From a virus, in IMG/VR virus record IMGVR_UViG_3300045391_001808, positions 1 to 54,317 of that record: a DNA stretch of 54,317 nt; one strand, given 5' to 3'. Position 1 is the stretch's first letter, and each line of letters begins with the position of its first letter. The position numbers and the translations under genes were made by a program. This document shows positions 1 to 54,317 of this stretch, one piece after another. Below the pieces are notes generated by a model. That model did not search any database. It was given only the letters and a program-made list of their open reading frames with translations, and was not told where the DNA came from.

Positions 1-69
1 AGCGCCTCCGCAGAAAATCCAACCTGGACTCCGGCGAGTAGCACACAATTAGCTGCAACCATTGCCTCA
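1..69. repeat. terminal direct repeat (assembly overlap / circular closure)
   Basis: Bases 1-69 (agcgcctccgcagaaaatcc...attgcctca) are identical to 54249-54317. This implies a circular or circularly permuted unit of 54248 bp. Confidence 0.9.
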
Positions 70-195
70 TTTAAGTCGTCGGGCGGTGGAGGCGGCGGAA
101 ACACAACCGACTTCTTCCTTCTACTCGGCAAGCAAGATCACAGCTACCGACGCCTGCTCCGCGACATCGACCACACCCTTGCACTAGCCCCATAA
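1..195 (+). CDS. 3' end of wrap-around ORF (continuation of 53661..54317); putative tail-associated protein
   Basis: Frame 1 is open from base 1 to TAA 193-195. Base 54249 (= base 1) is a codon start of the ORF opening at ATG 53661, so the two parts join in frame on the circular map (about 260 aa). Confidence 0.6.
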   Translation, partial: SASAENPTWTPASSTQLAATIASFKSSGGGGGGNTTDFFLLLGKQDHSYRRLLRDIDHTLALAP

Positions 196-199
196 GCAC

Positions 200-946
200 A
201 TGTCATACAAGTACCTGGTACAAGGGTCCTACGATGACCCACAGTTTCGACGCTTTGTCCTGAGCGACGGCGCGCTACTGACGCATGATGGCAGCACGTG
301 GGCCGACGCAGGTAGCATCGACTTCGGCGTTGACGGCGTTCTCGGTGGCGCGCAGCTGTTCTCAGTCGGTAGCGGTGACGCGATAGACCTTGCCGAGTCG
401 GACGAGTTCGACGACCGACTGCCGGGCGAGTTCGCGTACGTCTACGAGGGCGTGCCGGTCCTCGGCGAGCACCTCGGCTTCTCTGAGTCTCCCGCGCCCG
501 TCGACGAGGAGATGGAGGAGGGCGACCGTGTGCCCTATCCTACTCGTGGCGACGTCGAGGCAGTGTTTGGGGTCGAGAATGTCAAGAAGTGGGCGGACCT
601 CGACGACGACCAGGACGAGATTAAGATAGCTGCTCGCATCCTGTGGGCCAGGCAGGAAGCGTCTGACGAGATCGACGACCGCATACGCTGCGGACCTTAC
701 GTCGTCCCGTTCGAGTCGCCCTACCCGCGACAGGTCGTGAGGCGATCAGCTATCCTTGCAGGGGTAATACTATACGACTCGCGTGGAGCCACAGACATGG
801 ACGTGAACGACGAGCCCATGCACCGGCTGTCGCCGATGCGTAAGCAGGTCGAGAAGTGGCTGTCGCAGATACTGGCCGGCCGTGTCAAATTCTCTGGAGT
901 CTCTCGTGCCACTGAGATACCGAAGGTCGTCTGTTACGAAGACTAA
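200..946 (+). CDS. head-tail connector / head completion protein, DUF1320 (Mu gp36)-like C-terminal half
   Basis: 248-aa ORF. The C-terminal half (AARILWARQEASDEIDDRIRCGPYVVPF...RRSAILAGVILYDSRG...RKQVEKWLSQILAGRVKF) follows the DUF1320 pattern as I recall it. It lies directly upstream of the MuF-like, protease and capsid genes. Confidence 0.5.
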   Translation: MSYKYLVQGSYDDPQFRRFVLSDGALLTHDGSTWADAGSIDFGVDGVLGGAQLFSVGSGDAIDLAESDEFDDRLPGEFAYVYEGVPVLGEHLGFSESPAPVDEEMEEGDRVPYPTRGDVEAVFGVENVKKWADLDDDQDEIKIAARILWARQEASDEIDDRIRCGPYVVPFESPYPRQVVRRSAILAGVILYDSRGATDMDVNDEPMHRLSPMRKQVEKWLSQILAGRVKFSGVSRATEIPKVVCYED

Positions 947-1757
947 GTCGCTGCGCGAGGCCGAGGCGAGAGGGACCAGGGCCGTCAAGGCCTTCGCGGC
1001 CCGACTTCGAGGGCGGGCCATCTCCGACACGCTTCGTGGCAACCAGCCGACTGTAGGAGCGGAGCTGCGCAGGTTCGCTACGTCGGAGCTTCGTGACTCG
1101 ATGATCCTCGCGCACCTTCTCGCACTACGCGACACGGGCGTGAAGAAGCTGCAGCTGTCGAGCTACGACCGTGCGATAAGTGTCGTCAACAGACAGATGA
1201 AAGTCAACCTGAGAAAGCTGCAGGCAAAGTATGAGACTGACGCGCTGCGTATCGTCAACAACGTGTCTGAGAAAGTCGACCGCGAGCTGCGAGAGACTTT
1301 CCTCGAGCTGCTGCAGGGTGGCGCCCACGTCAAGGAAGCACGGGCCGCGCTGGAACAGAAGTTCGACGACCTCGGGCTGACCGAGAAGTCAGGCTTCGAG
1401 ATCGATACCATCTTTCGCACGCAGTCGCAGATCGCGTACGGCGCCGGATCGTGGGAGGCTGACCAGGATCCCGACGTGCAGGAGATCCTGTGGGGCTATC
1501 GCTACTCGGCAGTAGGCGACGGCCGCACGCGGCCGGTACACGCCGCGCTCGACGGTGTGACGCTGCCTAAGGACGACCCGTTCTGGCAGACGTTCTGGCC
1601 ACCCAACGGTTGGAACTGCAGGTGTACCATCATCCAGCTGTTCTCGCCCGAGCCAGAAGTCTACCCACCCGACGTAGCTGACGACGGCGAGCCGATCGCA
1701 CCCGACCCTGGGTTCGGGTTCAACCCCGGACGGGTGTTCGCACTGGCAGTTTCTTGA
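906..1757 (+). CDS. head morphogenesis protein, Mu F / SPP1 gp7 family
   Basis: C-terminal WGYRYSAVGDGRTRPVHAALDGVTLPKDDPFW...PPNGWNCRCTI is the Phage_Mu_F signature. The ORF opens at GTG 882; I prefer GTG 906 because GGAG lies 7 nt upstream. The start is uncertain. Confidence 0.8.
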   Translation: MPLRYRRSSVTKTKSLREAEARGTRAVKAFAARLRGRAISDTLRGNQPTVGAELRRFATSELRDSMILAHLLALRDTGVKKLQLSSYDRAISVVNRQMKVNLRKLQAKYETDALRIVNNVSEKVDRELRETFLELLQGGAHVKEARAALEQKFDDLGLTEKSGFEIDTIFRTQSQIAYGAGSWEADQDPDVQEILWGYRYSAVGDGRTRPVHAALDGVTLPKDDPFWQTFWPPNGWNCRCTIIQLFSPEPEVYPPDVADDGEPIAPDPGFGFNPGRVFALAVS

Positions 1758-1812
1758 AGGTCAGACGAAAACGAATGACGTGATCGAGTACTATATCGAT
1801 GGAGATGAAACT

Positions 1813-2853
1813 ATGAAGTTCGCAGACGATCTAGCCGTAGCGTACAGCCTCGAGGGGACCCAGCCGGGGCTCCTGATGATGTCTGACGGCACGACGGCCA
1901 CCTACCTGAAGGAACTGATCTACGTCGGTGACTTTCAGAAGGGTGACATGAAGTTCTCAGTCGACGAGCCCACGCTCGACCACTGGGACAAGAGTGTCAA
2001 GAAGATGACCGCGAACGGGGTGAAGATCCCTATACCGCTGGAGCACACCACTGACCCGGAGAAGAACCGAGGCTACCTCGTAGGTACCCAGCGCGGGAAG
2101 AACTCCCGAGGGTTACCTGCCCTCTTCGGCCTGGTGCAGTTCCGCGACTCCGAGGAGGGACGCAAGCTCGCAGCTTCATCCGACGTCTCCATCTACGTGC
2201 CGCCGAGATTCAAGGACGGCCGTGGAAACCCATACGATCACCCCATCACACACGTCGCGTTGACGTCGTACCCCGTCATACCGCAGCTCGACTCGTTCAA
2301 GGCGATCGCTGCCTCGCTGACCTCAGGAGATTCAAACATGGAACTGTCCGCCTTGAGCCTTGCTCAGAAGTTGGGCATCGACGTCAACGGTCTGGACGAG
2401 AACACGGCCGAGACGAAAGTCGTGGACTACGTCAACCAGCTCAAAGCCAAAGTAGCGCCTGTCGCACCGGCAGCGCCTGCCGCACCGGCGCCTCCAGCTT
2501 TCCGACCGCAGGTACCCGGCGCGATGGCCGCGTCGCAGACCGCGCTCGTGAAGCAAGTTCGCGAGATGAAGCTGTCGGAGCTCGTCCGTGACGGGCACAT
2601 CACCAAGGCGACGCACGACGGCCTGGTGAAACAGTACTGCGACGACGATGCCATCGCGCTGAGCCTGGCGAGCGACGACGCCAACTTCAACGCGCCGTTC
2701 GACTCGCTGGTCGAGACGCTCAAGCAGAACGTCGCATTCGTTCCCGGCGGTAAGACTGCTGCACAGGCAGTAGCCCTGTCCAAAGTAGCAGACGCCAAGA
2801 CCAACCCACTGCTCGCCAACGCAGAGATGCGTGCCGCTGCAGCAAAGCGCTAG
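1813..2853 (+). CDS. prohead protease / scaffold fusion, Mu gpI-like
   Basis: The N-terminal domain (VKIPIPLEHTTDPEKNRGYL...ITHVALTSYPV) resembles the Mu-like prophage protein I family. An Ala/Pro linker (APVAPAAPAAPAPPA) is followed by a helical C-terminal half. ATG 1813 has GGAG 8 nt upstream (the ORF opens at GTG 1780). Confidence 0.65.
   Translation: MKFADDLAVAYSLEGTQPGLLMMSDGTTATYLKELIYVGDFQKGDMKFSVDEPTLDHWDKSVKKMTANGVKIPIPLEHTTDPEKNRGYLVGTQRGKNSRGLPALFGLVQFRDSEEGRKLAASSDVSIYVPPRFKDGRGNPYDHPITHVALTSYPVIPQLDSFKAIAASLTSGDSNMELSALSLAQKLGIDVNGLDENTAETKVVDYVNQLKAKVAPVAPAAPAAPAPPAFRPQVPGAMAASQTALVKQVREMKLSELVRDGHITKATHDGLVKQYCDDDAIALSLASDDANFNAPFDSLVETLKQNVAFVPGGKTAAQAVALSKVADAKTNPLLANAEMRAAAAKR
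2338..2853 (+). CDS. possible nested in-frame scaffold protein
   Basis: In-frame ATG 2338 (residue 187 of the 1780 ORF) is preceded by AGGAG (2325-2329) at 8-nt spacing. It lies at the boundary between the protease-like domain and the linker/helical half, an arrangement like lambda C/Nu3 or Mu I/Z. Confidence 0.35.
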   Translation: MELSALSLAQKLGIDVNGLDENTAETKVVDYVNQLKAKVAPVAPAAPAAPAPPAFRPQVPGAMAASQTALVKQVREMKLSELVRDGHITKATHDGLVKQYCDDDAIALSLASDDANFNAPFDSLVETLKQNVAFVPGGKTAAQAVALSKVADAKTNPLLANAEMRAAAAKR

Positions 2854-2897
2854 CACCGGCTACGCTGCATCTCACACTTCAAACTGGAGACTAGACA

Positions 2898-3302
2898 ATG
2901 AGTAGGGTATACGAGAAGGGGCTTGTCGGTGGCGACTTCATCATTATGGAGTCGGACGCTGCTTTCACCCGCGACTCGAAGACCATCGACAACAGCGCTG
3001 GTGAGGACGACTTGGTCCTCGAGGCTGGCTACCCGATGGACGACAACGTCCCGGAGGTAGCTGCCAACCACGCCCAGGTCGACGGCTTCCTCGTCGAGGG
3101 AGTCACGGTCCCTGCCGGTGAGAAGCGCAAGGTCGCAGTCCTAGCGCGTGGACCAGCAGTCGTCAACCTCGACGCGCTGCCGGTCAACGACTACGCTGGC
3201 GACCCCTGGTCGCACTCGAACCTCCAGGCCGCGATCGAGGCACTGGACGCAGACATCGTCTTCCGTCGGGAGCCGACGAAGAAGGAGACCCAGACCACGT
3301 AG
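2898..3302 (+). CDS. head decoration protein (lambda gpD-like)
   Basis: 134 aa, immediately upstream of the E-like capsid gene. The motif KVAVLARGPAVVNLDAL and the size fit the head decoration protein D family. Confidence 0.7.
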   Translation: MSRVYEKGLVGGDFIIMESDAAFTRDSKTIDNSAGEDDLVLEAGYPMDDNVPEVAANHAQVDGFLVEGVTVPAGEKRKVAVLARGPAVVNLDALPVNDYAGDPWSHSNLQAAIEALDADIVFRREPTKKETQTT

Positions 3303-3350
3303 TGTGGTCCGGCTCGAAGGACTAATTCCCATTCTCGGAGCGTAGACAAA

Positions 3351-4352
3351 ATGTTAGACGTATTCTCGAATGACATCTTCAGCACGATCTCGCTGACGAC
3401 GTCGATCAACAAGCTGCCGTTCTCGCCGAAGAAGCTGGGAAGCCAGGGCCTCTTTCGGACTCGCGGCGTCACGACCACGTCCATCGTGGTCGAGGAAAAG
3501 AATGGCGTGTTGTACCTAGTGCCTACCCAGGCACGTGGCACGATGCCTAACGTTATCTCTGGCCCGAAGCGCAAGGCACGGTCCTTCGTGATCCCGAGCA
3601 TTCCTGTGAACGGCGCCGTACTCGCGGACGACGTGCAGGGCGTCCGAGCTTTCGGCTCGGAGGACGCCATCGAGGCTGTTGCCGACGTGGTGAACGACAA
3701 GCTGGCCCTGATGAAGGAGTCGCTCGAAGTCACCAAGGAGTACCACCGCATCGGCGCCATCCAGGGCGTCACGTACGACGCGGACGGCACGACGGTGATC
3801 TACGACTTCTTCGACGAGTTCGACCTGACCGAGGAAGAGTTCGAGTTCGACTTCTCGGAAGAGAACAACGTCAAGCTCAACTCCCTCGCCATCCAGCGCT
3901 ACATCGAAGATATCCTCGGCGGCACCACGTACACGGGCATCAAGTGCCTGTGCGGCTCCGAGTTCTTCGACCAGCTGGTGACGTGCGCAGAAGTCAAGGC
4001 CGCGTACGACCGCTGGAAGGAAGGCCAGCACCTGCGCGATAGCGGCTTCCGACAGCCGTTCGAGTATGCTGACATCATGTTCGAAGAGTACCGCGGTAGC
4101 GTCGGAAACGTCGCGTTCATCGAACCCGACGTCGCCCGGTTCTACCCAGAGGGCGTGCCCGACCTCTTCGAGGAGATCTACGCACCGGCCCCGTTCATGG
4201 AGACTGTGAACACCAAGGGCCTCCCGATGTACGCCAAGAAAGAACCGATGAAGTGGGATCTCGGCGTGGAACTGCACGCTCAGACGAACCCACTCATCAT
4301 GTGTAACCGACCGCAAGTTCTCGTGAAGGGGACGATCGCTGCCGGATCCTAG
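3351..4352 (+). CDS. major capsid protein, lambda gpE family
   Basis: 333 aa. The N-terminus MLDVFSNDIFSTISLTTSINKLPFSPKKLGSQGLF and the overall length are typical of Phage_cap_E. It is followed by a strong intrinsic terminator. Confidence 0.85.
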   Translation: MLDVFSNDIFSTISLTTSINKLPFSPKKLGSQGLFRTRGVTTTSIVVEEKNGVLYLVPTQARGTMPNVISGPKRKARSFVIPSIPVNGAVLADDVQGVRAFGSEDAIEAVADVVNDKLALMKESLEVTKEYHRIGAIQGVTYDADGTTVIYDFFDEFDLTEEEFEFDFSEENNVKLNSLAIQRYIEDILGGTTYTGIKCLCGSEFFDQLVTCAEVKAAYDRWKEGQHLRDSGFRQPFEYADIMFEEYRGSVGNVAFIEPDVARFYPEGVPDLFEEIYAPAPFMETVNTKGLPMYAKKEPMKWDLGVELHAQTNPLIMCNRPQVLVKGTIAAGS

Positions 4353-4370
4353 TCATGGATCGATGTGGTG

Positions 4371-4405
4371 AGCCGCGTGGCTGGAGACGGCCACGCGGCT
4401 TTTTT
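4371..4405 (+). terminator. rho-independent terminator after the capsid gene
   Basis: An 11-bp perfect stem pairs agccgcgtggc (4371-4381) with gccacgcggct (4390-4400). The loop is 8 nt, followed by a T6 run (4400-4405). Confidence 0.8.
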
Positions 4406-4409
4406 CATA

Positions 4410-5096
4410 ATGATACAAGGAACCGTTCGTATAGAACTGAAGGACCTCGAGAAGTTCGGCGCGGCTGTCGACGAGGCGCTTGCTAACCCCAACTCTTCGA
4501 GTCCGGTGCGCTCGGCCCTCAAGCAGTGGGCTGCACGCTATCGTGGGTTTGCACGAGACCGGTTCGACAGGTACAGTAAGGGTGGTGGCGACTGGCCAGC
4601 ACTGGCGATCTCGACCGCCCGACGCAGGAAGGACATCGCGAAGCGACGAGCTCGCATACAAAAGTTGCAGCGGGCACTGTCGAAGTTGAAGAAGTCAGGA
4701 GCCTCGGCGTCAAGGTTGAAGAAGGCGAGGGCCTCGCTGGAGAAGGCGACGAGAGTCGCCAACACCAGGCGGTCCTCCGCAGCAAGAGACAAGGGAAGGC
4801 TGGTGAACGCAGGCGGGGTGGTGTCGATATTGCGGGACACCGGCACACTGTTCAACGCGTTGGACCCGCAGTTCACGGGCAAGCCGGGCGCCTTGGAGCA
4901 CCACATGCCGTTCGGAGTAGAGGTAGGATACGGTGGGCCGGGTAGGTATCCCGACGGCGCGACTGTTGCCGACATCGCGTCGTTCCACCAAGAAGGTGGT
5001 GGCAGGCTGCCGAAGCGAGAGATCGTAGTCGCGCCGCCCGAGACTGTGATGGTCGCGATGGCCGCAGACATGGAACGCGCGCTAGGAAAGATGTAA
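4410..5096 (+). CDS. virion morphogenesis / head-tail joining protein (Mu G or HK97 gp10-like, tentative)
   Basis: ATG 4410 lies just after the terminator (the ORF opens at GTG 4365 inside the hairpin). The segment ILRDTGTLFNAL...FGVEVGYGG...ADIASFHQEGGG resembles virion-morphogenesis family proteins. Confidence 0.6.
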   Translation: MIQGTVRIELKDLEKFGAAVDEALANPNSSSPVRSALKQWAARYRGFARDRFDRYSKGGGDWPALAISTARRRKDIAKRRARIQKLQRALSKLKKSGASASRLKKARASLEKATRVANTRRSSAARDKGRLVNAGGVVSILRDTGTLFNALDPQFTGKPGALEHHMPFGVEVGYGGPGRYPDGATVADIASFHQEGGGRLPKREIVVAPPETVMVAMAADMERALGKM

Positions 5097-5611
5097 TGAA
5101 CCCATTCGACCTGGTATACGACGCACTCTGGCAGATGGTACTTGACAGTACCCCGATGTCCGAGCTCGTCAAGCCAGGCAACATCATCAGGTACGACCAG
5201 ACGTCCAGAGACCCTTACAAGAAGGAAGTAGCGACCGAGGATTTGCCAGAACTGGTGCTGACGTCAGAAGGTGCCGACGACATCAACATGCACGCGACGT
5301 CTTGCACGTCGATGTTGCGCAGGACGTACGCCTTCATGATCAGCACTGGGGACTTCCGCCTGCAGAAGATACTGCACCCCGTAGAGTGGGCGCTCTTCTG
5401 CAGCATGTCGGACTTCCGATCGCGCCTGGGATCGCTCCAGTGGGAGGGCGAGAACTTCGTCAAGGAAGCAAACTTCGTCAGCGTGCTCAACGGTACGTCT
5501 GACCCAGACAAGAATCGCGGTATAAGAGGCTGGTCGGCAGTATGGCGTTGTCGCGTGGCGATGCACTTCCGGACAGCCAGCCTTAGAGCATACACAGCAG
5601 GAGGGTCGTGA
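5096..5611 (+). CDS. head-tail joining / tail completion protein (DUF3168-like, tentative)
   Basis: 171 aa with a TAATG overlap with the upstream gene. The N-terminus MNPFDLVYDALWQMVLDSTPMSELV and its position before the tail tube gene support the call. Confidence 0.55.
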   Translation: MNPFDLVYDALWQMVLDSTPMSELVKPGNIIRYDQTSRDPYKKEVATEDLPELVLTSEGADDINMHATSCTSMLRRTYAFMISTGDFRLQKILHPVEWALFCSMSDFRSRLGSLQWEGENFVKEANFVSVLNGTSDPDKNRGIRGWSAVWRCRVAMHFRTASLRAYTAGGS

Positions 5612-6477
5612 TGTCAGTAAGATCCGGTGTCTACGCAGCAGTGAACGGCATTGCCACCCTTCGCAACTGGGTGCTGAGTCGCACGTCGTCTACCAAACCG
5701 TACGTGGCCAGCAACACGCTGGGCGGCACGGGCCGCCGACGTGGCGTGATCGACTGGAGCGGGTCGCTGTCGCAGTACGGTGGCATTCCAGACGCCATGC
5801 CGGGCGAGACGTTCGCGTTCGCGGGCTACACGTCACCAGGTACTGGCGTCCTCGGGGACGACGGTACGGTCTACGCAGGCAACGCGATCGTCGACTCTGT
5901 TGCTGTCAACTGGAACTGGGAGACGGGCGACCCGATCAACATCTCGACTAACTTCGGTGGCAACGGCCCGCTCACCTCGTCGCAGACTGACGCGGTCGTG
6001 GACGAGACGTTCCCGGCAGTGCCCACGCCACTGGAGCTGCCGTTCCAGATACTGGACCTCGACGGCGGCTCGGGCGGGTGGTCGGAGATATGCGACGTGA
6101 CGTCGGCCACGCTGAACATCACGGCCGCGAACAAGACGTACGCCAACTCCTGCACCGACGGGATCATGATGCGGAAGCCTGGCCCGATCGACTGGACGCT
6201 CAGTGTGACGTTCCAGAACGACGACTTCATGAACGGCTTCCCGTTCGACATCAACGACGTGGTCGGCTTCCGCCTGCCCGTCGACGAAACGAACTACTGG
6301 GAGCTGCTATGGGGCATCGTCCAGGGGTATTCTAACTTTACTGTCGACCGCGAGACGGGCAACATCATCGCTGTCACGGTCAACTTCGAGATGTGTGGGT
6401 TCGATCACGACACAGAGAGCGTCGGGCGTATCGTACTGCCAGGCGCCGCTGAACCATGGTGGGGTGAGGCTGCATGA
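5611..6477 (+). CDS. putative major tail (tube) protein
   Basis: 288 aa. AGGAGGG lies 5 nt upstream of ATG 5611. The gene sits immediately before the chaperone pair and tape measure. The call is by synteny only. Confidence 0.6.
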   Translation: MSVRSGVYAAVNGIATLRNWVLSRTSSTKPYVASNTLGGTGRRRGVIDWSGSLSQYGGIPDAMPGETFAFAGYTSPGTGVLGDDGTVYAGNAIVDSVAVNWNWETGDPINISTNFGGNGPLTSSQTDAVVDETFPAVPTPLELPFQILDLDGGSGGWSEICDVTSATLNITAANKTYANSCTDGIMMRKPGPIDWTLSVTFQNDDFMNGFPFDINDVVGFRLPVDETNYWELLWGIVQGYSNFTVDRETGNIIAVTVNFEMCGFDHDTESVGRIVLPGAAEPWWGEAA

Positions 6478-6947
6478 GCGACGTAGCACTGACTGGAGCT
6501 GTCGAGGAGGTGACGATAGCCGGCACGAAGTACCGGATGTCGTCCCTCAGCGACAAGGACATCGTCGAGCTGGACATCTGGCTGCAGCAGCGGATCGTTG
6601 CTGTGGCCAGGGAGAGTCTCGACGGTGTGACCGACCAGACGCTGCGGGACGAGACTCTCGCAGTAGCCATGCGCACGGCGATGGCGACGTCTTGGATCTC
6701 GCCGCTGGGTGCCCAAGTACTCGCCACACCCGAGGGCATGGCACGCGTGCTCTACCAGAGCGCGCAGAAGAACGCGAAGCACGACCTCGACATGGGCGCG
6801 ATACGACAGGCCATGCAGCACTCCGAGAACGTGCTGCTGGTCAACATGGCGTTCACCAAGTTGAACCTCGCAGGAGACGACGAGAGGCCGCCCGACAAGG
6901 GGAAGAAGTCGCGCCCTACGACGGCCAGAAGTCGACGCGGCGGGTGA
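6474..6947 (+). CDS. tail assembly chaperone (gpG-like)
   Basis: 157 aa between the tube gene and the tape measure gene. The -1 frame stays open past its stop up to the tape measure start. Confidence 0.7.
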   Translation: MSDVALTGAVEEVTIAGTKYRMSSLSDKDIVELDIWLQQRIVAVARESLDGVTDQTLRDETLAVAMRTAMATSWISPLGAQVLATPEGMARVLYQSAQKNAKHDLDMGAIRQAMQHSENVLLVNMAFTKLNLAGDDERPPDKGKKSRPTTARSRRGG

Positions 6948-7105
6948 TATACCGACTGCTGGCCGAGAAGTATCACTACACCCCGTCACAGATCGCAGAG
7001 ATGCCTCCCGTCGTGCAGGTCATGCTACTCGACGAGAGCGTTGACGGCAAGCGTATGACGTTCACCACGCGAGAAGAATACGAAGCCTGGATGAGGGACC
7101 GATGA
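6474..7105 (+). CDS. tail assembly chaperone, -1 frameshift product (gpGT-like)
   Basis: The -1 frame (ORF 6395..7105) is open across the end of 6474..6947. It encodes a non-junk tail (VIYRLLAEKYHYTPSQIAEMPPVVQVMLLDES...) and ends in ATGA with the tape measure start. The candidate slip site is G GGG AAG at 6899-6905. Confidence 0.5.
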
Positions 7106-8745
7106 ACTTTGCGACGATCTTCCTTCGTGGCGACAACAAGCAGCTCAAGGAAGCGCTCAACGAGTCGGAGAAGGTCGTTGCCCAGTTCGGCGAGAAGGTG
7201 GGCGGCACGCTCAAGACACTCTTCGCAGTGTACGTCGCGAGCCGTGTGCAGGGCTTCATGAAGGACGCCTTTCACGCATTCTCCGAGGAGGACCTCGGCA
7301 TCGCCAAGCTGCAGCAGTCGATCAAGAACTCTGGCGAGCCGTTCGACGTCCTCAACGACAAGATCGAGAAGCTTGCAGTCAGCATACAGCGGCTCACACG
7401 CTTCGGCGACGACCAGACTCGTGAAGCTGCGCGCATGGCAATCAACATGGGCGTGACCAGTGACAAGATCGAGGAGCAGGTCAAACTTGCTGCCGACCTA
7501 GCAGAACATCTCGGCACCACGCTGCCAGGCGCCATGCAGATGCTGACGCGCATGGCGGCATACCCACAGATGGCCTTCCGCATGCTGCGGCAGACCGGCA
7601 TCGAGTTCACGCAAGCCGAGCAGGCACAAATCAAGGAGCTCATAAAGACCGGGCAGACGATGGAGGCTACTGCCCTCATCACAGAGAAGCTCAAGCAGAA
7701 GGTCGGAGGTCTGGCCGAGGAGATCGGGAACCGCGCTGCGGGCAAGATCGCCAAGATGTCCAACGAGCTCGGTGACTTCAAGGAGAACCTCGGTAAGATG
7801 CTCGCACAACTGAACGAGAGGACTGGAGCGAGCGAGAAGCTGCTGGGCATCGCGAAACTTGGCAACGAGCTTGCCGGTGGCGGTTCTTCTGCGAACACCC
7901 TGTCGACGCCCACTCCTGACCCAGAGACGATAGGAGAGTCAGAGAGGGCACTGCGAAAGTTGAACGCAGAGATCGGCACGATGCGTTCCGAGATGCGGGC
8001 GCTCGTGTCTACAATGCCTACTGCTGCAGAGATGCTACTGCCGTGGAACACAGTGACCGGCTTCATGACCGGCGGGCGGGTGCAGGAACTGAAGGAGCAG
8101 GTCGACAAGCTAGTGGCACAGCGCGACCGACTGGCCGCGGAGTTCGCAGAGACAGACCTCGAGCGCGACATCGTGACGCCGTGGACCACGATGAGCGAGA
8201 ACCTGCGAGACAATCTCGCCGACCTCGGTGCCCAGATGCAGTCCGCGTTCAAGACGATCCCAGACCTGGCAGCAAAGACGAGCGGCGACTTCTCGATGGC
8301 AGTCTCTCGCAAGTCGAAGGAGCAGTTCAAGAAGGACCTCGAGGCGTTCCTGGGCGGCGTCAAGACTGCACGGATGACGTTCGACGAGGAGAGCGCGAAG
8401 CTGGAGAAGTTCAAGGACAAGCTGACGGACGACCAGTACCGCCTGCAGCGTGCTAAGATACAGAAGGACTTCGAGGAGGCGAAAAAGTCGGAAGACGAGC
8501 TGCTCAAGCGCTCGCCGATCAAGAAGGGCTTCACCTCTGCGATCGAGGACATCATGTCCGCGAACAATCGCATCGCTGCAGCTGCCGCGTCGATGCCTGA
8601 TACTGTGGACCGCCAGGTCGAGGCCATCAAGAAGGTAGAGAAGGCCATCGCTCCCGTCTCCAGCATAAGTGACAACACCCGGATGACCAAGGAGGGCATC
8701 GACAAGATCGTCGAGAGCCTGCCACTAGTCGGAGTACTAGCCTGA
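7102..8745 (+). CDS. tape measure protein
   Basis: 547 aa, highly helical and A/E/K/L/Q rich. It sits in the canonical position after the G/GT pair. Confidence 0.8.
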   Translation: MNFATIFLRGDNKQLKEALNESEKVVAQFGEKVGGTLKTLFAVYVASRVQGFMKDAFHAFSEEDLGIAKLQQSIKNSGEPFDVLNDKIEKLAVSIQRLTRFGDDQTREAARMAINMGVTSDKIEEQVKLAADLAEHLGTTLPGAMQMLTRMAAYPQMAFRMLRQTGIEFTQAEQAQIKELIKTGQTMEATALITEKLKQKVGGLAEEIGNRAAGKIAKMSNELGDFKENLGKMLAQLNERTGASEKLLGIAKLGNELAGGGSSANTLSTPTPDPETIGESERALRKLNAEIGTMRSEMRALVSTMPTAAEMLLPWNTVTGFMTGGRVQELKEQVDKLVAQRDRLAAEFAETDLERDIVTPWTTMSENLRDNLADLGAQMQSAFKTIPDLAAKTSGDFSMAVSRKSKEQFKKDLEAFLGGVKTARMTFDEESAKLEKFKDKLTDDQYRLQRAKIQKDFEEAKKSEDELLKRSPIKKGFTSAIEDIMSANNRIAAAAASMPDTVDRQVEAIKKVEKAIAPVSSISDNTRMTKEGIDKIVESLPLVGVLA

Positions 8746-9584
8746 TGTCGACTGCGTACAGTTCTATAACCTGCTGTGAGATGCAGGACAGTCTCACCGA
8801 GCAGTGGACCGACCGCGGGCTACTCGCCTCGGTGCAGCTCAGGTGCGCGTTCTCGGACCGGCACCTCCTCGCAGCGGACATCGTCGGCAACATGCGGCAG
8901 TGGCCTCGTGTGGTCGGTAGTGTGTCGCCTCGGGCCGCGTCGGCGTCGATACGCCCGCTCGGTGGGAAGGCCACTACCGACGGGCAGGCGCTCGTGTACG
9001 ACGACGCGATCGTGACGGTGAACTACGAGAACCGCGACGTCGAGGACCGTCCTGTCGGTGGCGGTGGTTCTGGCTCTGGCTCTGGCAGCTCGGGGCCGAC
9101 ACAGCTCGTGTCCGAGTCGATAGAGCCGATGCTCAACAAGATCAAGCTCGACCATAAAATGTTCCGCTGGGGCAACGTGCGGGACCAGCCACTGCAGGAG
9201 AACGAGGCACCGTCGCGCTCCGAGTGGAGCATGTCGATACGGCGCACGCACTACAGGGTGCCGCCGCCACTGCCCAGCGCGCTCATCGACCTCATCGGCT
9301 GCGTGAACGACAGCGACTACTACAGCGAGCTGCTCGGCATGACGTTCCCGGCTGAGACGCTACTGTTCCAGCCCGGGCCGCTCACGCGCACGATCATGAC
9401 AGACGGCAGCGGGCGGGCGTACGACGTGAACATGATGTTCCACTACAAGCCCGACGGCTGGAACAAGTTCTGGTGCGCGCTTACAGCGCAGTACGAGGAG
9501 ATGTTCTATATCGACACGACTAACAACGGATCGGACCCGTACAAGAACAACGAGCCTGCAGACTTCTCCATGCTGCTATACTGA
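8745..9584 (+). CDS. minor tail protein (distal tail-like by position)
   Basis: 279 aa with a TGATG overlap with the tape measure gene. It has an internal GGGGSGSGSGSSG linker. Confidence 0.6.
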   Translation: MSTAYSSITCCEMQDSLTEQWTDRGLLASVQLRCAFSDRHLLAADIVGNMRQWPRVVGSVSPRAASASIRPLGGKATTDGQALVYDDAIVTVNYENRDVEDRPVGGGGSGSGSGSSGPTQLVSESIEPMLNKIKLDHKMFRWGNVRDQPLQENEAPSRSEWSMSIRRTHYRVPPPLPSALIDLIGCVNDSDYYSELLGMTFPAETLLFQPGPLTRTIMTDGSGRAYDVNMMFHYKPDGWNKFWCALTAQYEEMFYIDTTNNGSDPYKNNEPADFSMLLY

Positions 9585-10387
9585 TGAACATTACTGACCT
9601 TGTAGAGAAAGTTGGAAAGCGCGACCCTCTGTCCGCAGAGGAGTGGAATACTGTCGTGCGGTTCCTCAAGGCAGGCCAGCACACGAGCAGCCTGTCGCCT
9701 GCGTCAGCCGCCCAGGAGGATGCTGCACAGAGGACTGCCGAGCACTACGTGGTGGCAGTCACCGACGACGATCTCGAACCGTACTCTGCGTTCGGCGTAG
9801 TCGACGGCGAGTCAGGCGTGGGACCGACACAGTTCAAGGTAGCGAGGATCAACACGGCACCGGGCGCTCTCGTCTACACGAACTACTCAAACGCCGCAGT
9901 CGCGGGTGGCAAGGTGATGTGTCGCCCGGTAGGGACCTACTCGCCGGCCAGACTGCGAGTCACTGGGGACCCTGTGAGAGTGGGCTACCCGTGTGGTGTC
10001 AAGCCGGGCACTTACGGCATAGGCGACGGGTACTACGGCATGGTCTGCCTCGCGACCGGTAGTGATTATACTGGCGACTACGCCATGGTCATGCGTGCCT
10101 ACGAGCACACGTCGATGTTGGGCGTGGTGACGACAGCTCTTACCGCAGCAGACTACGACAGTCTCGTTCTTGGCATAGGAATGGTCAAGCTGCTCGTTGC
10201 AGACGAGAGCGGGTCGCTATCTGACATGCTGTCGCCCGAGAGCGGGTCAGATGGAAACATGAGCCTGCCGTGTTTCAACTCTGCAGAACGAGATGTCGTG
10301 GTCGACGAGCCCGTAGGTCTTACGATCGTACTTGGCGTCGGCCTGGTGGCATCGCCGTTGCGCTGTCCAGACGGGAGTGGCAGCTGA
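9584..10387 (+). CDS. minor tail protein
   Basis: 267 aa, translationally coupled on both sides. Confidence 0.6.
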   Translation: MNITDLVEKVGKRDPLSAEEWNTVVRFLKAGQHTSSLSPASAAQEDAAQRTAEHYVVAVTDDDLEPYSAFGVVDGESGVGPTQFKVARINTAPGALVYTNYSNAAVAGGKVMCRPVGTYSPARLRVTGDPVRVGYPCGVKPGTYGIGDGYYGMVCLATGSDYTGDYAMVMRAYEHTSMLGVVTTALTAADYDSLVLGIGMVKLLVADESGSLSDMLSPESGSDGNMSLPCFNSAERDVVVDEPVGLTIVLGVGLVASPLRCPDGSGS

Positions 10388-12396
10388 TGGGATTCCTACT
10401 GCAGTGCGACGGGACTAACAACCCGCGGTGTGAGTGTAACGGCGGAGGCGGTACGCCCTGCCTCATCTACGAAAACGCCACCCCGGAAATCCCCATCCAA
10501 TCCGGAGTTGGCGGCGTCCCCTCAAACACCATCATCAGCATCAGGGTGTTTACGACCGTCACTTTGGCCGACGACGAAACGGCCCGGATTAAGCTGTCGA
10601 TCGTTGACGACGACAACTACTGGTATGCCGAAGTCAAAGCCGGCCCGTCTGGCTATCTGAAGCTATTTAGCCGCATTGGTGGCGTTGAGACCGAGAGAAC
10701 AAACAGCGACGGGGTTTGCACCATCGCACGCGATGCCGGGACGTTTGGCTTTTGCGCGTCTCTTGGAATCAATGCCTCGATTGGAATGTTCACGATTTTG
10801 GCGTCGGTCACAGGTAGCGGTGCGGGCTATACGACCGAGTTTATTCAATCTGAAGCCGCGTTTACCAGTGGAGAATGGGGTGTTGAGTCTGATGGCACGG
10901 TTGCTGATTTATCGGTGCAACGCTATCTGAATAAGTGCCCGAAGTGCAGTAGCAATCGGACATTCTGCGACCGACTAAACATGATACCGCCCGACATGAA
11001 TGCGAGCGGGGCAGGGCCTTGCATCTATCCCGGCGAGGAACAGTATTCCGATTACCCTCTGATTGTTGATTTTGGCGGCGGCGGATGGACTTCGGTAGGT
11101 ACTGGAATTTCGCTATGCGAAGTCGTTGCTGGCGAAATCAAGCTAGTGACCGGCGCTATTTTCGGGATGATTTGCGGCCTTCCGTCAGCCTGCATTCTCG
11201 GATGGAATGGCGACGACAACCCGCTTTTTCCGAGAGCCTGCCTTGGCGGCCGATACTGCACGGTCATCAACGGCGACCAAAGGCAGGAGGTACTGGATAT
11301 CGAACTTACAATATCCGGCCCGAACTGCCCTTACGATCATCCGTGGGCGCTGCTCGGAATAAGGCTAAGCAACTTCGGTCACCCGGATTTGCCTTGGGTC
11401 GACGTGCATTACGAAGTTCACCTAGACCAGTGCCAGAGATGGGATTTAACGTTAGGTGCTGTGATCACGCTGACGAAAACCCACGAATCGCACAATCCAG
11501 TCAACCGGGCGTGCGACGGCGAATTGCCAGACACAATCACGTTTCGCCTATCTGATACCACAGACCCGCAGACCGAAAGCTGCCTTCCCGGCGACCCAAC
11601 GCTACCGCCAGACACCACGGTCCGGTGTGCTGAAATTCGACGATGCGGCTGCGACACAATCGACTTTATCTACCTGCTGGTAGCAGACGGCTACGTTGTC
11701 GGCGACATCATCAAAATAAGCACAACAACACCGGATACGCCGGCCGGTGCTATCAATCGCCCGCATATCGAGTGCTGGGAGATTATGAAAATCTCTGACT
11801 CGAATCACCGATGCATCTTCGATGGTGTTGACGAGAACCCGCTAGCCACTGTTCCGCGATGGGTGAACATCATCAGCGAACACGCCACCTGCGAAGAATG
11901 CCTGCCCTACTGCAACTGCTGCTCATCCGCCGGCACCGACACGACGATTGACGGTGTTGTGGTTTCCGTCGGCGATGCGACCGGCATTGACGCCGATTAT
12001 CAATACGAGTGGGACCACTACGTGAAGGGCAACACGTTCGTTCCGAACAACCACGAAGGCACGTTTGTTCCCCCGGGTTGTTCGTACGGAAACTATATCC
12101 AGAACGTGGCCGAAGATCCCGGCCGCACCATAGAGTTTTTATTCAACGTCACCAACAGCAATCCGAGCGACCCCGATGCGGCGTGTAGCTGGGAAGTGAC
12201 GATTCAGGCATCCGGCGGAGCGCGGTCAAACTGGGTGCTGACTTGGGTTGCATTCTCTCCGCCGGCCAAATCGGAAGTCTGTGGAGAGATGCCGATAACG
12301 ATGAACTTCGTGAGCGGGTCCGACGCCGTTCATTCCGACTTTCCGACGACGCTAAGCCTGTCGCCTCTTGCCGCTTGCCCAACCCCCGAAGTATGA
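10387..12396 (+). CDS. large cysteine-rich tail-end protein (function unknown)
   Basis: ATG 10387 overlaps the upstream TGA (the ORF opens earlier at 10270 with an Arg-rich junk extension). It is 669 aa with many Cys (CDGTNNPRCECNGGGGTPC...). Codon usage is visibly more A/T-ending than in the neighbours. Confidence 0.65.
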   Translation: MGFLLQCDGTNNPRCECNGGGGTPCLIYENATPEIPIQSGVGGVPSNTIISIRVFTTVTLADDETARIKLSIVDDDNYWYAEVKAGPSGYLKLFSRIGGVETERTNSDGVCTIARDAGTFGFCASLGINASIGMFTILASVTGSGAGYTTEFIQSEAAFTSGEWGVESDGTVADLSVQRYLNKCPKCSSNRTFCDRLNMIPPDMNASGAGPCIYPGEEQYSDYPLIVDFGGGGWTSVGTGISLCEVVAGEIKLVTGAIFGMICGLPSACILGWNGDDNPLFPRACLGGRYCTVINGDQRQEVLDIELTISGPNCPYDHPWALLGIRLSNFGHPDLPWVDVHYEVHLDQCQRWDLTLGAVITLTKTHESHNPVNRACDGELPDTITFRLSDTTDPQTESCLPGDPTLPPDTTVRCAEIRRCGCDTIDFIYLLVADGYVVGDIIKISTTTPDTPAGAINRPHIECWEIMKISDSNHRCIFDGVDENPLATVPRWVNIISEHATCEECLPYCNCCSSAGTDTTIDGVVVSVGDATGIDADYQYEWDHYVKGNTFVPNNHEGTFVPPGCSYGNYIQNVAEDPGRTIEFLFNVTNSNPSDPDAACSWEVTIQASGGARSNWVLTWVAFSPPAKSEVCGEMPITMNFVSGSDAVHSDFPTTLSLSPLAACPTPEV

Positions 12397-12905
12397 GCGA
12401 TTGTCAATTCTTCCACGAAGGCCGCTGCACTCACAAGCTATCGCGCCCAGCGATGATGCCGGTGAATAAGGCGACTTGCGACGCGTGCAAGATCAAGGGC
12501 GAGGTGTGCGAGCCGTACAAGCCAGCGGAGCATAGATACTTGCCGGTGGTTCAGCGGCCTTATGTGGCCGTGCTGGACGGCGTTGGGACTACACTAACAA
12601 AGCTGTTTGAACAGTTCGGCATTAGCAAGGAAGAGTCAATACCAAAGGGCTGTGGCGGCACCTGCGACCAGTGGATCCAACTGATGAATAGCTGGGGGCC
12701 TGAAGGATGTCGCCAGCGCCGTAAGATGATCGTCAAACGTCTCGATGAAATGAAATCGGCGATGACCTGGAAAGCGAAACTAAAGGCGGTGGCAGCAGCA
12801 TTGACGAGCAGTTTCAAACCCAACCCTCTAGACATCTCCGGGAGCTTCTTAGATGAAGCCATCAGAATACAGACGGTACGTGATAACTCTAGCCCGCAGG
12901 CCTGA
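12393..12905 (+). CDS. Cys-rich hypothetical protein
   Basis: ATGA overlap at 12393. The product is 170 aa (MSDCQFFHEGRCTHKL...CDACKIKGEVCEPYKP...CGGTCDQW). Confidence 0.55.
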   Translation: MSDCQFFHEGRCTHKLSRPAMMPVNKATCDACKIKGEVCEPYKPAEHRYLPVVQRPYVAVLDGVGTTLTKLFEQFGISKEESIPKGCGGTCDQWIQLMNSWGPEGCRQRRKMIVKRLDEMKSAMTWKAKLKAVAAALTSSFKPNPLDISGSFLDEAIRIQTVRDNSSPQA

Positions 12906-14160
12906 CCGCCTCGAGCAGTTCGCGGCGTGCTGCCCACTGTCCGACGTCTCGCCAGTATACGGTGTGGACTCGACAGCGTGCCAGCCGCCCAGGTGGTGGC
13001 GTGGGCCGCTCGGTGCGTGGGGCTGTTACCGCTCGCACGTCAACATCATCGAACACTGCCTCAACGCCGAGATCGAGCAGGTGACGATCTTCGAGGACGA
13101 CGCGGTGCCGTGCGAGGACTTCCAGTCACGGTACGACGCGTTCATGTCAGAGCTGCCACACGACTGGGGTATCGCGTACCTGGGCGGCGAGCTGCTGTAC
13201 GCTAGGAAGCAGCTGCCAGCACGTGTGACACAGAACGTGTACCGGCCCTTTAACGTGAACCGCACGCACGCGTACATGGTGCACAGGCGGGCGATGCTGC
13301 GCGTGTACAAGCACCTGTGCGACTTCCCGTGGGACCGCAAGCACCACGTCGACCACTGGCTCGGCAAGCTGCACGAGCAGTCCGACGACGTGTACTGTCC
13401 GGCACGATGGCTGTTCTCACAGCGAGGTGGCGACACGAGCGACGTCGACGGCCGCGTGAAGGACATGTCGAAGTTGGTCTCCGAACCCAAGCAGCCCGAG
13501 GTGATTAGCAGAGCCAGCCGTCCTACGCGTGTCGTGAGGACGGCTGGCTCTGGTCGCCCGCCTGTGATCGTGATCGGACTTCACCGCAGCGGGTCGAGCT
13601 GTCTGGCGGGCGTTCTGGCCAGGCTCGGTGTCTACATGGGCCGCAACTTTCGCGGCTACGAGCAGGACGGTGGCCACGAGGACGGCGGTCTCGCCCACAT
13701 CCTCGAGACCTGGATGCCGTTTCCAGGGTTGGCCACGAGGGTAGCAGATGGTGTCCTGGCCGCACGATTGAGGCGCTGGTATTCCCAACACAGACTGGGA
13801 GGCGATGTGGTGGGACTCAAGTACCCGCACCTGTGTATGGTGCCGGTGCGAGAGATATGGCCCGACGCGACCATCATTCACGCGAGCAGGCCGCTCGAGG
13901 AGAGCGTCGAGTCGCTCGTGCGACGCTGTCCGAAGAAGGACCCGCTGAAGCTCGCTACTCTGCAGAACGCGCTCTGGGACGCGAAGCAGGAACTCGTGCA
14001 GGGCGCCTACACTGTCGAGTACTCGAGACTGCTCGCAGATTCCGTGACGGAGACTTCCCGACTCTGCGAGTACCTGAAGCTCGACGGCAGGCTGGTCGAT
14101 GAGGCTGCAGCCTACGTTTTACAGCGAGATTTGCCTGTTGACACGACGGCCTCTATATAG
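12853..14160 (+). CDS. glycosyltransferase family 25 domain fused to a sulfotransferase-like domain
   Basis: The N-terminus (YVITLARRPDRLEQF...GAWGCYRSHVNIIEHC...VTIFEDDAVPCEDF) follows the GT25 pattern. The C-terminus has P-loop-like PPVIVIGLHRSGSSCLAGVL and a later IIHASRPLEESVESL, resembling the PAPS 5'-PSB/3'-PB motifs. Confidence 0.7.
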   Translation: MKPSEYRRYVITLARRPDRLEQFAACCPLSDVSPVYGVDSTACQPPRWWRGPLGAWGCYRSHVNIIEHCLNAEIEQVTIFEDDAVPCEDFQSRYDAFMSELPHDWGIAYLGGELLYARKQLPARVTQNVYRPFNVNRTHAYMVHRRAMLRVYKHLCDFPWDRKHHVDHWLGKLHEQSDDVYCPARWLFSQRGGDTSDVDGRVKDMSKLVSEPKQPEVISRASRPTRVVRTAGSGRPPVIVIGLHRSGSSCLAGVLARLGVYMGRNFRGYEQDGGHEDGGLAHILETWMPFPGLATRVADGVLAARLRRWYSQHRLGGDVVGLKYPHLCMVPVREIWPDATIIHASRPLEESVESLVRRCPKKDPLKLATLQNALWDAKQELVQGAYTVEYSRLLADSVTETSRLCEYLKLDGRLVDEAAAYVLQRDLPVDTTASI

Positions 14161-14166
14161 TATATT
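14138..14166 (+). promoter_or_regulatory. sigma70-type promoter
   Basis: TTGACA (14138-14143), 17-nt spacer, TATATT (14161-14166). It overlaps the stop codon of the upstream gene. Confidence 0.7.
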
Positions 14167-14182
14167 GTCTAGCTGGTCACGT

Positions 14183-14200
14183 TACTACATACTACTGGAG
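14183..14200 (+). promoter_or_regulatory. conserved early leader/RBS cassette, copy 1
   Basis: TACTACATACTACTGGAG, 6 nt upstream of ATG 14207. Confidence 0.6.
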
Positions 14201-14206
14201 GTCGTC

Positions 14207-14422
14207 ATGGAATATCTAACATGTGAAAATTGCTCGAATCACGCCACTTACATCGCCTACGATGTCAACGACCCGTACAACGTCGTCGAGCACGCACTCT
14301 GTCCCGTTCACAGTCGTAACACACCGATGGGCTGGGTTGATGCCGACGTCCTGTTCAGCTTCCAACTCACAAACTTAAAGTTGCAGCCTGTGACACGCAT
14401 CATCAAGAAAATTTCAAAATAG
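14207..14422 (+). CDS. small early protein, Cys/His zinc-ribbon-like
   Basis: 71 aa (MEYLTCENCSNHATY...ALCPVHSRN). It is preceded by a promoter and the leader cassette. The ORF opens upstream at 14099, but that part overlaps the promoter. Confidence 0.55.
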   Translation: MEYLTCENCSNHATYIAYDVNDPYNVVEHALCPVHSRNTPMGWVDADVLFSFQLTNLKLQPVTRIIKKISK

Positions 14423-14425
14423 CTA

Positions 14426-14454
14426 TTGACACGAGGATCGTTCTTTGGTATAAT
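14426..14454 (+). promoter_or_regulatory. consensus sigma70 promoter with extended -10
   Basis: TTGACA (14426-14431), 17-nt spacer, TGgTATAAT (-10 hexamer at 14449-14454). Confidence 0.8.
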
Positions 14455-14470
14455 AGTCGCTCGACACAAC

Positions 14471-14486
14471 ACTACATACTACGGAG
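14471..14486 (+). promoter_or_regulatory. conserved early leader/RBS cassette, copy 2
   Basis: ACTACATACTACGGAG, 8 nt upstream of ATG 14495. Confidence 0.6.
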
Positions 14487-14494
14487 TACGAAAC

Positions 14495-16444
14495 ATGAGA
14501 GCCCTGACAGCCCGCACGCGGCAGACGCTCGAGCCGCTGCATCTTCTCCCGAGCGACAGGCTGTACGTCGCGCTGAATGGTGACGGCGACAAGTTCGTCG
14601 TCAAGATGCGAGGAATCTCGCAGATCACAGAACAAGAAACACTCTGCTCGCATGCTGCACGGGTGACGTTCCCATCTCGCCTCCCAGAGCGTAAGCGCGT
14701 CGACGGGACGCACGACCAGTGGGAAGTCGCAGCTACTGACTTCACGGTGCAGATCATCAACGCGACCTGGCCGCAGGATCGCGTGTACTTTGCTGACGCC
14801 GAGACGAAGCTGGTCTACGACTACTACCTCGCCACCGGCATGGGTAACTTTCGCAACGCTGAGGTAATCTCTGCTTTCCGCGCTGACGGCAAGCTGCCCG
14901 AGGGAGCGGTCGACCTCGGGTCTGACAGAGAAGACAAGAAGCTCGCGCCGTACCAGAAGGCAGCAGCATACTGTGCGATCCGCAGCGAGGGCTACGCGCT
15001 GTTTATGGAGCAGGGGACGGGCAAGACCGCGGTCGCCATCGCGACTGTAGACTCCGAGGCAGCGAAGGTCGAGGGCAGGATGTACCGAGTCCTCGTGGTC
15101 TGCCCGAAGAACGTGCGACTCAACTGGTGCTACGAGTTCGGAGAGTTCAGCAAGCTGCACGGCAAGGCAGCACCACTCCGTGGTGGCCCGATGCGACGTC
15201 TCAAGACGATGATCGAGAGCCTCACGCCTACGAACGGCGAGCAGTACACAGCACTCGTCGTCTCCTACGAGACGATGGTGAAGATGATCGACCAGATCAA
15301 GACGATAGAGTGGGACCTGGTCGTGGCCGACGAGGGGCACTACCTCAAGTGGCCTACCACGCTGCGTTCAAAGACCGCGATGAAACTACGGGAGTGCAGT
15401 CGCAAGCGGCTGCTGCTCACCGGCACGCCCATCGCCAACACGATGCTCGACCTCTACTCGCAGCTCGAGTTCCTACGCAAGGGAGGTTCTGGCTTCCTGT
15501 CGTGGAAGAACTTTCGCGAGTTCTACGGTGTCTTCGAGGAGACCCAGCACGGTGACAAACTCGTGTCACTGCAGAACGTGCCCTTCATGAAGGAGCGCCT
15601 GGCACAGTGCGCGTACATCTGCACCAAGGAAGAGGTGCTGCCCGACCTACCCAAGTTCACGCACGACGTCGTAGAGGTAGAGATGTCGAACTACCAGCGT
15701 GAGATATACGAGAAGGTCCGCGACGAGCTTGTGGCCCGCTCCGAGAACGCGCTGGAGAAGGCAGAGAACAAGAGCATCGTGGTCACTAACATCCTGACCC
15801 AGATGCTGCGTCTAGCGCAGATCACCTCAGGCTTCATCCCGTGGGACCCAGTCTACGGCGACGACGGCGACATCGTGCAGGCTCGCGAGGTACAAGAATT
15901 CACGCCAGCGTCGAAGATCGACGCGATCGTCGAAGAGTTCAAGAAGCTGCCGCGAGACGAGAAGGCTATCGTCTGGACGTGCTGGGTGCAGAACATTCAC
16001 GCGCTTCGGGCCAGGTTCGAGCTGGAAGGGATACGCTGTGTCACGTTCTTCGGCAGCACGAGCGAGGACGACAGGGCAGAGGCAGAACGAGCCTTCAACT
16101 TCGATGCCGACTGCCGCCTGATGATAGCGAACCCTGCGGCAGGCGGTGCCGGGCTCAACCTGCTCGGCTACCCACCCGGACATCCAGAACTCGCGTCGAC
16201 CGACTGCACGCTGTCGATGTACATGTCGCAGAACTGGTCGTCGATACACCGTCGGCAAAGCGAGGCGCGCAATCACAGACGCGGCACTCGCAAGCCCATC
16301 CGGTACCTCGACTTCGTCGTGGCAGGGACGATAGACGAGACGATTCGGGTGCGCGTACTAAAGAAGATAGAGGCGTCGTATAGCATATCAGATGTTCGAG
16401 AGATCCTGCGAGCGATCAGAGATGGAGTCGTCGATGAAGAATAG
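14495..16444 (+). CDS. SNF2/RAD54-family helicase
   Basis: Motif I LFMEQGTGKTAVAI, motif II VVADEGHYLK, motif III LLLTGTPIAN, motif V ANPAAGGAGLNL and motif VI QSEARNHRRGTRKP are present. Confidence 0.85.
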   Translation: MRALTARTRQTLEPLHLLPSDRLYVALNGDGDKFVVKMRGISQITEQETLCSHAARVTFPSRLPERKRVDGTHDQWEVAATDFTVQIINATWPQDRVYFADAETKLVYDYYLATGMGNFRNAEVISAFRADGKLPEGAVDLGSDREDKKLAPYQKAAAYCAIRSEGYALFMEQGTGKTAVAIATVDSEAAKVEGRMYRVLVVCPKNVRLNWCYEFGEFSKLHGKAAPLRGGPMRRLKTMIESLTPTNGEQYTALVVSYETMVKMIDQIKTIEWDLVVADEGHYLKWPTTLRSKTAMKLRECSRKRLLLTGTPIANTMLDLYSQLEFLRKGGSGFLSWKNFREFYGVFEETQHGDKLVSLQNVPFMKERLAQCAYICTKEEVLPDLPKFTHDVVEVEMSNYQREIYEKVRDELVARSENALEKAENKSIVVTNILTQMLRLAQITSGFIPWDPVYGDDGDIVQAREVQEFTPASKIDAIVEEFKKLPRDEKAIVWTCWVQNIHALRARFELEGIRCVTFFGSTSEDDRAEAERAFNFDADCRLMIANPAAGGAGLNLLGYPPGHPELASTDCTLSMYMSQNWSSIHRRQSEARNHRRGTRKPIRYLDFVVAGTIDETIRVRVLKKIEASYSISDVREILRAIRDGVVDEE

Positions 16445-16751
16445 AAACATAGTCCTAGAGCCGACTCGGTTCACAGAGCACGAGGACGTCGAGTACGTCT
16501 TCGGCACGGAATCGCGACGCAGCAGCATCTGGTCGCCGAACTTCGTGGTGGAGCTCGAGGACCGACTGCGAGAGATGCAGTTCGACCCAGAGCACGACCA
16601 CGTCGTGATCGTCGGGCACATGGTGAACATGGTGATACTGACATCAGTGCTGGTCCGCCTGTACGGCGGTTTCCAGGCCCTGATGTGGAATGCCGTTGAT
16701 CGAAACTACGTACTAAGAAAGATCGGAGAGCCACATGTTGCAAGAGTGTAA
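16434..16751 (+). CDS. hypothetical protein
   Basis: 105 aa. ATG 16434 has GGAG 8 nt upstream and overlaps the helicase stop. Confidence 0.55.
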   Translation: MKNRNIVLEPTRFTEHEDVEYVFGTESRRSSIWSPNFVVELEDRLREMQFDPEHDHVVIVGHMVNMVILTSVLVRLYGGFQALMWNAVDRNYVLRKIGEPHVARV

Positions 16752-17283
16752 GGATATATACAGCCGTATGAAGGCAGCGCACGAAGACGCCTATAAGATC
16801 GTCCTCAAGCTCAAGGAGATCGTCCCCAAGACGGGCGACGTGAAGGAGCTCGCAGACATCGTGCACGCGACTGACAGCGTCATCAAGTTCTGCAAGGACA
16901 TAGAGAAGGAAGCTCGCATCATACACGAGCTCGCCGAGAAGATCGGCTGCGCGATATGGGTGAGGATGGGGTGTGCTGACCCGATCAGGACGCCGTACAC
17001 GACTGGCACGCCGGTCGTCAAGATGATGGTGTCGCTGCCCAACAGGAACAAGGACCCGGAACGGTTCGCCACGTTCATGGAGTCGCTGGGCATCGCCCGC
17101 GAACTCTGGGACGTGCCGGCAGACTGCAAGCCAGCAGTCGCGCCGAACTGGCCGGGCATGCTCGACTACGTGTCAGAACTGGCAGCCCAGGGACGTCCGT
17201 TCCCGCCCGGGGTGGACCCAGACCGGACGTACCCGGTCTACGCCATAACAGTAACTCGACGAAAGGAGCCCGACGCAGAGTAA
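16735..17283 (+). CDS. hypothetical protein
   Basis: 182-aa ORF with normal composition. GGAGAG lies upstream of the ATG. Confidence 0.6.
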   Translation: MLQECKDIYSRMKAAHEDAYKIVLKLKEIVPKTGDVKELADIVHATDSVIKFCKDIEKEARIIHELAEKIGCAIWVRMGCADPIRTPYTTGTPVVKMMVSLPNRNKDPERFATFMESLGIARELWDVPADCKPAVAPNWPGMLDYVSELAAQGRPFPPGVDPDRTYPVYAITVTRRKEPDAE

Positions 17284-17321
17284 GGGGACACCAATAACTT
17301 CAATCACAAGGATACTTCAAG

Positions 17322-18158
17322 ATGGCTAAGACGAAAGAACTAGCAGTACCGGCGAGCGACGAGCGCCCTTCGTTCCTCGCAGTAGCAGACGGACAGAAGC
17401 CGATGGGCCACGACGACCTCAAGGCGTTCGTCCGACCACCGCGTCTCAAGGTGGTGCAGAAGATGTCAAAACCGCCGTTCACGGACAACAACGTGGAGGG
17501 CGACCTCATCCTAGTCCCGCAGCTGATCACTGTCGCGCCCATCGACCGCGACGAGCAGAACCGTCCGGGAAAGCAGGGCCGGCCCTTCTTCTTCGTGCCG
17601 GTCTTCTTCTTTCCAGAGTGGATATCGTGGAACCCACTCAAGCTCAAGGGCAGCGAGCCTGCGATACGAGAGCGGTCGTTCGATCCACGAAGCGACATCG
17701 CACGAAAGTCGAGAGATCCACAGCTCCGCTCGGAAAAGATGCCTGGCACGTCCGACGACGAACTGAAGATCAAGCACCAGGAGCACCTCAACTTCGTCAT
17801 CATGCTGCTCTCGGACGACCCGACCGGCGGAATGCCGATCGTGATGTCGTTTGCCAAGACAGCGCACAAGCACGGAAGCAACCTCTGCTCGCTCATCGCG
17901 ATGCGGAAGGCCGATGTGTTCGCGTGCGTGTTCCAGGGCCAGGTGAAGATGGAGTCCAACGCGAAGGGCGACTTCTACAACATCTTCCCGACGAATCCAG
18001 ACACCAAGTTGGGACAGGCCCCGTGGATCCAGGACGAGGCCGTGTACGCACGACTGCGTGCGTCGCACGAAGAGTTCGCCGAGCTGCACAAGGCGAGCCG
18101 GATCGTCGTAGACCACGACGACGAGGACGTCGACGAGGTGCCTAAGGACAGCTTCTAG
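17322..18158 (+). CDS. putative ssDNA-binding protein (acidic C-terminal tail ending in Phe)
   Basis: 278 aa. The C-terminus DHDDEDVDEVPKDSF resembles the polymerase/helicase-interacting tails of T7 gp2.5 and bacterial SSB. The gene sits before the primase/helicase. The fold was not recognised. Confidence 0.4.
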   Translation: MAKTKELAVPASDERPSFLAVADGQKPMGHDDLKAFVRPPRLKVVQKMSKPPFTDNNVEGDLILVPQLITVAPIDRDEQNRPGKQGRPFFFVPVFFFPEWISWNPLKLKGSEPAIRERSFDPRSDIARKSRDPQLRSEKMPGTSDDELKIKHQEHLNFVIMLLSDDPTGGMPIVMSFAKTAHKHGSNLCSLIAMRKADVFACVFQGQVKMESNAKGDFYNIFPTNPDTKLGQAPWIQDEAVYARLRASHEEFAELHKASRIVVDHDDEDVDEVPKDSF

Positions 18159-18164
18159 AGAACG

Positions 18165-18214
18165 CCCGGCGCACGTCCTCCCTATAGGCCTTCTGGGAGG
18201 ACCTCTGTGCCGGG
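18165..18214 (+). other. long GC-rich hairpin downstream of the SSB-like gene (terminator or RNA processing site)
   Basis: The inner stem gtcctccc (18175-18182) / gggaggac (18195-18202) is 8 bp perfect. The outer pairing is cccggc.ca / tg.gccggg. There is no U-tract. Confidence 0.45.
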
Positions 18215-18292
18215 CTCTGGGCTGTTACGGTTACTGGGTTGGCGTGGCACACATCAGTCCAGAGAGGCGTTCAACTCGTCTCCAGCCCACTT

Positions 18293-18367
18293 GGTGCACT
18301 CGTCTAACGGTAGGACGCTGCCCGGTACGTAGAGGCAGAAATGAGGGTTCGACTCCCTCATGCACCG
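18293..18367 (+). tRNA. tRNA-like element with non-canonical anticodon loop
   Basis: Acceptor ggtgca/tgcacc pairs 6 of 7. The D arm is gtct-AACGGTA-ggac. The T arm is gaggg-TTCGACT-ccctc. The anticodon stem ctgcc/ggcag is 5 bp but encloses 11 nt (cggtacgtaga). No CCA is encoded. Confidence 0.4.
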
Positions 18368-18409
18368 CTTTCTTGTGACGGACCCGACGACTCTCCAATC
18401 AGAGCCAAG

Positions 18410-21259
18410 ATGCCAGGACCGGCAATCAACGTACTAGCAGAACTCGAGCGCTGCGGCGTGAGGTACGACTGGGCTGGTGCCGACGAGGTGCGGGTGCTGT
18501 GCCCGTTCCACGACGACTCCACTCCCACTTGCCACATCAACGTAGCCAAGCGAGTCTTTCACTGCCCGGCTGCAGGCTGTGGCGAGGCGGGTGATGTAGT
18601 CACGTATCTGGCCCGCCTACTCAAGACCACCCGTCAAGTACTGCTGGTCGACTTGAGCAAGCGGTACAAGCTCGACGCCGACAAGGTCATCGACGCGGCA
18701 CTCGTCGAGCGGTACCACGCCGGGATATGGAAGGCCGAGCCGCTGCTGGCAGAGCTCAGGAAGCGCGGCGTCGACGACGACCTCGTGAGGAAGTACCGGC
18801 TCGGTGTCGACGACGGCCGCATCACCATACCAATCACGAACGAGGGCGGCCTGGTAGTCAACGTGCGTCGCTACCTGCCGGGCGCCCCTGGCTCGCAGAA
18901 GATGAAGAACAGCCGCGGCCATGGCGCCATCAGGCTGTGGCCGCTCGACCAGCTCAAGTACGACAGCGTGGTGGTGTGCGGTGGCGAGATGAAGGCCATC
19001 GTCGCAGCACGGGAGCTCAACCCGCACGGCGTAGGCGCGGTGACTACTACTGGTGGCGAGGGCAACTGGGAGCCAGCCTTCAACCAGCACTTCAAGGACA
19101 AGCGGGTGTGGGTCTGTCTGGACGTCGACGAGGAGGGCCAGATAGCCGCACGAGACCGCTGCAACGTGCTGTACAGGTTCGCTGAGTGGGTGGGCAACGT
19201 CGTGCTGCCACTCGACCACGATAAGTACCCACACGGGGACATCAACGACTTCGTGGCTCTCGAGCATGGATCGTTATGGCCCTTGCTCGAGAGCTGCCCA
19301 GGCTGGGAGCTCCTCACTCGTGACACACAGCTCGACGACTCCGAGCCCGAGGACGTCGACCTCACCTCAGCAATGGCGGCGAGGTTCGTAGGCAAGCGGG
19401 TCAAGCTGCGAGCAGTCGTCGCGGCTATGGACACAGCGCCGTACGTCGTGCCTAAGAAGGCCGTCGTCAACTGCACACGAGACCAGAAGGCACTGTGCAG
19501 CGTGTGCCCCGTGTTCGGCACGGAGGACGGCAGCACGGTCGACGTGCATCCCGAGAGTGCCTCGGTGATCGACATGGTAGGCACACCGCGTGGCGTGCAG
19601 CGTGAGGCACTGATGTTGGCAGCTGGCATACCGCTGGCCTGCAAGGTAGCAGGGTTCGAGCCGACAGAATACTACAACGTCGAGGACGTGCGGGTATCGC
19701 CACAGCTGGAGATAACGAACCGCAGCGTCGAGCGTGTGATGCAGCCGGCGATGTGCATCGGCATGAGCATGGAGCTCAACGAGGGCTACGAGCTGACGGG
19801 CAGGATGTACCCGCACCCTAAGACGCAGCAGACGACGCTACTCATAAGCAAGTACTCGCCGGTGCAGGACGCCCTGTCTACGTACGAGCCACGCGACCTG
19901 GAACGACTGCGGGCGTTCCAGCCGGACGAGTGGACTGAGGAAGGGATCGAGGCGAGGCTGGGCAGTATCTATACTGACTTCGAGGCCAACGTCACTCGCA
20001 TCTACCAACGGCGCGACCTACACCTCATGATAGACCTCGCCTATCACAGCCCGCTGCTGCTCCACTTCGACGGCAAGACTATGAAGGGCTGGGTGGAAGT
20101 GCTCGTCGTGGGCGACAGCGCCCAGGGCAAGACGGAGACTGCCGTCGGGATGATGCACCACTACGGGCTCGGGACGAAGGCCGAGTGTAAGAATGCCTCC
20201 GTCGCCGGTCTCCTGGGCGGCCTGCAGCAGATGGGACAGAGGTGGTTCGTCACGTGGGGCGTGCTGCCCACACACGACAAGCGGCTCGTAATACTCGAGG
20301 AGCTCAAGGGTGCCAGCGTCGAGGTGATCGCGAAGCTGACCGACATGAGGTCGTCTGGCATAGCAGAGATTGACAAGATCGAGAAGAAGCGCACTCACGC
20401 CCGCACCCGGATCGTCGCCCTAAGCAACCCGCGGTCCGACAGGCAGATGGCGACGTACAACTTCGGCATAGAGGCGGTGAAGGAGCTCATCGGCAACCTG
20501 GAGGACGTGCGACGGTTCGACGCAGCCCTGGTCGTGTCGTCATCAGAAGTCGACCCCGCGGTGCTCAACACACTCCGCAGTAGCAGGCCGCACGTGCCGC
20601 ACCAGTACACGTCAGAGCTGTGTCGCAGTCTGGTACTCTGGGCGTGGACGAGGACGCAGGACGAGGTACTGTTCGAGCCCGAGGCCACCGACATGGTGAT
20701 GCGAGAGTCCACGCGACTGTGCGACCAGTTCACCGACGCGCTGCCACTCGTGGACCGCGGGTCGATGCGCAACAAGCTCGCCCGACTGTCGGCGTCGCTG
20801 GCCTGCCGCACATTCAGCACAACAGAGGGTGACCTCACACGAGTAGCCGTGCGCCAGGCTCACGTCATGTACGCCTCACACTGGCTCAGTCGAGTCTACA
20901 ACTCAGCACACTTCGGCTACGCCGACTACACGGCTGCTACACGACTCACGCAGTGCCTCGTGGACGAGCAGCTGGTCCTGGATCGCGTCAACGAACTGCC
21001 GTGGCCGACTGACTTCGCCAAGCAGTGCCTACACACCACGAAGATCGACCTTACTGACATACAGGACTGGTGCGGTTGGGACAGGTCAGAGTCGATGGAC
21101 CTGCTCAGCTTCTTGGTGAGGAAGCACGCGTTCGTTCGCGACGGCAGGTCGTACAGGAAGACACCGCCCTTCATCAAGTTGCTGCGTCTGGCAACTGAGA
21201 GCGGCAAGTTGACAGACAGGCCGCAGTTCGTACGCGAGCCTAGAAAGCAGGAGTTCTGA
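18410..21259 (+). CDS. DNA primase (zf-CHC2 + TOPRIM) fused to an MCM-like AAA+ helicase domain
   Basis: zf-CHC2 is CPFHDDSTPTCHINVAKRVFHCPAAGCGEAGDV. TOPRIM is VVCGGEMKAIVAA...VWVCLDVDEEGQIAA. The C-terminus LVVGDSAQGKTE...ASVAGLLGG...RLVILEELKG...MRSSGIAEIDKIEKK...ARTRIVALSNP parallels MCM Walker A/B and the sensor region. ATG 18410 is chosen because ATG 18341 lies inside the tRNA-like element. Confidence 0.8.
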   Translation: MPGPAINVLAELERCGVRYDWAGADEVRVLCPFHDDSTPTCHINVAKRVFHCPAAGCGEAGDVVTYLARLLKTTRQVLLVDLSKRYKLDADKVIDAALVERYHAGIWKAEPLLAELRKRGVDDDLVRKYRLGVDDGRITIPITNEGGLVVNVRRYLPGAPGSQKMKNSRGHGAIRLWPLDQLKYDSVVVCGGEMKAIVAARELNPHGVGAVTTTGGEGNWEPAFNQHFKDKRVWVCLDVDEEGQIAARDRCNVLYRFAEWVGNVVLPLDHDKYPHGDINDFVALEHGSLWPLLESCPGWELLTRDTQLDDSEPEDVDLTSAMAARFVGKRVKLRAVVAAMDTAPYVVPKKAVVNCTRDQKALCSVCPVFGTEDGSTVDVHPESASVIDMVGTPRGVQREALMLAAGIPLACKVAGFEPTEYYNVEDVRVSPQLEITNRSVERVMQPAMCIGMSMELNEGYELTGRMYPHPKTQQTTLLISKYSPVQDALSTYEPRDLERLRAFQPDEWTEEGIEARLGSIYTDFEANVTRIYQRRDLHLMIDLAYHSPLLLHFDGKTMKGWVEVLVVGDSAQGKTETAVGMMHHYGLGTKAECKNASVAGLLGGLQQMGQRWFVTWGVLPTHDKRLVILEELKGASVEVIAKLTDMRSSGIAEIDKIEKKRTHARTRIVALSNPRSDRQMATYNFGIEAVKELIGNLEDVRRFDAALVVSSSEVDPAVLNTLRSSRPHVPHQYTSELCRSLVLWAWTRTQDEVLFEPEATDMVMRESTRLCDQFTDALPLVDRGSMRNKLARLSASLACRTFSTTEGDLTRVAVRQAHVMYASHWLSRVYNSAHFGYADYTAATRLTQCLVDEQLVLDRVNELPWPTDFAKQCLHTTKIDLTDIQDWCGWDRSESMDLLSFLVRKHAFVRDGRSYRKTPPFIKLLRLATESGKLTDRPQFVREPRKQEF

Positions 21260-21260
21260 C

Positions 21261-21863
21261 ATGAGAGAAGTACTGATGGTAGCAGAGTTCCACGAGAAGC
21301 TCGGCATCTCTCCCAGACAGCGGATGAGGTACAAGCCGTCGCAGATGCTGCTACAGTTCTCGCACGCGATCCACACAATGGCGCACGAGCTGGAACGCCG
21401 CGTGAATGACCCGGACGCGCGCTACCTTCGCGCCCACCTCGACCTAGAGGAGACGGCAGAGTTCGTCCACGCACTCGCGTGCGGGGACGAAGTCGCGGCA
21501 CTGGACGCGATGGCTGACAAGCTGTACATACTGTGCGGCCACGCCGACGTGTTCGACTTGCCGCTGGGCGCTGCGTTCGACGAGGTCCACCGGAGCAACA
21601 TGACGAAGAAGAAGCAGCCCGCAGACCCGAGTGCTGCTCGCGTGCGGCAGAAGGGGCCCAACTACTCGCCACCCGACCTGCGACGAGTACTACAGGAGCA
21701 TCGAGACGGCAGCCGCTGCAGCTGCGACTGGGACAAGATCCGACAGCTGGTACAGCTCATGCAGCACAGCCCGGAGATGAAGGAAGACATGCTGCACTAC
21801 GTAGACGCAGCACTCAAGCACGGAAAGACTCGTATGGAGACTCTAGGATGTACGACGCAGTAG
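21261..21863 (+). CDS. MazG-like all-alpha nucleoside triphosphate pyrophosphohydrolase
   Basis: LDLEETAEFVHAL...ALDAMADKLYILCGHA...AFDEVHRSNMTK matches the MazG-like NTP-PPase pattern. Confidence 0.7.
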   Translation: MREVLMVAEFHEKLGISPRQRMRYKPSQMLLQFSHAIHTMAHELERRVNDPDARYLRAHLDLEETAEFVHALACGDEVAALDAMADKLYILCGHADVFDLPLGAAFDEVHRSNMTKKKQPADPSAARVRQKGPNYSPPDLRRVLQEHRDGSRCSCDWDKIRQLVQLMQHSPEMKEDMLHYVDAALKHGKTRMETLGCTTQ

Positions 21864-23074
21864 GAATTCACGTATTCGCGGGCGGGTTCACAATGGGCGT
21901 TAAGAAGGTCATGAACTGTGAGACCCAGCTCGAGAAGCACGGCTTCGGTATCGAGACGGCCGAGGAAGTTGCCAAGGTGCAGGTGATCAACGGCGAGTGG
22001 CCAGACGTACCAGCGCAGATGGCGTTCGGCAACCCTCGCTGCACCGGGTTCAGCACGATCACGTCGGGCTACGACGAGACGGCACACGGGCCGTGGTCGA
22101 AGCAGACGTGTGACATACACGAGCTGTGCTCGTACGCGGCGGGCAAGTACGACATCGTGATATGGGAGTCAGTGCAGCAGGCTTACACGACCGGCAAGCC
22201 GCTGCTCGACTACCTGATCTCGGAGTACTTCGCGCCGCGAAACTACCGCGTGGCTCACGTGTTCATCAACGCCGCGTCGTTCAGCAACGCGCAGCAGAGG
22301 AAGCGATACTTCTTCGTAGCGTACCGCGACGACAGGAACTTCAACATCACGCCGCCAGTGATCGACCCGTACTATGCCACACTATATGACGCCATCTGGG
22401 AGGACAGGAACAGGGAAACTCGTGAGGTGAGGTTCTCTGCCAGCGACGAGTACGACCGAGACTGCTACATCAAGCTGACCGACAACGAGAAGGCGTGCGT
22501 GCCGTACCTGCCCACGGGCTGGGGGCTCAACACGCTTGCTCGGTTCAGGTACCAGTTCCTACCCGACAAGATGAAGTACGTCTGGGACACGAGAGTGAGC
22601 GACATGCCGTTCAGCCTGCACTGCATATCGAGGACGAACTGGCTACGGCCATGCCCGACCCTGCACTCCTCGGCCACGCGCTACATCCACCCGACGCACG
22701 ACCGACCGCTGACCGTCGGAGAGCTGGCAGCAGTCATGGGATGGGACGACATACCGCGTGGCAGGATGCCGGTGCCGCAGCTGGCCAAGGGTGTGGTGCC
22801 TGCTGTCGGCGAGTGGCTGGCACAGCAGGCAGCGGACTACCTGGACGGCAAGTGGGCCGGTGACGACTGGGAATCGTCGTACGACCCACACGACTGCGAG
22901 TGGAAGGGCAGGAGCGTGAACGGCGCCCGCGAGAAGGTCTTCGACCTGACCCGCTACGTGGGCTCACAATTCGACAGGTCGCGATACGAGGTGACGGATG
23001 ATGAACTATTCGACCATAGATACGGCCTGGGCAGAGACCATTCGAAGCCTGCTCGTCGAAGCCTCCCGACCTAG
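21848..23074 (+). CDS. DNA (cytosine-5) methyltransferase-fold protein
   Basis: Motif I IHVFAGGFTMG, motif IV FGNPRCTGFS, motif VI WESV, motif VIII QQRKRYFFVAY, motif IX RPLTVGELAAVMGW and a variant motif X KGVVPAV are present. Start ATG 21848 (the ORF opens at 21533 with Arg-rich junk). Confidence 0.75.
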   Translation: MYDAVGIHVFAGGFTMGVKKVMNCETQLEKHGFGIETAEEVAKVQVINGEWPDVPAQMAFGNPRCTGFSTITSGYDETAHGPWSKQTCDIHELCSYAAGKYDIVIWESVQQAYTTGKPLLDYLISEYFAPRNYRVAHVFINAASFSNAQQRKRYFFVAYRDDRNFNITPPVIDPYYATLYDAIWEDRNRETREVRFSASDEYDRDCYIKLTDNEKACVPYLPTGWGLNTLARFRYQFLPDKMKYVWDTRVSDMPFSLHCISRTNWLRPCPTLHSSATRYIHPTHDRPLTVGELAAVMGWDDIPRGRMPVPQLAKGVVPAVGEWLAQQAADYLDGKWAGDDWESSYDPHDCEWKGRSVNGAREKVFDLTRYVGSQFDRSRYEVTDDELFDHRYGLGRDHSKPARRSLPT

Positions 23075-23984
23075 CGAGCGTGGTGACATGCGCGAGGTCG
23101 TCGGCTACTCGTTCTCGCTGATGGGAGACAGGACGTTCCTGTGCAACGAGCGGCGGGCGTTGTCGCCGACGTATGCCGCTGCAGAGACGCTGTGGTACCT
23201 CGGGCGCGGTGGGAGCGTGGAGATGATGAAGGCCTACGCGGCCCAGTACGTGAACTACACGGAGAGCGACGGCACGGTGTATGGCGCTTACGGTGCGAGA
23301 ATAGCTAGGAACTTGTACGAGACTACAGACGGTGTGGTCGAAGACGACCTCCTTGACCTCGCCGTAGAGCAGCTGCGGCACCGGCCCGACACGAGACAGT
23401 GTGTCGTCTCGCTGTGGCGGCCCGACGACATCAGCGTGGTCGCGAAGGACCGGCCCTGCACGCTGTCGTGGCAGTTCTTAAGACGGGACGGGTACCTGCA
23501 CATGGTGGTGAACATGCGGAGCAACGACGCGTGGCTCGGGTTGCCGTACGACGTGTTCGCGTTCACGTGCGTGCAGCGCCTGGTCGCTGACACCCTGAGG
23601 CTCGACGTCGGTAAGTACGTTCACAACGTCGGCAGCATGCACCTCTACGAGAAACACGTGCCACAGGCAAGACAGGCCCTGGACTACGAGCACGCTGGAA
23701 GACAGCACCTGTGGCAGATACCCAGCCGCATGGAAGAAGTGCCGCAAGCTATTGAGGCAGAGAGCAAAGTTAGGCATACAGGATGCGAGAGAGCTCTCTT
23801 CACTGGCGACATGCTGCGAGATCTATACTACTGCTGCGCCGACAAGTGGGTGAGCGGCCTGCGACAGTACTTACAATCACCCGCGCTAAGACACATGATG
23901 GAGGTTCACGATGCTCGTAATCGAGGGCGGAGACCTAGTGGGGAAGACGACGCTGGCAAAGAAGCTGGTAGCACGACTGGCTGA
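22998..23984 (+). CDS. ThyA-family pyrimidine C5 transferase, predicted dCMP-specific (hydroxymethylase or methylase)
   Basis: The catalytic Cys is in DRPCTLSWQF (codon 23457-23459). MRSNDAWLGLPYD carries Asp (23550-23552) where thymidylate synthase has Asn (LGLPFN). GSMHLYEKH is also present. Confidence 0.7.
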   Translation: MMNYSTIDTAWAETIRSLLVEASRPSERGDMREVVGYSFSLMGDRTFLCNERRALSPTYAAAETLWYLGRGGSVEMMKAYAAQYVNYTESDGTVYGAYGARIARNLYETTDGVVEDDLLDLAVEQLRHRPDTRQCVVSLWRPDDISVVAKDRPCTLSWQFLRRDGYLHMVVNMRSNDAWLGLPYDVFAFTCVQRLVADTLRLDVGKYVHNVGSMHLYEKHVPQARQALDYEHAGRQHLWQIPSRMEEVPQAIEAESKVRHTGCERALFTGDMLRDLYYCCADKWVSGLRQYLQSPALRHMMEVHDARNRGRRPSGEDDAGKEAGSTTG

Positions 23985-24507
23985 CGAGGGCTACGTCTAC
24001 AAGCACTTCTCGCGACTGCCTGACAAGTTCGACAGGTTCTGGGGCTACGTCGAGAACGCTGTGACGCGCTCGGTGCAGGACCGCTTCCACATGTCAGAAG
24101 TCATGTACAGCGAGATGCGTGGTGACGACACCATGCTGTGCCCGCAGCGGTACCGCATGGTAGACGGCCACCTGCGTACACGAGGCGCGCTCACAGTGAT
24201 CGTCACGTGTGACGAGCGACTGCTGGCGAGTCGGGCACCACACGAAGACGAGATGTACGGCCGAGACCAGATACTGGCAGTGAATAGCATGTTCGAGCGG
24301 GTCGTCCAGGAGCGAGGCCAGTTCTCGCATCACGTTCACGGGCTCTACCACATGGACTTCGACGTGGCAGTAGAGTGCGACGACAGCAAGCCGTACCCCG
24401 ACGACTACGACGTGGATCACATCATCACATCTTACAGCAGGAGACTAGCGACATGGCAGAGAGTAATGTCACAGGAACAGTACTCGCGACGATTACCAAC
24501 TGTATAA
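23911..24507 (+). CDS. P-loop (d)NMP kinase, thymidylate-kinase-like
   Basis: MLVIEGGDLVGKTTLAKKL resembles the Tmk EGxDGxGKTT P-loop. GGAGG lies upstream of ATG 23911. Confidence 0.65.
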   Translation: MLVIEGGDLVGKTTLAKKLVARLADEGYVYKHFSRLPDKFDRFWGYVENAVTRSVQDRFHMSEVMYSEMRGDDTMLCPQRYRMVDGHLRTRGALTVIVTCDERLLASRAPHEDEMYGRDQILAVNSMFERVVQERGQFSHHVHGLYHMDFDVAVECDDSKPYPDDYDVDHIITSYSRRLATWQRVMSQEQYSRRLPTV

Positions 24508-24806
24508 AGAAGCACGACCTCAAGCCAGACCACCACCAGATGTACCGACTGGTGGAGTGCCTGGAGAAGGACGGCACGTCGCGAGCGCTGAGAGCTCGTG
24601 ACACGTTACTAGCACTGATGTCTCGGTCGTTCATGCCAGCCGCGTCGTGGTTCATCGGTCCGGGCCTTCGAGATCTAGGAGTGGAGATAGATGCTGACGT
24701 TCGACAACGGCGGAAGACTGATAACTCGCGAAGACGAGCTGCCACCCGTGCCGGAAAGAATCGAGCGGCTGTACCTCGACTTCGAGACGAGAAGCGGCGA
24801 TCCTAA
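24453..24806 (+). CDS. hypothetical protein
   Basis: 117 aa from ATG 24453 (GGAG upstream). The 3' part overlaps the polymerase start by 116 nt, so the true extent is uncertain. Confidence 0.35.
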   Translation: MAESNVTGTVLATITNCIKKHDLKPDHHQMYRLVECLEKDGTSRALRARDTLLALMSRSFMPAASWFIGPGLRDLGVEIDADVRQRRKTDNSRRRAATRAGKNRAAVPRLRDEKRRS

Positions 24807-27612
24807 GCTCGACTCGCTCCACCCGTGGCACAACTGCAGGCCGTGCGGGTTCGCGGTCACGTGGGACGACGTCCCGGGCGCGTGGTACGTCCCCGTGGAC
24901 CACGACTTCGGGCCAGTCGTGCAGCGCGAGGCGGCCTACACGTGGCTCCGTGACATAATGTCTCGGAGTCACGTGTGGGTCAACCACAACGTGAAGTACG
25001 ACGCGCACGTGTACGAGCTGAACGTCGGGAGGATCCCTCCAGGCGTTCAGCTCCGGTGCACGGTCGTGCGGGCGAAGCTGGTCGACTCGGACCGACAGTT
25101 CCGTGGTGGGTACGGCCTGGACGTGTTGAGCTCGCAGTGGCTGCACGAGGACATCAGTGCCGTGGAGCAGGCGATGGCACCTTACCTCTACCGCTGCAAG
25201 GACTACGGCGTGGTGCCGTCGGACGTCATGGGTTCGTACGGCTGCCAGGACGTGATCACAAACCGTAGGCTGGATCGTTACATCGACAACGCTATGGCAT
25301 CCCAATGTTGTGAGATAGCGCTGGTAGAGCAGTCGCTGACTCGCGTGCTGCTTGACGTGGAGCAGCGTGGCATGATGGTCGACCCCACCGAGCTCAAGAT
25401 CGCCGAGCTCAGGACGATGACCCAGATGCTGCAGCTGGAGGCAGAGCTTGAGGTTCTCGTCGGCAGGTCGTTCAGGCCGCACGTCAACGAGGACTGCTAC
25501 GACGTGCTGTGCACGCAGTACGGGCTGCCCGTCATGGGGTGGACCGACAAGACAGAAGACGGCGAGGAGGGCGGCAACCCGTCGTTCGACAAGCAGGCAC
25601 TCGCGGGCTACATGGTGCACCCACTGGCCCCGAAGGACGTCGTGAGTCGGATCGTAAAGTATCGCAAGCTGTCTACGTTCAAGTCGCTGTTCGTAGACGT
25701 GCTGTCTACCGAGCACGTGGACGGCGTGATCCACACGCAGTACAACCAGCTCGTGCGCACCGGCCGGCTCAGCTGCAAGTCACCCAACATGCAGCAGCAG
25801 GACAAGTCGAGCAAGATGCTGTTCCACCCGCGACCTGGGTACAGCTTCATGTCGTGCGACTACTGCTTACCGGCTGGCACGCTGATACCGACGCCGTACG
25901 GTGACAAGCCGATAGAGATAGTTGCCGCCAACTTGATGCCAGTACTGTCTGTGACAGACAGTGGAGAGCTTAAATTCTGCGCGACCTCGAGAGGTGGAAG
26001 AGTTGGATTCGGCCAGATATTCAAGATCACTTTCACCGACGGGACTACATTCGAGTGTACGAGCGACCATCCGATGATGAGACTGGACGGCACGAGTGTT
26101 AAGTGCAAGGACTTGGTCTCAGGAGACAGGATGGCACACGTTGTTGACACGACGATAGGGAAATATACATACTGGAAACTTAAGAGCAGCATCTACAGCA
26201 AGCACAAGCTTGTAGCTGAGTGGGCGACAGGATCTAAGATAGATAGCGACCTCTACCACGTGCACCACATCGACGAGGACAAGAATAACTGGTGCGTGAG
26301 TAACCTAGAGGTAAGAGGTTACTCTGAGCACATATCAGGCCATAGTAGGCAACGATATCTGTCGCAAGATCATGTAAAGCGAGTAGAAGCACTGCGCGAA
26401 GCTCTTAAGAATCGAAGATCATACGCATATGATGAGAACCCAAACTGGCAGGGTGGTAAGATCGTGGTTGCATGTGACACGTGCGACCGACCATTCGAGA
26501 AGTGGCCTTCGCAGGATACTAAATACTGCTCGAAAGAGTGCCGTAGCGCTGGCCGATCAGCGAGTCATCAGAAGCGAAGAGTTGAAGTTACCTGTGAGAC
26601 GTGCAGTAGGACCTTCGAGACTCTGCCCGGAAGACCTCGAGTCTTCTGCTCGAGAGCTTGCTCTAACCGATCACCTGTAAAGACTGCAAAAGACGATAAG
26701 AACTATGAGGTGCTAAGCGTCGAGTACGCTCGCGACGACTGGTACTACAGCATAACTGTTCCTGAGACTGGTACTTACGTCACTACGAACGGGCTCATAA
26801 ATTCACAGAGTCAGATCGAGTTCCGGTTCATAGTCCACTATATCGACGAGCCACACGCCGTGGAGGCTTACAACCGCGACCCAGATACAGACTTTCACAC
26901 GTGGGTCGCCGAGCTCTGCAAGATCAAGAGGAAGCCGGCCAAGACTGTCAACTTCATGGTGGCCTTCGGCGGCGGCAAGAAGAAGACGATCAAGACGCTG
27001 TCGAAGAACGACGACGTGATCGGCGACATCACGCAGCAAGTCGAGAAGCTAATCGCAGAGGGCAGGGTGGACCGCGCCGACGCGAAGCTGGTGTTCGACC
27101 AGCTCTGCGAACGGAAGGCCGTTGACATGTATGAGACCTACCACGCCACGCTGCCCAACCTCAAGCGCACGTCCCGACGCGCCGCGTCAGTCTGCGAGCG
27201 GCGGGGCTACGTCTACACAATCATGGGCCGGCACCGGCACATCCCGAGGGACAAGGCGCACATAGCGTTCAACACGATCAACCAGGGCAGTGCTGCTGAC
27301 CTGATGAAGGAGCGCACCGTGGCGCTGGCCGAAGCGATCCGTGGCAGGGACATCCACATCGTCGCGAGCGTGCACGACGAGGTGCTGCTCGAGATGCCAA
27401 CTGCTGTCGCACACGATCCTCGGACGGCTCGTGACCTCGCGAACCTGATGGAGCACCCGCCGTTCGAGCTGCGAGTGCCCATCAGGTGCAGCATAGGAGT
27501 GAGCGACCACACGTGGGCGCAGGCCGGCAGCGACGACGTCAGCGGCCCTGTGTCCTACGATCCCAGCGAGTGCGGGCTGTTCGATCACGTTCCTAACACG
27601 TCGACACACTGA
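24691..27612 (+). CDS. family A DNA polymerase (3'-5' exo + pol) interrupted by an intein
   Basis: Exo I is LYLDFET. Motif A is split as SCDY / SQIEFR. Motif B is KPAKTVNFMVAFGG and motif C is VASVHDEVLLE. Confidence 0.9.
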   Translation: MLTFDNGGRLITREDELPPVPERIERLYLDFETRSGDPKLDSLHPWHNCRPCGFAVTWDDVPGAWYVPVDHDFGPVVQREAAYTWLRDIMSRSHVWVNHNVKYDAHVYELNVGRIPPGVQLRCTVVRAKLVDSDRQFRGGYGLDVLSSQWLHEDISAVEQAMAPYLYRCKDYGVVPSDVMGSYGCQDVITNRRLDRYIDNAMASQCCEIALVEQSLTRVLLDVEQRGMMVDPTELKIAELRTMTQMLQLEAELEVLVGRSFRPHVNEDCYDVLCTQYGLPVMGWTDKTEDGEEGGNPSFDKQALAGYMVHPLAPKDVVSRIVKYRKLSTFKSLFVDVLSTEHVDGVIHTQYNQLVRTGRLSCKSPNMQQQDKSSKMLFHPRPGYSFMSCDYCLPAGTLIPTPYGDKPIEIVAANLMPVLSVTDSGELKFCATSRGGRVGFGQIFKITFTDGTTFECTSDHPMMRLDGTSVKCKDLVSGDRMAHVVDTTIGKYTYWKLKSSIYSKHKLVAEWATGSKIDSDLYHVHHIDEDKNNWCVSNLEVRGYSEHISGHSRQRYLSQDHVKRVEALREALKNRRSYAYDENPNWQGGKIVVACDTCDRPFEKWPSQDTKYCSKECRSAGRSASHQKRRVEVTCETCSRTFETLPGRPRVFCSRACSNRSPVKTAKDDKNYEVLSVEYARDDWYYSITVPETGTYVTTNGLINSQSQIEFRFIVHYIDEPHAVEAYNRDPDTDFHTWVAELCKIKRKPAKTVNFMVAFGGGKKKTIKTLSKNDDVIGDITQQVEKLIAEGRVDRADAKLVFDQLCERKAVDMYETYHATLPNLKRTSRRAASVCERRGYVYTIMGRHRHIPRDKAHIAFNTINQGSAADLMKERTVALAEAIRGRDIHIVASVHDEVLLEMPTAVAHDPRTARDLANLMEHPPFELRVPIRCSIGVSDHTWAQAGSDDVSGPVSYDPSECGLFDHVPNTSTH
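25864..26802 (+). mobile_element. intein with HNH homing-endonuclease domain, inserted in PolA motif A
   Basis: Block A is CLPAGTLIPTPYG (Cys1 at 25864), block B is ECTSDHPMM, HNH is HVHHIDEDKNNWCVSNLEVRGYSEHISGH, and there are two CxxC...CSxxC repeats. Block F/G is WYYSITVPETGTYVTTNGLIN followed by Ser (Asn codon 26800-26802). The segment is visibly lower in GC. The 3' boundary is ambiguous by 6 nt (SQ|SQ). Confidence 0.8.
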
Positions 27613-27643
27613 TGTCAATAGGCATTTTGTGCCAAATAGTCAA

Positions 27644-27689
27644 ACTATCTATTTTAACACTATCTAGATTGTCTATTTTATCTATTTTA
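27644..27689. repeat. iteron-like short direct repeats in an AT-rich intergenic region
   Basis: TCTATTTTA occurs at 27648-27656, 27672-27680 and 27681-27689. ACTATCTA occurs at 27644-27651 and 27659-27666. Confidence 0.6.
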
Positions 27690-27893
27690 CCAACCTGTTC
27701 CAATGGCTCTATATCGCCTTGGTCCGTTGGACGATTCGATATACCAATAGACCCAGTTTTGGGCGAAATTTGATGCCAGATGGACACAAAAACAGCCCAG
27801 ATCGCTCTAGAATATAGACTCGCGGTATATTTCGACAAAAACTCGGGTACTTTGAAAAACTTTTAAGAAAATGAAAATATCTTAAGAAACCTG

Positions 27894-27922
27894 TTTACAT
27901 CGAACTCTACTGTCGATATATT
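27894..27922 (+). promoter_or_regulatory. sigma70-type promoter
   Basis: TTTACA (27894-27899), 17-nt spacer, TATATT (27917-27922). Confidence 0.65.
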
Positions 27923-27935
27923 CTACATAGTTGAT

Positions 27936-27953
27936 TACTACATACTACTGGAG
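27936..27953 (+). promoter_or_regulatory. conserved early leader/RBS cassette, copy 3
   Basis: TACTACATACTACTGGAG, identical to copy 1, 8 nt upstream of ATG 27962. Confidence 0.6.
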
Positions 27954-27961
27954 ACTGAAAC

Positions 27962-28204
27962 ATGTTCACCGCAGTCAAGCAGACCGACACTCACAAGCAG
28001 TTGTTCAAGGCTGCGAAATCATTACTGACAACATTTAGAGCAGACATAAATGGCGCTGACAGTTATGTCTACTTGCTTAATGACCTGATATTCATAGAGG
28101 ACGCTGATGACGAGACGCGCTCAACGTCGTGCATCCGTTTCACCTTGTACGATTGGAAGCCAACTGACATCATCGACGCGCTCAACGCATGGCTCGCCCA
28201 ATAG
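27962..28204 (+). CDS. small early protein, hypothetical
   Basis: 80-aa ORF behind a promoter plus leader cassette. Confidence 0.6.
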   Translation: MFTAVKQTDTHKQLFKAAKSLLTTFRADINGADSYVYLLNDLIFIEDADDETRSTSCIRFTLYDWKPTDIIDALNAWLAQ

Positions 28205-28291
28205 CCGAAACGGCCGCACGGCCGTCCACGCGATCTTACCCACGCGTGCTGACGAGGCAGGTTACCTCACGTACACAAGGAGAGTTAGACC

Positions 28292-28729
28292 ATGGCAGTA
28301 GTTCACAAGCACGGTAAGCCAGCACAAGCAGCCGCTCCCGCAGCACCAGCATCGGCCGCTCCCGGCACGAAGGACGAGAAGGCAAAGAAGGTCAAGCGCG
28401 AGCGCGTCCAGTACCCGATTCCCGAGGGCGGCCTCGAGATCTATCCGACCGACTACGACTCGAAGAAGTTCAAGCCGCTGAAGAAGAAGGACTTCAAGGA
28501 CGAGGCGCTCTACATCGAGGCTCGTGCCACCCACCTCGAGACGCAGGCCAAGAACTTGCGCGAGGAAGCCGCCAACATGCGTAAGATGGGCGGCGTGAAG
28601 GACAAGGGCAAGGCGAAGCGCCTGCTCGCGATGCAGAAGCGGATGGCCGAACTCAAGGCGTCGCTGGCCGGGGAAGGTGTCGACGTCGACGCCCTGCTGG
28701 CCTCGATGGCTGCACCGACCGAGGCGTAG
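28292..28729 (+). CDS. Lys-rich basic hypothetical protein
   Basis: 145 aa. AAGGAG lies upstream. It has an Ala/Pro N-terminus followed by K/E-rich helical sequence. Confidence 0.6.
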   Translation: MAVVHKHGKPAQAAAPAAPASAAPGTKDEKAKKVKRERVQYPIPEGGLEIYPTDYDSKKFKPLKKKDFKDEALYIEARATHLETQAKNLREEAANMRKMGGVKDKGKAKRLLAMQKRMAELKASLAGEGVDVDALLASMAAPTEA

Positions 28730-28743
28730 TACTTCCCGTCACA

Positions 28744-28779
28744 GGCAGTCTGGGCCGTCGATTCGACACCCAGACTGCC
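28744..28779 (+). other. perfect 11-bp hairpin (RNA processing site or U-less terminator)
   Basis: ggcagtctggg (28744-28754) pairs with cccagactgcc (28769-28779) across a 14-nt loop. There is no U-tract. It lies immediately upstream of leader cassette copy 4. Confidence 0.5.
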
Positions 28780-28794
28780 GGGATCGGGGCGCAT

Positions 28795-28808
28795 TACATA
28801 CTACGGAG
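28795..28808 (+). promoter_or_regulatory. conserved early leader/RBS cassette, copy 4
   Basis: TACATACTACGGAG, 6 nt upstream of ATG 28815. Confidence 0.55.
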
Positions 28809-28814
28809 GTTGAG

Positions 28815-29003
28815 ATGTTAAAGCGAGTAACGCTGGAGTTTGACAATTCTACGCAAGCATTCGGCTTCTGCCGCGACTGCAGTCAGTGCGACAGGTTAGT
28901 TCCGATCATTCACAACGACCAACGGTCTGTAACCGTCGACATCGACGAGAATAACGTCGACATAGACATGAGCGCGATCGCCGCACTACTCTCGGTCGAA
29001 TAA
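28815..29003 (+). CDS. small early protein, hypothetical
   Basis: 62 aa (MLKRVTLEFDNSTQAFGFCRDCSQCDRL...), preceded by the leader cassette. Confidence 0.5.
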   Translation: MLKRVTLEFDNSTQAFGFCRDCSQCDRLVPIIHNDQRSVTVDIDENNVDIDMSAIAALLSVE

Positions 29004-29018
29004 ATTTCGTAAGACCTA

Positions 29019-29047
29019 TTGACATCTATACCCGGATATGGTATAAT
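29019..29047 (+). promoter_or_regulatory. consensus sigma70 promoter with extended -10
   Basis: TTGACA (29019-29024), 17-nt spacer, TGgTATAAT (-10 hexamer at 29042-29047). Confidence 0.8.
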
Positions 29048-29056
29048 GTCGCCATC

Positions 29057-29076
29057 ACATACTACATACTACGGAG
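29057..29076 (+). promoter_or_regulatory. conserved early leader/RBS cassette, copy 5
   Basis: ACATACTACATACTACGGAG, 6 nt upstream of ATG 29083. Confidence 0.6.
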
Positions 29077-29082
29077 GCCTTA

Positions 29083-29274
29083 ATGGCTACTACACGCAAG
29101 AAGCGTCGCACGGAGATCTTCTCCGACTTCTCTCACGAACAGTCGTGCGTCTGCCAGGACTGGGCGGACCAGATGGCCGCTGACGGCTGGTCTATCGAAC
29201 TATTCGCCTGGTGCAAGATCGCACAGCAGTGGACCGTGATCGCCAAGAAGGAGGTGGACGATGGTCGCAGATAA
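29083..29274 (+). CDS. small early protein, hypothetical
   Basis: 63-aa ORF behind a promoter plus leader cassette. Confidence 0.55.
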   Translation: MATTRKKRRTEIFSDFSHEQSCVCQDWADQMAADGWSIELFAWCKIAQQWTVIAKKEVDDGRR

Positions 29275-29656
29275 GAAGTCCGTACAGCAGGAGATCGCGG
29301 ACCTGGAGGGCACCCGCCGCGGCCTGGAGAACCAGATTCGAGTCACCCAGACCAACATGACGAACGTGGAGTTCGTCGAGCGGTCGATCGCCGAGCACCG
29401 CGCTCGGATCGAGTGGCACCAGAAGTGCATCGAACAGCTGGAATACGGCCGCGACAACGGCTCCCAGATCGTGGCAGACGCCCGGGAGAAGATCGCCCGT
29501 ATCAACAAGCAGGTCAAACGCCTGCGACACCGACGTGACGTCGAGCGGATGCTGGAACTACAGCGGTCGATCAACGAGGCGAGCGAGCTACTGACCGCTG
29601 AAGAGCGGCAGTCGCTCGCTGCACTACTGACCTCAGGAGGTGACGACGATGCGTGA
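29261..29656 (+). CDS. coiled-coil hypothetical protein
   Basis: 131 aa, heptad-like and E/R/Q rich. Confidence 0.55.
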   Translation: MVADKKSVQQEIADLEGTRRGLENQIRVTQTNMTNVEFVERSIAEHRARIEWHQKCIEQLEYGRDNGSQIVADAREKIARINKQVKRLRHRRDVERMLELQRSINEASELLTAEERQSLAALLTSGGDDDA

Positions 29657-30068
29657 CCAGGTGCTCGCCTGGCACGACGAGTACTGCCAGAAGCTCGAAG
29701 AGTTCTGTCTGTGCGTGATGCCAGGCGCGGTGTTTGTCCGCCCGAAGGTGGAGTTCCACGTGGAGGGCAAGAACCGTGCGGGCGGCTACAGCCGCGGGTC
29801 GCATACCTGCCACTACTACCTACCGTACGTCGCCATGGGCGGCTACGAGGAGACCGTGGCCCACGAGGTCTGTCACGCGTACCAGAAGCAGGTGCTACCG
29901 GAGTCCCGGTGGCACGGAGACTTCTGGAAGTTCCTACTGCGGGTGGTGTGCGGCTTCGAGAACGCAGAGCGGTGTCACCGCCTGCCGGTCGAGAAGGCAC
30001 GTAAGATCGGAAAGTTGTTGAGACTGTCACAGATACTACGTACTACGGGAGACTCAGATGGAGTGTAA
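29649..30068 (+). CDS. SprT-like zinc metalloprotease domain protein
   Basis: HExxH is present in ETVAHEVCHAYQKQV, with downstream WHGDFW. AGGAGG lies 8 nt upstream of ATG 29649. Confidence 0.6.
   Translation: MRDQVLAWHDEYCQKLEEFCLCVMPGAVFVRPKVEFHVEGKNRAGGYSRGSHTCHYYLPYVAMGGYEETVAHEVCHAYQKQVLPESRWHGDFWKFLLRVVCGFENAERCHRLPVEKARKIGKLLRLSQILRTTGDSDGV
30033..30051 (+). promoter_or_regulatory. conserved early leader/RBS cassette, copy 6 (variant)
   Basis: ATACTACGTACTACGGGAG, 6 nt upstream of ATG 30058. It lies inside the 3' end of the SprT-like gene. Confidence 0.5.
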
Positions 30069-30390
30069 GATAGTAGAGATACGTGATCGCGCGACGTTCA
30101 TACCGGCGATGGCCGTACGACTCAGCGGAGAGTGCTCGGATCAGGAAAGATGGCTGCTGTCGCGTGCTGGTTTCGGTTTGAAGCGCGAGGACCAGGAGCG
30201 ATACGTGATCCTCATACACCTGGGCACTATGGAGTGTAACTACGACCCTCACCAGTGGGGTGGTGGGCGCACGATGTGTGAGGCACACAAGTGGATCGTC
30301 GACCACTGGGACGAGGTCGTGGTGGGACAGGTCGTCGACGTGCAGTTCATACTCGGTGAGACTCCAGTAGCAAAGGTGTCAGAGCGATGA
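30058..30390 (+). CDS. hypothetical protein
   Basis: 110-aa ORF preceded by the leader cassette. Confidence 0.6.
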   Translation: MECKIVEIRDRATFIPAMAVRLSGECSDQERWLLSRAGFGLKREDQERYVILIHLGTMECNYDPHQWGGGRTMCEAHKWIVDHWDEVVVGQVVDVQFILGETPVAKVSER

Positions 30391-31229
30391 AACACAAGTG
30401 TAAGACGTGGAGGCCCGGAATCGAGTCGCGGTACGTCCAGCTCAAGCGGGACGGCATCTGGCTCGAGCTGACGCGGGCCAACCTGCGATACGCAGCGACC
30501 AGCAAGCCGTCGTATGTGACAGCTGCCGTCGAGAAGTGCCTGGGCCGCGACGTGTGGGCGGGCATGCCCGACGGCACCACGGTATACGGCGAGCTGTACT
30601 CGCCCGGAAAGCCAGCCAGCGACGTAAAGAGCGCGCTGGCGGACGGTCGCCCGCTGGCGTTCGACGCCTTCGCGATCGGCAGCAACCCAGACTACACGCT
30701 GGAGCACGTGCGGGACGTAGTACGCGAGTGGGGGTTCCACTTCGCGCCGTTCTTCGCACTTAACAATAAGCCACTACCCTCCCTCTTCAAGGCAGACGAG
30801 CCGCAGACGTTCTACAAGTTCTGGAAGGGGTTTACTGACTGCGAGGGAGTCGTCTACAAAGACAGCAACCTCGAGGGGTGGCACAAGTGGAAGCCGGTAC
30901 GAACGATCGACCTCGTCGTGGCAGGGTTCGAGGACGGCAACGGAAAGCACCTCGGACTCGTAGGGTCGATGCTCGGAGCGGTGTACATGCCCGACGGGAA
31001 CATGCACATCATCGCGAACGTCGGCACAGGGATGAGTGACGACCTGAGAATGGACGTGAGCCTCGATCGGGAGAAGTATCTAGGTTCGGTGATCGAGGTG
31101 GAGTACCAGTACGTCGGGTCGCAGGGTCGCCTGCGGCACCCGAGACTGAAGTGTTTTAGGGACGACAAGCTAGGACGCGAGTGCTTGCTCGACCAGGACC
31201 CAGACTTGGAGGCAGCATGGCGAAACTAG
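30387..31229 (+). CDS. ATP-dependent DNA ligase
   Basis: Motif I is VQLKRDGIW (KxDG). VYGELY, EGVVYKD and WHKWKP correspond to motifs III-V. Confidence 0.8.
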   Translation: MKHKCKTWRPGIESRYVQLKRDGIWLELTRANLRYAATSKPSYVTAAVEKCLGRDVWAGMPDGTTVYGELYSPGKPASDVKSALADGRPLAFDAFAIGSNPDYTLEHVRDVVREWGFHFAPFFALNNKPLPSLFKADEPQTFYKFWKGFTDCEGVVYKDSNLEGWHKWKPVRTIDLVVAGFEDGNGKHLGLVGSMLGAVYMPDGNMHIIANVGTGMSDDLRMDVSLDREKYLGSVIEVEYQYVGSQGRLRHPRLKCFRDDKLGRECLLDQDPDLEAAWRN

Positions 31230-31456
31230 TTTCGACTGCTCTCGTAGTCATAATCGTAATGGGCATACTATTTGCTCTGATTAAGAATGCTGTAGACGCA
31301 GCTAATAAGACTATCTCACAAGAGGACGCGATCAACTTAAAGCAGGTTATGGACAAGAATGGTATCCGAGTGTGGAAGTTCCGTGACGGGAATCACAGCT
31401 ATCTTGTGACTGATGGGTTCCTACTCGAGATCAGAGAGGAGGCTGAAGCACGATGA
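31217..31456 (+). CDS. small membrane-anchored protein
   Basis: 79 aa. The N-terminal TM segment is LVSTALVVIIVMGILFALI. GGAGG lies upstream of ATG 31217. Confidence 0.5.
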   Translation: MAKLVSTALVVIIVMGILFALIKNAVDAANKTISQEDAINLKQVMDKNGIRVWKFRDGNHSYLVTDGFLLEIREEAEAR

Positions 31457-32031
31457 CACGGACCATGCTGATAGGCGAACGGTTCAACGGCCCGCGACGA
31501 GAGCGGTGGGACGAGCTCTGCAAGAGCGACCCGGGTGGCTGGCTCGAGCTAGCAGTACGGCTGGGCGCGTTTCACGACGCGCGGTCGCGCTCGCGGCTGG
31601 CGAGCATAGGAATCACGTTCAACGTTCCGACGTGGGCGATAGGCAGCGTGCAGGGTGAAGAATCTTCGTCCTGCACGCTGTCGAGTCCCACGGTGGACCG
31701 CACGATGAACCTGCTGCCGCCCGCGCCGCAGAAGGTACGATGGGCGCCGACGCTCGCGGGACAGGTGGCGATAGCGTGGTACCCGCACCTGCTCGACTAC
31801 GAGGTGACTTACCTCTGCGGCCGGAAGGTAGCGTCGGCGTTCGGTGTGCCGGTCAGCGGACCGATCCCGTCGCGGTGGGGCCTGAGCTCTGCCGACTGGG
31901 GCGACTGCTTCCTGCTACAGGACGACGAGGAGTGTGACCACACCCTAGTCGTCCTCCCACATCCATCAGGACTCAACAGATTCTGGAACGACGAGATAGC
32001 CGTGGAGCTGGCAAGGGAGATGCTGTCATGA
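31453..32031 (+). CDS. uracil-DNA glycosylase superfamily-like protein
   Basis: N-terminal LIGERFNGP resembles UDG motif A (GExPG). C-terminal VVLPHPSGLNRFWN resembles motif B (HPS). Confidence 0.5.
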   Translation: MTRTMLIGERFNGPRRERWDELCKSDPGGWLELAVRLGAFHDARSRSRLASIGITFNVPTWAIGSVQGEESSSCTLSSPTVDRTMNLLPPAPQKVRWAPTLAGQVAIAWYPHLLDYEVTYLCGRKVASAFGVPVSGPIPSRWGLSSADWGDCFLLQDDEECDHTLVVLPHPSGLNRFWNDEIAVELAREMLS

Positions 32032-32672
32032 AGAAAGTATGCAAGACTGCAGGATACGAGTACGAGTGGCTGAGGACTGCCCCGCCCGGCACTGCTGTGC
32101 GAGTCCTGGATGCTGGGGACGGATGGTACACGTACGACTGGTACGACGGGCAGCCGGCGCTCCACGCGTCGCACGTGTGGCTCTTCATGAAGAAGCACGT
32201 GTGGGACTACGGCGCGGGGCCGGACTTTTGGATCGACAAGAACAGGTACGTCGACCACGTGTACGAAGTGTCACGAGGTCTGGACGTGCGCGATAGTTTG
32301 GTGACGCTAGTGCTCAACCAGATATGGACGCTGAGCGTCACACCGGTGCGGTACTGCCACGGCGACCTCACGCTGCTCAACGTCGTCGACGGTATGGACG
32401 GCCTGAAGCTGATCGACCCGTGCGACTGTCACGGCCTGCCGTGCAGGGAGCTCGACGAGTCGAAGCTCATGATGTCACTCGACGGCTGGGACTTCGTCAA
32501 GACTGGCAGGTGGCCCGACGTGCGATCACGGATCCCGGGCGTGCGTCGCGTACATCACGCGCTGCTGGCCACTCACTACCTACGAGCGCTCGCTCACAGT
32601 GAAAAGCATTGTGAGCGGGCGCTGGAGTTCTGTCGTGACCGGTTCTACGAAATCGCTGAGGCCATAACATGA
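32028..32672 (+). CDS. protein-kinase-like fold phosphotransferase (APH/choline/sugar kinase-like)
   Basis: The catalytic loop is YCHGDLTLLNVV, followed by LKLIDP (a DxD/DFG-like metal site). Confidence 0.6.
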   Translation: MKKVCKTAGYEYEWLRTAPPGTAVRVLDAGDGWYTYDWYDGQPALHASHVWLFMKKHVWDYGAGPDFWIDKNRYVDHVYEVSRGLDVRDSLVTLVLNQIWTLSVTPVRYCHGDLTLLNVVDGMDGLKLIDPCDCHGLPCRELDESKLMMSLDGWDFVKTGRWPDVRSRIPGVRRVHHALLATHYLRALAHSEKHCERALEFCRDRFYEIAEAIT

Positions 32673-33016
32673 AGAAAAAGACGTACCTTATCGACATCGA
32701 TGGCTGCCTGCTCCGCCACTTCGAGCTGGGCCCTGCCAAGCAGTGGTTCGAGACCGGACAGCCGCTGCCCGGGGCACGCGACTGTCTCGAGCGGCTCGAG
32801 ATGGACGGCGCGCACATCGTTCTGGTGACTGCCCGGCCTGAGGTGTTCAGGGAACTTCTCGTGAAGTCCCTGCACGCCCACGGTCTGGTCTACCACCAGC
32901 TCGTGATGGGAGTGACCAGCGGCGAGCGTGTGCTCGTCAACGACCAGAAGCTGAGCGGCAAGGCCGCTACGGCGATAGAGATGACCCGCAACTCTAACAT
33001 AGGGGACTGGATATGA
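32669..33016 (+). CDS. HAD-superfamily phosphatase
   Basis: Motif I is YLIDIDGCLL, motif II is VLVTARP, and the later acidic motif is VLVNDQK. Confidence 0.65.
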   Translation: MKKKTYLIDIDGCLLRHFELGPAKQWFETGQPLPGARDCLERLEMDGAHIVLVTARPEVFRELLVKSLHAHGLVYHQLVMGVTSGERVLVNDQKLSGKAATAIEMTRNSNIGDWI

Positions 33017-33657
33017 GGACCGGAGTGCTACTGTGCGACGGGCCGTCGACGCGGCTGCCCAACAAGTGCATGCTCCCGCAGAGGAACCGCTTCATGGTGT
33101 GTGAGTCCGGGCTGGGCTTCCTACTGAAGAGCGGCCACTGCGACGAGATCGTCGTGCCGGTGTGGAAGAATGGGCTGCTGAAGGACGTGATCCCGACTCG
33201 TGGCTGGCCTAGCAACGTCAGGCTACTGCCGGAGGCCACGCAGGACGGCCCGGTGGCGACAATTAAGCGTGCTGCCTACTGGGCTCGAGAGGGCCAGCTG
33301 CTGGTAGCGTACGGCGACAACTACTACTCGGGCGAGGAGCCCGAAGTCCCGAAGACTGCCAGTAACCGCGCCTGCGTGCGCCAGGGCCTCAGGCATACCG
33401 AGCAGCTGGACGCGTGTGTGAGTAGGCCGGCTGGGCCGCACTGGGCGCACCGCGACAGCCTAGAGAGGGAGCGCCTGATCGGCCACCTCGCTGGCTGGAT
33501 GCTCCTCGACGTCGCGTGTGTCCTGTCGTACAGCGGCAACGACGTCCTCGTCATGCTCAACACGTTCAAGGCGCTTCCAGAGGTGTACGGCAGTTCGTAC
33601 GACTGGTCCGATCTCGGCACGCCCGAGAGCTACAGGAGGCACTTATGCGGTCAGTAG
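33013..33657 (+). CDS. sugar-phosphate nucleotidyltransferase-like protein
   Basis: GVLLCDGPSTRLPNKCMLP parallels the GxLAGGxGTRLxPxT...PK signature. VAYGDNYY parallels the GDN motif. Confidence 0.55.
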   Translation: MRTGVLLCDGPSTRLPNKCMLPQRNRFMVCESGLGFLLKSGHCDEIVVPVWKNGLLKDVIPTRGWPSNVRLLPEATQDGPVATIKRAAYWAREGQLLVAYGDNYYSGEEPEVPKTASNRACVRQGLRHTEQLDACVSRPAGPHWAHRDSLERERLIGHLAGWMLLDVACVLSYSGNDVLVMLNTFKALPEVYGSSYDWSDLGTPESYRRHLCGQ

Positions 33658-34826
33658 TAGTGTGTAAGAGCGGCAGCGTGCTGGGAAGCACGTCCGCGTC
33701 GGGAGAGGCGGGCGAGACGGAGGGTGTGCTCAGGCACTTCGTCGGCCGTGGCGACGTGCGTGTCGTCTACTTCGGTCGCGTCAACGGGCAGCTGCCCGAC
33801 GGCGTGACCCATGTAGACCCTGACGTGGGTGGCGTGGACGAGTGGTGCACTGCAGCCAGGCAGCTCGAGGGCTTCGAGAACAACTGGGAGCGACTGCGGG
33901 ACTGCGAGGCGCTGTGCGTCATCAACGTGTGCGGCTACTCGCCGACGATGTCACACGTTGACAACCCACACGGTGCCCAGGTGCAGGCTGCCGCCATACG
34001 GTACAACGCGCCGATGCTGGACTTCTTGGAGAGGGCACGCGTCCCGAGAATCTGCGTAGTCACGGACCCCCGCCTGTACCCGAAGGACCAGGAGATGTCG
34101 CTCGGGTGGGAGTGGGCCCGGCCGCGGGCGCTACTCGACCAGTGGAGTCTCGACGCGAGGCAGGTCGTGGGCGGTGTGAAGTACGCACGACGCTCGGTGT
34201 ACGCTGCCTGCCAGTCGTGGGCGTGGCTGCCACAGCGTGAGAATTCCGGCACGGTGCCAGCCTGCGTGCTCGGTCACGCGCACGTAGAGGACGGGATCAA
34301 GAAGGGCAGCTGGGGTCCGTGGTGGGACATACTGCCGCGGCTCGATCAGTGGCCCGACTGGCTGTACGTCGCCGGGAAGGGCTGGGACAGTCCTGACTCC
34401 CGAGTATGTCAGAGACACTACAAGGGCTGCGTCAGCCAGCTCGAGATGACGAGGATGCTCACGTCTGCACGCTGCTGTCCTGTGGTGGCGCACACGCCAG
34501 GGTTCTACACGGGCAAGCCCCACTTCCTCATGAGCCACGGGTGCGTCCCGATCCTGTACGGGCGGGGCGAGAAGCACACGTGGGACCTGGAGGAGAGGTA
34601 CCTGTCGATCAGATCGCGTGCGCGAGTCACGAACTGGTACGAACTGCGAAGGGAGATAGAGGGTATGCAGGGCGACGAAGTATGGAAGTTCATGCAGGAC
34701 TGGTGGCGGAAGAAGCTGCAGCCTAAGTGGGAGAAGCTGGACGAGTGCGTGGACGAACTGCTCTCCGGTGCGGGTACCGAGAGCCCAGAGTGGTGGACCA
34801 AGTATGGAGGGTACAGGAAGTGCTGA
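33645..34826 (+). CDS. putative GT-B fold glycosyltransferase (weak resemblance to DNA beta-glucosyltransferase architecture)
   Basis: 393 aa from ATG 33645 (AGGAGG upstream). ICVVTDPRLYP and the C-terminal VVAHTPGFYTGKPHFLMSHGCVPILYG resemble a GT-B donor-binding segment. The assignment is tentative. Confidence 0.4.
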   Translation: MRSVVVCKSGSVLGSTSASGEAGETEGVLRHFVGRGDVRVVYFGRVNGQLPDGVTHVDPDVGGVDEWCTAARQLEGFENNWERLRDCEALCVINVCGYSPTMSHVDNPHGAQVQAAAIRYNAPMLDFLERARVPRICVVTDPRLYPKDQEMSLGWEWARPRALLDQWSLDARQVVGGVKYARRSVYAACQSWAWLPQRENSGTVPACVLGHAHVEDGIKKGSWGPWWDILPRLDQWPDWLYVAGKGWDSPDSRVCQRHYKGCVSQLEMTRMLTSARCCPVVAHTPGFYTGKPHFLMSHGCVPILYGRGEKHTWDLEERYLSIRSRARVTNWYELRREIEGMQGDEVWKFMQDWWRKKLQPKWEKLDECVDELLSGAGTESPEWWTKYGGYRKC

Positions 34827-34958
34827 TGCGACAGGACGTCGAGCTGTTTGAAGAGTACGTGAGGGCGCCTCACAGGGTCAGAACTAACACGGAGAAAGCA
34901 GCACTTACACAGGCGGTCGTACGACTCGCCGGTGTGGGTGCTGCAGTCGCGAGGTCGT

Positions 34959-35294
34959 ATGAACGAGTCGGCACGGACCAGGAAGCTGTGCGAGGGGCTG
35001 AGGAAGCTCAACGCGATGGTGTACGCAGCAGTGGCGGGCGAGAAGGGGACGAGTGGGTGGCCGGACCGCTATGTCCACCATCGTACGTGGCAGGGGTGGC
35101 TGGAGTTCAAGGACGGCACGAGGAAGTGCACGCCGCTGCAGCAGGAGATCATCCGAGGGATGAACGCCCGCTGTTGCGGAAGCGCGTACGTCGTAAGGCA
35201 CGGAGCTAACACGATCGAGAATCACGACGGTGAGGTGCTGGCGACGTTCGACGGCACCGCGACGTCACTACTGGGAGCTCTGGAGGACTTATGA
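34959..35294 (+). CDS. VRR-NUC domain nuclease
   Basis: GWPDRYVHHRTWQGWLEFKDGTRKCTPLQQEIIRGMNARCCGSAYVV follows the VRR-NUC pattern (G.PD...E.K....L...Q). Start ATG 34959 (the ORF opens at GTG 34932). Confidence 0.65.
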   Translation: MNESARTRKLCEGLRKLNAMVYAAVAGEKGTSGWPDRYVHHRTWQGWLEFKDGTRKCTPLQQEIIRGMNARCCGSAYVVRHGANTIENHDGEVLATFDGTATSLLGALEDL

Positions 35295-35539
35295 ATAAGA
35301 TAGTACTGACCGGAGTCGTGATGACCTTCATCACGCTGGCGGCGTTCATCATACTGGCGTTCACGATCGGATACGACGCCGGACGGCACTCGCGACACCG
35401 CGAGGTCGTAGACTACATCACCCGACAGAGCGTGCTGACACGACGACTGATACGGCTCGGCGACGAGCAGACGATGCGTGAGGTGGAGAAAGAATCCCTA
35501 ACACTGGAGAAAGACAATGGGTCAGATGGTAATTCCTAG
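35291..35539 (+). CDS. small membrane protein
   Basis: 82 aa. The N-terminal TM segment is IVLTGVVMTFITLAAFIILAFTIG. Confidence 0.55.
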   Translation: MNKIVLTGVVMTFITLAAFIILAFTIGYDAGRHSRHREVVDYITRQSVLTRRLIRLGDEQTMREVEKESLTLEKDNGSDGNS

Positions 35540-36383
35540 GACGTACCTGCTGGGCGTGACGCAGCCCGACCGCGACGAGCTGCTGCGGTACCTGCGAGAG
35601 ACTGGACAGGAAGAGTTCATGAGGCAGTTCGAGGAGGCAGAGCAGGAGGTGGGCGGGGCGCTGTGTCTCGTCAGCTTCTACGCCAAGCTGTGCTACAAGT
35701 CGCTGGTGCTCGGTAAGAACAGCAACGTCACCGCGACGCGAGACATCCTTGAGAATCTCACAGGATGTCTCGCGCAGGGGCACGGGTCCGTCTTCGAGCA
35801 CGTGACGCTGAACTTCGTGACGACGAACTGCTCGCGGGTGTTCACGCACGAGCTCGTACGACATCGCGCGGGCACGGCGTTCTCGCAGACGAGCGGGCGG
35901 TACGTAAGCATCGACTCGCTGGACTTGGTGCTGCCGCCAGAGCTGACACGCGACACGCCCTGCGAGTGGTGTCGTGGCGAGGGTACGGAAGAAGGGTGCG
36001 ACACTAGGTGTCGCGCGTGTGACGGTCTCTGCACACTCGACAAGGTGTACGAGAGGGCCAGGTCAGACATCGAGATCGTGCTGCAGAACCTGCGAATGGC
36101 GACGGTGCCCGAGCATGCAGACTTCGCGACCAAGAAGCGCCTCACGTCTGCCATACGACGGCTCGCGCCGAACGGGCAGGCCAACGAGATCGGGTGGTCT
36201 GCCAACGTGCGGGCGCTGCGACACATCATGGAGATGCGCACGTCGCCCGTCGCAGAGTGGGAGATGCGGCAAGTCTTCAACGACGTGTACGACATCGTCG
36301 CCGCACGCTGGCCACTGATGCTGCACGGCGCTGAGGTCACTCATGAGGGTGGCCTCATCGCTGTGGAGGGACTTGGAGTATGA
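35517..36383 (+). CDS. thyX: flavin-dependent thymidylate synthase
   Basis: The ThyX signature is HELVRHRAGTAFSQTSGRYV (RHR...SQxSxRY). GHGSVFEHV and ANVRALRHIMEMR are also present. Confidence 0.85.
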   Translation: MGQMVIPRTYLLGVTQPDRDELLRYLRETGQEEFMRQFEEAEQEVGGALCLVSFYAKLCYKSLVLGKNSNVTATRDILENLTGCLAQGHGSVFEHVTLNFVTTNCSRVFTHELVRHRAGTAFSQTSGRYVSIDSLDLVLPPELTRDTPCEWCRGEGTEEGCDTRCRACDGLCTLDKVYERARSDIEIVLQNLRMATVPEHADFATKKRLTSAIRRLAPNGQANEIGWSANVRALRHIMEMRTSPVAEWEMRQVFNDVYDIVAARWPLMLHGAEVTHEGGLIAVEGLGV

Positions 36384-36601
36384 GGTGGTTCGACGTCTCG
36401 CTGCCCGGCGTGGCCGGTCCGGTGGTAGGTCGCGAGCTTGCGAAGGGGATGGTCGAGCTGAGGATAGGCACGTGGGTGCGCCTCACCGTCACGAAGCGTT
36501 TCCTGCAGGACAGCGGCGCCCGGGCCACCGGGTGGCGGGACGAGCCTGGAGAGTGGCGTGGCGTTCACGCTACACTGATACGACTGCCAGAATGGGTGTG
36601 A
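36380..36601 (+). CDS. hypothetical protein
   Basis: 73 aa with an ATGA overlap with thyX. Confidence 0.45.
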   Translation: MRWFDVSLPGVAGPVVGRELAKGMVELRIGTWVRLTVTKRFLQDSGARATGWRDEPGEWRGVHATLIRLPEWV

Positions 36602-36602
36602 C

Positions 36603-36935
36603 ATGAAAGACCTAATCGAACAGGATGGCGAGTTTTACGTGGCTACTGGGGAAGTGCGAAAACCAAAGAGAGGCGAATGGTTTTCAAGCCAGCCAGATAA
36701 GTGGCTGTTGATGTACGACGTAGACGCAGAGGCGACACGCGAATACCAAGTCTACCACGAGCTCGACAAGCAGACCGTGAAGTTTGTGCTGGACTATAAG
36801 CCGGAAGGCGTGTCGTTGACATTGAGGGAGTACTTAAGAAATTCGTCAAAAGATATGACACCTTATGCACACGACCCGTATCTCAGGCAATGGGCAACCT
36901 ACATGCTCGACGCACTCGAACGATTGGAGAAGTAA
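36603..36935 (+). CDS. hypothetical protein
   Basis: 110 aa. This is the start of a lower-GC stretch of small genes. Confidence 0.6.
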   Translation: MKDLIEQDGEFYVATGEVRKPKRGEWFSSQPDKWLLMYDVDAEATREYQVYHELDKQTVKFVLDYKPEGVSLTLREYLRNSSKDMTPYAHDPYLRQWATYMLDALERLEK

Positions 36936-36939
36936 ACCG

Positions 36940-37113
36940 ATGGGACCAACATTCTTGATGACGGTTTGGTGTGGCATGAGCATTATGTCGATAAAGTGTT
37001 TTTTGAAAACGGACGCCGGCCATGCGTATGCGGAAGCGTACTGGCTTGTGCTTTCGGCGTTTGCTTTAAGCAATGCAGTTGCGTGGGCTGTCAGAATGAG
37101 CAAGGAGAAGTAA
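36940..37113 (+). CDS. small membrane protein
   Basis: 57 aa (MGPTFLMTVWCGMSIM...LVLSAFALSNAVAWAV). The start lies within the repeated junction GGAGAAGTAAACCGATGG. Confidence 0.45.
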   Translation: MGPTFLMTVWCGMSIMSIKCFLKTDAGHAYAEAYWLVLSAFALSNAVAWAVRMSKEK

Positions 37114-37117
37114 ACCG

Positions 37118-37234
37118 ATGGACAAAACATATCGCGTGAAGCTGCTGGATTTTGTGAAGCTTGCTGACGGCCACTGGGTGGCACAAACTGCCTTGGTCCG
37201 ATACGGATATTTGCGTTTCCCGACCAATTGGTAA
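37118..37234 (+). CDS. very small hypothetical protein
   Basis: 38 aa (MDKTYRVKLLDFVKLADGHW...), below the ORF-track cutoff. It starts in the second copy of the junction repeat, which supplies GGAG. Confidence 0.35.
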   Translation: MDKTYRVKLLDFVKLADGHWVAQTALVRYGYLRFPTNW

Positions 37235-37267
37235 TGCTCGTAATGAATTAACGAGATTGGAGAGCGT

Positions 37268-37438
37268 ATGAAAGTTACTGTGACGTGGCTGGACGGCAGC
37301 AAGCAGAGCTTCCTGGCTGCCGACGAGTACGACGAGGACCCGGTGCACAACCGGGCCACCTTCTACCTCGCCGAGAGTGGGAAGCCTGTCGTCGAGGTGA
37401 ATCTCGAGGCCGTGAGGTTTATCTACTTCGAGTATTGA
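37268..37438 (+). CDS. small hypothetical protein
   Basis: 56 aa (MKVTVTWLDGSKQSFLAADEYDEDPVHNRATFYLAESGKPVVEVNLEAVRFIYFEY). GGAGAG lies upstream. The stop overlaps the -35 box of the next promoter. Confidence 0.45.
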   Translation: MKVTVTWLDGSKQSFLAADEYDEDPVHNRATFYLAESGKPVVEVNLEAVRFIYFEY

Positions 37439-37463
37439 CACCGGGAACTCTGCAGGTTATAAT
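37435..37463 (+). promoter_or_regulatory. consensus sigma70 promoter
   Basis: TTGACA (37435-37440), 17-nt spacer, TATAAT (37458-37463). Confidence 0.8.
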
Positions 37464-37753
37464 AGGTGCATGGAAATGCAAGCGATATCAGGATGTGTTG
37501 CACAAGTGTACCTGGTCGCGGAGAAGTTAAAAAATTACACGATGCAAATGATATATGGTGACAGTTCTATATACTACTACTACTACTACTACTACTACAA
37601 AGGTCTTTTTACCTATACAGTTCTCTTCAGAGACTGTTTGAATTGAATTCATATCGATTTCATTTGCATAGTGTCGAATTTTGACTTTTGGGCGGCTCGG
37701 TACACTTGAGCTGCACTTGTGAGTTTCGCTTGCATCATTAGGAGATCCGTAGA
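37464..37753 (+). ncRNA. long structured 5' leader / candidate regulatory RNA upstream of the Zn-ribbon-sigma operon
   Basis: AT-rich, with no ORF carrying an RBS. There are three nested inverted repeats: 37476-37485/37726-37735 (10 bp), 37501-37508/37714-37721 (8 bp) and 37542-37551/37660-37669 (10 bp). They enclose (TAC)9. Confidence 0.5.
37572..37598. repeat. (TAC)9 microsatellite
   Basis: Nine perfect tandem TAC units lie in the non-coding leader. The same TAC-based unit builds the early leader cassette. Confidence 0.95.
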
Positions 37754-37897
37754 ATGAAGAAAGAACTACCAGAAGACAGAAGATGCCCTGTCTGCAACAG
37801 GAAGATAAGCTCTCGCAGTAGGTGGGCAGTGAAGCGGCCTATCCCAGTCTGTCGTAGGTGCGCGAGGTCTGGAGCAGGGGAGGCTGTCGTCCGATGA
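37754..37897 (+). CDS. small zinc-ribbon protein
   Basis: 47 aa (MKKELPEDRRCPVCNRKISSRSRWAVKRPIPVCRRCARS...). GGAG lies 9 nt upstream. It is below the ORF-track cutoff. Confidence 0.55.
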   Translation: MKKELPEDRRCPVCNRKISSRSRWAVKRPIPVCRRCARSGAGEAVVR

Positions 37898-38355
37898 CGC
37901 GAAAATATGATGCGACGAAGAGGCGCGAGGACGCGGCGATCCGAAAGGCGCGGCAGGCGATGGAGTTCCTCGAGCGGATGGAGCGCCGCGAGCGGGTGAG
38001 AGCTCGCAGGAGGCCACGGCCCGAGGTGCCCGAGGACTACAGGTGCCCGAGGTGCGGGAAGACCCGTCTGCGACGCAGGCAGTGGCGGCTGGCCGAGGAC
38101 GGTAGCACCGTGTGCGTGACCTGCAGCAGGCAGCCGAGACCGCTGCCGCCAGGATGTGTCTGCCCGAGGTGCCAGAGGAGACTGCCGCGGCGTGAGCGGT
38201 GGGACATGCGCAGCGAGCCGCTCGTGTGCAGGCGCTGCTCGGCCGAGAGGAAGGAAGCTATGGAGGTACTCAGTGATGTCAGGACTTCAGTGGCTGGAGG
38301 AGAATCCCAGAGCAGTCCGATGGCTGTTGAGGAAGTACCCGAGCCACATGCATGA
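37894..38355 (+). CDS. double zinc-ribbon protein, Arg-rich
   Basis: ATGA overlap at 37894. It has two more copies of the CPxC...RW...VCxxC module (YRCPRCGKTRLRRRQWRL...VCVTC and CVCPRCQRRLPRRERWDM...VCRRC). Confidence 0.6.
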   Translation: MTRKYDATKRREDAAIRKARQAMEFLERMERRERVRARRRPRPEVPEDYRCPRCGKTRLRRRQWRLAEDGSTVCVTCSRQPRPLPPGCVCPRCQRRLPRRERWDMRSEPLVCRRCSAERKEAMEVLSDVRTSVAGGESQSSPMAVEEVPEPHA

Positions 38356-38740
38356 CGACCTGTGGGGCGTGTGCGTGGATCGCGCCGAGGCGATCATGGC
38401 GACGTGGGACGGCACGAAGGGTGCGACGATGGGCTATCACATGGTCAAGAACCTGCGGTGGTACATGTGGAAGTGGGTGCGCCGCAGGCAGCGTGACGCA
38501 GAGCGCCATCCCGAGAACTCGGAGCGCGTGGGGTCTACATACGTAGCTCCTGACACGCTCGAGCACAGTGACGAGGTGAGGTCGGTCATGGACCGCCTCA
38601 CGCCGTACGAGCGGCACATCGTGGTGCTGCACGCGGTAGACGGCATGAGCTTCGAGCAGGTCGCCGAGCTCGTGCACAGCAGTAAGAACACCGTGAGGCT
38701 GCAGTACCTGGCAGCCGTGGAGAAAGCAAGATGCCGATAG
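38276..38740 (+). CDS. ECF-like sigma factor
   Basis: Region 4 HTH is LTPYERHIVVLHAVDGMSFEQVAELVHSSKNTVRLQYLAAVEKAR. A region 2-like segment is YHMVKNLRWYMWKWVRRRQR. ATG 38276 has GGAGG 9 nt upstream. Confidence 0.75.
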   Translation: MSGLQWLEENPRAVRWLLRKYPSHMHDDLWGVCVDRAEAIMATWDGTKGATMGYHMVKNLRWYMWKWVRRRQRDAERHPENSERVGSTYVAPDTLEHSDEVRSVMDRLTPYERHIVVLHAVDGMSFEQVAELVHSSKNTVRLQYLAAVEKARCR

Positions 38741-39366
38741 TAAGTGACGACTGGGTCCTGTTCACACCGACGAAGTGCGGCACTACATCGCTCGAGGGAC
38801 TGCTGACCGACAAGCTCCGCGTGGCAGTGAAGGACGTGCCCAGACACAGGATGATCCTGAGAGGGCAGGAGCTCCACAAGCGACGGTTCATGGTCGTGAG
38901 GCACCCGCTCGAGCGGTGGTGCTCGATGTTCTGGGCCATCGACCGCTGGACGGCGAACGGCAGCCACCCCTTCATGTGGGAGTTTGCCGGGCAGTACGAG
39001 GGCTTCGCACGGGAGTGGCTCAGACGGCGCGCGGAGCGGCCGTACGACTCGTGGCAGAAGGACCTGACCATATACACGAACAACAACACGGAGAACGCGC
39101 TGCTGTGCAAGCCCGAGAAGGTGTTCAGGTTCGAGACAATGTTAGACTTCTTACTCTACGAGATCGCGACCTTCCATCCTTACTGCGACGGCGAGGACTG
39201 GGCTTTCGCTAAGAGGGCCGAGTGGTGTACCATGCTCCCGCACCGCAACAAGACTGCCGACAGGCCGTCGGTAGAGGAGACGCTGGCCAAGATACCACAG
39301 GACCTTCTCGCAGGTATTATGGACTGGGCGAGACCGGACCTGGAGCAGTGGTATGACCCCTCGTAG
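38731..39366 (+). CDS. sulfotransferase family protein
   Basis: 5'-PSB-like VLFTPTKCGTTSLEGLL and 3'-PB-like FMVVRHPLERWCSMFW are present. The C-terminal LPHRNKT...DLEQWYDP follows the pattern of carbohydrate sulfotransferases. Confidence 0.7.
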   Translation: MPIVSDDWVLFTPTKCGTTSLEGLLTDKLRVAVKDVPRHRMILRGQELHKRRFMVVRHPLERWCSMFWAIDRWTANGSHPFMWEFAGQYEGFAREWLRRRAERPYDSWQKDLTIYTNNNTENALLCKPEKVFRFETMLDFLLYEIATFHPYCDGEDWAFAKRAEWCTMLPHRNKTADRPSVEETLAKIPQDLLAGIMDWARPDLEQWYDPS

Positions 39367-40078
39367 ACCGGCGCACGGCCCACCCTCCTCGTGGTTCACG
39401 GGACCGGCGCCTCCTAAATTCCAGTGTGAGGCTACACGTCACAACGGGCTGCGGTGCCGCAGGTGGAAGAGGCCGAGGGAGGACGGGCTCGGACACTATC
39501 GCGTGTGCAGCTACCACCTCGCACGCACGCCGCACGCAGGTAAGACTCACACTAAGCTCCTTCCCATGAACTACAAGAGGTACCTCAAGCCGGCACTGAC
39601 CCGGGCGCTCGACGAGATGCTCAACACGTCGCCCACAGAGCAGCTCGCGCTCTTCGAGGAGCTCGCGCTGATTCGCGACGCGGCGGGACAGATCGTGGCG
39701 GGCTACTCGGACATACGCGAGAGACTAGACGCGCAGCCTGACAACGAGAAGTTGAAGGAGGCAGCGATCATGTCCGGGGCGCTGATGCGCGACGCGCTCA
39801 AGGAGGTGATCACCGCCTGCGAGTCCGCAGCCCGCGTGCAGGCCACGAGCAAGGAATCAGTATCAGCAGCCCACCTGAACTTCTTCGTCGAGCAGATCGT
39901 GCAGTGCGCGTACCAGAGCTTCGGAGACGATGTGAAGGTCGACGAGTTCATCAAGCGCGTACGCACCCAGATAAGAGTACCGACCAACCACGTCGAGGGC
40001 ACTACGATCACTCCCGACGCTGACGTCATCGAGATGGACGAGACCGTACCTGATGAACATCAACATAGCGACGCGTGA
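39353..40078 (+). CDS. hypothetical protein with Cys/His N-terminus (possible small terminase, very tentative)
   Basis: 241 aa. CEATRHNGLRCRRW...YRVCSYH is followed by a helical segment (EQLALFEELALIRDAAGQIV). No firm family was recognised. Confidence 0.5.
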   Translation: MTPRRPAHGPPSSWFTGPAPPKFQCEATRHNGLRCRRWKRPREDGLGHYRVCSYHLARTPHAGKTHTKLLPMNYKRYLKPALTRALDEMLNTSPTEQLALFEELALIRDAAGQIVAGYSDIRERLDAQPDNEKLKEAAIMSGALMRDALKEVITACESAARVQATSKESVSAAHLNFFVEQIVQCAYQSFGDDVKVDEFIKRVRTQIRVPTNHVEGTTITPDADVIEMDETVPDEHQHSDA

Positions 40079-40739
40079 CTGGGCCCTCGAGAAGCTTGCC
40101 CAGGTGAAGCGTGCCGAGCCCTGGCACGACATGAGGTACGCCATGAGCCTGGGCTACATGGTGGCGAACCTTCCCGTGCCGCCTCGCAGGATCCTCGACG
40201 TGGGCGGGCCGTCACCGATGGTGCCGCTACTCGCCGAGATGTGGGGCGTGGAGGTAAGCAGCACTCCCGACGCGGACCTTCGCGACTGGTCGCCTGCTGC
40301 CGACGAGTACGACCTTGTGACGTGCTGCGAGGTCCTAGAGCACATTCACGACCTGCCCACGACCGATCCTGACAAGCGCGCGTGCTGGACCGGCAGCGGG
40401 CAGAAGAAGCTACTCGAGGACTGCTGCCGGGCACTCAAGCCGGGCGGCCACCTGTTCCTCACCACGCCGAACGCCACGTCGCTGCGAGTCCTGCAGAACG
40501 TAGCACGCGACGAGCACCCACGCATGTACGACCCTCACGTGCGCGAGCTCCGCGTGTGCGAGGTAGAACGCCTCGTCCCACAGGGCGGGCTCAAGATCGT
40601 AGAGTGCCGCGCCTGGTCCGTGTGGGACGACCTCGGCGTGCGCGACCACATGAACCAAGTGCTGCAGGCCGTGCGCCTTCTGGGTGGCGATCCTGCCGGG
40701 CGCAACGACGACATCATACTCTTCGCGAGGAAACTTTGA
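40053..40739 (+). CDS. class I SAM-dependent methyltransferase
   Basis: Motif I is RILDVGGPSP. DLVTCCEVLEHIHD and ALKPGGHLFLTTPN are also present. Confidence 0.75.
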   Translation: MNINIATRDWALEKLAQVKRAEPWHDMRYAMSLGYMVANLPVPPRRILDVGGPSPMVPLLAEMWGVEVSSTPDADLRDWSPAADEYDLVTCCEVLEHIHDLPTTDPDKRACWTGSGQKKLLEDCCRALKPGGHLFLTTPNATSLRVLQNVARDEHPRMYDPHVRELRVCEVERLVPQGGLKIVECRAWSVWDDLGVRDHMNQVLQAVRLLGGDPAGRNDDIILFARKL

Positions 40740-41683
40740 GCTTCAGACTGCTACCGTTCCCACCACACTGCGCAGGAGTCCACCGTTCGGGCTGGCCGTA
40801 CGTGCACAGCCACCTGATGGACTACTGCTCGGACGATCCAGAGGCCACGCTGCTCGACGACTTCGTCGATGCGTCGTTCAGCTACCGTCACGTGCCAGAG
40901 CCGCACAGCTCGCCGTGGGTGGGGATCTTCCATCATCCAGCCCGAGTACACAGCCCGCTCGCGAGCGACAGGTCGTCGGTAGTGACGCGCCTGCAGCGGG
41001 ACCGGATGTTCCGACAGTCCGTGCGTCACCTCAAGGGAGCCGTGTGCCTCTGCCCGCAGCTCGAGCCCGTGCTGCGCGAGTGGCTGGGCGTGCCGGTACT
41101 CGTCACGCACCACCCGACCGAGACAGATGTCACACAGTTCGACATAACGCAGTTTGACGCGACCGAGCGCCCGCCGCTGTTCCAGTGTGGGTTCTTCCTT
41201 CGCGACACTCGCTTCGTGTACCACCTCGACGTGCCGCGGTACGAGAAGGCACGCAGCCGTCCGTACACAGAGTGGGCAGTGAGGCGCGACGCGCAGCTCA
41301 AGTACGCGCTGGCACGCGGCGGCCCACCGCAGAGCAGCGCCGAGGTGAGGGAGTTCGACCGCCTGCCCGACCACAAGTACGACGAGGTCATGGCGTCGTC
41401 CATCGTGGTCACGCGACTGTTCGGTGCAGCGGCCAACAACGTCGTCGTGGAGTCGCTGGCCCGCAACTCGCCACTGCTCGTCAACCGCCTGCCCGAGGTC
41501 GAGTACTACCTGGGAAGTGGCTACCCACTGTTCTTCCGAGACCACGACCACGCGCAGCAGCTCCTTCGCGACTGGTCTCGCGTCGAGGCAGCGCACCAGT
41601 ACATGGCAGAGTTCGAGGCACCGTGGCTCGACGCGGCAGTCTTTGCTGCTGAGGTCGCCGACTTCGTCAGGAGGGTCGCATGA
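40736..41683 (+). CDS. glycosyltransferase-like protein (GT-B C-terminal-like)
   Basis: The TTG start at 40736 (TTGA overlap, GAGGA upstream) is provisional. IVVTRLFGAAANNVVVESLARNSPLLVNRLPEVEYYLGSGYPLFF resembles a GT donor-binding segment. The upstream part of ORF 40382 is Arg/Pro junk. Confidence 0.45.
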   Translation: MSFRLLPFPPHCAGVHRSGWPYVHSHLMDYCSDDPEATLLDDFVDASFSYRHVPEPHSSPWVGIFHHPARVHSPLASDRSSVVTRLQRDRMFRQSVRHLKGAVCLCPQLEPVLREWLGVPVLVTHHPTETDVTQFDITQFDATERPPLFQCGFFLRDTRFVYHLDVPRYEKARSRPYTEWAVRRDAQLKYALARGGPPQSSAEVREFDRLPDHKYDEVMASSIVVTRLFGAAANNVVVESLARNSPLLVNRLPEVEYYLGSGYPLFFRDHDHAQQLLRDWSRVEAAHQYMAEFEAPWLDAAVFAAEVADFVRRVA

Positions 41684-42696
41684 TAGAGCTCGACGGAATC
41701 ACTCTTGACTTCAATCCCGACCAGCCACGAGACGATCACGGCCGCTTCGGTGAGGGTGGCGGCGGTGGCAACGTCGACGTGTCCAAACCTTGGACACCCG
41801 AGAAAGGAATGACGCTATACCACGCGTCAGAGAGCACCATCGATAACTTGTCGCCCGACAGGCCGATGTGGTTCACGCCGTCGCGCACGGAGGCAAGTGC
41901 GTACCTGGATACTGCGAGAGCGTCTAGTCCCAGCGGCACGCAGTACGCCGCCAAGCTAGAGACGACTAAGATAGCTACGCAGAGCGATGTAGACAGCCTG
42001 GCGAAGGAAGTGTTCGGTGACAACTTTTCTTATACGATGCTTGACCCGTCCGTAGGCGAGTACCCCAAGGCAAAAGTAAAGTCTTTCATCAAGACGCTCA
42101 AGTCTCGAGGCTTCGACGGGGTCATACACAACGACTATTCTGCCGTTAACAGCAACAAGGACGCGTACACACTGGTCGTGTTCAACCCGAAGAAGGCCGT
42201 CAGTGACTTTAAGAAGAACAGCATGTCCCTGTCACTCGACGGGGTAGAGCTGGCCTTCGACCCTGAGGTCACACCTCGTGACAACGGTAAGTTCGCACCC
42301 GGCCTGCGAGGGATCGACGACCCGGGTGACGTGCAGGTGAGGGACCTCGACGAGGCGTCGAAGAACCGGCTCGACAAGTTGCTCACCACCGGCCGAACGC
42401 CGTTCCCACGCGTGAGCCGCGACGACCTGCCGCCCGTGACGAACAGCAAGTTCCGGTCAGAAGGTAAGGTCGAGGACGTGAAGGTAGCTGACCTTATCGC
42501 GACGCAGCAGACGATCGACCAGGCGCAGGTCGGACAGTTTACTGACAGGTACCTGCGGGACGTGGTGGGAGCTGACGACCCCGTGAAGGTACTACGCTGG
42601 AACGACAAGCTCTACCTGATCGACGGCCACCACAGGGCTACTGCCTCCTGGGTAACCGGCGACGAGACTATAAAGGCTACAGTGGTGGACCGATGA
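41680..42696 (+). CDS. two-module protein with C-terminal ParB/Srx-like nuclease domain
   Basis: The C-terminus LYLIDGHHRATASWV is the ParB-N DGHHR motif. AGGAGG lies upstream of the ATG. A duplicated ~24-aa leader occurs at residues 1-25 and 184-207. Confidence 0.7.
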   Translation: MIELDGITLDFNPDQPRDDHGRFGEGGGGGNVDVSKPWTPEKGMTLYHASESTIDNLSPDRPMWFTPSRTEASAYLDTARASSPSGTQYAAKLETTKIATQSDVDSLAKEVFGDNFSYTMLDPSVGEYPKAKVKSFIKTLKSRGFDGVIHNDYSAVNSNKDAYTLVVFNPKKAVSDFKKNSMSLSLDGVELAFDPEVTPRDNGKFAPGLRGIDDPGDVQVRDLDEASKNRLDKLLTTGRTPFPRVSRDDLPPVTNSKFRSEGKVEDVKVADLIATQQTIDQAQVGQFTDRYLRDVVGADDPVKVLRWNDKLYLIDGHHRATASWVTGDETIKATVVDR

Positions 42697-42881
42697 GATG
42701 GGCCGTGCTACTGCTCACATTCACGATCACGATCACGTTCTCGTGGGGCGAGCGGCCGGAACGTGTGTTGCCGGCCGCTCGCACAACCGACCGGTCTAAG
42801 ATGACGCTGGAGCAGTGGCTCGATACCTACTTCCCGACTAAGAGCATAAGTTACGAAGACGCAGAGATGTTCGGAGGCTAG
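42693..42881 (+). CDS. small hypothetical protein with hydrophobic N-terminus
   Basis: 62 aa with an ATGA overlap. Confidence 0.45.
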   Translation: MRWAVLLLTFTITITFSWGERPERVLPAARTTDRSKMTLEQWLDTYFPTKSISYEDAEMFGG

Positions 42882-42882
42882 C

Positions 42883-43098
42883 ATGGCTTGGTGGTGGATC
42901 GCATGTATCGTCGTCGCACTGTTCATATGGGCCTTCCTGACGGTCCTCAGCTACGGGGCACAGTGCATGATCCCGTCGGGTGGCAGTCTCAAGCGGGTCG
43001 CAGAAGACAGCCTCATATTCTTCTTCGTGTCACTGCTCGTCGTCTTCCCAGTCGCAGGCGCGTGCCGCGTCGTACACCTTCTGATCTTCGGGAAGTAG
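42883..43098 (+). CDS. small two-TM membrane protein
   Basis: 71 aa. The TM segments are WWWIACIVVALFIWAFLTVL and IFFFVSLLVVFPVAGA. Confidence 0.5.
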   Translation: MAWWWIACIVVALFIWAFLTVLSYGAQCMIPSGGSLKRVAEDSLIFFFVSLLVVFPVAGACRVVHLLIFGK

Positions 43099-44376
43099 AT
43101 GCTCACACGAGCCTGGACACCCCTGCGATACCACCCGCTGCAGAGGGCAGCGTGGACGACGGGCGCGCGCTTCGTCAACCTGGCCTGCGGGCGGGGTAGC
43201 GGTAAGACGGAACTCGCACGACGTCGCAGCATACGCATGCTGCCCGTCAAGAAGCCGTGGCCGAACCCGATGTACTTCTACGCGCTGCCTACCTACAACC
43301 AGGCGCGCCGCGTCGCGTGGCGCCCGTTGCTGGACCTCATCCCGCCCCACTGGATCAAGAAGGTGAACCAGTCGGAGCAGATGATCACCACGGTCTTCGG
43401 CAGCGAGCTCCACGTCGTGGGCATGGACAAGCCGCAGCGCATCGAGGGCTCGCAGTGGGACGGCGGCGTGATCGACGAGGCGTGCGACCAGAAGCCCGGC
43501 GCCTTCGACCGCAGCGTGCTGCCCGCGCTGTCGCATAAGAACGGGTGGTGCTGGAGGATCGGCGTGCCCAAGCGTGTAGGCAGCGGTGCCGGCGAGTTTC
43601 GCAAGGCCTTCGAGACTGCTGACGGCGTGGAGTCAGTGTCCTTCACCTGGCCCAGCGAGGACATTCTTAGCGAGAAGCAGCTGCGGTGGGCGCGTGAGAA
43701 CCTCGACCCGAAGGACTACAACGAGCAGTACCGCGCACGCTGGGAGGACGTCAGCGGCCTGATCTTCTACGCGTTCGACGAGGTGCAGAATGTCGACGCG
43801 AACATAAGCTACCGGCCCGACCTGCCGATCCTCGTGGGCAGCGACTTCAACGTGGACCCGATGTCGTGGGCTCTCGCCCAGCGTCCGGAGAAGCGAAAGC
43901 TCGACGTCTTCGACGAGGTGTTCATTCGCAACACGAACACACGCGAGGCCCTGGACTACCTTCACAAGAAGTACGAGCACCACAAGGGAGGCTGGGAGTT
44001 CTACGGCGACGCGACCTCGAAGAGTCGCAACACGCGCGCCTCGCAGAGCGACTACGCGCAGATCAAGAACGACAGGAGGTTCTACGGCGCGAAGGTGTTC
44101 TACCCTGACAGCAACCCTGCCCGGGCGAATCGCTTCGCCGCGTGTAACGCGATGTTCCTCAACGCGGACAACGAGCGCGCTTGCAAGATACACCCACGCT
44201 GCAAGCAGCTGATCGCCGATCTCACTACTCGTGCGTACGCACCGGGTACTACTGAACCAGACGACCACGGTGACATAGGACACATGACGGACGGGTTCGG
44301 GTATCTCGTGTACCGTCTCTTCCCGATCCGAGTAGCGATCAGCGCCACGCCCGGAGTCTACATATCTGATGGCTGA
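43099..44376 (+). CDS. terL: terminase large subunit
   Basis: Walker A is LACGRGSGKTELA and Walker B is GGVIDEACD. C-terminal nuclease acidic motifs are VGSDFNVDP and DDHGDIGHMTDGFGY. Confidence 0.85.
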   Translation: MLTRAWTPLRYHPLQRAAWTTGARFVNLACGRGSGKTELARRRSIRMLPVKKPWPNPMYFYALPTYNQARRVAWRPLLDLIPPHWIKKVNQSEQMITTVFGSELHVVGMDKPQRIEGSQWDGGVIDEACDQKPGAFDRSVLPALSHKNGWCWRIGVPKRVGSGAGEFRKAFETADGVESVSFTWPSEDILSEKQLRWARENLDPKDYNEQYRARWEDVSGLIFYAFDEVQNVDANISYRPDLPILVGSDFNVDPMSWALAQRPEKRKLDVFDEVFIRNTNTREALDYLHKKYEHHKGGWEFYGDATSKSRNTRASQSDYAQIKNDRRFYGAKVFYPDSNPARANRFAACNAMFLNADNERACKIHPRCKQLIADLTTRAYAPGTTEPDDHGDIGHMTDGFGYLVYRLFPIRVAISATPGVYISDG

Positions 44377-45694
44377 GAAGACGCTACCTCAAGTACTGAT
44401 CGCCCCGGGCATAATGACCGACGGCGAGCTGCCCGACTCGCACCAGAAGTACTACAAGACGTACCGCGAGATGCGGTCTGACCCGACGATCGCGCTTGCA
44501 CGCTTCCTGAGCGTCGCGCCGCTGGTAGTCTCTGGGTGGTCCTACGAGGCCAAGGACTGGGCGCCCGAGGGCGCGAAGGAGTTCGTCTCCGAGCAGATGG
44601 AGCGAGTGCGCATGAGACTGCTGAAGGCAGTCTTCGAGGGCTACATCGACTACGGCTGGTCACCCTTCGAGATCGTGTGGGGCGTGGACGACGACCTCAT
44701 GCAGGTGATCCAGGAGTTCAAGCCGCTCCTACAAGACTACACGACGATCCTGGTCGACGAGAAGACTGGCAGGATGCTCGGCCTAAGACAGGACCTGCTC
44801 GGTACGAACGTCGACCTGTACGCCGGAGAGTACCTCTGTATCGCTCTCGACGTAGAGGGCACGTACTGGTACGGCGACCCACTCATGGAGAACGTCCGTG
44901 AGATCGACAAGAAGTGGGAAGTCATCGAGGACGCTGCGTCGCGATACGACAAGAAGGTCGCGGGCTCGCACTGGGTCGTCCACTATCCCATGGGTACTTC
45001 ACTCGTGGATGGCGAGGAAATCGACAACTTCATCGTCGCCAAGAAGATACTGGCGTCGCTACAGTCCTCAGGTGCTGTGACGGTGCCCACGAAGCTGAAG
45101 CCGGAGAGCGACGACGTCGACGGGGAGAACGCGTGGAAGATCGAGCTGCTCAGCGACAGCGGGAACGCGCGAGCTGCGTTCGTTGACCGGCAGAAGTACC
45201 TCGACGCGCTCAAGGTCAGGGCGTTCGGGCTGCCGGAGCGTTCCGTACTCGAGGGCGAGTTCGGCACCAAGGCGGAAGCAGAGGCACACGGCAACTTTGC
45301 CATCGTGAACATGGAGATGCGGGCGCAGCTGGTCGTCGAGGACATCAACCGCAAGGCTGTCAACTTCATCCTCACGAACAACTACGGGCCCTACGCCCGC
45401 GACTCGGTCGTGATCGTGGCGAACCCGATCAAGGACGCGTCGCTCGCGTTCCTGAGAGACCTCTACAAGACCATGCTGACCGGGGACATGGGCGCGAGTG
45501 AGATCGCGACGATCGACACTGACACGATGAAGGAGAGGACGGGCGTCCCTAAGAAGCCCGACCCCATCATGACACTGTACGACGACATGCAGGTGGGTAC
45601 TACTCTGCCAGCTGACCCAACCTCAAGCATACAAGGTGACCCGTGGAGTGGAACACAACCACAATCATCGCCGCAGTACTTGCCGGCGTCCTAG
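44369..45694 (+). CDS. portal protein (DUF935/Mu gp29-like, tentative family)
   Basis: 441 aa immediately after terL with an 8-nt overlap. The size and N-terminal pattern (YREMRSDPTIALARFLSVAPL) support the call. Confidence 0.75.
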   Translation: MAEKTLPQVLIAPGIMTDGELPDSHQKYYKTYREMRSDPTIALARFLSVAPLVVSGWSYEAKDWAPEGAKEFVSEQMERVRMRLLKAVFEGYIDYGWSPFEIVWGVDDDLMQVIQEFKPLLQDYTTILVDEKTGRMLGLRQDLLGTNVDLYAGEYLCIALDVEGTYWYGDPLMENVREIDKKWEVIEDAASRYDKKVAGSHWVVHYPMGTSLVDGEEIDNFIVAKKILASLQSSGAVTVPTKLKPESDDVDGENAWKIELLSDSGNARAAFVDRQKYLDALKVRAFGLPERSVLEGEFGTKAEAEAHGNFAIVNMEMRAQLVVEDINRKAVNFILTNNYGPYARDSVVIVANPIKDASLAFLRDLYKTMLTGDMGASEIATIDTDTMKERTGVPKKPDPIMTLYDDMQVGTTLPADPTSSIQGDPWSGTQPQSSPQYLPAS

Positions 45695-45948
45695 TCCTTC
45701 TCAACAAGGGCACGCTCGTGGAGGCACTCAAGGCCTTCTGGGCCGCACTCACCGGGACCAAGCCGGCCGCTAAGACGCAGCTGGCCAGTACCGACACAGA
45801 GCTGCCAGCGGTCCAGGCACGACTGGACGCCGTCCGTCTGCTACAACAGTTCTACACGCAGGTCGACTGTCCCGAGGGCCTGGAGGCCACGCAGACCTGC
45901 CTAAACCACCTTCTGGACGACATGAAGCCCCATGAGCAAGCAAGCTAA
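45643..45948 (+). CDS. membrane-anchored hypothetical protein
   Basis: 101 aa with a GTG start. The N-terminal TM segment is TTIIAAVLAGVLVLL. Confidence 0.45.
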   Translation: MEWNTTTIIAAVLAGVLVLLNKGTLVEALKAFWAALTGTKPAAKTQLASTDTELPAVQARLDAVRLLQQFYTQVDCPEGLEATQTCLNHLLDDMKPHEQAS

Positions 45949-46384
45949 CTTACTAGCCGTCGCTGCGATCGTCGGACTCTTCGTGTGGTCGCAGCCACAG
46001 CTTCGCGAGAAAGTCGTCCCCACGACCGTCACGCCGTCGGTAACACCGACCGAGTCGATGAAAGACGCGGTCGCGCCGATTACTGCGGCCGTGAAGGGGC
46101 ATAAGGACGTCGCGGCCGTGGGCTCTGCCTACTACCGAGACGTGGCAGCATCAGTGTCAGCGTTCCCAGAGCGCTTCGACTCGATCGTGGAGATCGAGAC
46201 CTTCCTCAACAACTCCGGGCAGCTGCTGTCCAAGCTCGCACCAGCAGACAATTCTGCCGTTCGCAAGGCGACAGCGGACGCGATGACCAAGATCCTCGGG
46301 TCGGACGAGACGAAGAAGCTCGACCCGACGACTGTCAAGAACTGCTTCGAGACTATATCTTGGGCGTACGCCCAGGCGGGATGA
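45932..46384 (+). CDS. membrane-anchored hypothetical protein
   Basis: 150 aa. The N-terminal TM segment is LLAVAAIVGLFVW. Confidence 0.55.
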   Translation: MSKQANLLAVAAIVGLFVWSQPQLREKVVPTTVTPSVTPTESMKDAVAPITAAVKGHKDVAAVGSAYYRDVAASVSAFPERFDSIVEIETFLNNSGQLLSKLAPADNSAVRKATADAMTKILGSDETKKLDPTTVKNCFETISWAYAQAG

Positions 46385-46387
46385 CGA

Positions 46388-47428
46388 ATGGCCCTACGAA
46401 TACCTTCTGCGTTCACTATGTGGCGGCAGGACGGCGACTCGCTGCCCATCGACGACGTCATCCGGATGTACAACGCTGGATTTGCCGGCTGCGGCAAGGA
46501 CGAGCAGGCACACGCCGACCTCCTGTCGAGTGTACAGTGGCCTGACGCCGACGCAGCGTGCCACGCGTTCGGCATCGCGGACACCGGGGCAGGAAAGCTC
46601 TGCCTCACCTACCCTGCGATCATGGCCTGCTACCCGGGCGCGCTGCCCGGGGCGGCACAGGAGCGTGGCGACTGCGTGTCGCACTCGACGAAGAACGCCG
46701 GACTCGCCACGATGTGCTGCGAGATCGTGGCCCAGAAGCCAGACGACGTGACTGGAGCAGTGGAGGCCGCGCCCGAGCTCACACCTGAGGGCATCAAGTC
46801 AGGCGCTGCGAGCAGCGAGGCGATCTACTGGTACCGCGGATACGGCGGCGATGGGTGGTCCTGCGACGCTGCGGCGATGGTGATCAAGGACAAGAGCGGC
46901 CTGTGGCTGCGAAAGAACTATCCGGACTTCAACGTCGACCTCACGACGTACAGTGGCAGCAAGGCAGGCCTCTACGGCTCGCGCACGCCGCCCGACAACA
47001 TGACGCAGTTCGGCCGGCAGCACCTCATACGTACTGTCACTGAGGTCGAGTCGTTCGAGGCCCTGCGAGACTTGATCGCGAACGGCTACGGTATCAGCAC
47101 GTGTGGAGGCGAGGGGTGGTCCTCACGTCGCGACGAGAACGGTTACAGCGACCGCCAGGGATCCTGGTCCCACGCGCTGGCGTGCCTGGGCGCCGACGAC
47201 CGCGACATCATCAAGCAGAAGTACGGCGAGCCGCTCGTGCTGGTGCAGAACAGCTGGGCAGAATGGAACAGCGGTGGCACGCGCATACTAGGAACAAACC
47301 GAGACATTCCGGGAGGGTCGTTCTGGGCCAGGTGGTCCGCGTTCAAGAATCGTCAGATTCTGGCCTTCTCTTCGTTTAACGGCTGGCGACGCCAGCGCTT
47401 ACCAGACTGGGGGATCGCATGGGGATGA
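46388..47428 (+). CDS. papain-like (C1-type) cysteine peptidase
   Basis: QERGDCVSHS carries the oxyanion Gln and catalytic Cys. GSWSHALACLG carries His. LVQNSWAEWN is the Asn-Ser-Trp motif. Confidence 0.65.
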   Translation: MALRIPSAFTMWRQDGDSLPIDDVIRMYNAGFAGCGKDEQAHADLLSSVQWPDADAACHAFGIADTGAGKLCLTYPAIMACYPGALPGAAQERGDCVSHSTKNAGLATMCCEIVAQKPDDVTGAVEAAPELTPEGIKSGAASSEAIYWYRGYGGDGWSCDAAAMVIKDKSGLWLRKNYPDFNVDLTTYSGSKAGLYGSRTPPDNMTQFGRQHLIRTVTEVESFEALRDLIANGYGISTCGGEGWSSRRDENGYSDRQGSWSHALACLGADDRDIIKQKYGEPLVLVQNSWAEWNSGGTRILGTNRDIPGGSFWARWSAFKNRQILAFSSFNGWRRQRLPDWGIAWG

Positions 47429-48042
47429 TCAGACTAGGACTGCTGCTACTCACCGTCGTCGGCTGCTCGACAGCCTCAGCCAAGTACCCACCGGGATACT
47501 TCAAGACTACTGTCGTCGCCGCGTCGGCGCTCGACACGCAGGCCGCGACGCCTGACGTGTCGCCTGTGGTCTCCGCCAAGTGCGACGGCTCCGGGTGGAT
47601 CACGCATGGCGACGGCCACAAGACGCAGTGCCTCGGATGCGAGAAGTGCATGTCGAGCACGGTACCTACGAGTCTCCTGTTCGGCACAGATCCACGACTG
47701 AAGGTCGGGGACGACGTCTACCAGACAGAATGGAGCAACAGCTGGGTCAACTTGAAGAGTGACGAGCCGTCCACGGAGATCTCGACTCACACGTCGTACT
47801 GTAAGCGTCGCATGTGGAACGACCGCGAGTGGCTCTGGGTTGCCGGCAAGCTCTACGTGTACGATGACGACGGCAAGATCGTCCTCTACTCTAAGGTCAA
47901 GGGTGCCGGCTGGCTCCGACCGTTTAAGAACCGACGTTCGTCCGGGACAGGCAGTCTCGCGGGTGGCTGCTCGTCCGGGGCGGGCTCTTGTTCCGGTGGA
48001 TCCTGCGGCCCCGGAAGAGGGTTGTTCGGTCGCAGGAGATAG
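47419..48042 (+). CDS. lipoprotein with Gly/Ser/Cys-rich C-terminal tail
   Basis: The signal peptide plus lipobox is MGMIRLGLLLLTVVGC. The C-terminus is GTGSLAGGCSSGAGSCSGGSCGPGRGLFGRRR. Confidence 0.6.
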   Translation: MGMIRLGLLLLTVVGCSTASAKYPPGYFKTTVVAASALDTQAATPDVSPVVSAKCDGSGWITHGDGHKTQCLGCEKCMSSTVPTSLLFGTDPRLKVGDDVYQTEWSNSWVNLKSDEPSTEISTHTSYCKRRMWNDREWLWVAGKLYVYDDDGKIVLYSKVKGAGWLRPFKNRRSSGTGSLAGGCSSGAGSCSGGSCGPGRGLFGRRR

Positions 48043-48109
48043 GTACTATAAGTACATGTACAAGCATCTCTGGTTTAAGAGAAAGTTCCGCAAACTAAAG
48101 GAGCTCTTT

Positions 48110-48313
48110 ATGGACGAGTTTGACTCCCTGAGAGAAGAAGTCTCTCAGATTCGCACCGTGGTCGAGAGCACGAAAGTGCTGCTTGCCAACCTGGCCGACC
48201 AGATCGTCACTCACAAGGACGACCCGGCCAAGATCCAAGAGATCGCCGACCAACTTCGCGCTACTCGTGAAGACTTGGCGAACGCAGTCGCAGAGAACAC
48301 TCCGAGCGCCTGA
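48110..48313 (+). CDS. small helical hypothetical protein
   Basis: 67 aa from ATG 48110 with AAGGAG upstream. ATG 48056 is an alternative start. The upstream part of ORF 47759 is junk overlapping the lipoprotein gene. Confidence 0.5.
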   Translation: MDEFDSLREEVSQIRTVVESTKVLLANLADQIVTHKDDPAKIQEIADQLRATREDLANAVAENTPSA

Positions 48314-48316
48314 ACC

Positions 48317-48592
48317 ATGTTAGGACTGTTCCTCATACTCTTCGGACTGTCGATGATAGTCGGCCAGACGTTCCCCGGGCAGGGCTACCTGCTCGGGGTT
48401 CTGGCCATCTGGGCTGGAATCACGGAGGTACTGCGTGGAGCTCGCAACAGGAGACATGATCTTCAGCAGCGGGCACAGCGCCTTCAGCAAGATCATCAAG
48501 GAAGTGACGGGAACGCCGTGGTCGCACCTGTGCGTGATGGCGTCGCCGGGCCAGGTCTGGGAAGCAGTGGGATGCGGGACGAGACTCACTAG
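48317..48592 (+). CDS. two-TM holin-like protein
   Basis: 91 aa. The TM segments are LGLFLILFGLSMIVG and YLLGVLAIWAGI, followed by a charged tail. The 3' part overlaps the next gene by 158 nt. Confidence 0.45.
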   Translation: MLGLFLILFGLSMIVGQTFPGQGYLLGVLAIWAGITEVLRGARNRRHDLQQRAQRLQQDHQGSDGNAVVAPVRDGVAGPGLGSSGMRDETH

Positions 48593-48998
48593 CCTCGCCT
48601 CCCAGTTCGACGTCGTGAATGACTTCCTCACCTCAGTGGTCAACCCTGGTGTCGGTCGCGTCGCAGTACGACAGGTCATATGGCCTGATCCAGACCTTCG
48701 CGCTGCTGCCGTCGAGACGTTCTGGCGGCACGTCCACCGCTACTCCGACCACCCTTACGAGCGCGACAAGCGGCAGATGCTAGAGGCGGCCTTCCCGTGG
48801 GCAGTAAGCTGCTCGAAGGAAGACCTCGACTCGATGTTCTGCTGGGAAGCAGCTTCCGCGTGCTGGCGGGACATGGGGCTTCTTGATCCGCTGAGGCCGC
48901 CACACACGTACACACCCGCGGATTATATGAACATGGACGTGCTCTACAACGGGGCGCGCCTGGGACCCTTCACGCTACTGGAGAAGCCACATGGCTAG
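48435..48998 (+). CDS. permuted papain-fold (YiiX/NlpC-P60-like) peptidase, candidate endolysin
   Basis: GDMIFSSGHSAFSKIIKEVTGTPWSHLCVMA...VWEAVGCG fits the YiiX-like pattern. GTG 48435 has GGAGG 6 nt upstream. Confidence 0.55.
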   Translation: MELATGDMIFSSGHSAFSKIIKEVTGTPWSHLCVMASPGQVWEAVGCGTRLTSLASQFDVVNDFLTSVVNPGVGRVAVRQVIWPDPDLRAAAVETFWRHVHRYSDHPYERDKRQMLEAAFPWAVSCSKEDLDSMFCWEAASACWRDMGLLDPLRPPHTYTPADYMNMDVLYNGARLGPFTLLEKPHG

Positions 48999-49122
48999 AG
49001 AACTAAACTTACTGCCCAAGGAGGCCAACGAGGCGATAGCCCTGGCGAAGACACTACTTCGAGCAGTCACCCTTGCTGCCCGCGCTGCAGCGAAGGTATT
49101 CCTGGAGAACACAAGTGAGTAG
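48991..49122 (+). CDS. very small hypothetical protein
   Basis: 43 aa (MARELNLLPKEANEAIALAKTLLRAVTLAARAAAKVFLENTSE) with an ATGGCTAG overlap with the upstream stop. It is below the ORF-track cutoff. Confidence 0.3.
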   Translation: MARELNLLPKEANEAIALAKTLLRAVTLAARAAAKVFLENTSE

Positions 49123-49138
49123 GATCGACGCGGCTGTC

Positions 49139-49441
49139 ATGCCGCGACTACTGCTCGTCCCGTTCGCCTCTAAGAAGCTCGCAGAGCAGGTCGTAAGATC
49201 CACCCTGAGATCGGCGCCTCTCGACTACCTTCAGTCGGGTTCGAGTACTACCACTCTGAGGCCGGAGTGGGTCGGCCTCGCGAAGAAGGAACACGCGCGA
49301 GAGTACGGATTCTCGATACTCACAGCGATACTCGTGGGCGTGATGATCAAGGTGGCCGTGGGCGTGATGATCGAGCTGTGGTTGAACCACCACACTCGAG
49401 ACACTCTGGTCAGGGCGATCATGGAAGCCCGGGAAAGCTAG
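49139..49441 (+). CDS. C-terminally membrane-anchored protein (spanin-like position)
   Basis: 100 aa from ATG 49139 (GTG 49115 or TTG 49073 are possible). The TM segment is FSILTAILVGVMIKVAVGVMI. Confidence 0.45.
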   Translation: MPRLLLVPFASKKLAEQVVRSTLRSAPLDYLQSGSSTTTLRPEWVGLAKKEHAREYGFSILTAILVGVMIKVAVGVMIELWLNHHTRDTLVRAIMEARES

Positions 49442-49446
49442 GAGTC

Positions 49447-49776
49447 ATGATGTGGTCAGACGCTAATCCCGTTTGGATATTCGTGAGCGCGTTCGGCCTG
49501 TCAGCTTTTGCAGGACTCTCTGCCCTTCTCGGACTGAGTAAGAAGAAGGTCACCGCCCTCGCAGTGTTCAGCGCGATGCTACACGGAGGGTTGATGGGAC
49601 TTGCTGCGTGCCTGTGGTGGTACAACGACTACGCAGCAAAGCACAACGTCCCCGGGCTGATAGGCTTGTGCATCCTCCTCGGGCTGGGCGGGTGGCCTAT
49701 GACTACTTTCATACTCGACACGATCTACAAGGGCGGGTTGAAGATCGTAGTGAAGGACGATCATGACCCTAAATAG
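49447..49776 (+). CDS. multi-TM membrane protein (holin-like)
   Basis: 109 aa with three to four hydrophobic segments. AGGAG lies upstream (ATG 49447 or 49450). Confidence 0.55.
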   Translation: MMWSDANPVWIFVSAFGLSAFAGLSALLGLSKKKVTALAVFSAMLHGGLMGLAACLWWYNDYAAKHNVPGLIGLCILLGLGGWPMTTFILDTIYKGGLKIVVKDDHDPK

Positions 49777-49903
49777 GAATCACGCCACGCTTGCTGCGGT
49801 CCTTGCAAGCCTAGTGTTCGGGGTACTACTCGCGATAGCCGGCGCCGCCGTGCACAACTTACACCACCAAGAAAAAGCGAGCACCAGCAATGCAGCGCAC
49901 TAG
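49763..49903 (+). CDS. very small single-TM protein
   Basis: 46 aa (MTLNRNHATLAAVLASLVFGVLLAIAGAAV...), below the ORF-track cutoff. It overlaps both neighbours. Confidence 0.3.
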   Translation: MTLNRNHATLAAVLASLVFGVLLAIAGAAVHNLHHQEKASTSNAAH

Positions 49904-50396
49904 GTTCTGGGTAGCCATTGGATGCTTCGCACTCACCGGCCTGTTCGCAGGAGTGCTGTGGGTGTACGCCTCGCGCCTTGCTGAGGCCGATATACGAATT
50001 CACCAGATCCTGGACAACACTCCGAACTCGCTCATCATCTGTAATAAGAAGAACTCGGTAGTGTACATGAACCCACAGGCTACGCGCCTGACAGGGTACA
50101 CACTTGCCGACCTGCAATCTGGCGGGCTCGAGCTCATCGTACCGGATGAGTGGGCTGACGCACACCGCGAGGGCATCGACTCGGTCGCCGGTAAGTACGA
50201 CAGGAACCACTACCAGACGCCTCACAGACACCTGTCAAAGATAATGGCAGTCAAGTGCCGGGACGGAAAGCTCGTCAGAGCGTCGATCACCGTCGTGTCT
50301 ATCGTCATGGCGGACGGACTCGAGTTCTTTGCCTGGATCACACCACTGCCCAAGGAAGACCTGACCGGAGACCTCCCACCTCGGAAGTTCAAATGA
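49890..50396 (+). CDS. membrane-anchored PAS domain protein
   Basis: The N-terminal TM segment is FWVAIGCFALTGLFAGVLWVY. A PAS-like core follows: ILDNTPNSLIICNKKNSVVYMNPQATRLTGYTLADLQ...VKCRDGKLVRASITVVSI. Confidence 0.65.
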   Translation: MQRTRFWVAIGCFALTGLFAGVLWVYASRLAEADIRIHQILDNTPNSLIICNKKNSVVYMNPQATRLTGYTLADLQSGGLELIVPDEWADAHREGIDSVAGKYDRNHYQTPHRHLSKIMAVKCRDGKLVRASITVVSIVMADGLEFFAWITPLPKEDLTGDLPPRKFK

Positions 50397-53300
50397 AGAA
50401 GCTAGCTCTCCTGCTCATGTTCGTATGCCAGGTCGCACGCGGGCAGGGCAACCCTCGGAACCTGACTGTCACCGAGGCGCTACGACTGCCGTCGATCCCG
50501 TCGCTGACCCTGCAGACGCAAGCAGACGGGCGCGTCGTGGGCGTGTCGCAGTCGGGGTTCCTCGACCAGATCGGTAACGCCCAGGGCAGCATCATATACC
50601 GAAGCGCCACGGGCTGGGTATCGCTGTCGCCCGGAACGAACGGACAGTACCTCAAGACACAGGGCGCGTCTGCCAATCCCGTGTGGGCTACAGTCTCTGG
50701 AGGTAGCGGGAGCGGCGACCTCCTGTCGACGAACAACCTGTCTGACCTGACGAACTTCACCACAGCACGCAGCAACTTAGGCCTCGCGATCGGCACCAAC
50801 GTGCAGGCCCACGACAACGACCTCGACACGTGGGCGACGCTCACACCGTCGTCGTTCTTCCAGACGCTGGTCGACGACGCGAACGCTGCGGCCGCCCGTA
50901 CGACGCTTGGCCTCGTGATCGGCACTGATGTGCTGGCACCGAATGGCAGCGGCTCGTCGCTCACCGCGCTCAACGCGAGCAACTTGAGTAGCGGCTCAGT
51001 CCCTAACGCCAGACTCGACAGTGACCTACAGATATACGCTGGGATCACTCCCTCGGCGAACGTACAGAGCCTGCTGGGTGCGGCAGACTATTCCGCCATG
51101 CGAACTCTACTGTCACTGGTTGCTGGAACTGACGTACAGGGCTACGACCCCGACTTACAGTCGTGGAAGGACGTAACCCGTGCGACTGGCTTCGATACTT
51201 TCACAGCAGCGCCGAGCAGTGCCAACGCCGCTTCGATGCTCACTGACGAGATCGGTAGCGGGGGTAGTGCTAAGCTGCTGTTCGGAGACCAGGCGGTAAG
51301 CGTGGCGTCGAACGTGACGCACGGGAACATTACCGCTAGCGGTAAAGTAGTTCTATCACCTGCGACGAGTGATGCCGATAAGACGCTGTTGAGCTTTACG
51401 CCCGAAGCTGCAACCGCTTCTCAGTTCGGCATGCGCACGTGGAAGGCTCATTTCGACGACGGGCAGCCGGACGACAACATTGTCATTATGGGCTGGAATC
51501 GTGGCCCTGGTGGTGGCGATCAGCGAATCAAGACAGATCGTGGCGCAATCTGGATGCAATTCGAGGATTTTGCTTCACTGACTGACCCAGACACATTGAT
51601 CACGTCACATGTAAACGAGTGGCACGTCGACTGGATGGCTATCGATGGGTCTGAACGCCGGCCATATTTTGCAACTGGTAATGAAGATACTGGAGCGCTA
51701 ACGGTCGTTTCACAATCATCAGAGTATCAATTTTTGAATTTCACTGGCCTGAGTGATACGCCAACTCTGATCTGCAAGGTTGAGGCCGGAGGATTTAAGG
51801 TGTACGGCTCGGCAACTGCCACGCTTACGTGTGCCGGAACGCAGAACCAGAACCTAATCACTTCTCTAAATACCACTGACGGTTCGAATCTCTACCTGTC
51901 CAACGCCGACGCGCGTGCTGCTGTCTACAACAGCGGCAATAAGCCACTCTGGCTTTCGTGTAATGACGGCAGTGGTGCTACGTTCCAGCTTAGCAGCGGG
52001 ACTAACAAAGACGTTGAGATTGCGTCGACTGGTGGCTACTGCATCGGAGGAACTAGCACTGATGGAACATGGCGGCCACTGCGGTCTAGCAATGACCTAG
52101 TCTTCCAGCGGCGCGAGTCGGGGAGCTACGTCACGAAAGCCACTATCACGAGCAGCGGCAATGTGACGGTAGCTGACCAAGCTTATGGAAGCGGCTGGAA
52201 TGGTGACCCCAGCGTACCGACTAAGAACGCAGTCTACGATAAGATCGAATCGCTCAGCATTGGGGGCTTCGACTCTACTGCTGTCGTCGGCTCAAAAACC
52301 TGGGGTGACGGGTCGACGGACACTATCGTCTGGACGTTCAATCGTGCGACCGGCACAGACCCGACCATCACGTTCAACAGTGGCTCGGTAGGCTTCCAGG
52401 CGATCACACTCAGCAGTGCGCTGGCCGTGTCGAGTGGCGGCACTGGGATCACATCGTTCGGCACTGGCGTGGCTGGAGCACTCGGGCAAGCAGTCACAGG
52501 CAGCAACTCGATCGTGCTGTCGACCTCTCCCACGATCACAACTCCTCGCACGCTGGGCCAGGTGACTCTTACTGCTTCTGGCGGCGGCTCGTCAGAAGGA
52601 ATGACGATACAGCACAGTTTGAACGAGGTAGCGCTCGCAGGCTACCAGGGGACGGAGGTGCTGTCGATCAGCGGCTTCGACGGTGTCAGCTTCGGTGGGA
52701 TGAACTTAAGCGACGCGAACGATCTCAGTCTGGCCGGCGGGCTGACAGCCGCGTCCGTGGGTTCTGACGATATCACGTCTATCGACATCGAGGCCACAGG
52801 ACAGCTCAAGGGCGGCGACGGCGTGTACTTGCTCGACGCTGCTACTGCGAACTACCTACTGCTCAAGTCGTCAGAATCGCTGGGAGCAGCTCGCACTCTG
52901 GACTTCAAAGTGAACGGTGCGAACAGGACTATCAACCTGAGCGGTAACCTGATCGTCACTGGCTCGGGCACGCTCAACATCACCAGCGGTAAGACGCTGA
53001 ACGTTAGCAACACGCTCACCTTCACGGGCACAGACTCATCATCGGTGGCGTTTGGGGCGGGCGGGACGGTTGCCTATACAAATGTAGCCTCGCTGTCATC
53101 GCTCACGACTGTAGGCACGCTAGCCGCTGGAAATGCTACTGCAATCGTCGACGCAGCTAGTACTTCCGCAGCAGGGAAAGCAGAGATTGCCACAAGCGCC
53201 GAAACTACTACTGGCAGCGACACCGGCCGAGTTATCAGCCCCGATAGTCTGCGCGGGAGTGATTACGGTAAGCGAGTTGCCGCAGCCTATATCAGCGGCA

Positions 53301-53656
53301 TACTGACGACCGGCGACGGAAAACTTTACTTACGAATTCCATCGTCGATGAACGGCTGGAATCTCGTCAGCGTGGCGGCTGATGTAGTGACCAAGTCAAC
53401 CAGTGGCACGCCGACTTTTATGATCTCGCGAGGACGTGAATCGAATGCCACAACGGCTCACAGCTTCGTTGATATGCTTACTACGGCATTAACGATCGAC
53501 GCCAACGAATTCGACTCGCAAAATGCCACCACAGCTGCTGTGATTGATACGAGCAATGACGACGTGAACACCGGCGACCTGATTCGGATCGACATTGATA
53601 CCGCTGGCACTGGTACAGCGGATGCAACCTTTAGCCTTCAATTCCAGAAACCGTAA
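50393..53656 (+). CDS. tail fibre protein
   Basis: 1087 aa from ATG 50393 (ATGA overlap). It has repeated ARxxLGL-IGTxVQxxDxDL modules, a long Gly/Ser/Thr-rich beta-type sequence, and a signal-peptide-like N-terminus MKKLALLLMFVCQVARG. Confidence 0.75.
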   Translation: MKKLALLLMFVCQVARGQGNPRNLTVTEALRLPSIPSLTLQTQADGRVVGVSQSGFLDQIGNAQGSIIYRSATGWVSLSPGTNGQYLKTQGASANPVWATVSGGSGSGDLLSTNNLSDLTNFTTARSNLGLAIGTNVQAHDNDLDTWATLTPSSFFQTLVDDANAAAARTTLGLVIGTDVLAPNGSGSSLTALNASNLSSGSVPNARLDSDLQIYAGITPSANVQSLLGAADYSAMRTLLSLVAGTDVQGYDPDLQSWKDVTRATGFDTFTAAPSSANAASMLTDEIGSGGSAKLLFGDQAVSVASNVTHGNITASGKVVLSPATSDADKTLLSFTPEAATASQFGMRTWKAHFDDGQPDDNIVIMGWNRGPGGGDQRIKTDRGAIWMQFEDFASLTDPDTLITSHVNEWHVDWMAIDGSERRPYFATGNEDTGALTVVSQSSEYQFLNFTGLSDTPTLICKVEAGGFKVYGSATATLTCAGTQNQNLITSLNTTDGSNLYLSNADARAAVYNSGNKPLWLSCNDGSGATFQLSSGTNKDVEIASTGGYCIGGTSTDGTWRPLRSSNDLVFQRRESGSYVTKATITSSGNVTVADQAYGSGWNGDPSVPTKNAVYDKIESLSIGGFDSTAVVGSKTWGDGSTDTIVWTFNRATGTDPTITFNSGSVGFQAITLSSALAVSSGGTGITSFGTGVAGALGQAVTGSNSIVLSTSPTITTPRTLGQVTLTASGGGSSEGMTIQHSLNEVALAGYQGTEVLSISGFDGVSFGGMNLSDANDLSLAGGLTAASVGSDDITSIDIEATGQLKGGDGVYLLDAATANYLLLKSSESLGAARTLDFKVNGANRTINLSGNLIVTGSGTLNITSGKTLNVSNTLTFTGTDSSSVAFGAGGTVAYTNVASLSSLTTVGTLAAGNATAIVDAASTSAAGKAEIATSAETTTGSDTGRVISPDSLRGSDYGKRVAAAYISGILTTGDGKLYLRIPSSMNGWNLVSVAADVVTKSTSGTPTFMISRGRESNATTAHSFVDMLTTALTIDANEFDSQNATTAAVIDTSNDDVNTGDLIRIDIDTAGTGTADATFSLQFQKP

Positions 53657-53660
53657 ATCC

Positions 53661-54317
53661 ATGAAGCGATTAGCGATTATCTTTTGGTTGTGTGCGAGCT
53701 TCTGCAATGCGGCAATCACAGTAGTCAGCAGCGCGACCGCTGGCAGTAGTGACCGCTTGGTTGTCACAACGTCGGCGATTGACACAACTGGAGCAACGTT
53801 ATTTGTTGTTGCTACCGGCATGTTTCCTGGCTCGGGCGGTGGGTTTACGTTGTCTGATTCGCAGACCAATACATGGACTGCACTGACGGCGCAGACGAAC
53901 ACTGTGCAATCTCGTCTGTACTATTGCGCATCGCCGTCTACATCTGCGTCTCACACGTTTACGCTCACCAACACAAACTCCAACAATGAATATCCATCTA
54001 TTGCAGTCGTGGCATTCAGCGGAACCGCTGCATCGCCATTCGATCTGCAGGGAGGCGCAACGGCAACATCGACAAGCATTCAGCCAGGCAGCTTGACGCC
54101 TAGCGAAAATAATTGCGTTGTTGTTACAGGGATCTCGGGCGAAAGCGGTGCATCTACGCTATCGGTGTCTGCTGGATGGACGAAAGTGGCTACGGTCTAC
54201 GGCGCAGGTGCACACGAGGCTGGATGCTTGGCCTACAAAATTCAAACAAGCGCCTCCGCAGAAAATCCAACCTGGACTCCGGCGAGTAGCACACAATTAG
54301 CTGCAACCATTGCCTCA
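53661..54317 (+). CDS. 5' part of wrap-around ORF; putative tail-associated/receptor-binding accessory protein
   Basis: ATG 53661 lies 5 nt after the fibre stop and the ORF is open to the window end. The N-terminus MKRLAIIFWLCASFCNA parallels that of the fibre. It continues in frame at bases 70-195 on the circular map. Confidence 0.6.
   Translation, partial: MKRLAIIFWLCASFCNAAITVVSSATAGSSDRLVVTTSAIDTTGATLFVVATGMFPGSGGGFTLSDSQTNTWTALTAQTNTVQSRLYYCASPSTSASHTFTLTNTNSNNEYPSIAVVAFSGTAASPFDLQGGATATSTSIQPGSLTPSENNCVVVTGISGESGASTLSVSAGWTKVATVYGAGAHEAGCLAYKIQTSASAENPTWTPASSTQLAATIAS
54249..54317. repeat. terminal direct repeat, second copy
   Basis: Identical to bases 1-69. Confidence 0.9.

Follow-up and report, generated by a model that had tools for sequence, protein, structure and literature searches.

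A putative structured leader RNA ahead of the Zn-ribbon/sigma operon of an uncultivated phage

The ~290-nt AT-rich region preceding the Zn-ribbon/sigma operon of an uncultivated phage is probably a new regulatory RNA element, and the observation is statistically exceptional. On balance, we lean towards reading the region as a cis-acting structured leader RNA, namely, a control or processing stalk of this operon that is probably gated by translation. An initial annotation of the region had described a promoter-driven, untranslated-looking and structured leader on the + strand; this reading is supported by the fold of the + strand and by a strand-specific tolerance of G·U pairs, and it is strengthened by an architecture that is kept across diverged relatives.

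Genome and gene setting

The window (the whole 54,317-nt stretch of IMG/VR record IMGVR_UViG_3300045391_001808 that was analysed) begins and ends with the same 70 nt, and it is therefore taken as a complete, circularly assembled phage genome of ~54.25 kb. The genome has ~60% GC, carries almost all of its genes on the + strand, and encodes tail proteins, an SNF2 helicase, a primase-helicase, a family A DNA polymerase with an intein, ThyX, a ligase, a terminase and a portal protein. No DNA-level relatives of the window were found among 50,697 phage records, and the nearest isolate (MW202621) is not syntenic with it. The leader region is the AT-richest segment of the genome, with 39% GC over its whole length and a minimum of 31% in 150-nt windows.

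The first gene of the operon (37754–37897, + strand) encodes a basic 47-aa Zn-ribbon protein, with a Shine–Dalgarno (SD) sequence GGAG at 37741–37744 and an ATG at 37754. It is followed by the gene for a 153-aa protein (37894–38355, + strand), which contains two further copies of the same Zn ribbon and is weakly similar to TFIIS/RPA12-type ribbons, and by the gene for a phage sigma factor (38276–38740, + strand; Sigma70_r4_2, E = 4.5e-9; PHROG sigma factor families). A PDB sequence search with the Zn-ribbon protein returned weak matches to generic ribbons and nothing else, and word-indexed searches and IMG/VR scans for close relatives of the sigma factor, the 153-aa Zn-ribbon protein and a 110-aa protein retrieved the query alone. 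The upstream nuclease appears by motif inspection to be of the PD-(D/E)xK/VRR-NUC type, its PHROG match being to 'endonuclease' only, and in the window an insertion of ~2.1 kb of accessory genes (35291–37438, ThyX included) separates its gene from the leader. An HNH-cos arrangement was considered and rejected, given the type of this nuclease and the fact that the contigs of related phages do not end at the element.

Promoter, predicted start and a candidate leaderless ORF

A sigma70-type consensus promoter is located at 37435–37463 on the + strand, just where it had been annotated (TTGACA at 37435–37440, a 17-nt spacer and TATAAT at 37458–37463), and its −35 element contains the stop codon (37436–37438) of the upstream gene. 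It is one of two 12/12 promoter matches within 27–46 kb and is among the five strong sigma70-type promoters recovered genome-wide by a regex scan. Placed by the usual spacing between the −10 element and +1, transcription is predicted to start on the + strand at a purine, A37470, the seventh base past the −10 element, and this base is also the A of an ATG.

The initial annotation had noted that the leader lacks any RBS-preceded ORF, which is true, but it overlooked a candidate leaderless upstream ORF (uORF) of 58 codons (MEMQAISGCVAQVYLVAEKLKNYTMQMIYGDSSIYYYYYYYYYKGLFTYTVLFRDCLN; 37470–37646, + strand) that opens at the predicted +1. This ORF spans the whole 5′ arm of the helix described below together with the apex, its stop lies 11 nt ahead of the 3′ arm, and the (UAC)9 run falls in frame within it, giving nine consecutive Tyr codons. 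An ATG at +1 (±1) together with at least 50 open codons was found in 0.34% of shuffled leaders (P about 0.003, a post hoc figure), and frame 0 outscores the other two frames. The GC3 of the ORF is 0.49 versus about 0.8 in the genes of the phage. Differences between the two arms amount to 6, 9 and 8 at the three codon positions, i.e., without third-position bias, and an origin by inverted duplication of a small gene was rejected on this basis.

A genome-longest inverted repeat and its predicted fold

The leader contains a single imperfect inverted repeat with 79-nt arms (37476–37554 and 37657–37735, + strand), which lie 102 nt apart and are 71% Watson–Crick complementary along their full length. 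No other inverted repeat in the genome is as long; the runner-up measures 30 nt. Three nested inverted repeats had been annotated here; their coordinates are real, but they are parts of this one continuous repeat, and the middle pair, CACAAGTG/CACTTGTG, although present, is 11 nt out of register, the true partner being the in-register perfect 10-bp block CAAGTGTACC/GGTACACTTG (37503–37512/37699–37708). As had been stated, 5 nt separate the last base of the outermost 3′ arm (37735) from the SD.

The 5′ arm bears two direct 10-mers, ATGCAAGCGA (37476–37485) and ATGCAAATGA (37542–37551), and the 3′ arm bears TCATTTGCAT (37660–37669) and TCGCTTGCAT (37726–37735), with an equal 66-bp spacing in both arms. 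The consensus ATGCAARYGA has four copies in the genome (0.31 expected), two direct and two inverted and all in the leader region, a count reached in 0 of 100 shuffles. A simple hairpin would not need the two direct 10-mers to resemble each other, and the four copies as a set show more similarity than pairing would demand. The predicted fold of the + strand RNA, at −100.5 kcal/mol (z = −7.4), contains a stem of ~64 bp, whose 64 pairs include unbroken runs of 10, 10+6, 11 and 10 bp between small loops; the largest internal loop in the stem measures 4×4 nt, and the single-stranded part is apical. The sequences flanking the arms (TGGAA and CATTA) show no target-site duplication.

The − strand of the window folds strongly as well (z = −6.4 to −7.0), and fold energy alone therefore cannot decide the strand in the window. 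With the arms aligned in register, 56 positions are Watson–Crick, 8 are G·T, 1 is A·C and 14 are other. Since only folding of the + strand would allow G·T to be tolerated, this 8:1 ratio points to a folded + strand (p = 0.035 for 7/8). The long-range repeats of the relatives contribute another 8 G·T versus 1 A·C, with shared positions counted once, bringing the pooled count to 16 versus 2; since the + strand is somewhat G+T-rich, the chance expectation is ~60% G·T, against which 16/18 has a binomial p of ~0.01. In hairpins of single-stranded DNA, too, G·T disturbs pairing least of all mismatches, and such a hairpin would leave the same bias. As far as the window itself is concerned, the arguments for RNA are the 8:1 ratio of mismatches and the context: a transcribed RNA is the economical reading because the promoter lies directly 5′ of the helix and the SD directly 3′.

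The (UAC)9 apex and the early-leader cassettes

The apex includes an unpaired, G-free segment of 33 nt (37568–37600, + strand) containing (UAC)9, whose nine TAC repeats (37572–37598, 100% matches) form the perfect array that had been annotated, followed by two small apical hairpins (37601–37637, + strand; one at 37601–37614 and one at 37617–37637). The second hairpin has a weak UUUGAAUU tail and is not called as a terminator, and no intrinsic terminator was called on the + strand within 37470–37753.

The UAC unit had also been described as that of an early-leader cassette, which is borne out by six cassettes of the form (T/C)ACTACATACTAC on the + strand, each immediately 5′ of the GGAG of an SD. 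One of them, CACATACTACATACTAC (29056–29072), is followed by GGAGG, and the other copies are located at 14183–14195, 14470–14482, 27936–27948, 28795–28804 and 30033–30046. Apart from the promoter of the leader, all of the five strong sigma70-type promoters (14138, 14426, 27894 and 29019) have the cassette within 8–16 nt downstream, succeeded by GGAG and ATG. ATACTAC occurs 10 times versus 2.0 expected, on the + strand exclusively. By its sequence, (UAC)9 is an idealised version of the cassette, and a possible link between them is intriguing. The early transcripts of the phage clearly carry intercistronic RNA elements: a type II hammerhead ribozyme at 28203–28266 has both catalytic cores and, with 38 bits, lies above the gathering threshold of 37, and a stable hairpin at 28726–28797 lies between early genes directly upstream of a UAC cassette.

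Searches for a counterpart of the repeat revealed no antisense partner for (UAC)n encoded on the + strand and no candidate RNA-binding protein among the early genes. The annotation had suggested that the microsatellite might vary in length; L001, the sole further instance of the locus and 100% identical to it across 1,096 nt, likewise has nine repeats, and searches of metagenome and viral collections gave zero matches to other copies of the (TAC)n locus. The UAC cassette is absent in the relatives. Because the apexes of the relatives bear other simple repeats, namely, (GATA)3, (TTA)5 and (TAA)4, (UAC)9 may be a slippage product that is tolerated in the loop.

Conserved layout in related phages

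Relatives were gathered by TerL, yielding about 20 IMG/VR contigs with 48–60% identity. They share a gene order in which a VRR-NUC-like nuclease (homologue of g34932) and an intergenic region are followed by the basic Zn-ribbon gene, usually next by sigma, and then by p241, terL and portal; the intergenic region is 200–600 nt long and AT-rich in most. In L009 and L002, sigma lies 2–3 kb further downstream of the Zn-ribbon gene; judging from gene order, the element goes with the basic Zn-ribbon gene and not with sigma itself. A long-range inverted repeat closes the intergenic region in five independent lineages, namely, the window, the L010/L011/L014/L016 clade, L005, L009 and L002, and the distance from the end of the 3′ arm to the Zn-ribbon start codon is 3–29 nt in these lineages. 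No long-range structure was seen at the corresponding intergenic region of L017.

The details of the repeat differ from lineage to lineage. In the L010/L011/L014(=L015)/L016 clade, arm A (25–29 nt) pairs with B located 160–166 nt downstream; B recurs at +111/112 nt as a direct copy, D, that ends beside the SD, and C is a partial copy of A, with a C–D hairpin of 15 bp. The L005 clade has 30-nt arms that are 177 nt apart and enclose (TAA)4. In L009, the arms GGCAACTGATCAG and CTGATCAGTTGCC are ~145 nt apart with (TTA)5 inside, and 3 nt separate the end of the 3′ arm from the ATG. In L002, arms of ~55 nt close a domain of ~600 nt, the 5′ half of which is C/A-rich and the 3′ half G/U-rich. In L010 and L014, the ORF of the upstream nuclease terminates within the 5′ arm; in L016, L011 and L009 its end lies 25–40 nt past the arm, and in L002 it stops 3 nt short of the arm.

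Among the alignable leaders of the L010 clade, 24 of the 86 consensus pairs are changed on both sides, a number reached in 0 of 500 shuffles and compared with 3–5 in slid controls, and several G·U pairs are invariant. The fold of L011 is much stronger on the + strand than on the − strand (−114.6 versus −71.6 kcal/mol). The initial annotation had named inverted repeats that are neither conserved nor covarying in relatives as evidence against a structured leader; positional analogues do occur in related phages, and one clade covaries. The leader of the window and those of the relatives share TTAGGAGAT at the RBS and are otherwise unalignable, and an nhmmer profile of the L010-clade leader gave no match to the window. 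The window leader is therefore a positional and architectural analogue rather than a demonstrable sequence homologue of the relatives' leaders. An IMG/VR scan for further L010-clade leaders gave the same five contigs only, and a metagenome search with a loose pattern of this leader gave 120 mostly random matches with one true locus, which was already known.

Comparison with known RNA elements

No Rfam family, with T-box, riboswitch and known phage RNA models included, matched the leader at gathering scores in the window or in seven related loci, and a search of 37300–37900 at E ≤ 10 gave only two chance eukaryotic matches. No match to a 6S model was obtained, and the stem lacks the large central bubble of a 6S-like RNA.

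The lambda N leader may be regarded as the functionally closest described analogue. RNase III modulates this leader and the translation of N. In lambda, the RBS of the key regulator is preceded by ~200 nt of strongly structured RNA transcribed from a powerful early promoter (PMC5725501). Both lambda N (PL – nutL – RNase III-sensitive region – N RBS) and the phage leader have a strong early host-type promoter and ~200–300 nt of leader, with structure directly upstream of the RBS of a key transcription regulator. However, the phage leader has no recognisable nut/boxA-boxB and no sequence or Rfam match; its regulators are a sigma factor and Zn-ribbon proteins, whereas that of lambda is an antiterminator; and its helix is much longer (~64 bp) and carries a microsatellite.

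RNase III stalks, such as the R sites of the T7 early mRNA and those of 16S/23S rRNA, likewise pair distant flanks and loop out the internal RNA, and they lie between the cistrons of phage early transcripts, where the window phage has other intercistronic RNA elements. The T7 sites are hairpins of ~50–60 nt, whereas the phage leader encloses 260 nt and that of L002 up to ~600 nt, and cleavage here is a prediction. In the attenuators of trp, his and pheA and in MS2 coat-replicase coupling, an ORF with a run of one codon likewise overlaps a strand of the regulatory helix, and in the relatives the upstream cistron ends in the 5′ arm, so that ribosomes must melt the helix. The leader ORF with a regulatory codon run is present in the window; however, an alternating terminator is absent (+ strand, 37470–37753), initiation would putatively be leaderless, the SD is not clearly sequestered, and no peptide is conserved among the relatives. 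RinA/ArpU-type late activators also combine a small sigma-like region-4 regulator just upstream of the packaging genes with a tightly regulated control region ahead of it. They lie upstream of terS in siphophages (PMC3152322), and their control is described as acting at the promoter/DNA level in temperate Gram-positive phages. In our case, by contrast, the control region is predicted to be a long structured transcript.

Alternative explanations

The region could instead act at the DNA level, as a transcription-activated origin, a terminase site or an operator array whose AT-rich core unwinds or bends and whose 10-mers bind a protein, which we consider fairly unlikely. The exceptional AT content, the confinement of all four 10-mers to the region and their equal spacing in both arms would fit this reading, as would the packaging genes downstream of the element and the nearly equal folding of both window strands. 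The primary origin of T7 consists of a strong promoter followed by AT-rich DNA, which the leader resembles in a phage that has a family A polymerase and a primase-helicase. However, the complementarity covers the entire arms beyond the 10-mers, the pooled mismatches are strand-specific, the relatives keep invariant G·U pairs and, in L011, strands of unequal folding, and the next gene invariably has its RBS right beside the 3′ arm. Of the features expected of an origin, the four 10-mers and the 31–39% GC are present, but the replication genes lie 10 kb away, and a second AT-rich repeat region, with an iteron-like TATCTATTT (×3) at 27613–27961, adjoins the polymerase gene and is the better candidate; GC skew shows no inflection at 37.5 kb, and the ends of the relatives' contigs fall elsewhere than the element. 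The arms could also represent a non-functional inverted duplication or the remnant of a mobile palindromic element in a permissive intergenic gap, a reading suggested by an AT content foreign to the genome, by arms diverged to 71% identity and by the lack of sequence conservation in the relatives. The recurrence of one architecture at a single gene junction across five lineages and the strand-biased mismatch spectrum make it highly improbable. A mobile-element or MITE origin in particular was rejected, as the arms have no flanking target-site duplication and no further copies were found in the genome or in the public collections scanned; a search of genome contigs for paired 10-mers gave 10 unrelated tandem repeats and no inverted copies.

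Two other readings place the function in the RNA and shift it to the uORF or to the apex. In one, the progress or stalling of ribosomes on the Tyr9 run would decide whether the helix forms, thereby sensing translation capacity or charged tRNA-Tyr. That an ATG stands exactly at the predicted +1 and opens 58 codons in stop-rich sequence, that the Tyr run is in frame, in the best-scoring frame, and that the ORF covers one arm and stops short of the other all speak for such a sensor, and the upstream ORFs of five relatives (L010, L014, L016, L011 and L009) run into or past the 5′ arm. It is nevertheless unlikely: the start site is itself a prediction, the GC3 and the even spread of arm differences over codon positions do not resemble those of a coding sequence, the leader has no intrinsic terminator, stops occur in all frames of the relatives' cores, which leaves no conserved peptide, and the predicted openness of the RBS is unchanged on masking the Tyr run. 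In the other, which was also raised in the initial annotation, the leader or the excised (UAC)9 apex would titrate in trans a factor of the early UAC-rich cassettes and so couple early shut-off to the late switch. Six early genes with (T/C)ACUACAUACUAC ahead of their SD, an idealised repeat presented single-stranded at the apex and a closing helix of RNase III length that would free a discrete RNA are consistent with such a sponge. We regard it as very unlikely, since neither a binding protein among the early genes nor an antisense partner in the genome was found, the relatives have no cassette and hold different repeats in their apexes, and G-free tracts may merely keep RNA unstructured.

Proposed mechanism

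The simplest model for a cis-acting structured leader, with an RBS occluded by the helix and released by upstream translation, was tested by thermodynamic modelling. In the window, the modelled SD is ~0.6 unpaired whether or not the hairpin is present. For the Zn-ribbon AUG, the predicted openness decreases from 0.68 to 0.16–0.20 once the 5′ arm is masked, and a closed helix would therefore favour initiation, if it had any effect. Across seven relatives, masking of the 5′ arm produced no consistent change in RBS accessibility. An RBS-sequestration switch is not clearly borne out by these values and was not retained; regulation of sigma expression by the leader, which the initial annotation had proposed as a possibility, is plausible.

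A processing or stability stalk would be the function best supported by the anatomy. In this model, host RNA polymerase would transcribe the leader of the Zn-ribbon/sigma operon from the consensus promoter, and the transcript would fold as one closed domain from about its seventh nucleotide to 5 nt before the SD, the ~64-bp helix presenting a 100-nt apex that bears the G-free (UAC)9 single strand. Double-stranded RNA of such length is a natural substrate of RNase III, and the predicted helix contains the two or more turns of near-continuous double-stranded RNA (approximately) that characterize an RNase III stalk. Cleavage of the long helix by RNase III could free the RNA of the apex and shorten the 5′ end of the operon mRNA, and the uncut helix could shield the 5′ end and hold the start codon open. 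The helix is probably gated by translation, through the leaderless ORF running through the 5′ arm in the window and through the upstream gene in the relatives; such gating is suggested because, in most lineages, ribosomes seem to pass through the 5′ arm or at least reach it. The match to the promoter consensus, the fold, the strand bias and the architecture kept in relatives are shown, whereas the transcription start, RNase III cleavage, translation of the uORF and the direction of the effect on sigma expression are inferred.

A more elaborate version, which we consider quite unlikely, combines these elements into a translation-gated RNA timer. Ribosomes on the leaderless Tyr9 uORF, or in the relatives on the last part of the upstream early gene, would hold the helix open; its closure would lead to processing and thereby license the operon, and the released (UAC)9 RNA would titrate a factor or ribosomal site used by the mRNAs with UAC cassettes.

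Implications for phage biology

The hand-over from host transcription to a phage sigma factor between early and late infection is known in detail for few model phages. Here, an uncultivated phage group places a large structured RNA at the early–late junction, with sequences that differ, an architecture that stays the same and no catalogued family to which it belongs. If the leader controls the expression of the Zn-ribbon proteins and sigma, it would represent a new post-transcriptional switch for late gene activation. It would also provide a compact example of translation-coupled long-range RNA folding, and the UAC-rich early leaders together with the (UAC)9 loop would hint at an RNA-recognition step in early translation. 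The RNA timer, if true, would constitute an undescribed class of cis/trans-acting phage RNA across an uncultivated siphophage group.

Structured elements upstream of the basic ribbon gene

Simple repeats at the apex, the looped-out tip between the arms of the closing inverted repeat, are not confined to the AT-rich structured leader of the window (~37470-37740), and they recur in the intergenic regions found at the same gene junction in related IMG/VR contigs, as (TTA)5 in L009 (4760-4935), (TAA)4 in L005 (699-935) and (GATA)3 in L010 (7211-7531). Several arms have in common the palindromic core CTGATCAG, which includes a GATC site. In L002 the positional analogue (5600-6215) is a giant ~600-nt hairpin domain (-243 kcal/mol) with closing arms of ~55 nt, a C/A-rich 5' half and a G/U-rich 3' half.

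In the window and in the related contigs L005, L010 and L017, the product of the first gene 3' of the element is always very basic and carries the ribbon motif (L)P.DRRCP.C...SR.W...C..C (window 37754-38355, L005 965-1228, L010 7543-7743, L017 7108-7434). Three copies of the motif are spread over two proteins in the window, and the L017 protein has a long, Arg/Lys-rich N-terminus. The basic ribbon protein could be a nucleic-acid-binding autoregulator. Shortly 5' of the element, GGAGAAGTAAACCGATGG is present twice (36925-36942 and 37103-37120), each time ahead of a tiny low-GC ORF, the first of 57 aa and membrane-like (36940-37113) and the second of 38 aa (37118-37234).

Shifted one base downstream, the (TAC)9 tract (37572-37598) reads (ACU)8ACA, a run of nine Thr codons belonging to a 28-codon ORF that lacks an SD (37555-37641). 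The phage has a single tRNA, tRNA-Thr(GGU) (18293-18368), whose match with this reading is probably a coincidence.

Early-gene leaders and the second AT-rich region

Six early genes carry the G-free leader cassette (T/C)ACUACAUACUAC directly 5' of the SD, all on the + strand (14183-95, 14470-82, 27936-48, 28795-804, 29056-72 and 30033-46); consensus sigma70-type promoters precede four of the six copies, and the cassette is not present in the related phages. A + strand hammerhead type II ribozyme (28203-28266; 38 bits against a gathering threshold of 37), in which both cores, CUGACGA and CGAAAC, were found, lies between the first early gene (27962-28204) and the second (28292-28729). A possible processing site is a stable + strand intercistronic hairpin (28726-28797; -43 kcal/mol, z = -4.1), in whose outer stem GUAGUAC pairs with the following gene's UAC cassette.

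The first and last 70 nt of the window (1-70 and 54248-54317) are identical, and the contig is therefore a circular assembly representing a complete genome of ~54.25 kb. Its family A DNA polymerase gene (24691-27612, + strand) is split by an intein carrying an HNH endonuclease domain, and directly 3' of it lies a second AT-rich non-coding region (27613-27961), with three copies of TATCTATTT (27661-89) and two of a 19-nt repeat (27853-89). The first early promoter (27894) lies within this region, which is the likelier site of the replication origin and of early control.

Follow-up and report, generated by a model that had tools for sequence, protein, structure and literature searches.

An uncultured phage, whose complete ~54-kb genome is the window analysed here (1..54317), carries genes for a short sulfotransferase, a methyltransferase and a GT-B-fold glycosyltransferase among its packaging genes, and members of this GT-B family also occur in other phages, in giant viruses and within glycan clusters of bacteria. 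The recurrent adjacency of GT-B and sulfotransferase genes in many other viruses suggests that viruses may make sulfated sugars. For this phage, we tentatively favour a late-expressed set making a methylated and sulfated glycoconjugate with a virion protein as the preferred acceptor, a reading to which we give slightly less than an even chance.

A variable cargo slot between the terminase genes

The genes lie in a tightly packed run on the + strand that opens with a phage sigma-70-family factor (region 4; 38156..38740) and ends at the portal gene; each of its ten genes overlaps the next or lies 0-1 nt from it. Because the enzyme genes share this run of overlapping frames with the packaging genes, the two groups of proteins would probably be made together. 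A preliminary description of this DNA had placed the enzymes between a sigma factor and packaging genes, and these flanks are confirmed (sigma factor, large terminase and portal), as is the presence of three open reading frames on the + strand at 38731..39366, 40053..40739 and 40736..41683. It had also treated 38731-41683 as a contiguous tailoring set, which we do not find, since the region includes a gene absent from that description (39353..40078, + strand) whose 241-aa product is probably the small terminase and not a tailoring enzyme. This assignment comes from position, a homologue lying directly upstream of the large terminase gene in relatives without cargo, and the product combines a Cys/His zinc-ribbon-like motif at its N-terminus with a middle part predicted to be helical and a C-tail that is acidic and conserved.

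The gap between the probable small terminase gene and that for the large terminase (TerL; 43099..44376, + strand), which forms its downstream border, is a cargo slot, and the glycosyltransferase and methyltransferase genes lie here, inside the packaging block and in overlapping frames. Its contents differ among relatives: the slot is empty in several and otherwise holds a sulfotransferase (alone in L109/L110), the methyltransferase with GT-B, or an unrelated GT2 with a methyltransferase. The last arrangement, a GT2 gene plus GT2::Methyltransf_24, is non-homologous to the window pair and is read as functional convergence. Sister phages whose slots are filled by analogous but unrelated sets provide a natural experiment for identifying the acceptor. 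Comparison with relatives thus identifies the set as variable cargo of the slot and not as a fixed module. Within the lineage the sulfotransferase gene moves independently of the GT-B gene, lying beside the DNA polymerase gene in L097 and near ThyX in L002. The empty slot in several relatives also means that the genes could be separate morons, an observation that counts against a cooperating set.

Among 50,697 GenBank phage records, megablast gave no match to the region and tblastn none to either the GT-B protein or the sulfotransferase, and the closest cultured-phage terminases are only ~33% identical to that of this phage. The host probably belongs to the Planctomycetota; the earlier guess of a planctomycete-like host gained support from a scan of genome contigs using an alignment of 18 closer sequences as the query. 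A gene pair downstream (46388-47428 and 47419-48042), suspected of glycan functions from its co-occurrence with GT-B in 10 loci, was rejected as such, since it carries the Q/C/H/NSW motifs of the papain-like cysteine peptidase family; it is probably structural.

The three enzymes

The first gene (38731..39366, + strand) starts 10 nt before the end of the sigma factor gene, and its 211-aa product is assigned by motifs and family profile to the PAPS-type sulfotransferases, in a Sulfotransfer_2-like family whose members are short (~190 aa). The earlier sulfotransferase call therefore stands, with both PTKCGTTSL and VRHPLERWCS found in the product. Searched alone against Sulfotransfer_2, the protein scores below the Pfam cut-off of 22 bits (E=0.13, 12.8 bits). 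An exhaustive HMMER search recovered 81 relatives of ~170-230 aa, largely viral or metagenomic, and 34 of 78 family members match Sulfotransfer_2 (E<=0.01; best 2e-11) and 20 of the 78 Sulfotransfer_1. The family profile matches solved sulfotransferases including 3rnl (9e-7), SULTs and HS 2-OST, with both PAPS-binding motifs aligned. Six residues (K15, H39, R57, P59, R62 and S65) vary little or not at all in the alignment of 78 relatives. K15, conserved in at least 90%, lies in the 5'-PSB loop TPTKCGTTS, which aligns to the 3rnl loop; the 3'-PB motif VRHPLERWCS, in which R57 is invariant and P59, R62 and S65 are at least 90% conserved, aligns with the equivalent motif of several solved sulfotransferases. 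H39 (at least 90% conserved) occupies the right place in the order, between the two PAPS motifs, and is the candidate catalytic base. An AF2 model built from a 3-sequence alignment was poor (pLDDT 46.7), which, with the low Pfam score, weighs against the reading favoured here.

The class I SAM-dependent methyltransferase predicted earlier at 40053..40739 (+ strand, 228 aa) is upheld by a match to Methyltransf_23 (E=9.5e-14, 51.9 bits, cut-off 27), in which residues 25-183 cover profile positions 3-162 of 164, the Rossmann-like core; the closest NCBIfam model, UbiG, falls far under its cut-off. Motif I is atypical, since the subfamily keeps LDVGGPSP (the form found here), LEIGGRS or LECGGQS and not plain GxGxG. 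Members of this subfamily adjoin GT-B genes in L002/3, L004, L007 and L009. Four members of the lineage keep the pair with its 4-nt overlap despite GT-B protein identities of only 38-51%, and the pair also occurs in the unrelated contig L009.

The product of 40736..41683 (+ strand, 315 aa) matched nothing in Pfam, NCBIfam or PHROG, and PF13524 is present in one of 116 homologues. Its AF2 model (pLDDT 96, pTM 0.92) predicts two Rossmann-like domains with an inter-domain cleft, and Foldseek aligns it over its whole length (~300-360 columns, probability 1.0) with SenB (1e-9), SdgB, GlgM, BshA and MshA. The earlier mention of a GT-B-like donor segment can therefore be widened: by its predicted structure this is a complete GT-B glycosyltransferase fold, from a family without a Pfam model. 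The TTG start at 40736 is taken as correct because H16, R17, G19 and W20, which the first ATG would exclude, do not vary among 61 homologues. H66, G152, D216, P246, G260, Y263 and F303 are likewise invariant in the family; E239 and R243 are at least 90% conserved. At the sequence level the family profile reaches only E=0.018 against SenB.

Recurrent linkage of the GT-B family to sulfotransferases

The GT-B family is encoded on 230 IMG/VR contigs. A sulfotransferase-like gene lies within 5 kb of it (<=5 kb) in 33 of the 80 loci examined, and of 40 loci, 26 have the nearest sulfotransferase gene abutting GT-B (<=10 bp) and 35 have it downstream in the same orientation. When GT-B sequences are de-replicated at 60% identity, 23 of 59 clusters keep the link. 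The linked enzymes fall into three unrelated families, namely the window type (15 loci), a ~240-aa type (18) and the Stf0 type (9); the ~240-aa sulfotransferase-like family was counted apart from FkbM methyltransferases, one fusion protein joining both. A sulfotransferase::FkbM-methyltransferase fusion adjoins the GT-B gene in L068. The GT-B domain is itself fused to GT25, GT4, GT2, GT32-type and polysaccharide pyruvyltransferase domains and, in P0065, to the O-methyltransferase domain Methyltransf_24; O-methyltransferases are fused or adjacent to it in P0065, L009, L020, L068 and L078. TPR-fused bacterial homologues have GT4, GT2, sulfotransferase and epimerase genes as neighbours, and the best BFVD matches come from giant-virus members of the family. 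A 255-285-aa family encoded upstream of GT-B in 25 loci had no match in PDB. The proposal that the enzymes share one glycan-tailoring function is supported by the sulfotransferase linkage (33/80), the O-methyltransferase links and the GT25 fusions.

These patterns bear on whether the genes are unrelated morons gathered at an insertion hot spot, with the sulfotransferase, methyltransferase and GT-B enzyme acting on different substrates (small molecule, RNA or protein). The varied slot content and the occurrence of the sulfotransferase without a GT-B gene and at other genome positions would fit such an origin, as would the generic nature of Methyltransf_23, for which no NCBIfam model comes near its cut-off, and the pairing of GT-B with a Stf0-type enzyme in nine loci, the named Stf0 member being one that sulfates free trehalose. 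However, the methyltransferase/GT-B pair is kept in four lineage members and in unrelated L009, GT-B linkage recurs with three non-homologous sulfotransferase families, and fusion proteins unite these activities. We regard independent morons as unlikely.

In L005 a cassette of GT4, GT-B, pyruvyltransferase, Sulfotransfer_3 and GT2 genes follows the tail genes, next to transposases, and the same five genes recur in L088, where the examined stretch shows no evident phage genes. The L005 cassette sits where lysogenic-conversion genes usually sit, an observation that counts against a virion acceptor. Both occurrences would fit remodelling of the host envelope, in which a surface polysaccharide, lipid-linked precursor or glycoprotein would be modified during infection, by analogy with the O-antigen-modifying genes of temperate phages, either to block superinfection or to keep progeny off debris. 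The variable-cargo character of the genes, the position of the GT25::sulfotransferase gene (described below) after the tail genes and the status of GT25 as an LPS-core family are in keeping with this. Against it, no integrase or lysogeny gene was detected in the genome, which encodes its own replication machinery; nor was there any sign of a flippase, polymerase or polyprenyl-phosphate transferase; and the giant-virus members of the GT-B family cannot act on a bacterial envelope. We consider envelope remodelling unlikely.

Other candidate glycan genes and the nucleotide-metabolism module

A sulfotransferase fusion noted earlier at 12853 is confirmed as a 435-aa GT25::Sulfotransfer_3 protein (12853..14160, + strand) encoded at the end of the tail module. 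The entire fusion is kept in the relative L102, and in L043/45/48 a GT25 domain of this type is joined to a GT-B family member; the fusion is likely to partner the enzymes of the terminase region. The repertoire is smaller than the three to four glycosyltransferase-like proteins first proposed, only two glycosyltransferase domains being verified. The 393-aa protein encoded at 33645-34826 was considered as a further glycosyltransferase and is unsupported, being unrelated to the GT-B family by hhalign; with its 20 homologues it had no Pfam, PDB or PHROG match. Nor could the sugar-activation role given to 32028-34826 be confirmed beyond motif-level and homologue-level hints; these genes belong to a nucleotide-metabolism module, and their role may instead be in modifying DNA. 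The number of nucleotide-sugar or PAPS synthesis genes verified in the genome is zero, which counts against the favoured reading.

The phage probably makes a modified cytosine, which opens DNA as an acceptor and counts against a virion protein. Its ThyA-family enzyme, aligned to B. subtilis ThyA, has Asp (LGLPYD) at the position of the thymidylate synthase Asn (PFN), the residue that specifies dUMP, and its match to the CMP 5-hydroxymethylase MilA scores about as well as the best thymidylate synthase matches while covering more of the protein. Beside it are encoded a MazG-like NTP pyrophosphohydrolase, a thymidylate-kinase-like P-loop kinase (a weak match) and a C5-cytosine-methylase-like protein, and the genome has a separate ThyX. 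5-Hydroxymethylcytosine (hmC) or a related base might replace cytosine and be glycosylated by one or both glycosyltransferases, as in T-even phages, with the methyl- and sulfotransferases tailoring the DNA sugar or being unrelated. The T4 alpha- and beta-glucosyltransferases are GT-B enzymes, and the sulfotransferase genes beside DNA polymerase (L097) or near ThyX (L002) in relatives would also suit a DNA acceptor. By contrast, neither the giant-virus members and TPR-fused bacterial proteins of glycan clusters nor the fusions with polysaccharide-type domains (pyruvyltransferase, GT2, GT4) fit such an acceptor; none of the 50 best PDB fold matches to the GT-B protein is a T4 enzyme (GT63/GT72), and there is no sequence match to these; the window protein is acidic (pI 6.3); and we know of no sulfated or methylated DNA sugar. 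DNA hypermodification, too, is an unlikely account. A bolder proposal, in which the glycosyltransferases act on hmC of the phage genome and the sugar is then decorated by the sulfo- and methyltransferases, seems very unlikely. If true, sulfated or methylated glycosyl-DNA would be a hypermodification without known precedent. In a milder variant the virion would bear a sulfated glycan coat; no sulfated glycoconjugate of bacterial-virus make would precede it, and it might mimic the sulfated-polysaccharide substrates of polysaccharide-scavenging planctomycete hosts.

Proposed function of the enzyme set

The analysis shows the folds and families of the enzymes, the order of their genes and the recurring linkage and fusions; for a methylated and sulfated glycoconjugate, we infer the following cooperation, its donors, timing and acceptor included. 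The methyltransferase and GT-B genes would be carried as accessory cargo between the probable small and the large terminase genes, with the short PAPS sulfotransferase gene just upstream of the small terminase gene in the same packed run. The soluble GT-B enzyme would transfer a sugar from a host nucleotide-sugar to a cytoplasmic acceptor, and the GT25 half of the fusion encoded at 12853 would add another. The methyltransferase would then O-methylate the glycan with SAM as donor and the two sulfotransferase domains would O-sulfate it with host PAPS, the end product being a methylated, sulfated glycoconjugate. By analogy a virion protein is the most likely acceptor, although the host envelope and DNA with modified cytosine are serious alternatives; the virion protein is ranked first because mycobacteriophage sets of O-methyltransferase and glycosyltransferase genes in structural operons and the capsid glycans of giant viruses are analogous. 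Against a virion acceptor, Phage_cap_E spans essentially the whole major capsid protein (residues 12-328 of 333), which has no C-terminal extension, and no Ser/Thr-rich tails were found on structural proteins; other sites may accept the glycan. Neither such tails nor isoelectric points discriminate between acceptors.

Sulfotransferase genes are repeatedly listed among viral auxiliary metabolic genes, and to our knowledge nobody has yet shown a phage to make sulfated sugars. Their function in phage genomes has recently been called unclear (PMC10580990). The linkage described here ties viral sulfotransferases to a partner, an unnamed family of GT-B glycosyltransferases, and makes viral glycan sulfation testable with three small soluble enzymes. 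If viral glycans are sulfated by the viruses themselves, the chemistry of the virion surface would be altered, with relevance to adsorption, stability and evasion of immunity or defence, and sulfated glycoconjugates would join the products of phage-encoded metabolism.

Comparison with known systems

In mycobacteriophages of clusters O and F, glycosyltransferase genes in tandem come after an O-methyltransferase gene (Freeman et al., 2023, via PMC11600133). The systems are alike in that a phage O-methyltransferase and soluble glycosyltransferases are encoded among structural and packaging genes. The mycobacteriophage enzymes modify phage proteins within the cytoplasm (PMC11600133), as is proposed for those described here. 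[quoted passage not shown]

With T-even hmC glucosylation the phage shares a cytosine-type ThyA homologue, an NTP pyrophosphohydrolase, a dNMP-kinase-like protein and a GT-B enzyme, but the window glycosyltransferases are without detectable GT63/GT72 similarity and the context of the family elsewhere is polysaccharide-like. The short sulfotransferase resembles the carbohydrate sulfotransferases of the Sulfotransfer_2, Stf0 and NodH types in its 5'-PSB and 3'-PB PAPS motifs, the conserved His between them and glycosyltransferase genes as genomic associates, whereas those enzymes have 250-300 aa against ~190-210 aa here, where the match lies below the Pfam threshold. The GT-B protein shares the two-Rossmann-domain fold of GT4-type enzymes (SenB, SdgB, BshA, MshA and GlgM; TM ~0.6-0.67), and its donor-site segment NNVVVE..R..P aligns with SenB; sequence identity is ~10-15%, no glycosyltransferase Pfam model is matched, the N-terminal HRSGW motif is specific to the window family and the second Glu of E-x7-E is missing there.

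Giant viruses produce methylated glycans of their own without relying on the secretory pathways of the host, using the multi-domain glycosyltransferase/methyltransferase proteins of chloroviruses and the carbohydrate gene clusters of CroV and klosneuviruses, a machinery for which we know of no described link to sulfation. They encode the same GT-B family as the phage, often fused to pyruvyltransferase or other glycosyltransferase domains, but infect eukaryotic hosts, whereas the window enzymes are single-domain proteins encoded in a terminase-gene slot.

Genes between the sigma factor and the packaging module

The preliminary description placed three enzyme genes in the interval 38731-41683. 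Their identities are upheld, but the interval contains four genes, all on the + strand, the one at 39353-40078 having gone unmentioned. The first gene (38731-39366) encodes a 211-aa protein carrying the sulfotransferase motifs quoted for it, PTKCGTTSL and VRHPLERWCS. Scanned alone, this protein is under threshold against Sulfotransfer_2 (E=0.13), and just three close homologues were found among 5.8 billion proteins. An exhaustive profile search identified 81 relatives of ~170-230 aa, whose alignment keeps K15, H39, R57, P59, R62 and S65 with few or no exceptions; these residues represent the 5'-phosphosulfate loop for PAPS, a His that is a candidate for the catalytic residue, and the 3'-phosphate motif. 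When relatives were scanned singly, 34 of 78 matched Sulfotransfer_2 and 20 of 78 matched Sulfotransfer_1. The family profile matches solved structures, including 3rnl (9e-7), plant and animal SULTs and heparan-sulfate 2-O-sulfotransferase, and both PAPS motifs align in the matches to solved sulfotransferases. On the basis of the family profile and the conserved motifs, we assign the 211-aa protein, which is sub-threshold by itself, to the PAPS sulfotransferase superfamily, of which it is a short representative; its predicted structure was too poor to inform.

The gene at 40053-40739 encodes a class I SAM methyltransferase of 228 aa (Methyltransf_23, E=9.5e-14) with an unusual motif I. It is followed by a gene (40736-41683) for a 315-aa protein that has more than 116 homologues but gave no match in family-library searches. 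An N-terminal HRSGW motif is invariant in this family, confirming the TTG start of the 315-aa protein. The AF2 model (pLDDT 96) predicts a complete GT-B fold, rather than just the GT-B-like donor segment initially recognised, and is nearest to the GT4-type enzymes SenB, SdgB, GlgM, BshA and MshA; a weak profile match covers the donor-site segment of SenB. The remaining product (39353-40078, 241 aa) begins with a Cys/His motif resembling a zinc ribbon, is predicted to be helical in its centre and ends in a conserved acidic tail. Homologues lie directly upstream of the large terminase in five related contigs (L100, L101, L107, L111 and L118), and this position and architecture make it a probable small terminase.

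Both flanks were verified as well: a sigma factor gene precedes the interval, and the terminase and portal genes follow it. Between the GT-B and terminase genes are an ART/ParB-like protein and then two small hydrophobic proteins, and the ten genes from sigma factor to portal overlap or are 0-1 nt apart. The 338-aa protein encoded at 41680-42696 weakly matches the ADP-ribosyltransferase domain of polyvalent proteins in its N-terminal part and a ParB-like nuclease / VapB-like domain in its C-terminal part, and its gene is at the same place as a GT61 gene in contig L002.

The gap between the terminase genes is a cargo slot

Comparison with contigs whose terminases are 48-64% identical to that of the window reveals a cargo slot between the two terminase genes, with five kinds of content. 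The slot is empty in the five contigs listed for the small terminase, contains a short sulfotransferase of the window's family in L109 and L110, and contains a methyltransferase and GT-B pair of the window's type in the window, L002/L003, L004 and L007, with the GT61 gene next after the GT-B gene in L002. In L103, L104, L106 and L116 it is occupied by a non-homologous set of GT2, a GT2::Methyltransf_24 fusion and a 1104-aa protein, and in L108 and L112-L115 by about 0.9-1.4 kb of unidentified sequence. The non-homologous set (931-7991 in L103) also includes an E1_FCCH-like protein and is analogous, not homologous, to the window cargo. The sulfotransferase gene occurs in several members at differing positions: it follows the sigma factor in the window and L001, is near ThyX in L002 and follows the DNA polymerase in L097. 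Since slot content varies and the sulfotransferase changes position, the interval is not a fixed module, contrary to the tailoring set first proposed. The presence of two unrelated glycosyltransferase and methyltransferase sets in the same slot of sister phages argues that a methylated glycan is important to this lineage. Two relatives have CsrA-family genes in the same accessory region: in L001 (931-1170) between the sigma factor and sulfotransferase, and in L004 (9810-10004) just ahead of the GT-B gene.

Association of the GT-B family with sulfotransferases

The GT-B family was found in 230 IMG/VR contigs, among them jumbo phages, T4-like contigs and giant-virus bins, and is absent from GenBank phage records. 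Searched against predicted viral structures, it is most similar to multi-domain proteins from klosneuviruses, Pyramimonas orientalis virus and CroV. A sulfotransferase-like ORF is present within 5 kb of the GT-B gene in 33 of 80 fetched loci, and such ORFs belong to three different families: the short family of the window (15 loci), a ~240-aa family whose profile matches in the PDB are almost all sulfotransferases (18 loci) and the Stf0 type (9 loci). The nearest such ORF directly adjoins the GT-B gene in 26 of 40 loci and lies downstream on the same strand in 35 of 40, with just one more than 5 kb away; the link is kept in 23 of 59 clusters de-replicated at 60% identity. GT4 genes, radical-SAM/SPASM genes and an uncharacterised family also recur as neighbours. 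In 25 loci (L011, L013, L018, L020, L021 and 20 further IMG/VR loci) the gene directly preceding the GT-B gene encodes an uncharacterised protein of 255-285 aa, whose family matches nothing in Pfam or the PDB; radical-SAM/SPASM genes lie downstream in 23 loci.

Fusions join the GT-B domain to GT25, GT4, GT2, GT32-type or polysaccharide pyruvyltransferase domains and, in homologue P0065, to an O-methyltransferase domain. A sulfotransferase::FkbM fusion adjoins the GT-B gene in L068, separate FkbM genes are present in L020 and L078, and a cassette of GT4, GT-B, pyruvyltransferase, Sulfotransfer_3 and GT2 genes is found after the tail genes in L005 and again in L088. Homologues from bacteria have TPR repeats at the N-terminus. 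Their clusters in Desulfoferula mesophila (L086) and Cronbergia sp. (L087) contain GT4, GT2, sulfotransferase, epimerase, ABC-transporter, PqqD, NTP_transf_5 and ScmC-like genes, which may constitute a pathway for a glycosylated and sulfated peptide or an exported glycan. Three features jointly support the conclusion that the GT-B enzyme, sulfotransferases and methyltransferase act on one glycan: non-orthologous sulfotransferases replace one another as partners, the domains are fused, and the genes are tightly packed in an operon.

The GT25::Sulfotransfer_3 fusion (12853-14160) proved real and is kept in relative L102, and the GT25 domain fused to GT-B in L043, L045 and L048 is of the same type, linking the two window loci. 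The count of three to four glycosyltransferase-like proteins was not confirmed: only two glycosyltransferase domains are verified, and Pfam scans of the other sizeable ORFs in the window found none. The proposed sugar-activation genes (32028-34826) have weak motif- or homologue-level support. They encode a protein with a kinase motif, HGDLxxxN, of the aminoglycoside-phosphotransferase type (32028-32672), a small HAD protein (32669-33016), a protein weakly resembling nucleotidyltransferases (33013-33657), whose L097 homologue matches NTP_transf_3, and a 393-aa protein (33645-34826) whose 20-member family has no detectable relatives of known function. Because several relatives (L097 8464-11179; L108, L109, L112 and L114) keep this block between their DNA ligase and ThyX genes, we place it in the nucleotide-metabolism module; its role may be in sugar activation or in modifying DNA.

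The phage and its predicted host

The window is from a tailed phage, with all convincing genes on the + strand. An identical 69-bp direct repeat (1-69 and 54249-54317) indicates that the 54,317-bp contig is a circular assembly of a complete, circularly permuted genome of about 54,248 bp. It encodes a large terminase, portal, Mu-F-like protein, lambda-E-type capsid protein, tape-measure protein and head-decoration-like protein, together with an SNF2 helicase, DNA ligase, primase-helicase and family-A polymerase; no integrase was found in the genome. The closest cultured terminases (cyanophage S-2L and YuA-like Pseudomonas phages) are only ~33% identical, and megablast against GenBank phages gave no match. 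The suggestion of a planctomycete-like host gains sequence-level backing from the closest genomic GT-B homologues, six of eight being in Planctomycetota MAGs (Pirellulales, Planctomycetaceae, Isosphaerales, Pirellulaceae, Gemmataceae), from a 'PLA2' bin tag on one metagenomic homologue and from a compatible G+C content of 60%.

Two gene families of the window are associated with inteins or intein-like sequences. The polymerase gene (24691-27612) contains an intein that carries an HNH endonuclease and spans about residues 393-706, and the intein-less L097 homologue aligns to both flanks. The genes at 46388-47428 and 47419-48042 represent a family of papain-like cysteine peptidases, with conserved Q, C, H and NSW motifs, and its partner. 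In the window they lie within an insertion of ~9.5 kb that separates the portal gene from the Mu-F-like gene, and the pair recurs in 10 viral contigs at a distance of a few kb from the GT-B gene. Three relatives have large intein-like insertions (L076 13507-15429, L051 8088-10151, L069 11058-13070), exactly at the catalytic Cys in L076 and L051.

Candidate acceptors and comparison with known systems

We rank a virion protein first as acceptor. The genes lie in the packaging/structural block of a phage without detectable lysogeny genes, TPR-fused bacterial homologues suggest protein recognition, and the family occurs in giant viruses, whose glycans decorate virions. A precedent comes from mycobacteriophages, whose capsid and tail-tube proteins are modified through O-methyltransferase and glycosyltransferase genes (PMC11600133). 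Counting against a virion-protein acceptor, the window capsid protein has no extension and no Ser/Thr-rich tail. A PAS-domain protein (49890-50396) and a 1133-aa protein (50255-53656) are encoded between the portal and head-morphogenesis genes; the latter has a Ser/Thr-rich stretch and is a possible glycan acceptor. Further candidates among the virion proteins are the capsid protein (3351-4352), the decoration-like protein (2898-3302) and putative products of the tail region such as that of 5608-6477. Modification of the host envelope is a rival reading, suggested by the location of both the L005 cassette and the GT25::Sulfotransfer_3 gene after tail genes, as for lysogenic-conversion genes.

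Phage DNA carrying modified cytosine is another possible acceptor. The ThyA homologue (22998-23984) has Asp (LGLPYD) where thymidylate synthase has the dUMP-specifying Asn, and matches the CMP hydroxymethylase MilA about as well as thymidylate synthase/ThyA. Together with genes for a MazG-like NTP pyrophosphohydrolase (21261-21863), a C5-cytosine-methylase-like protein (21533-23074) and a thymidylate-kinase-like P-loop kinase (23911-24507), this suggests that the DNA probably contains 5-hydroxymethyl- or 5-methylcytosine, making its glycosylation possible. A separate ThyX gene is present at 35517-36383. The gene set at 21261-24507 is T4-like with respect to cytosine modification.

Sets of glycosyltransferase and methyltransferase genes in phages are known, and so are sulfotransferase 'AMGs' of viruses. 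No phage module of glycosyltransferase and sulfotransferase genes was found in the literature that could be searched, and the role of phage sulfotransferases has been described as unclear (PMC10580990; PMC8290583). Beside these known systems, the window provides a concrete enzyme trio that is open to testing.
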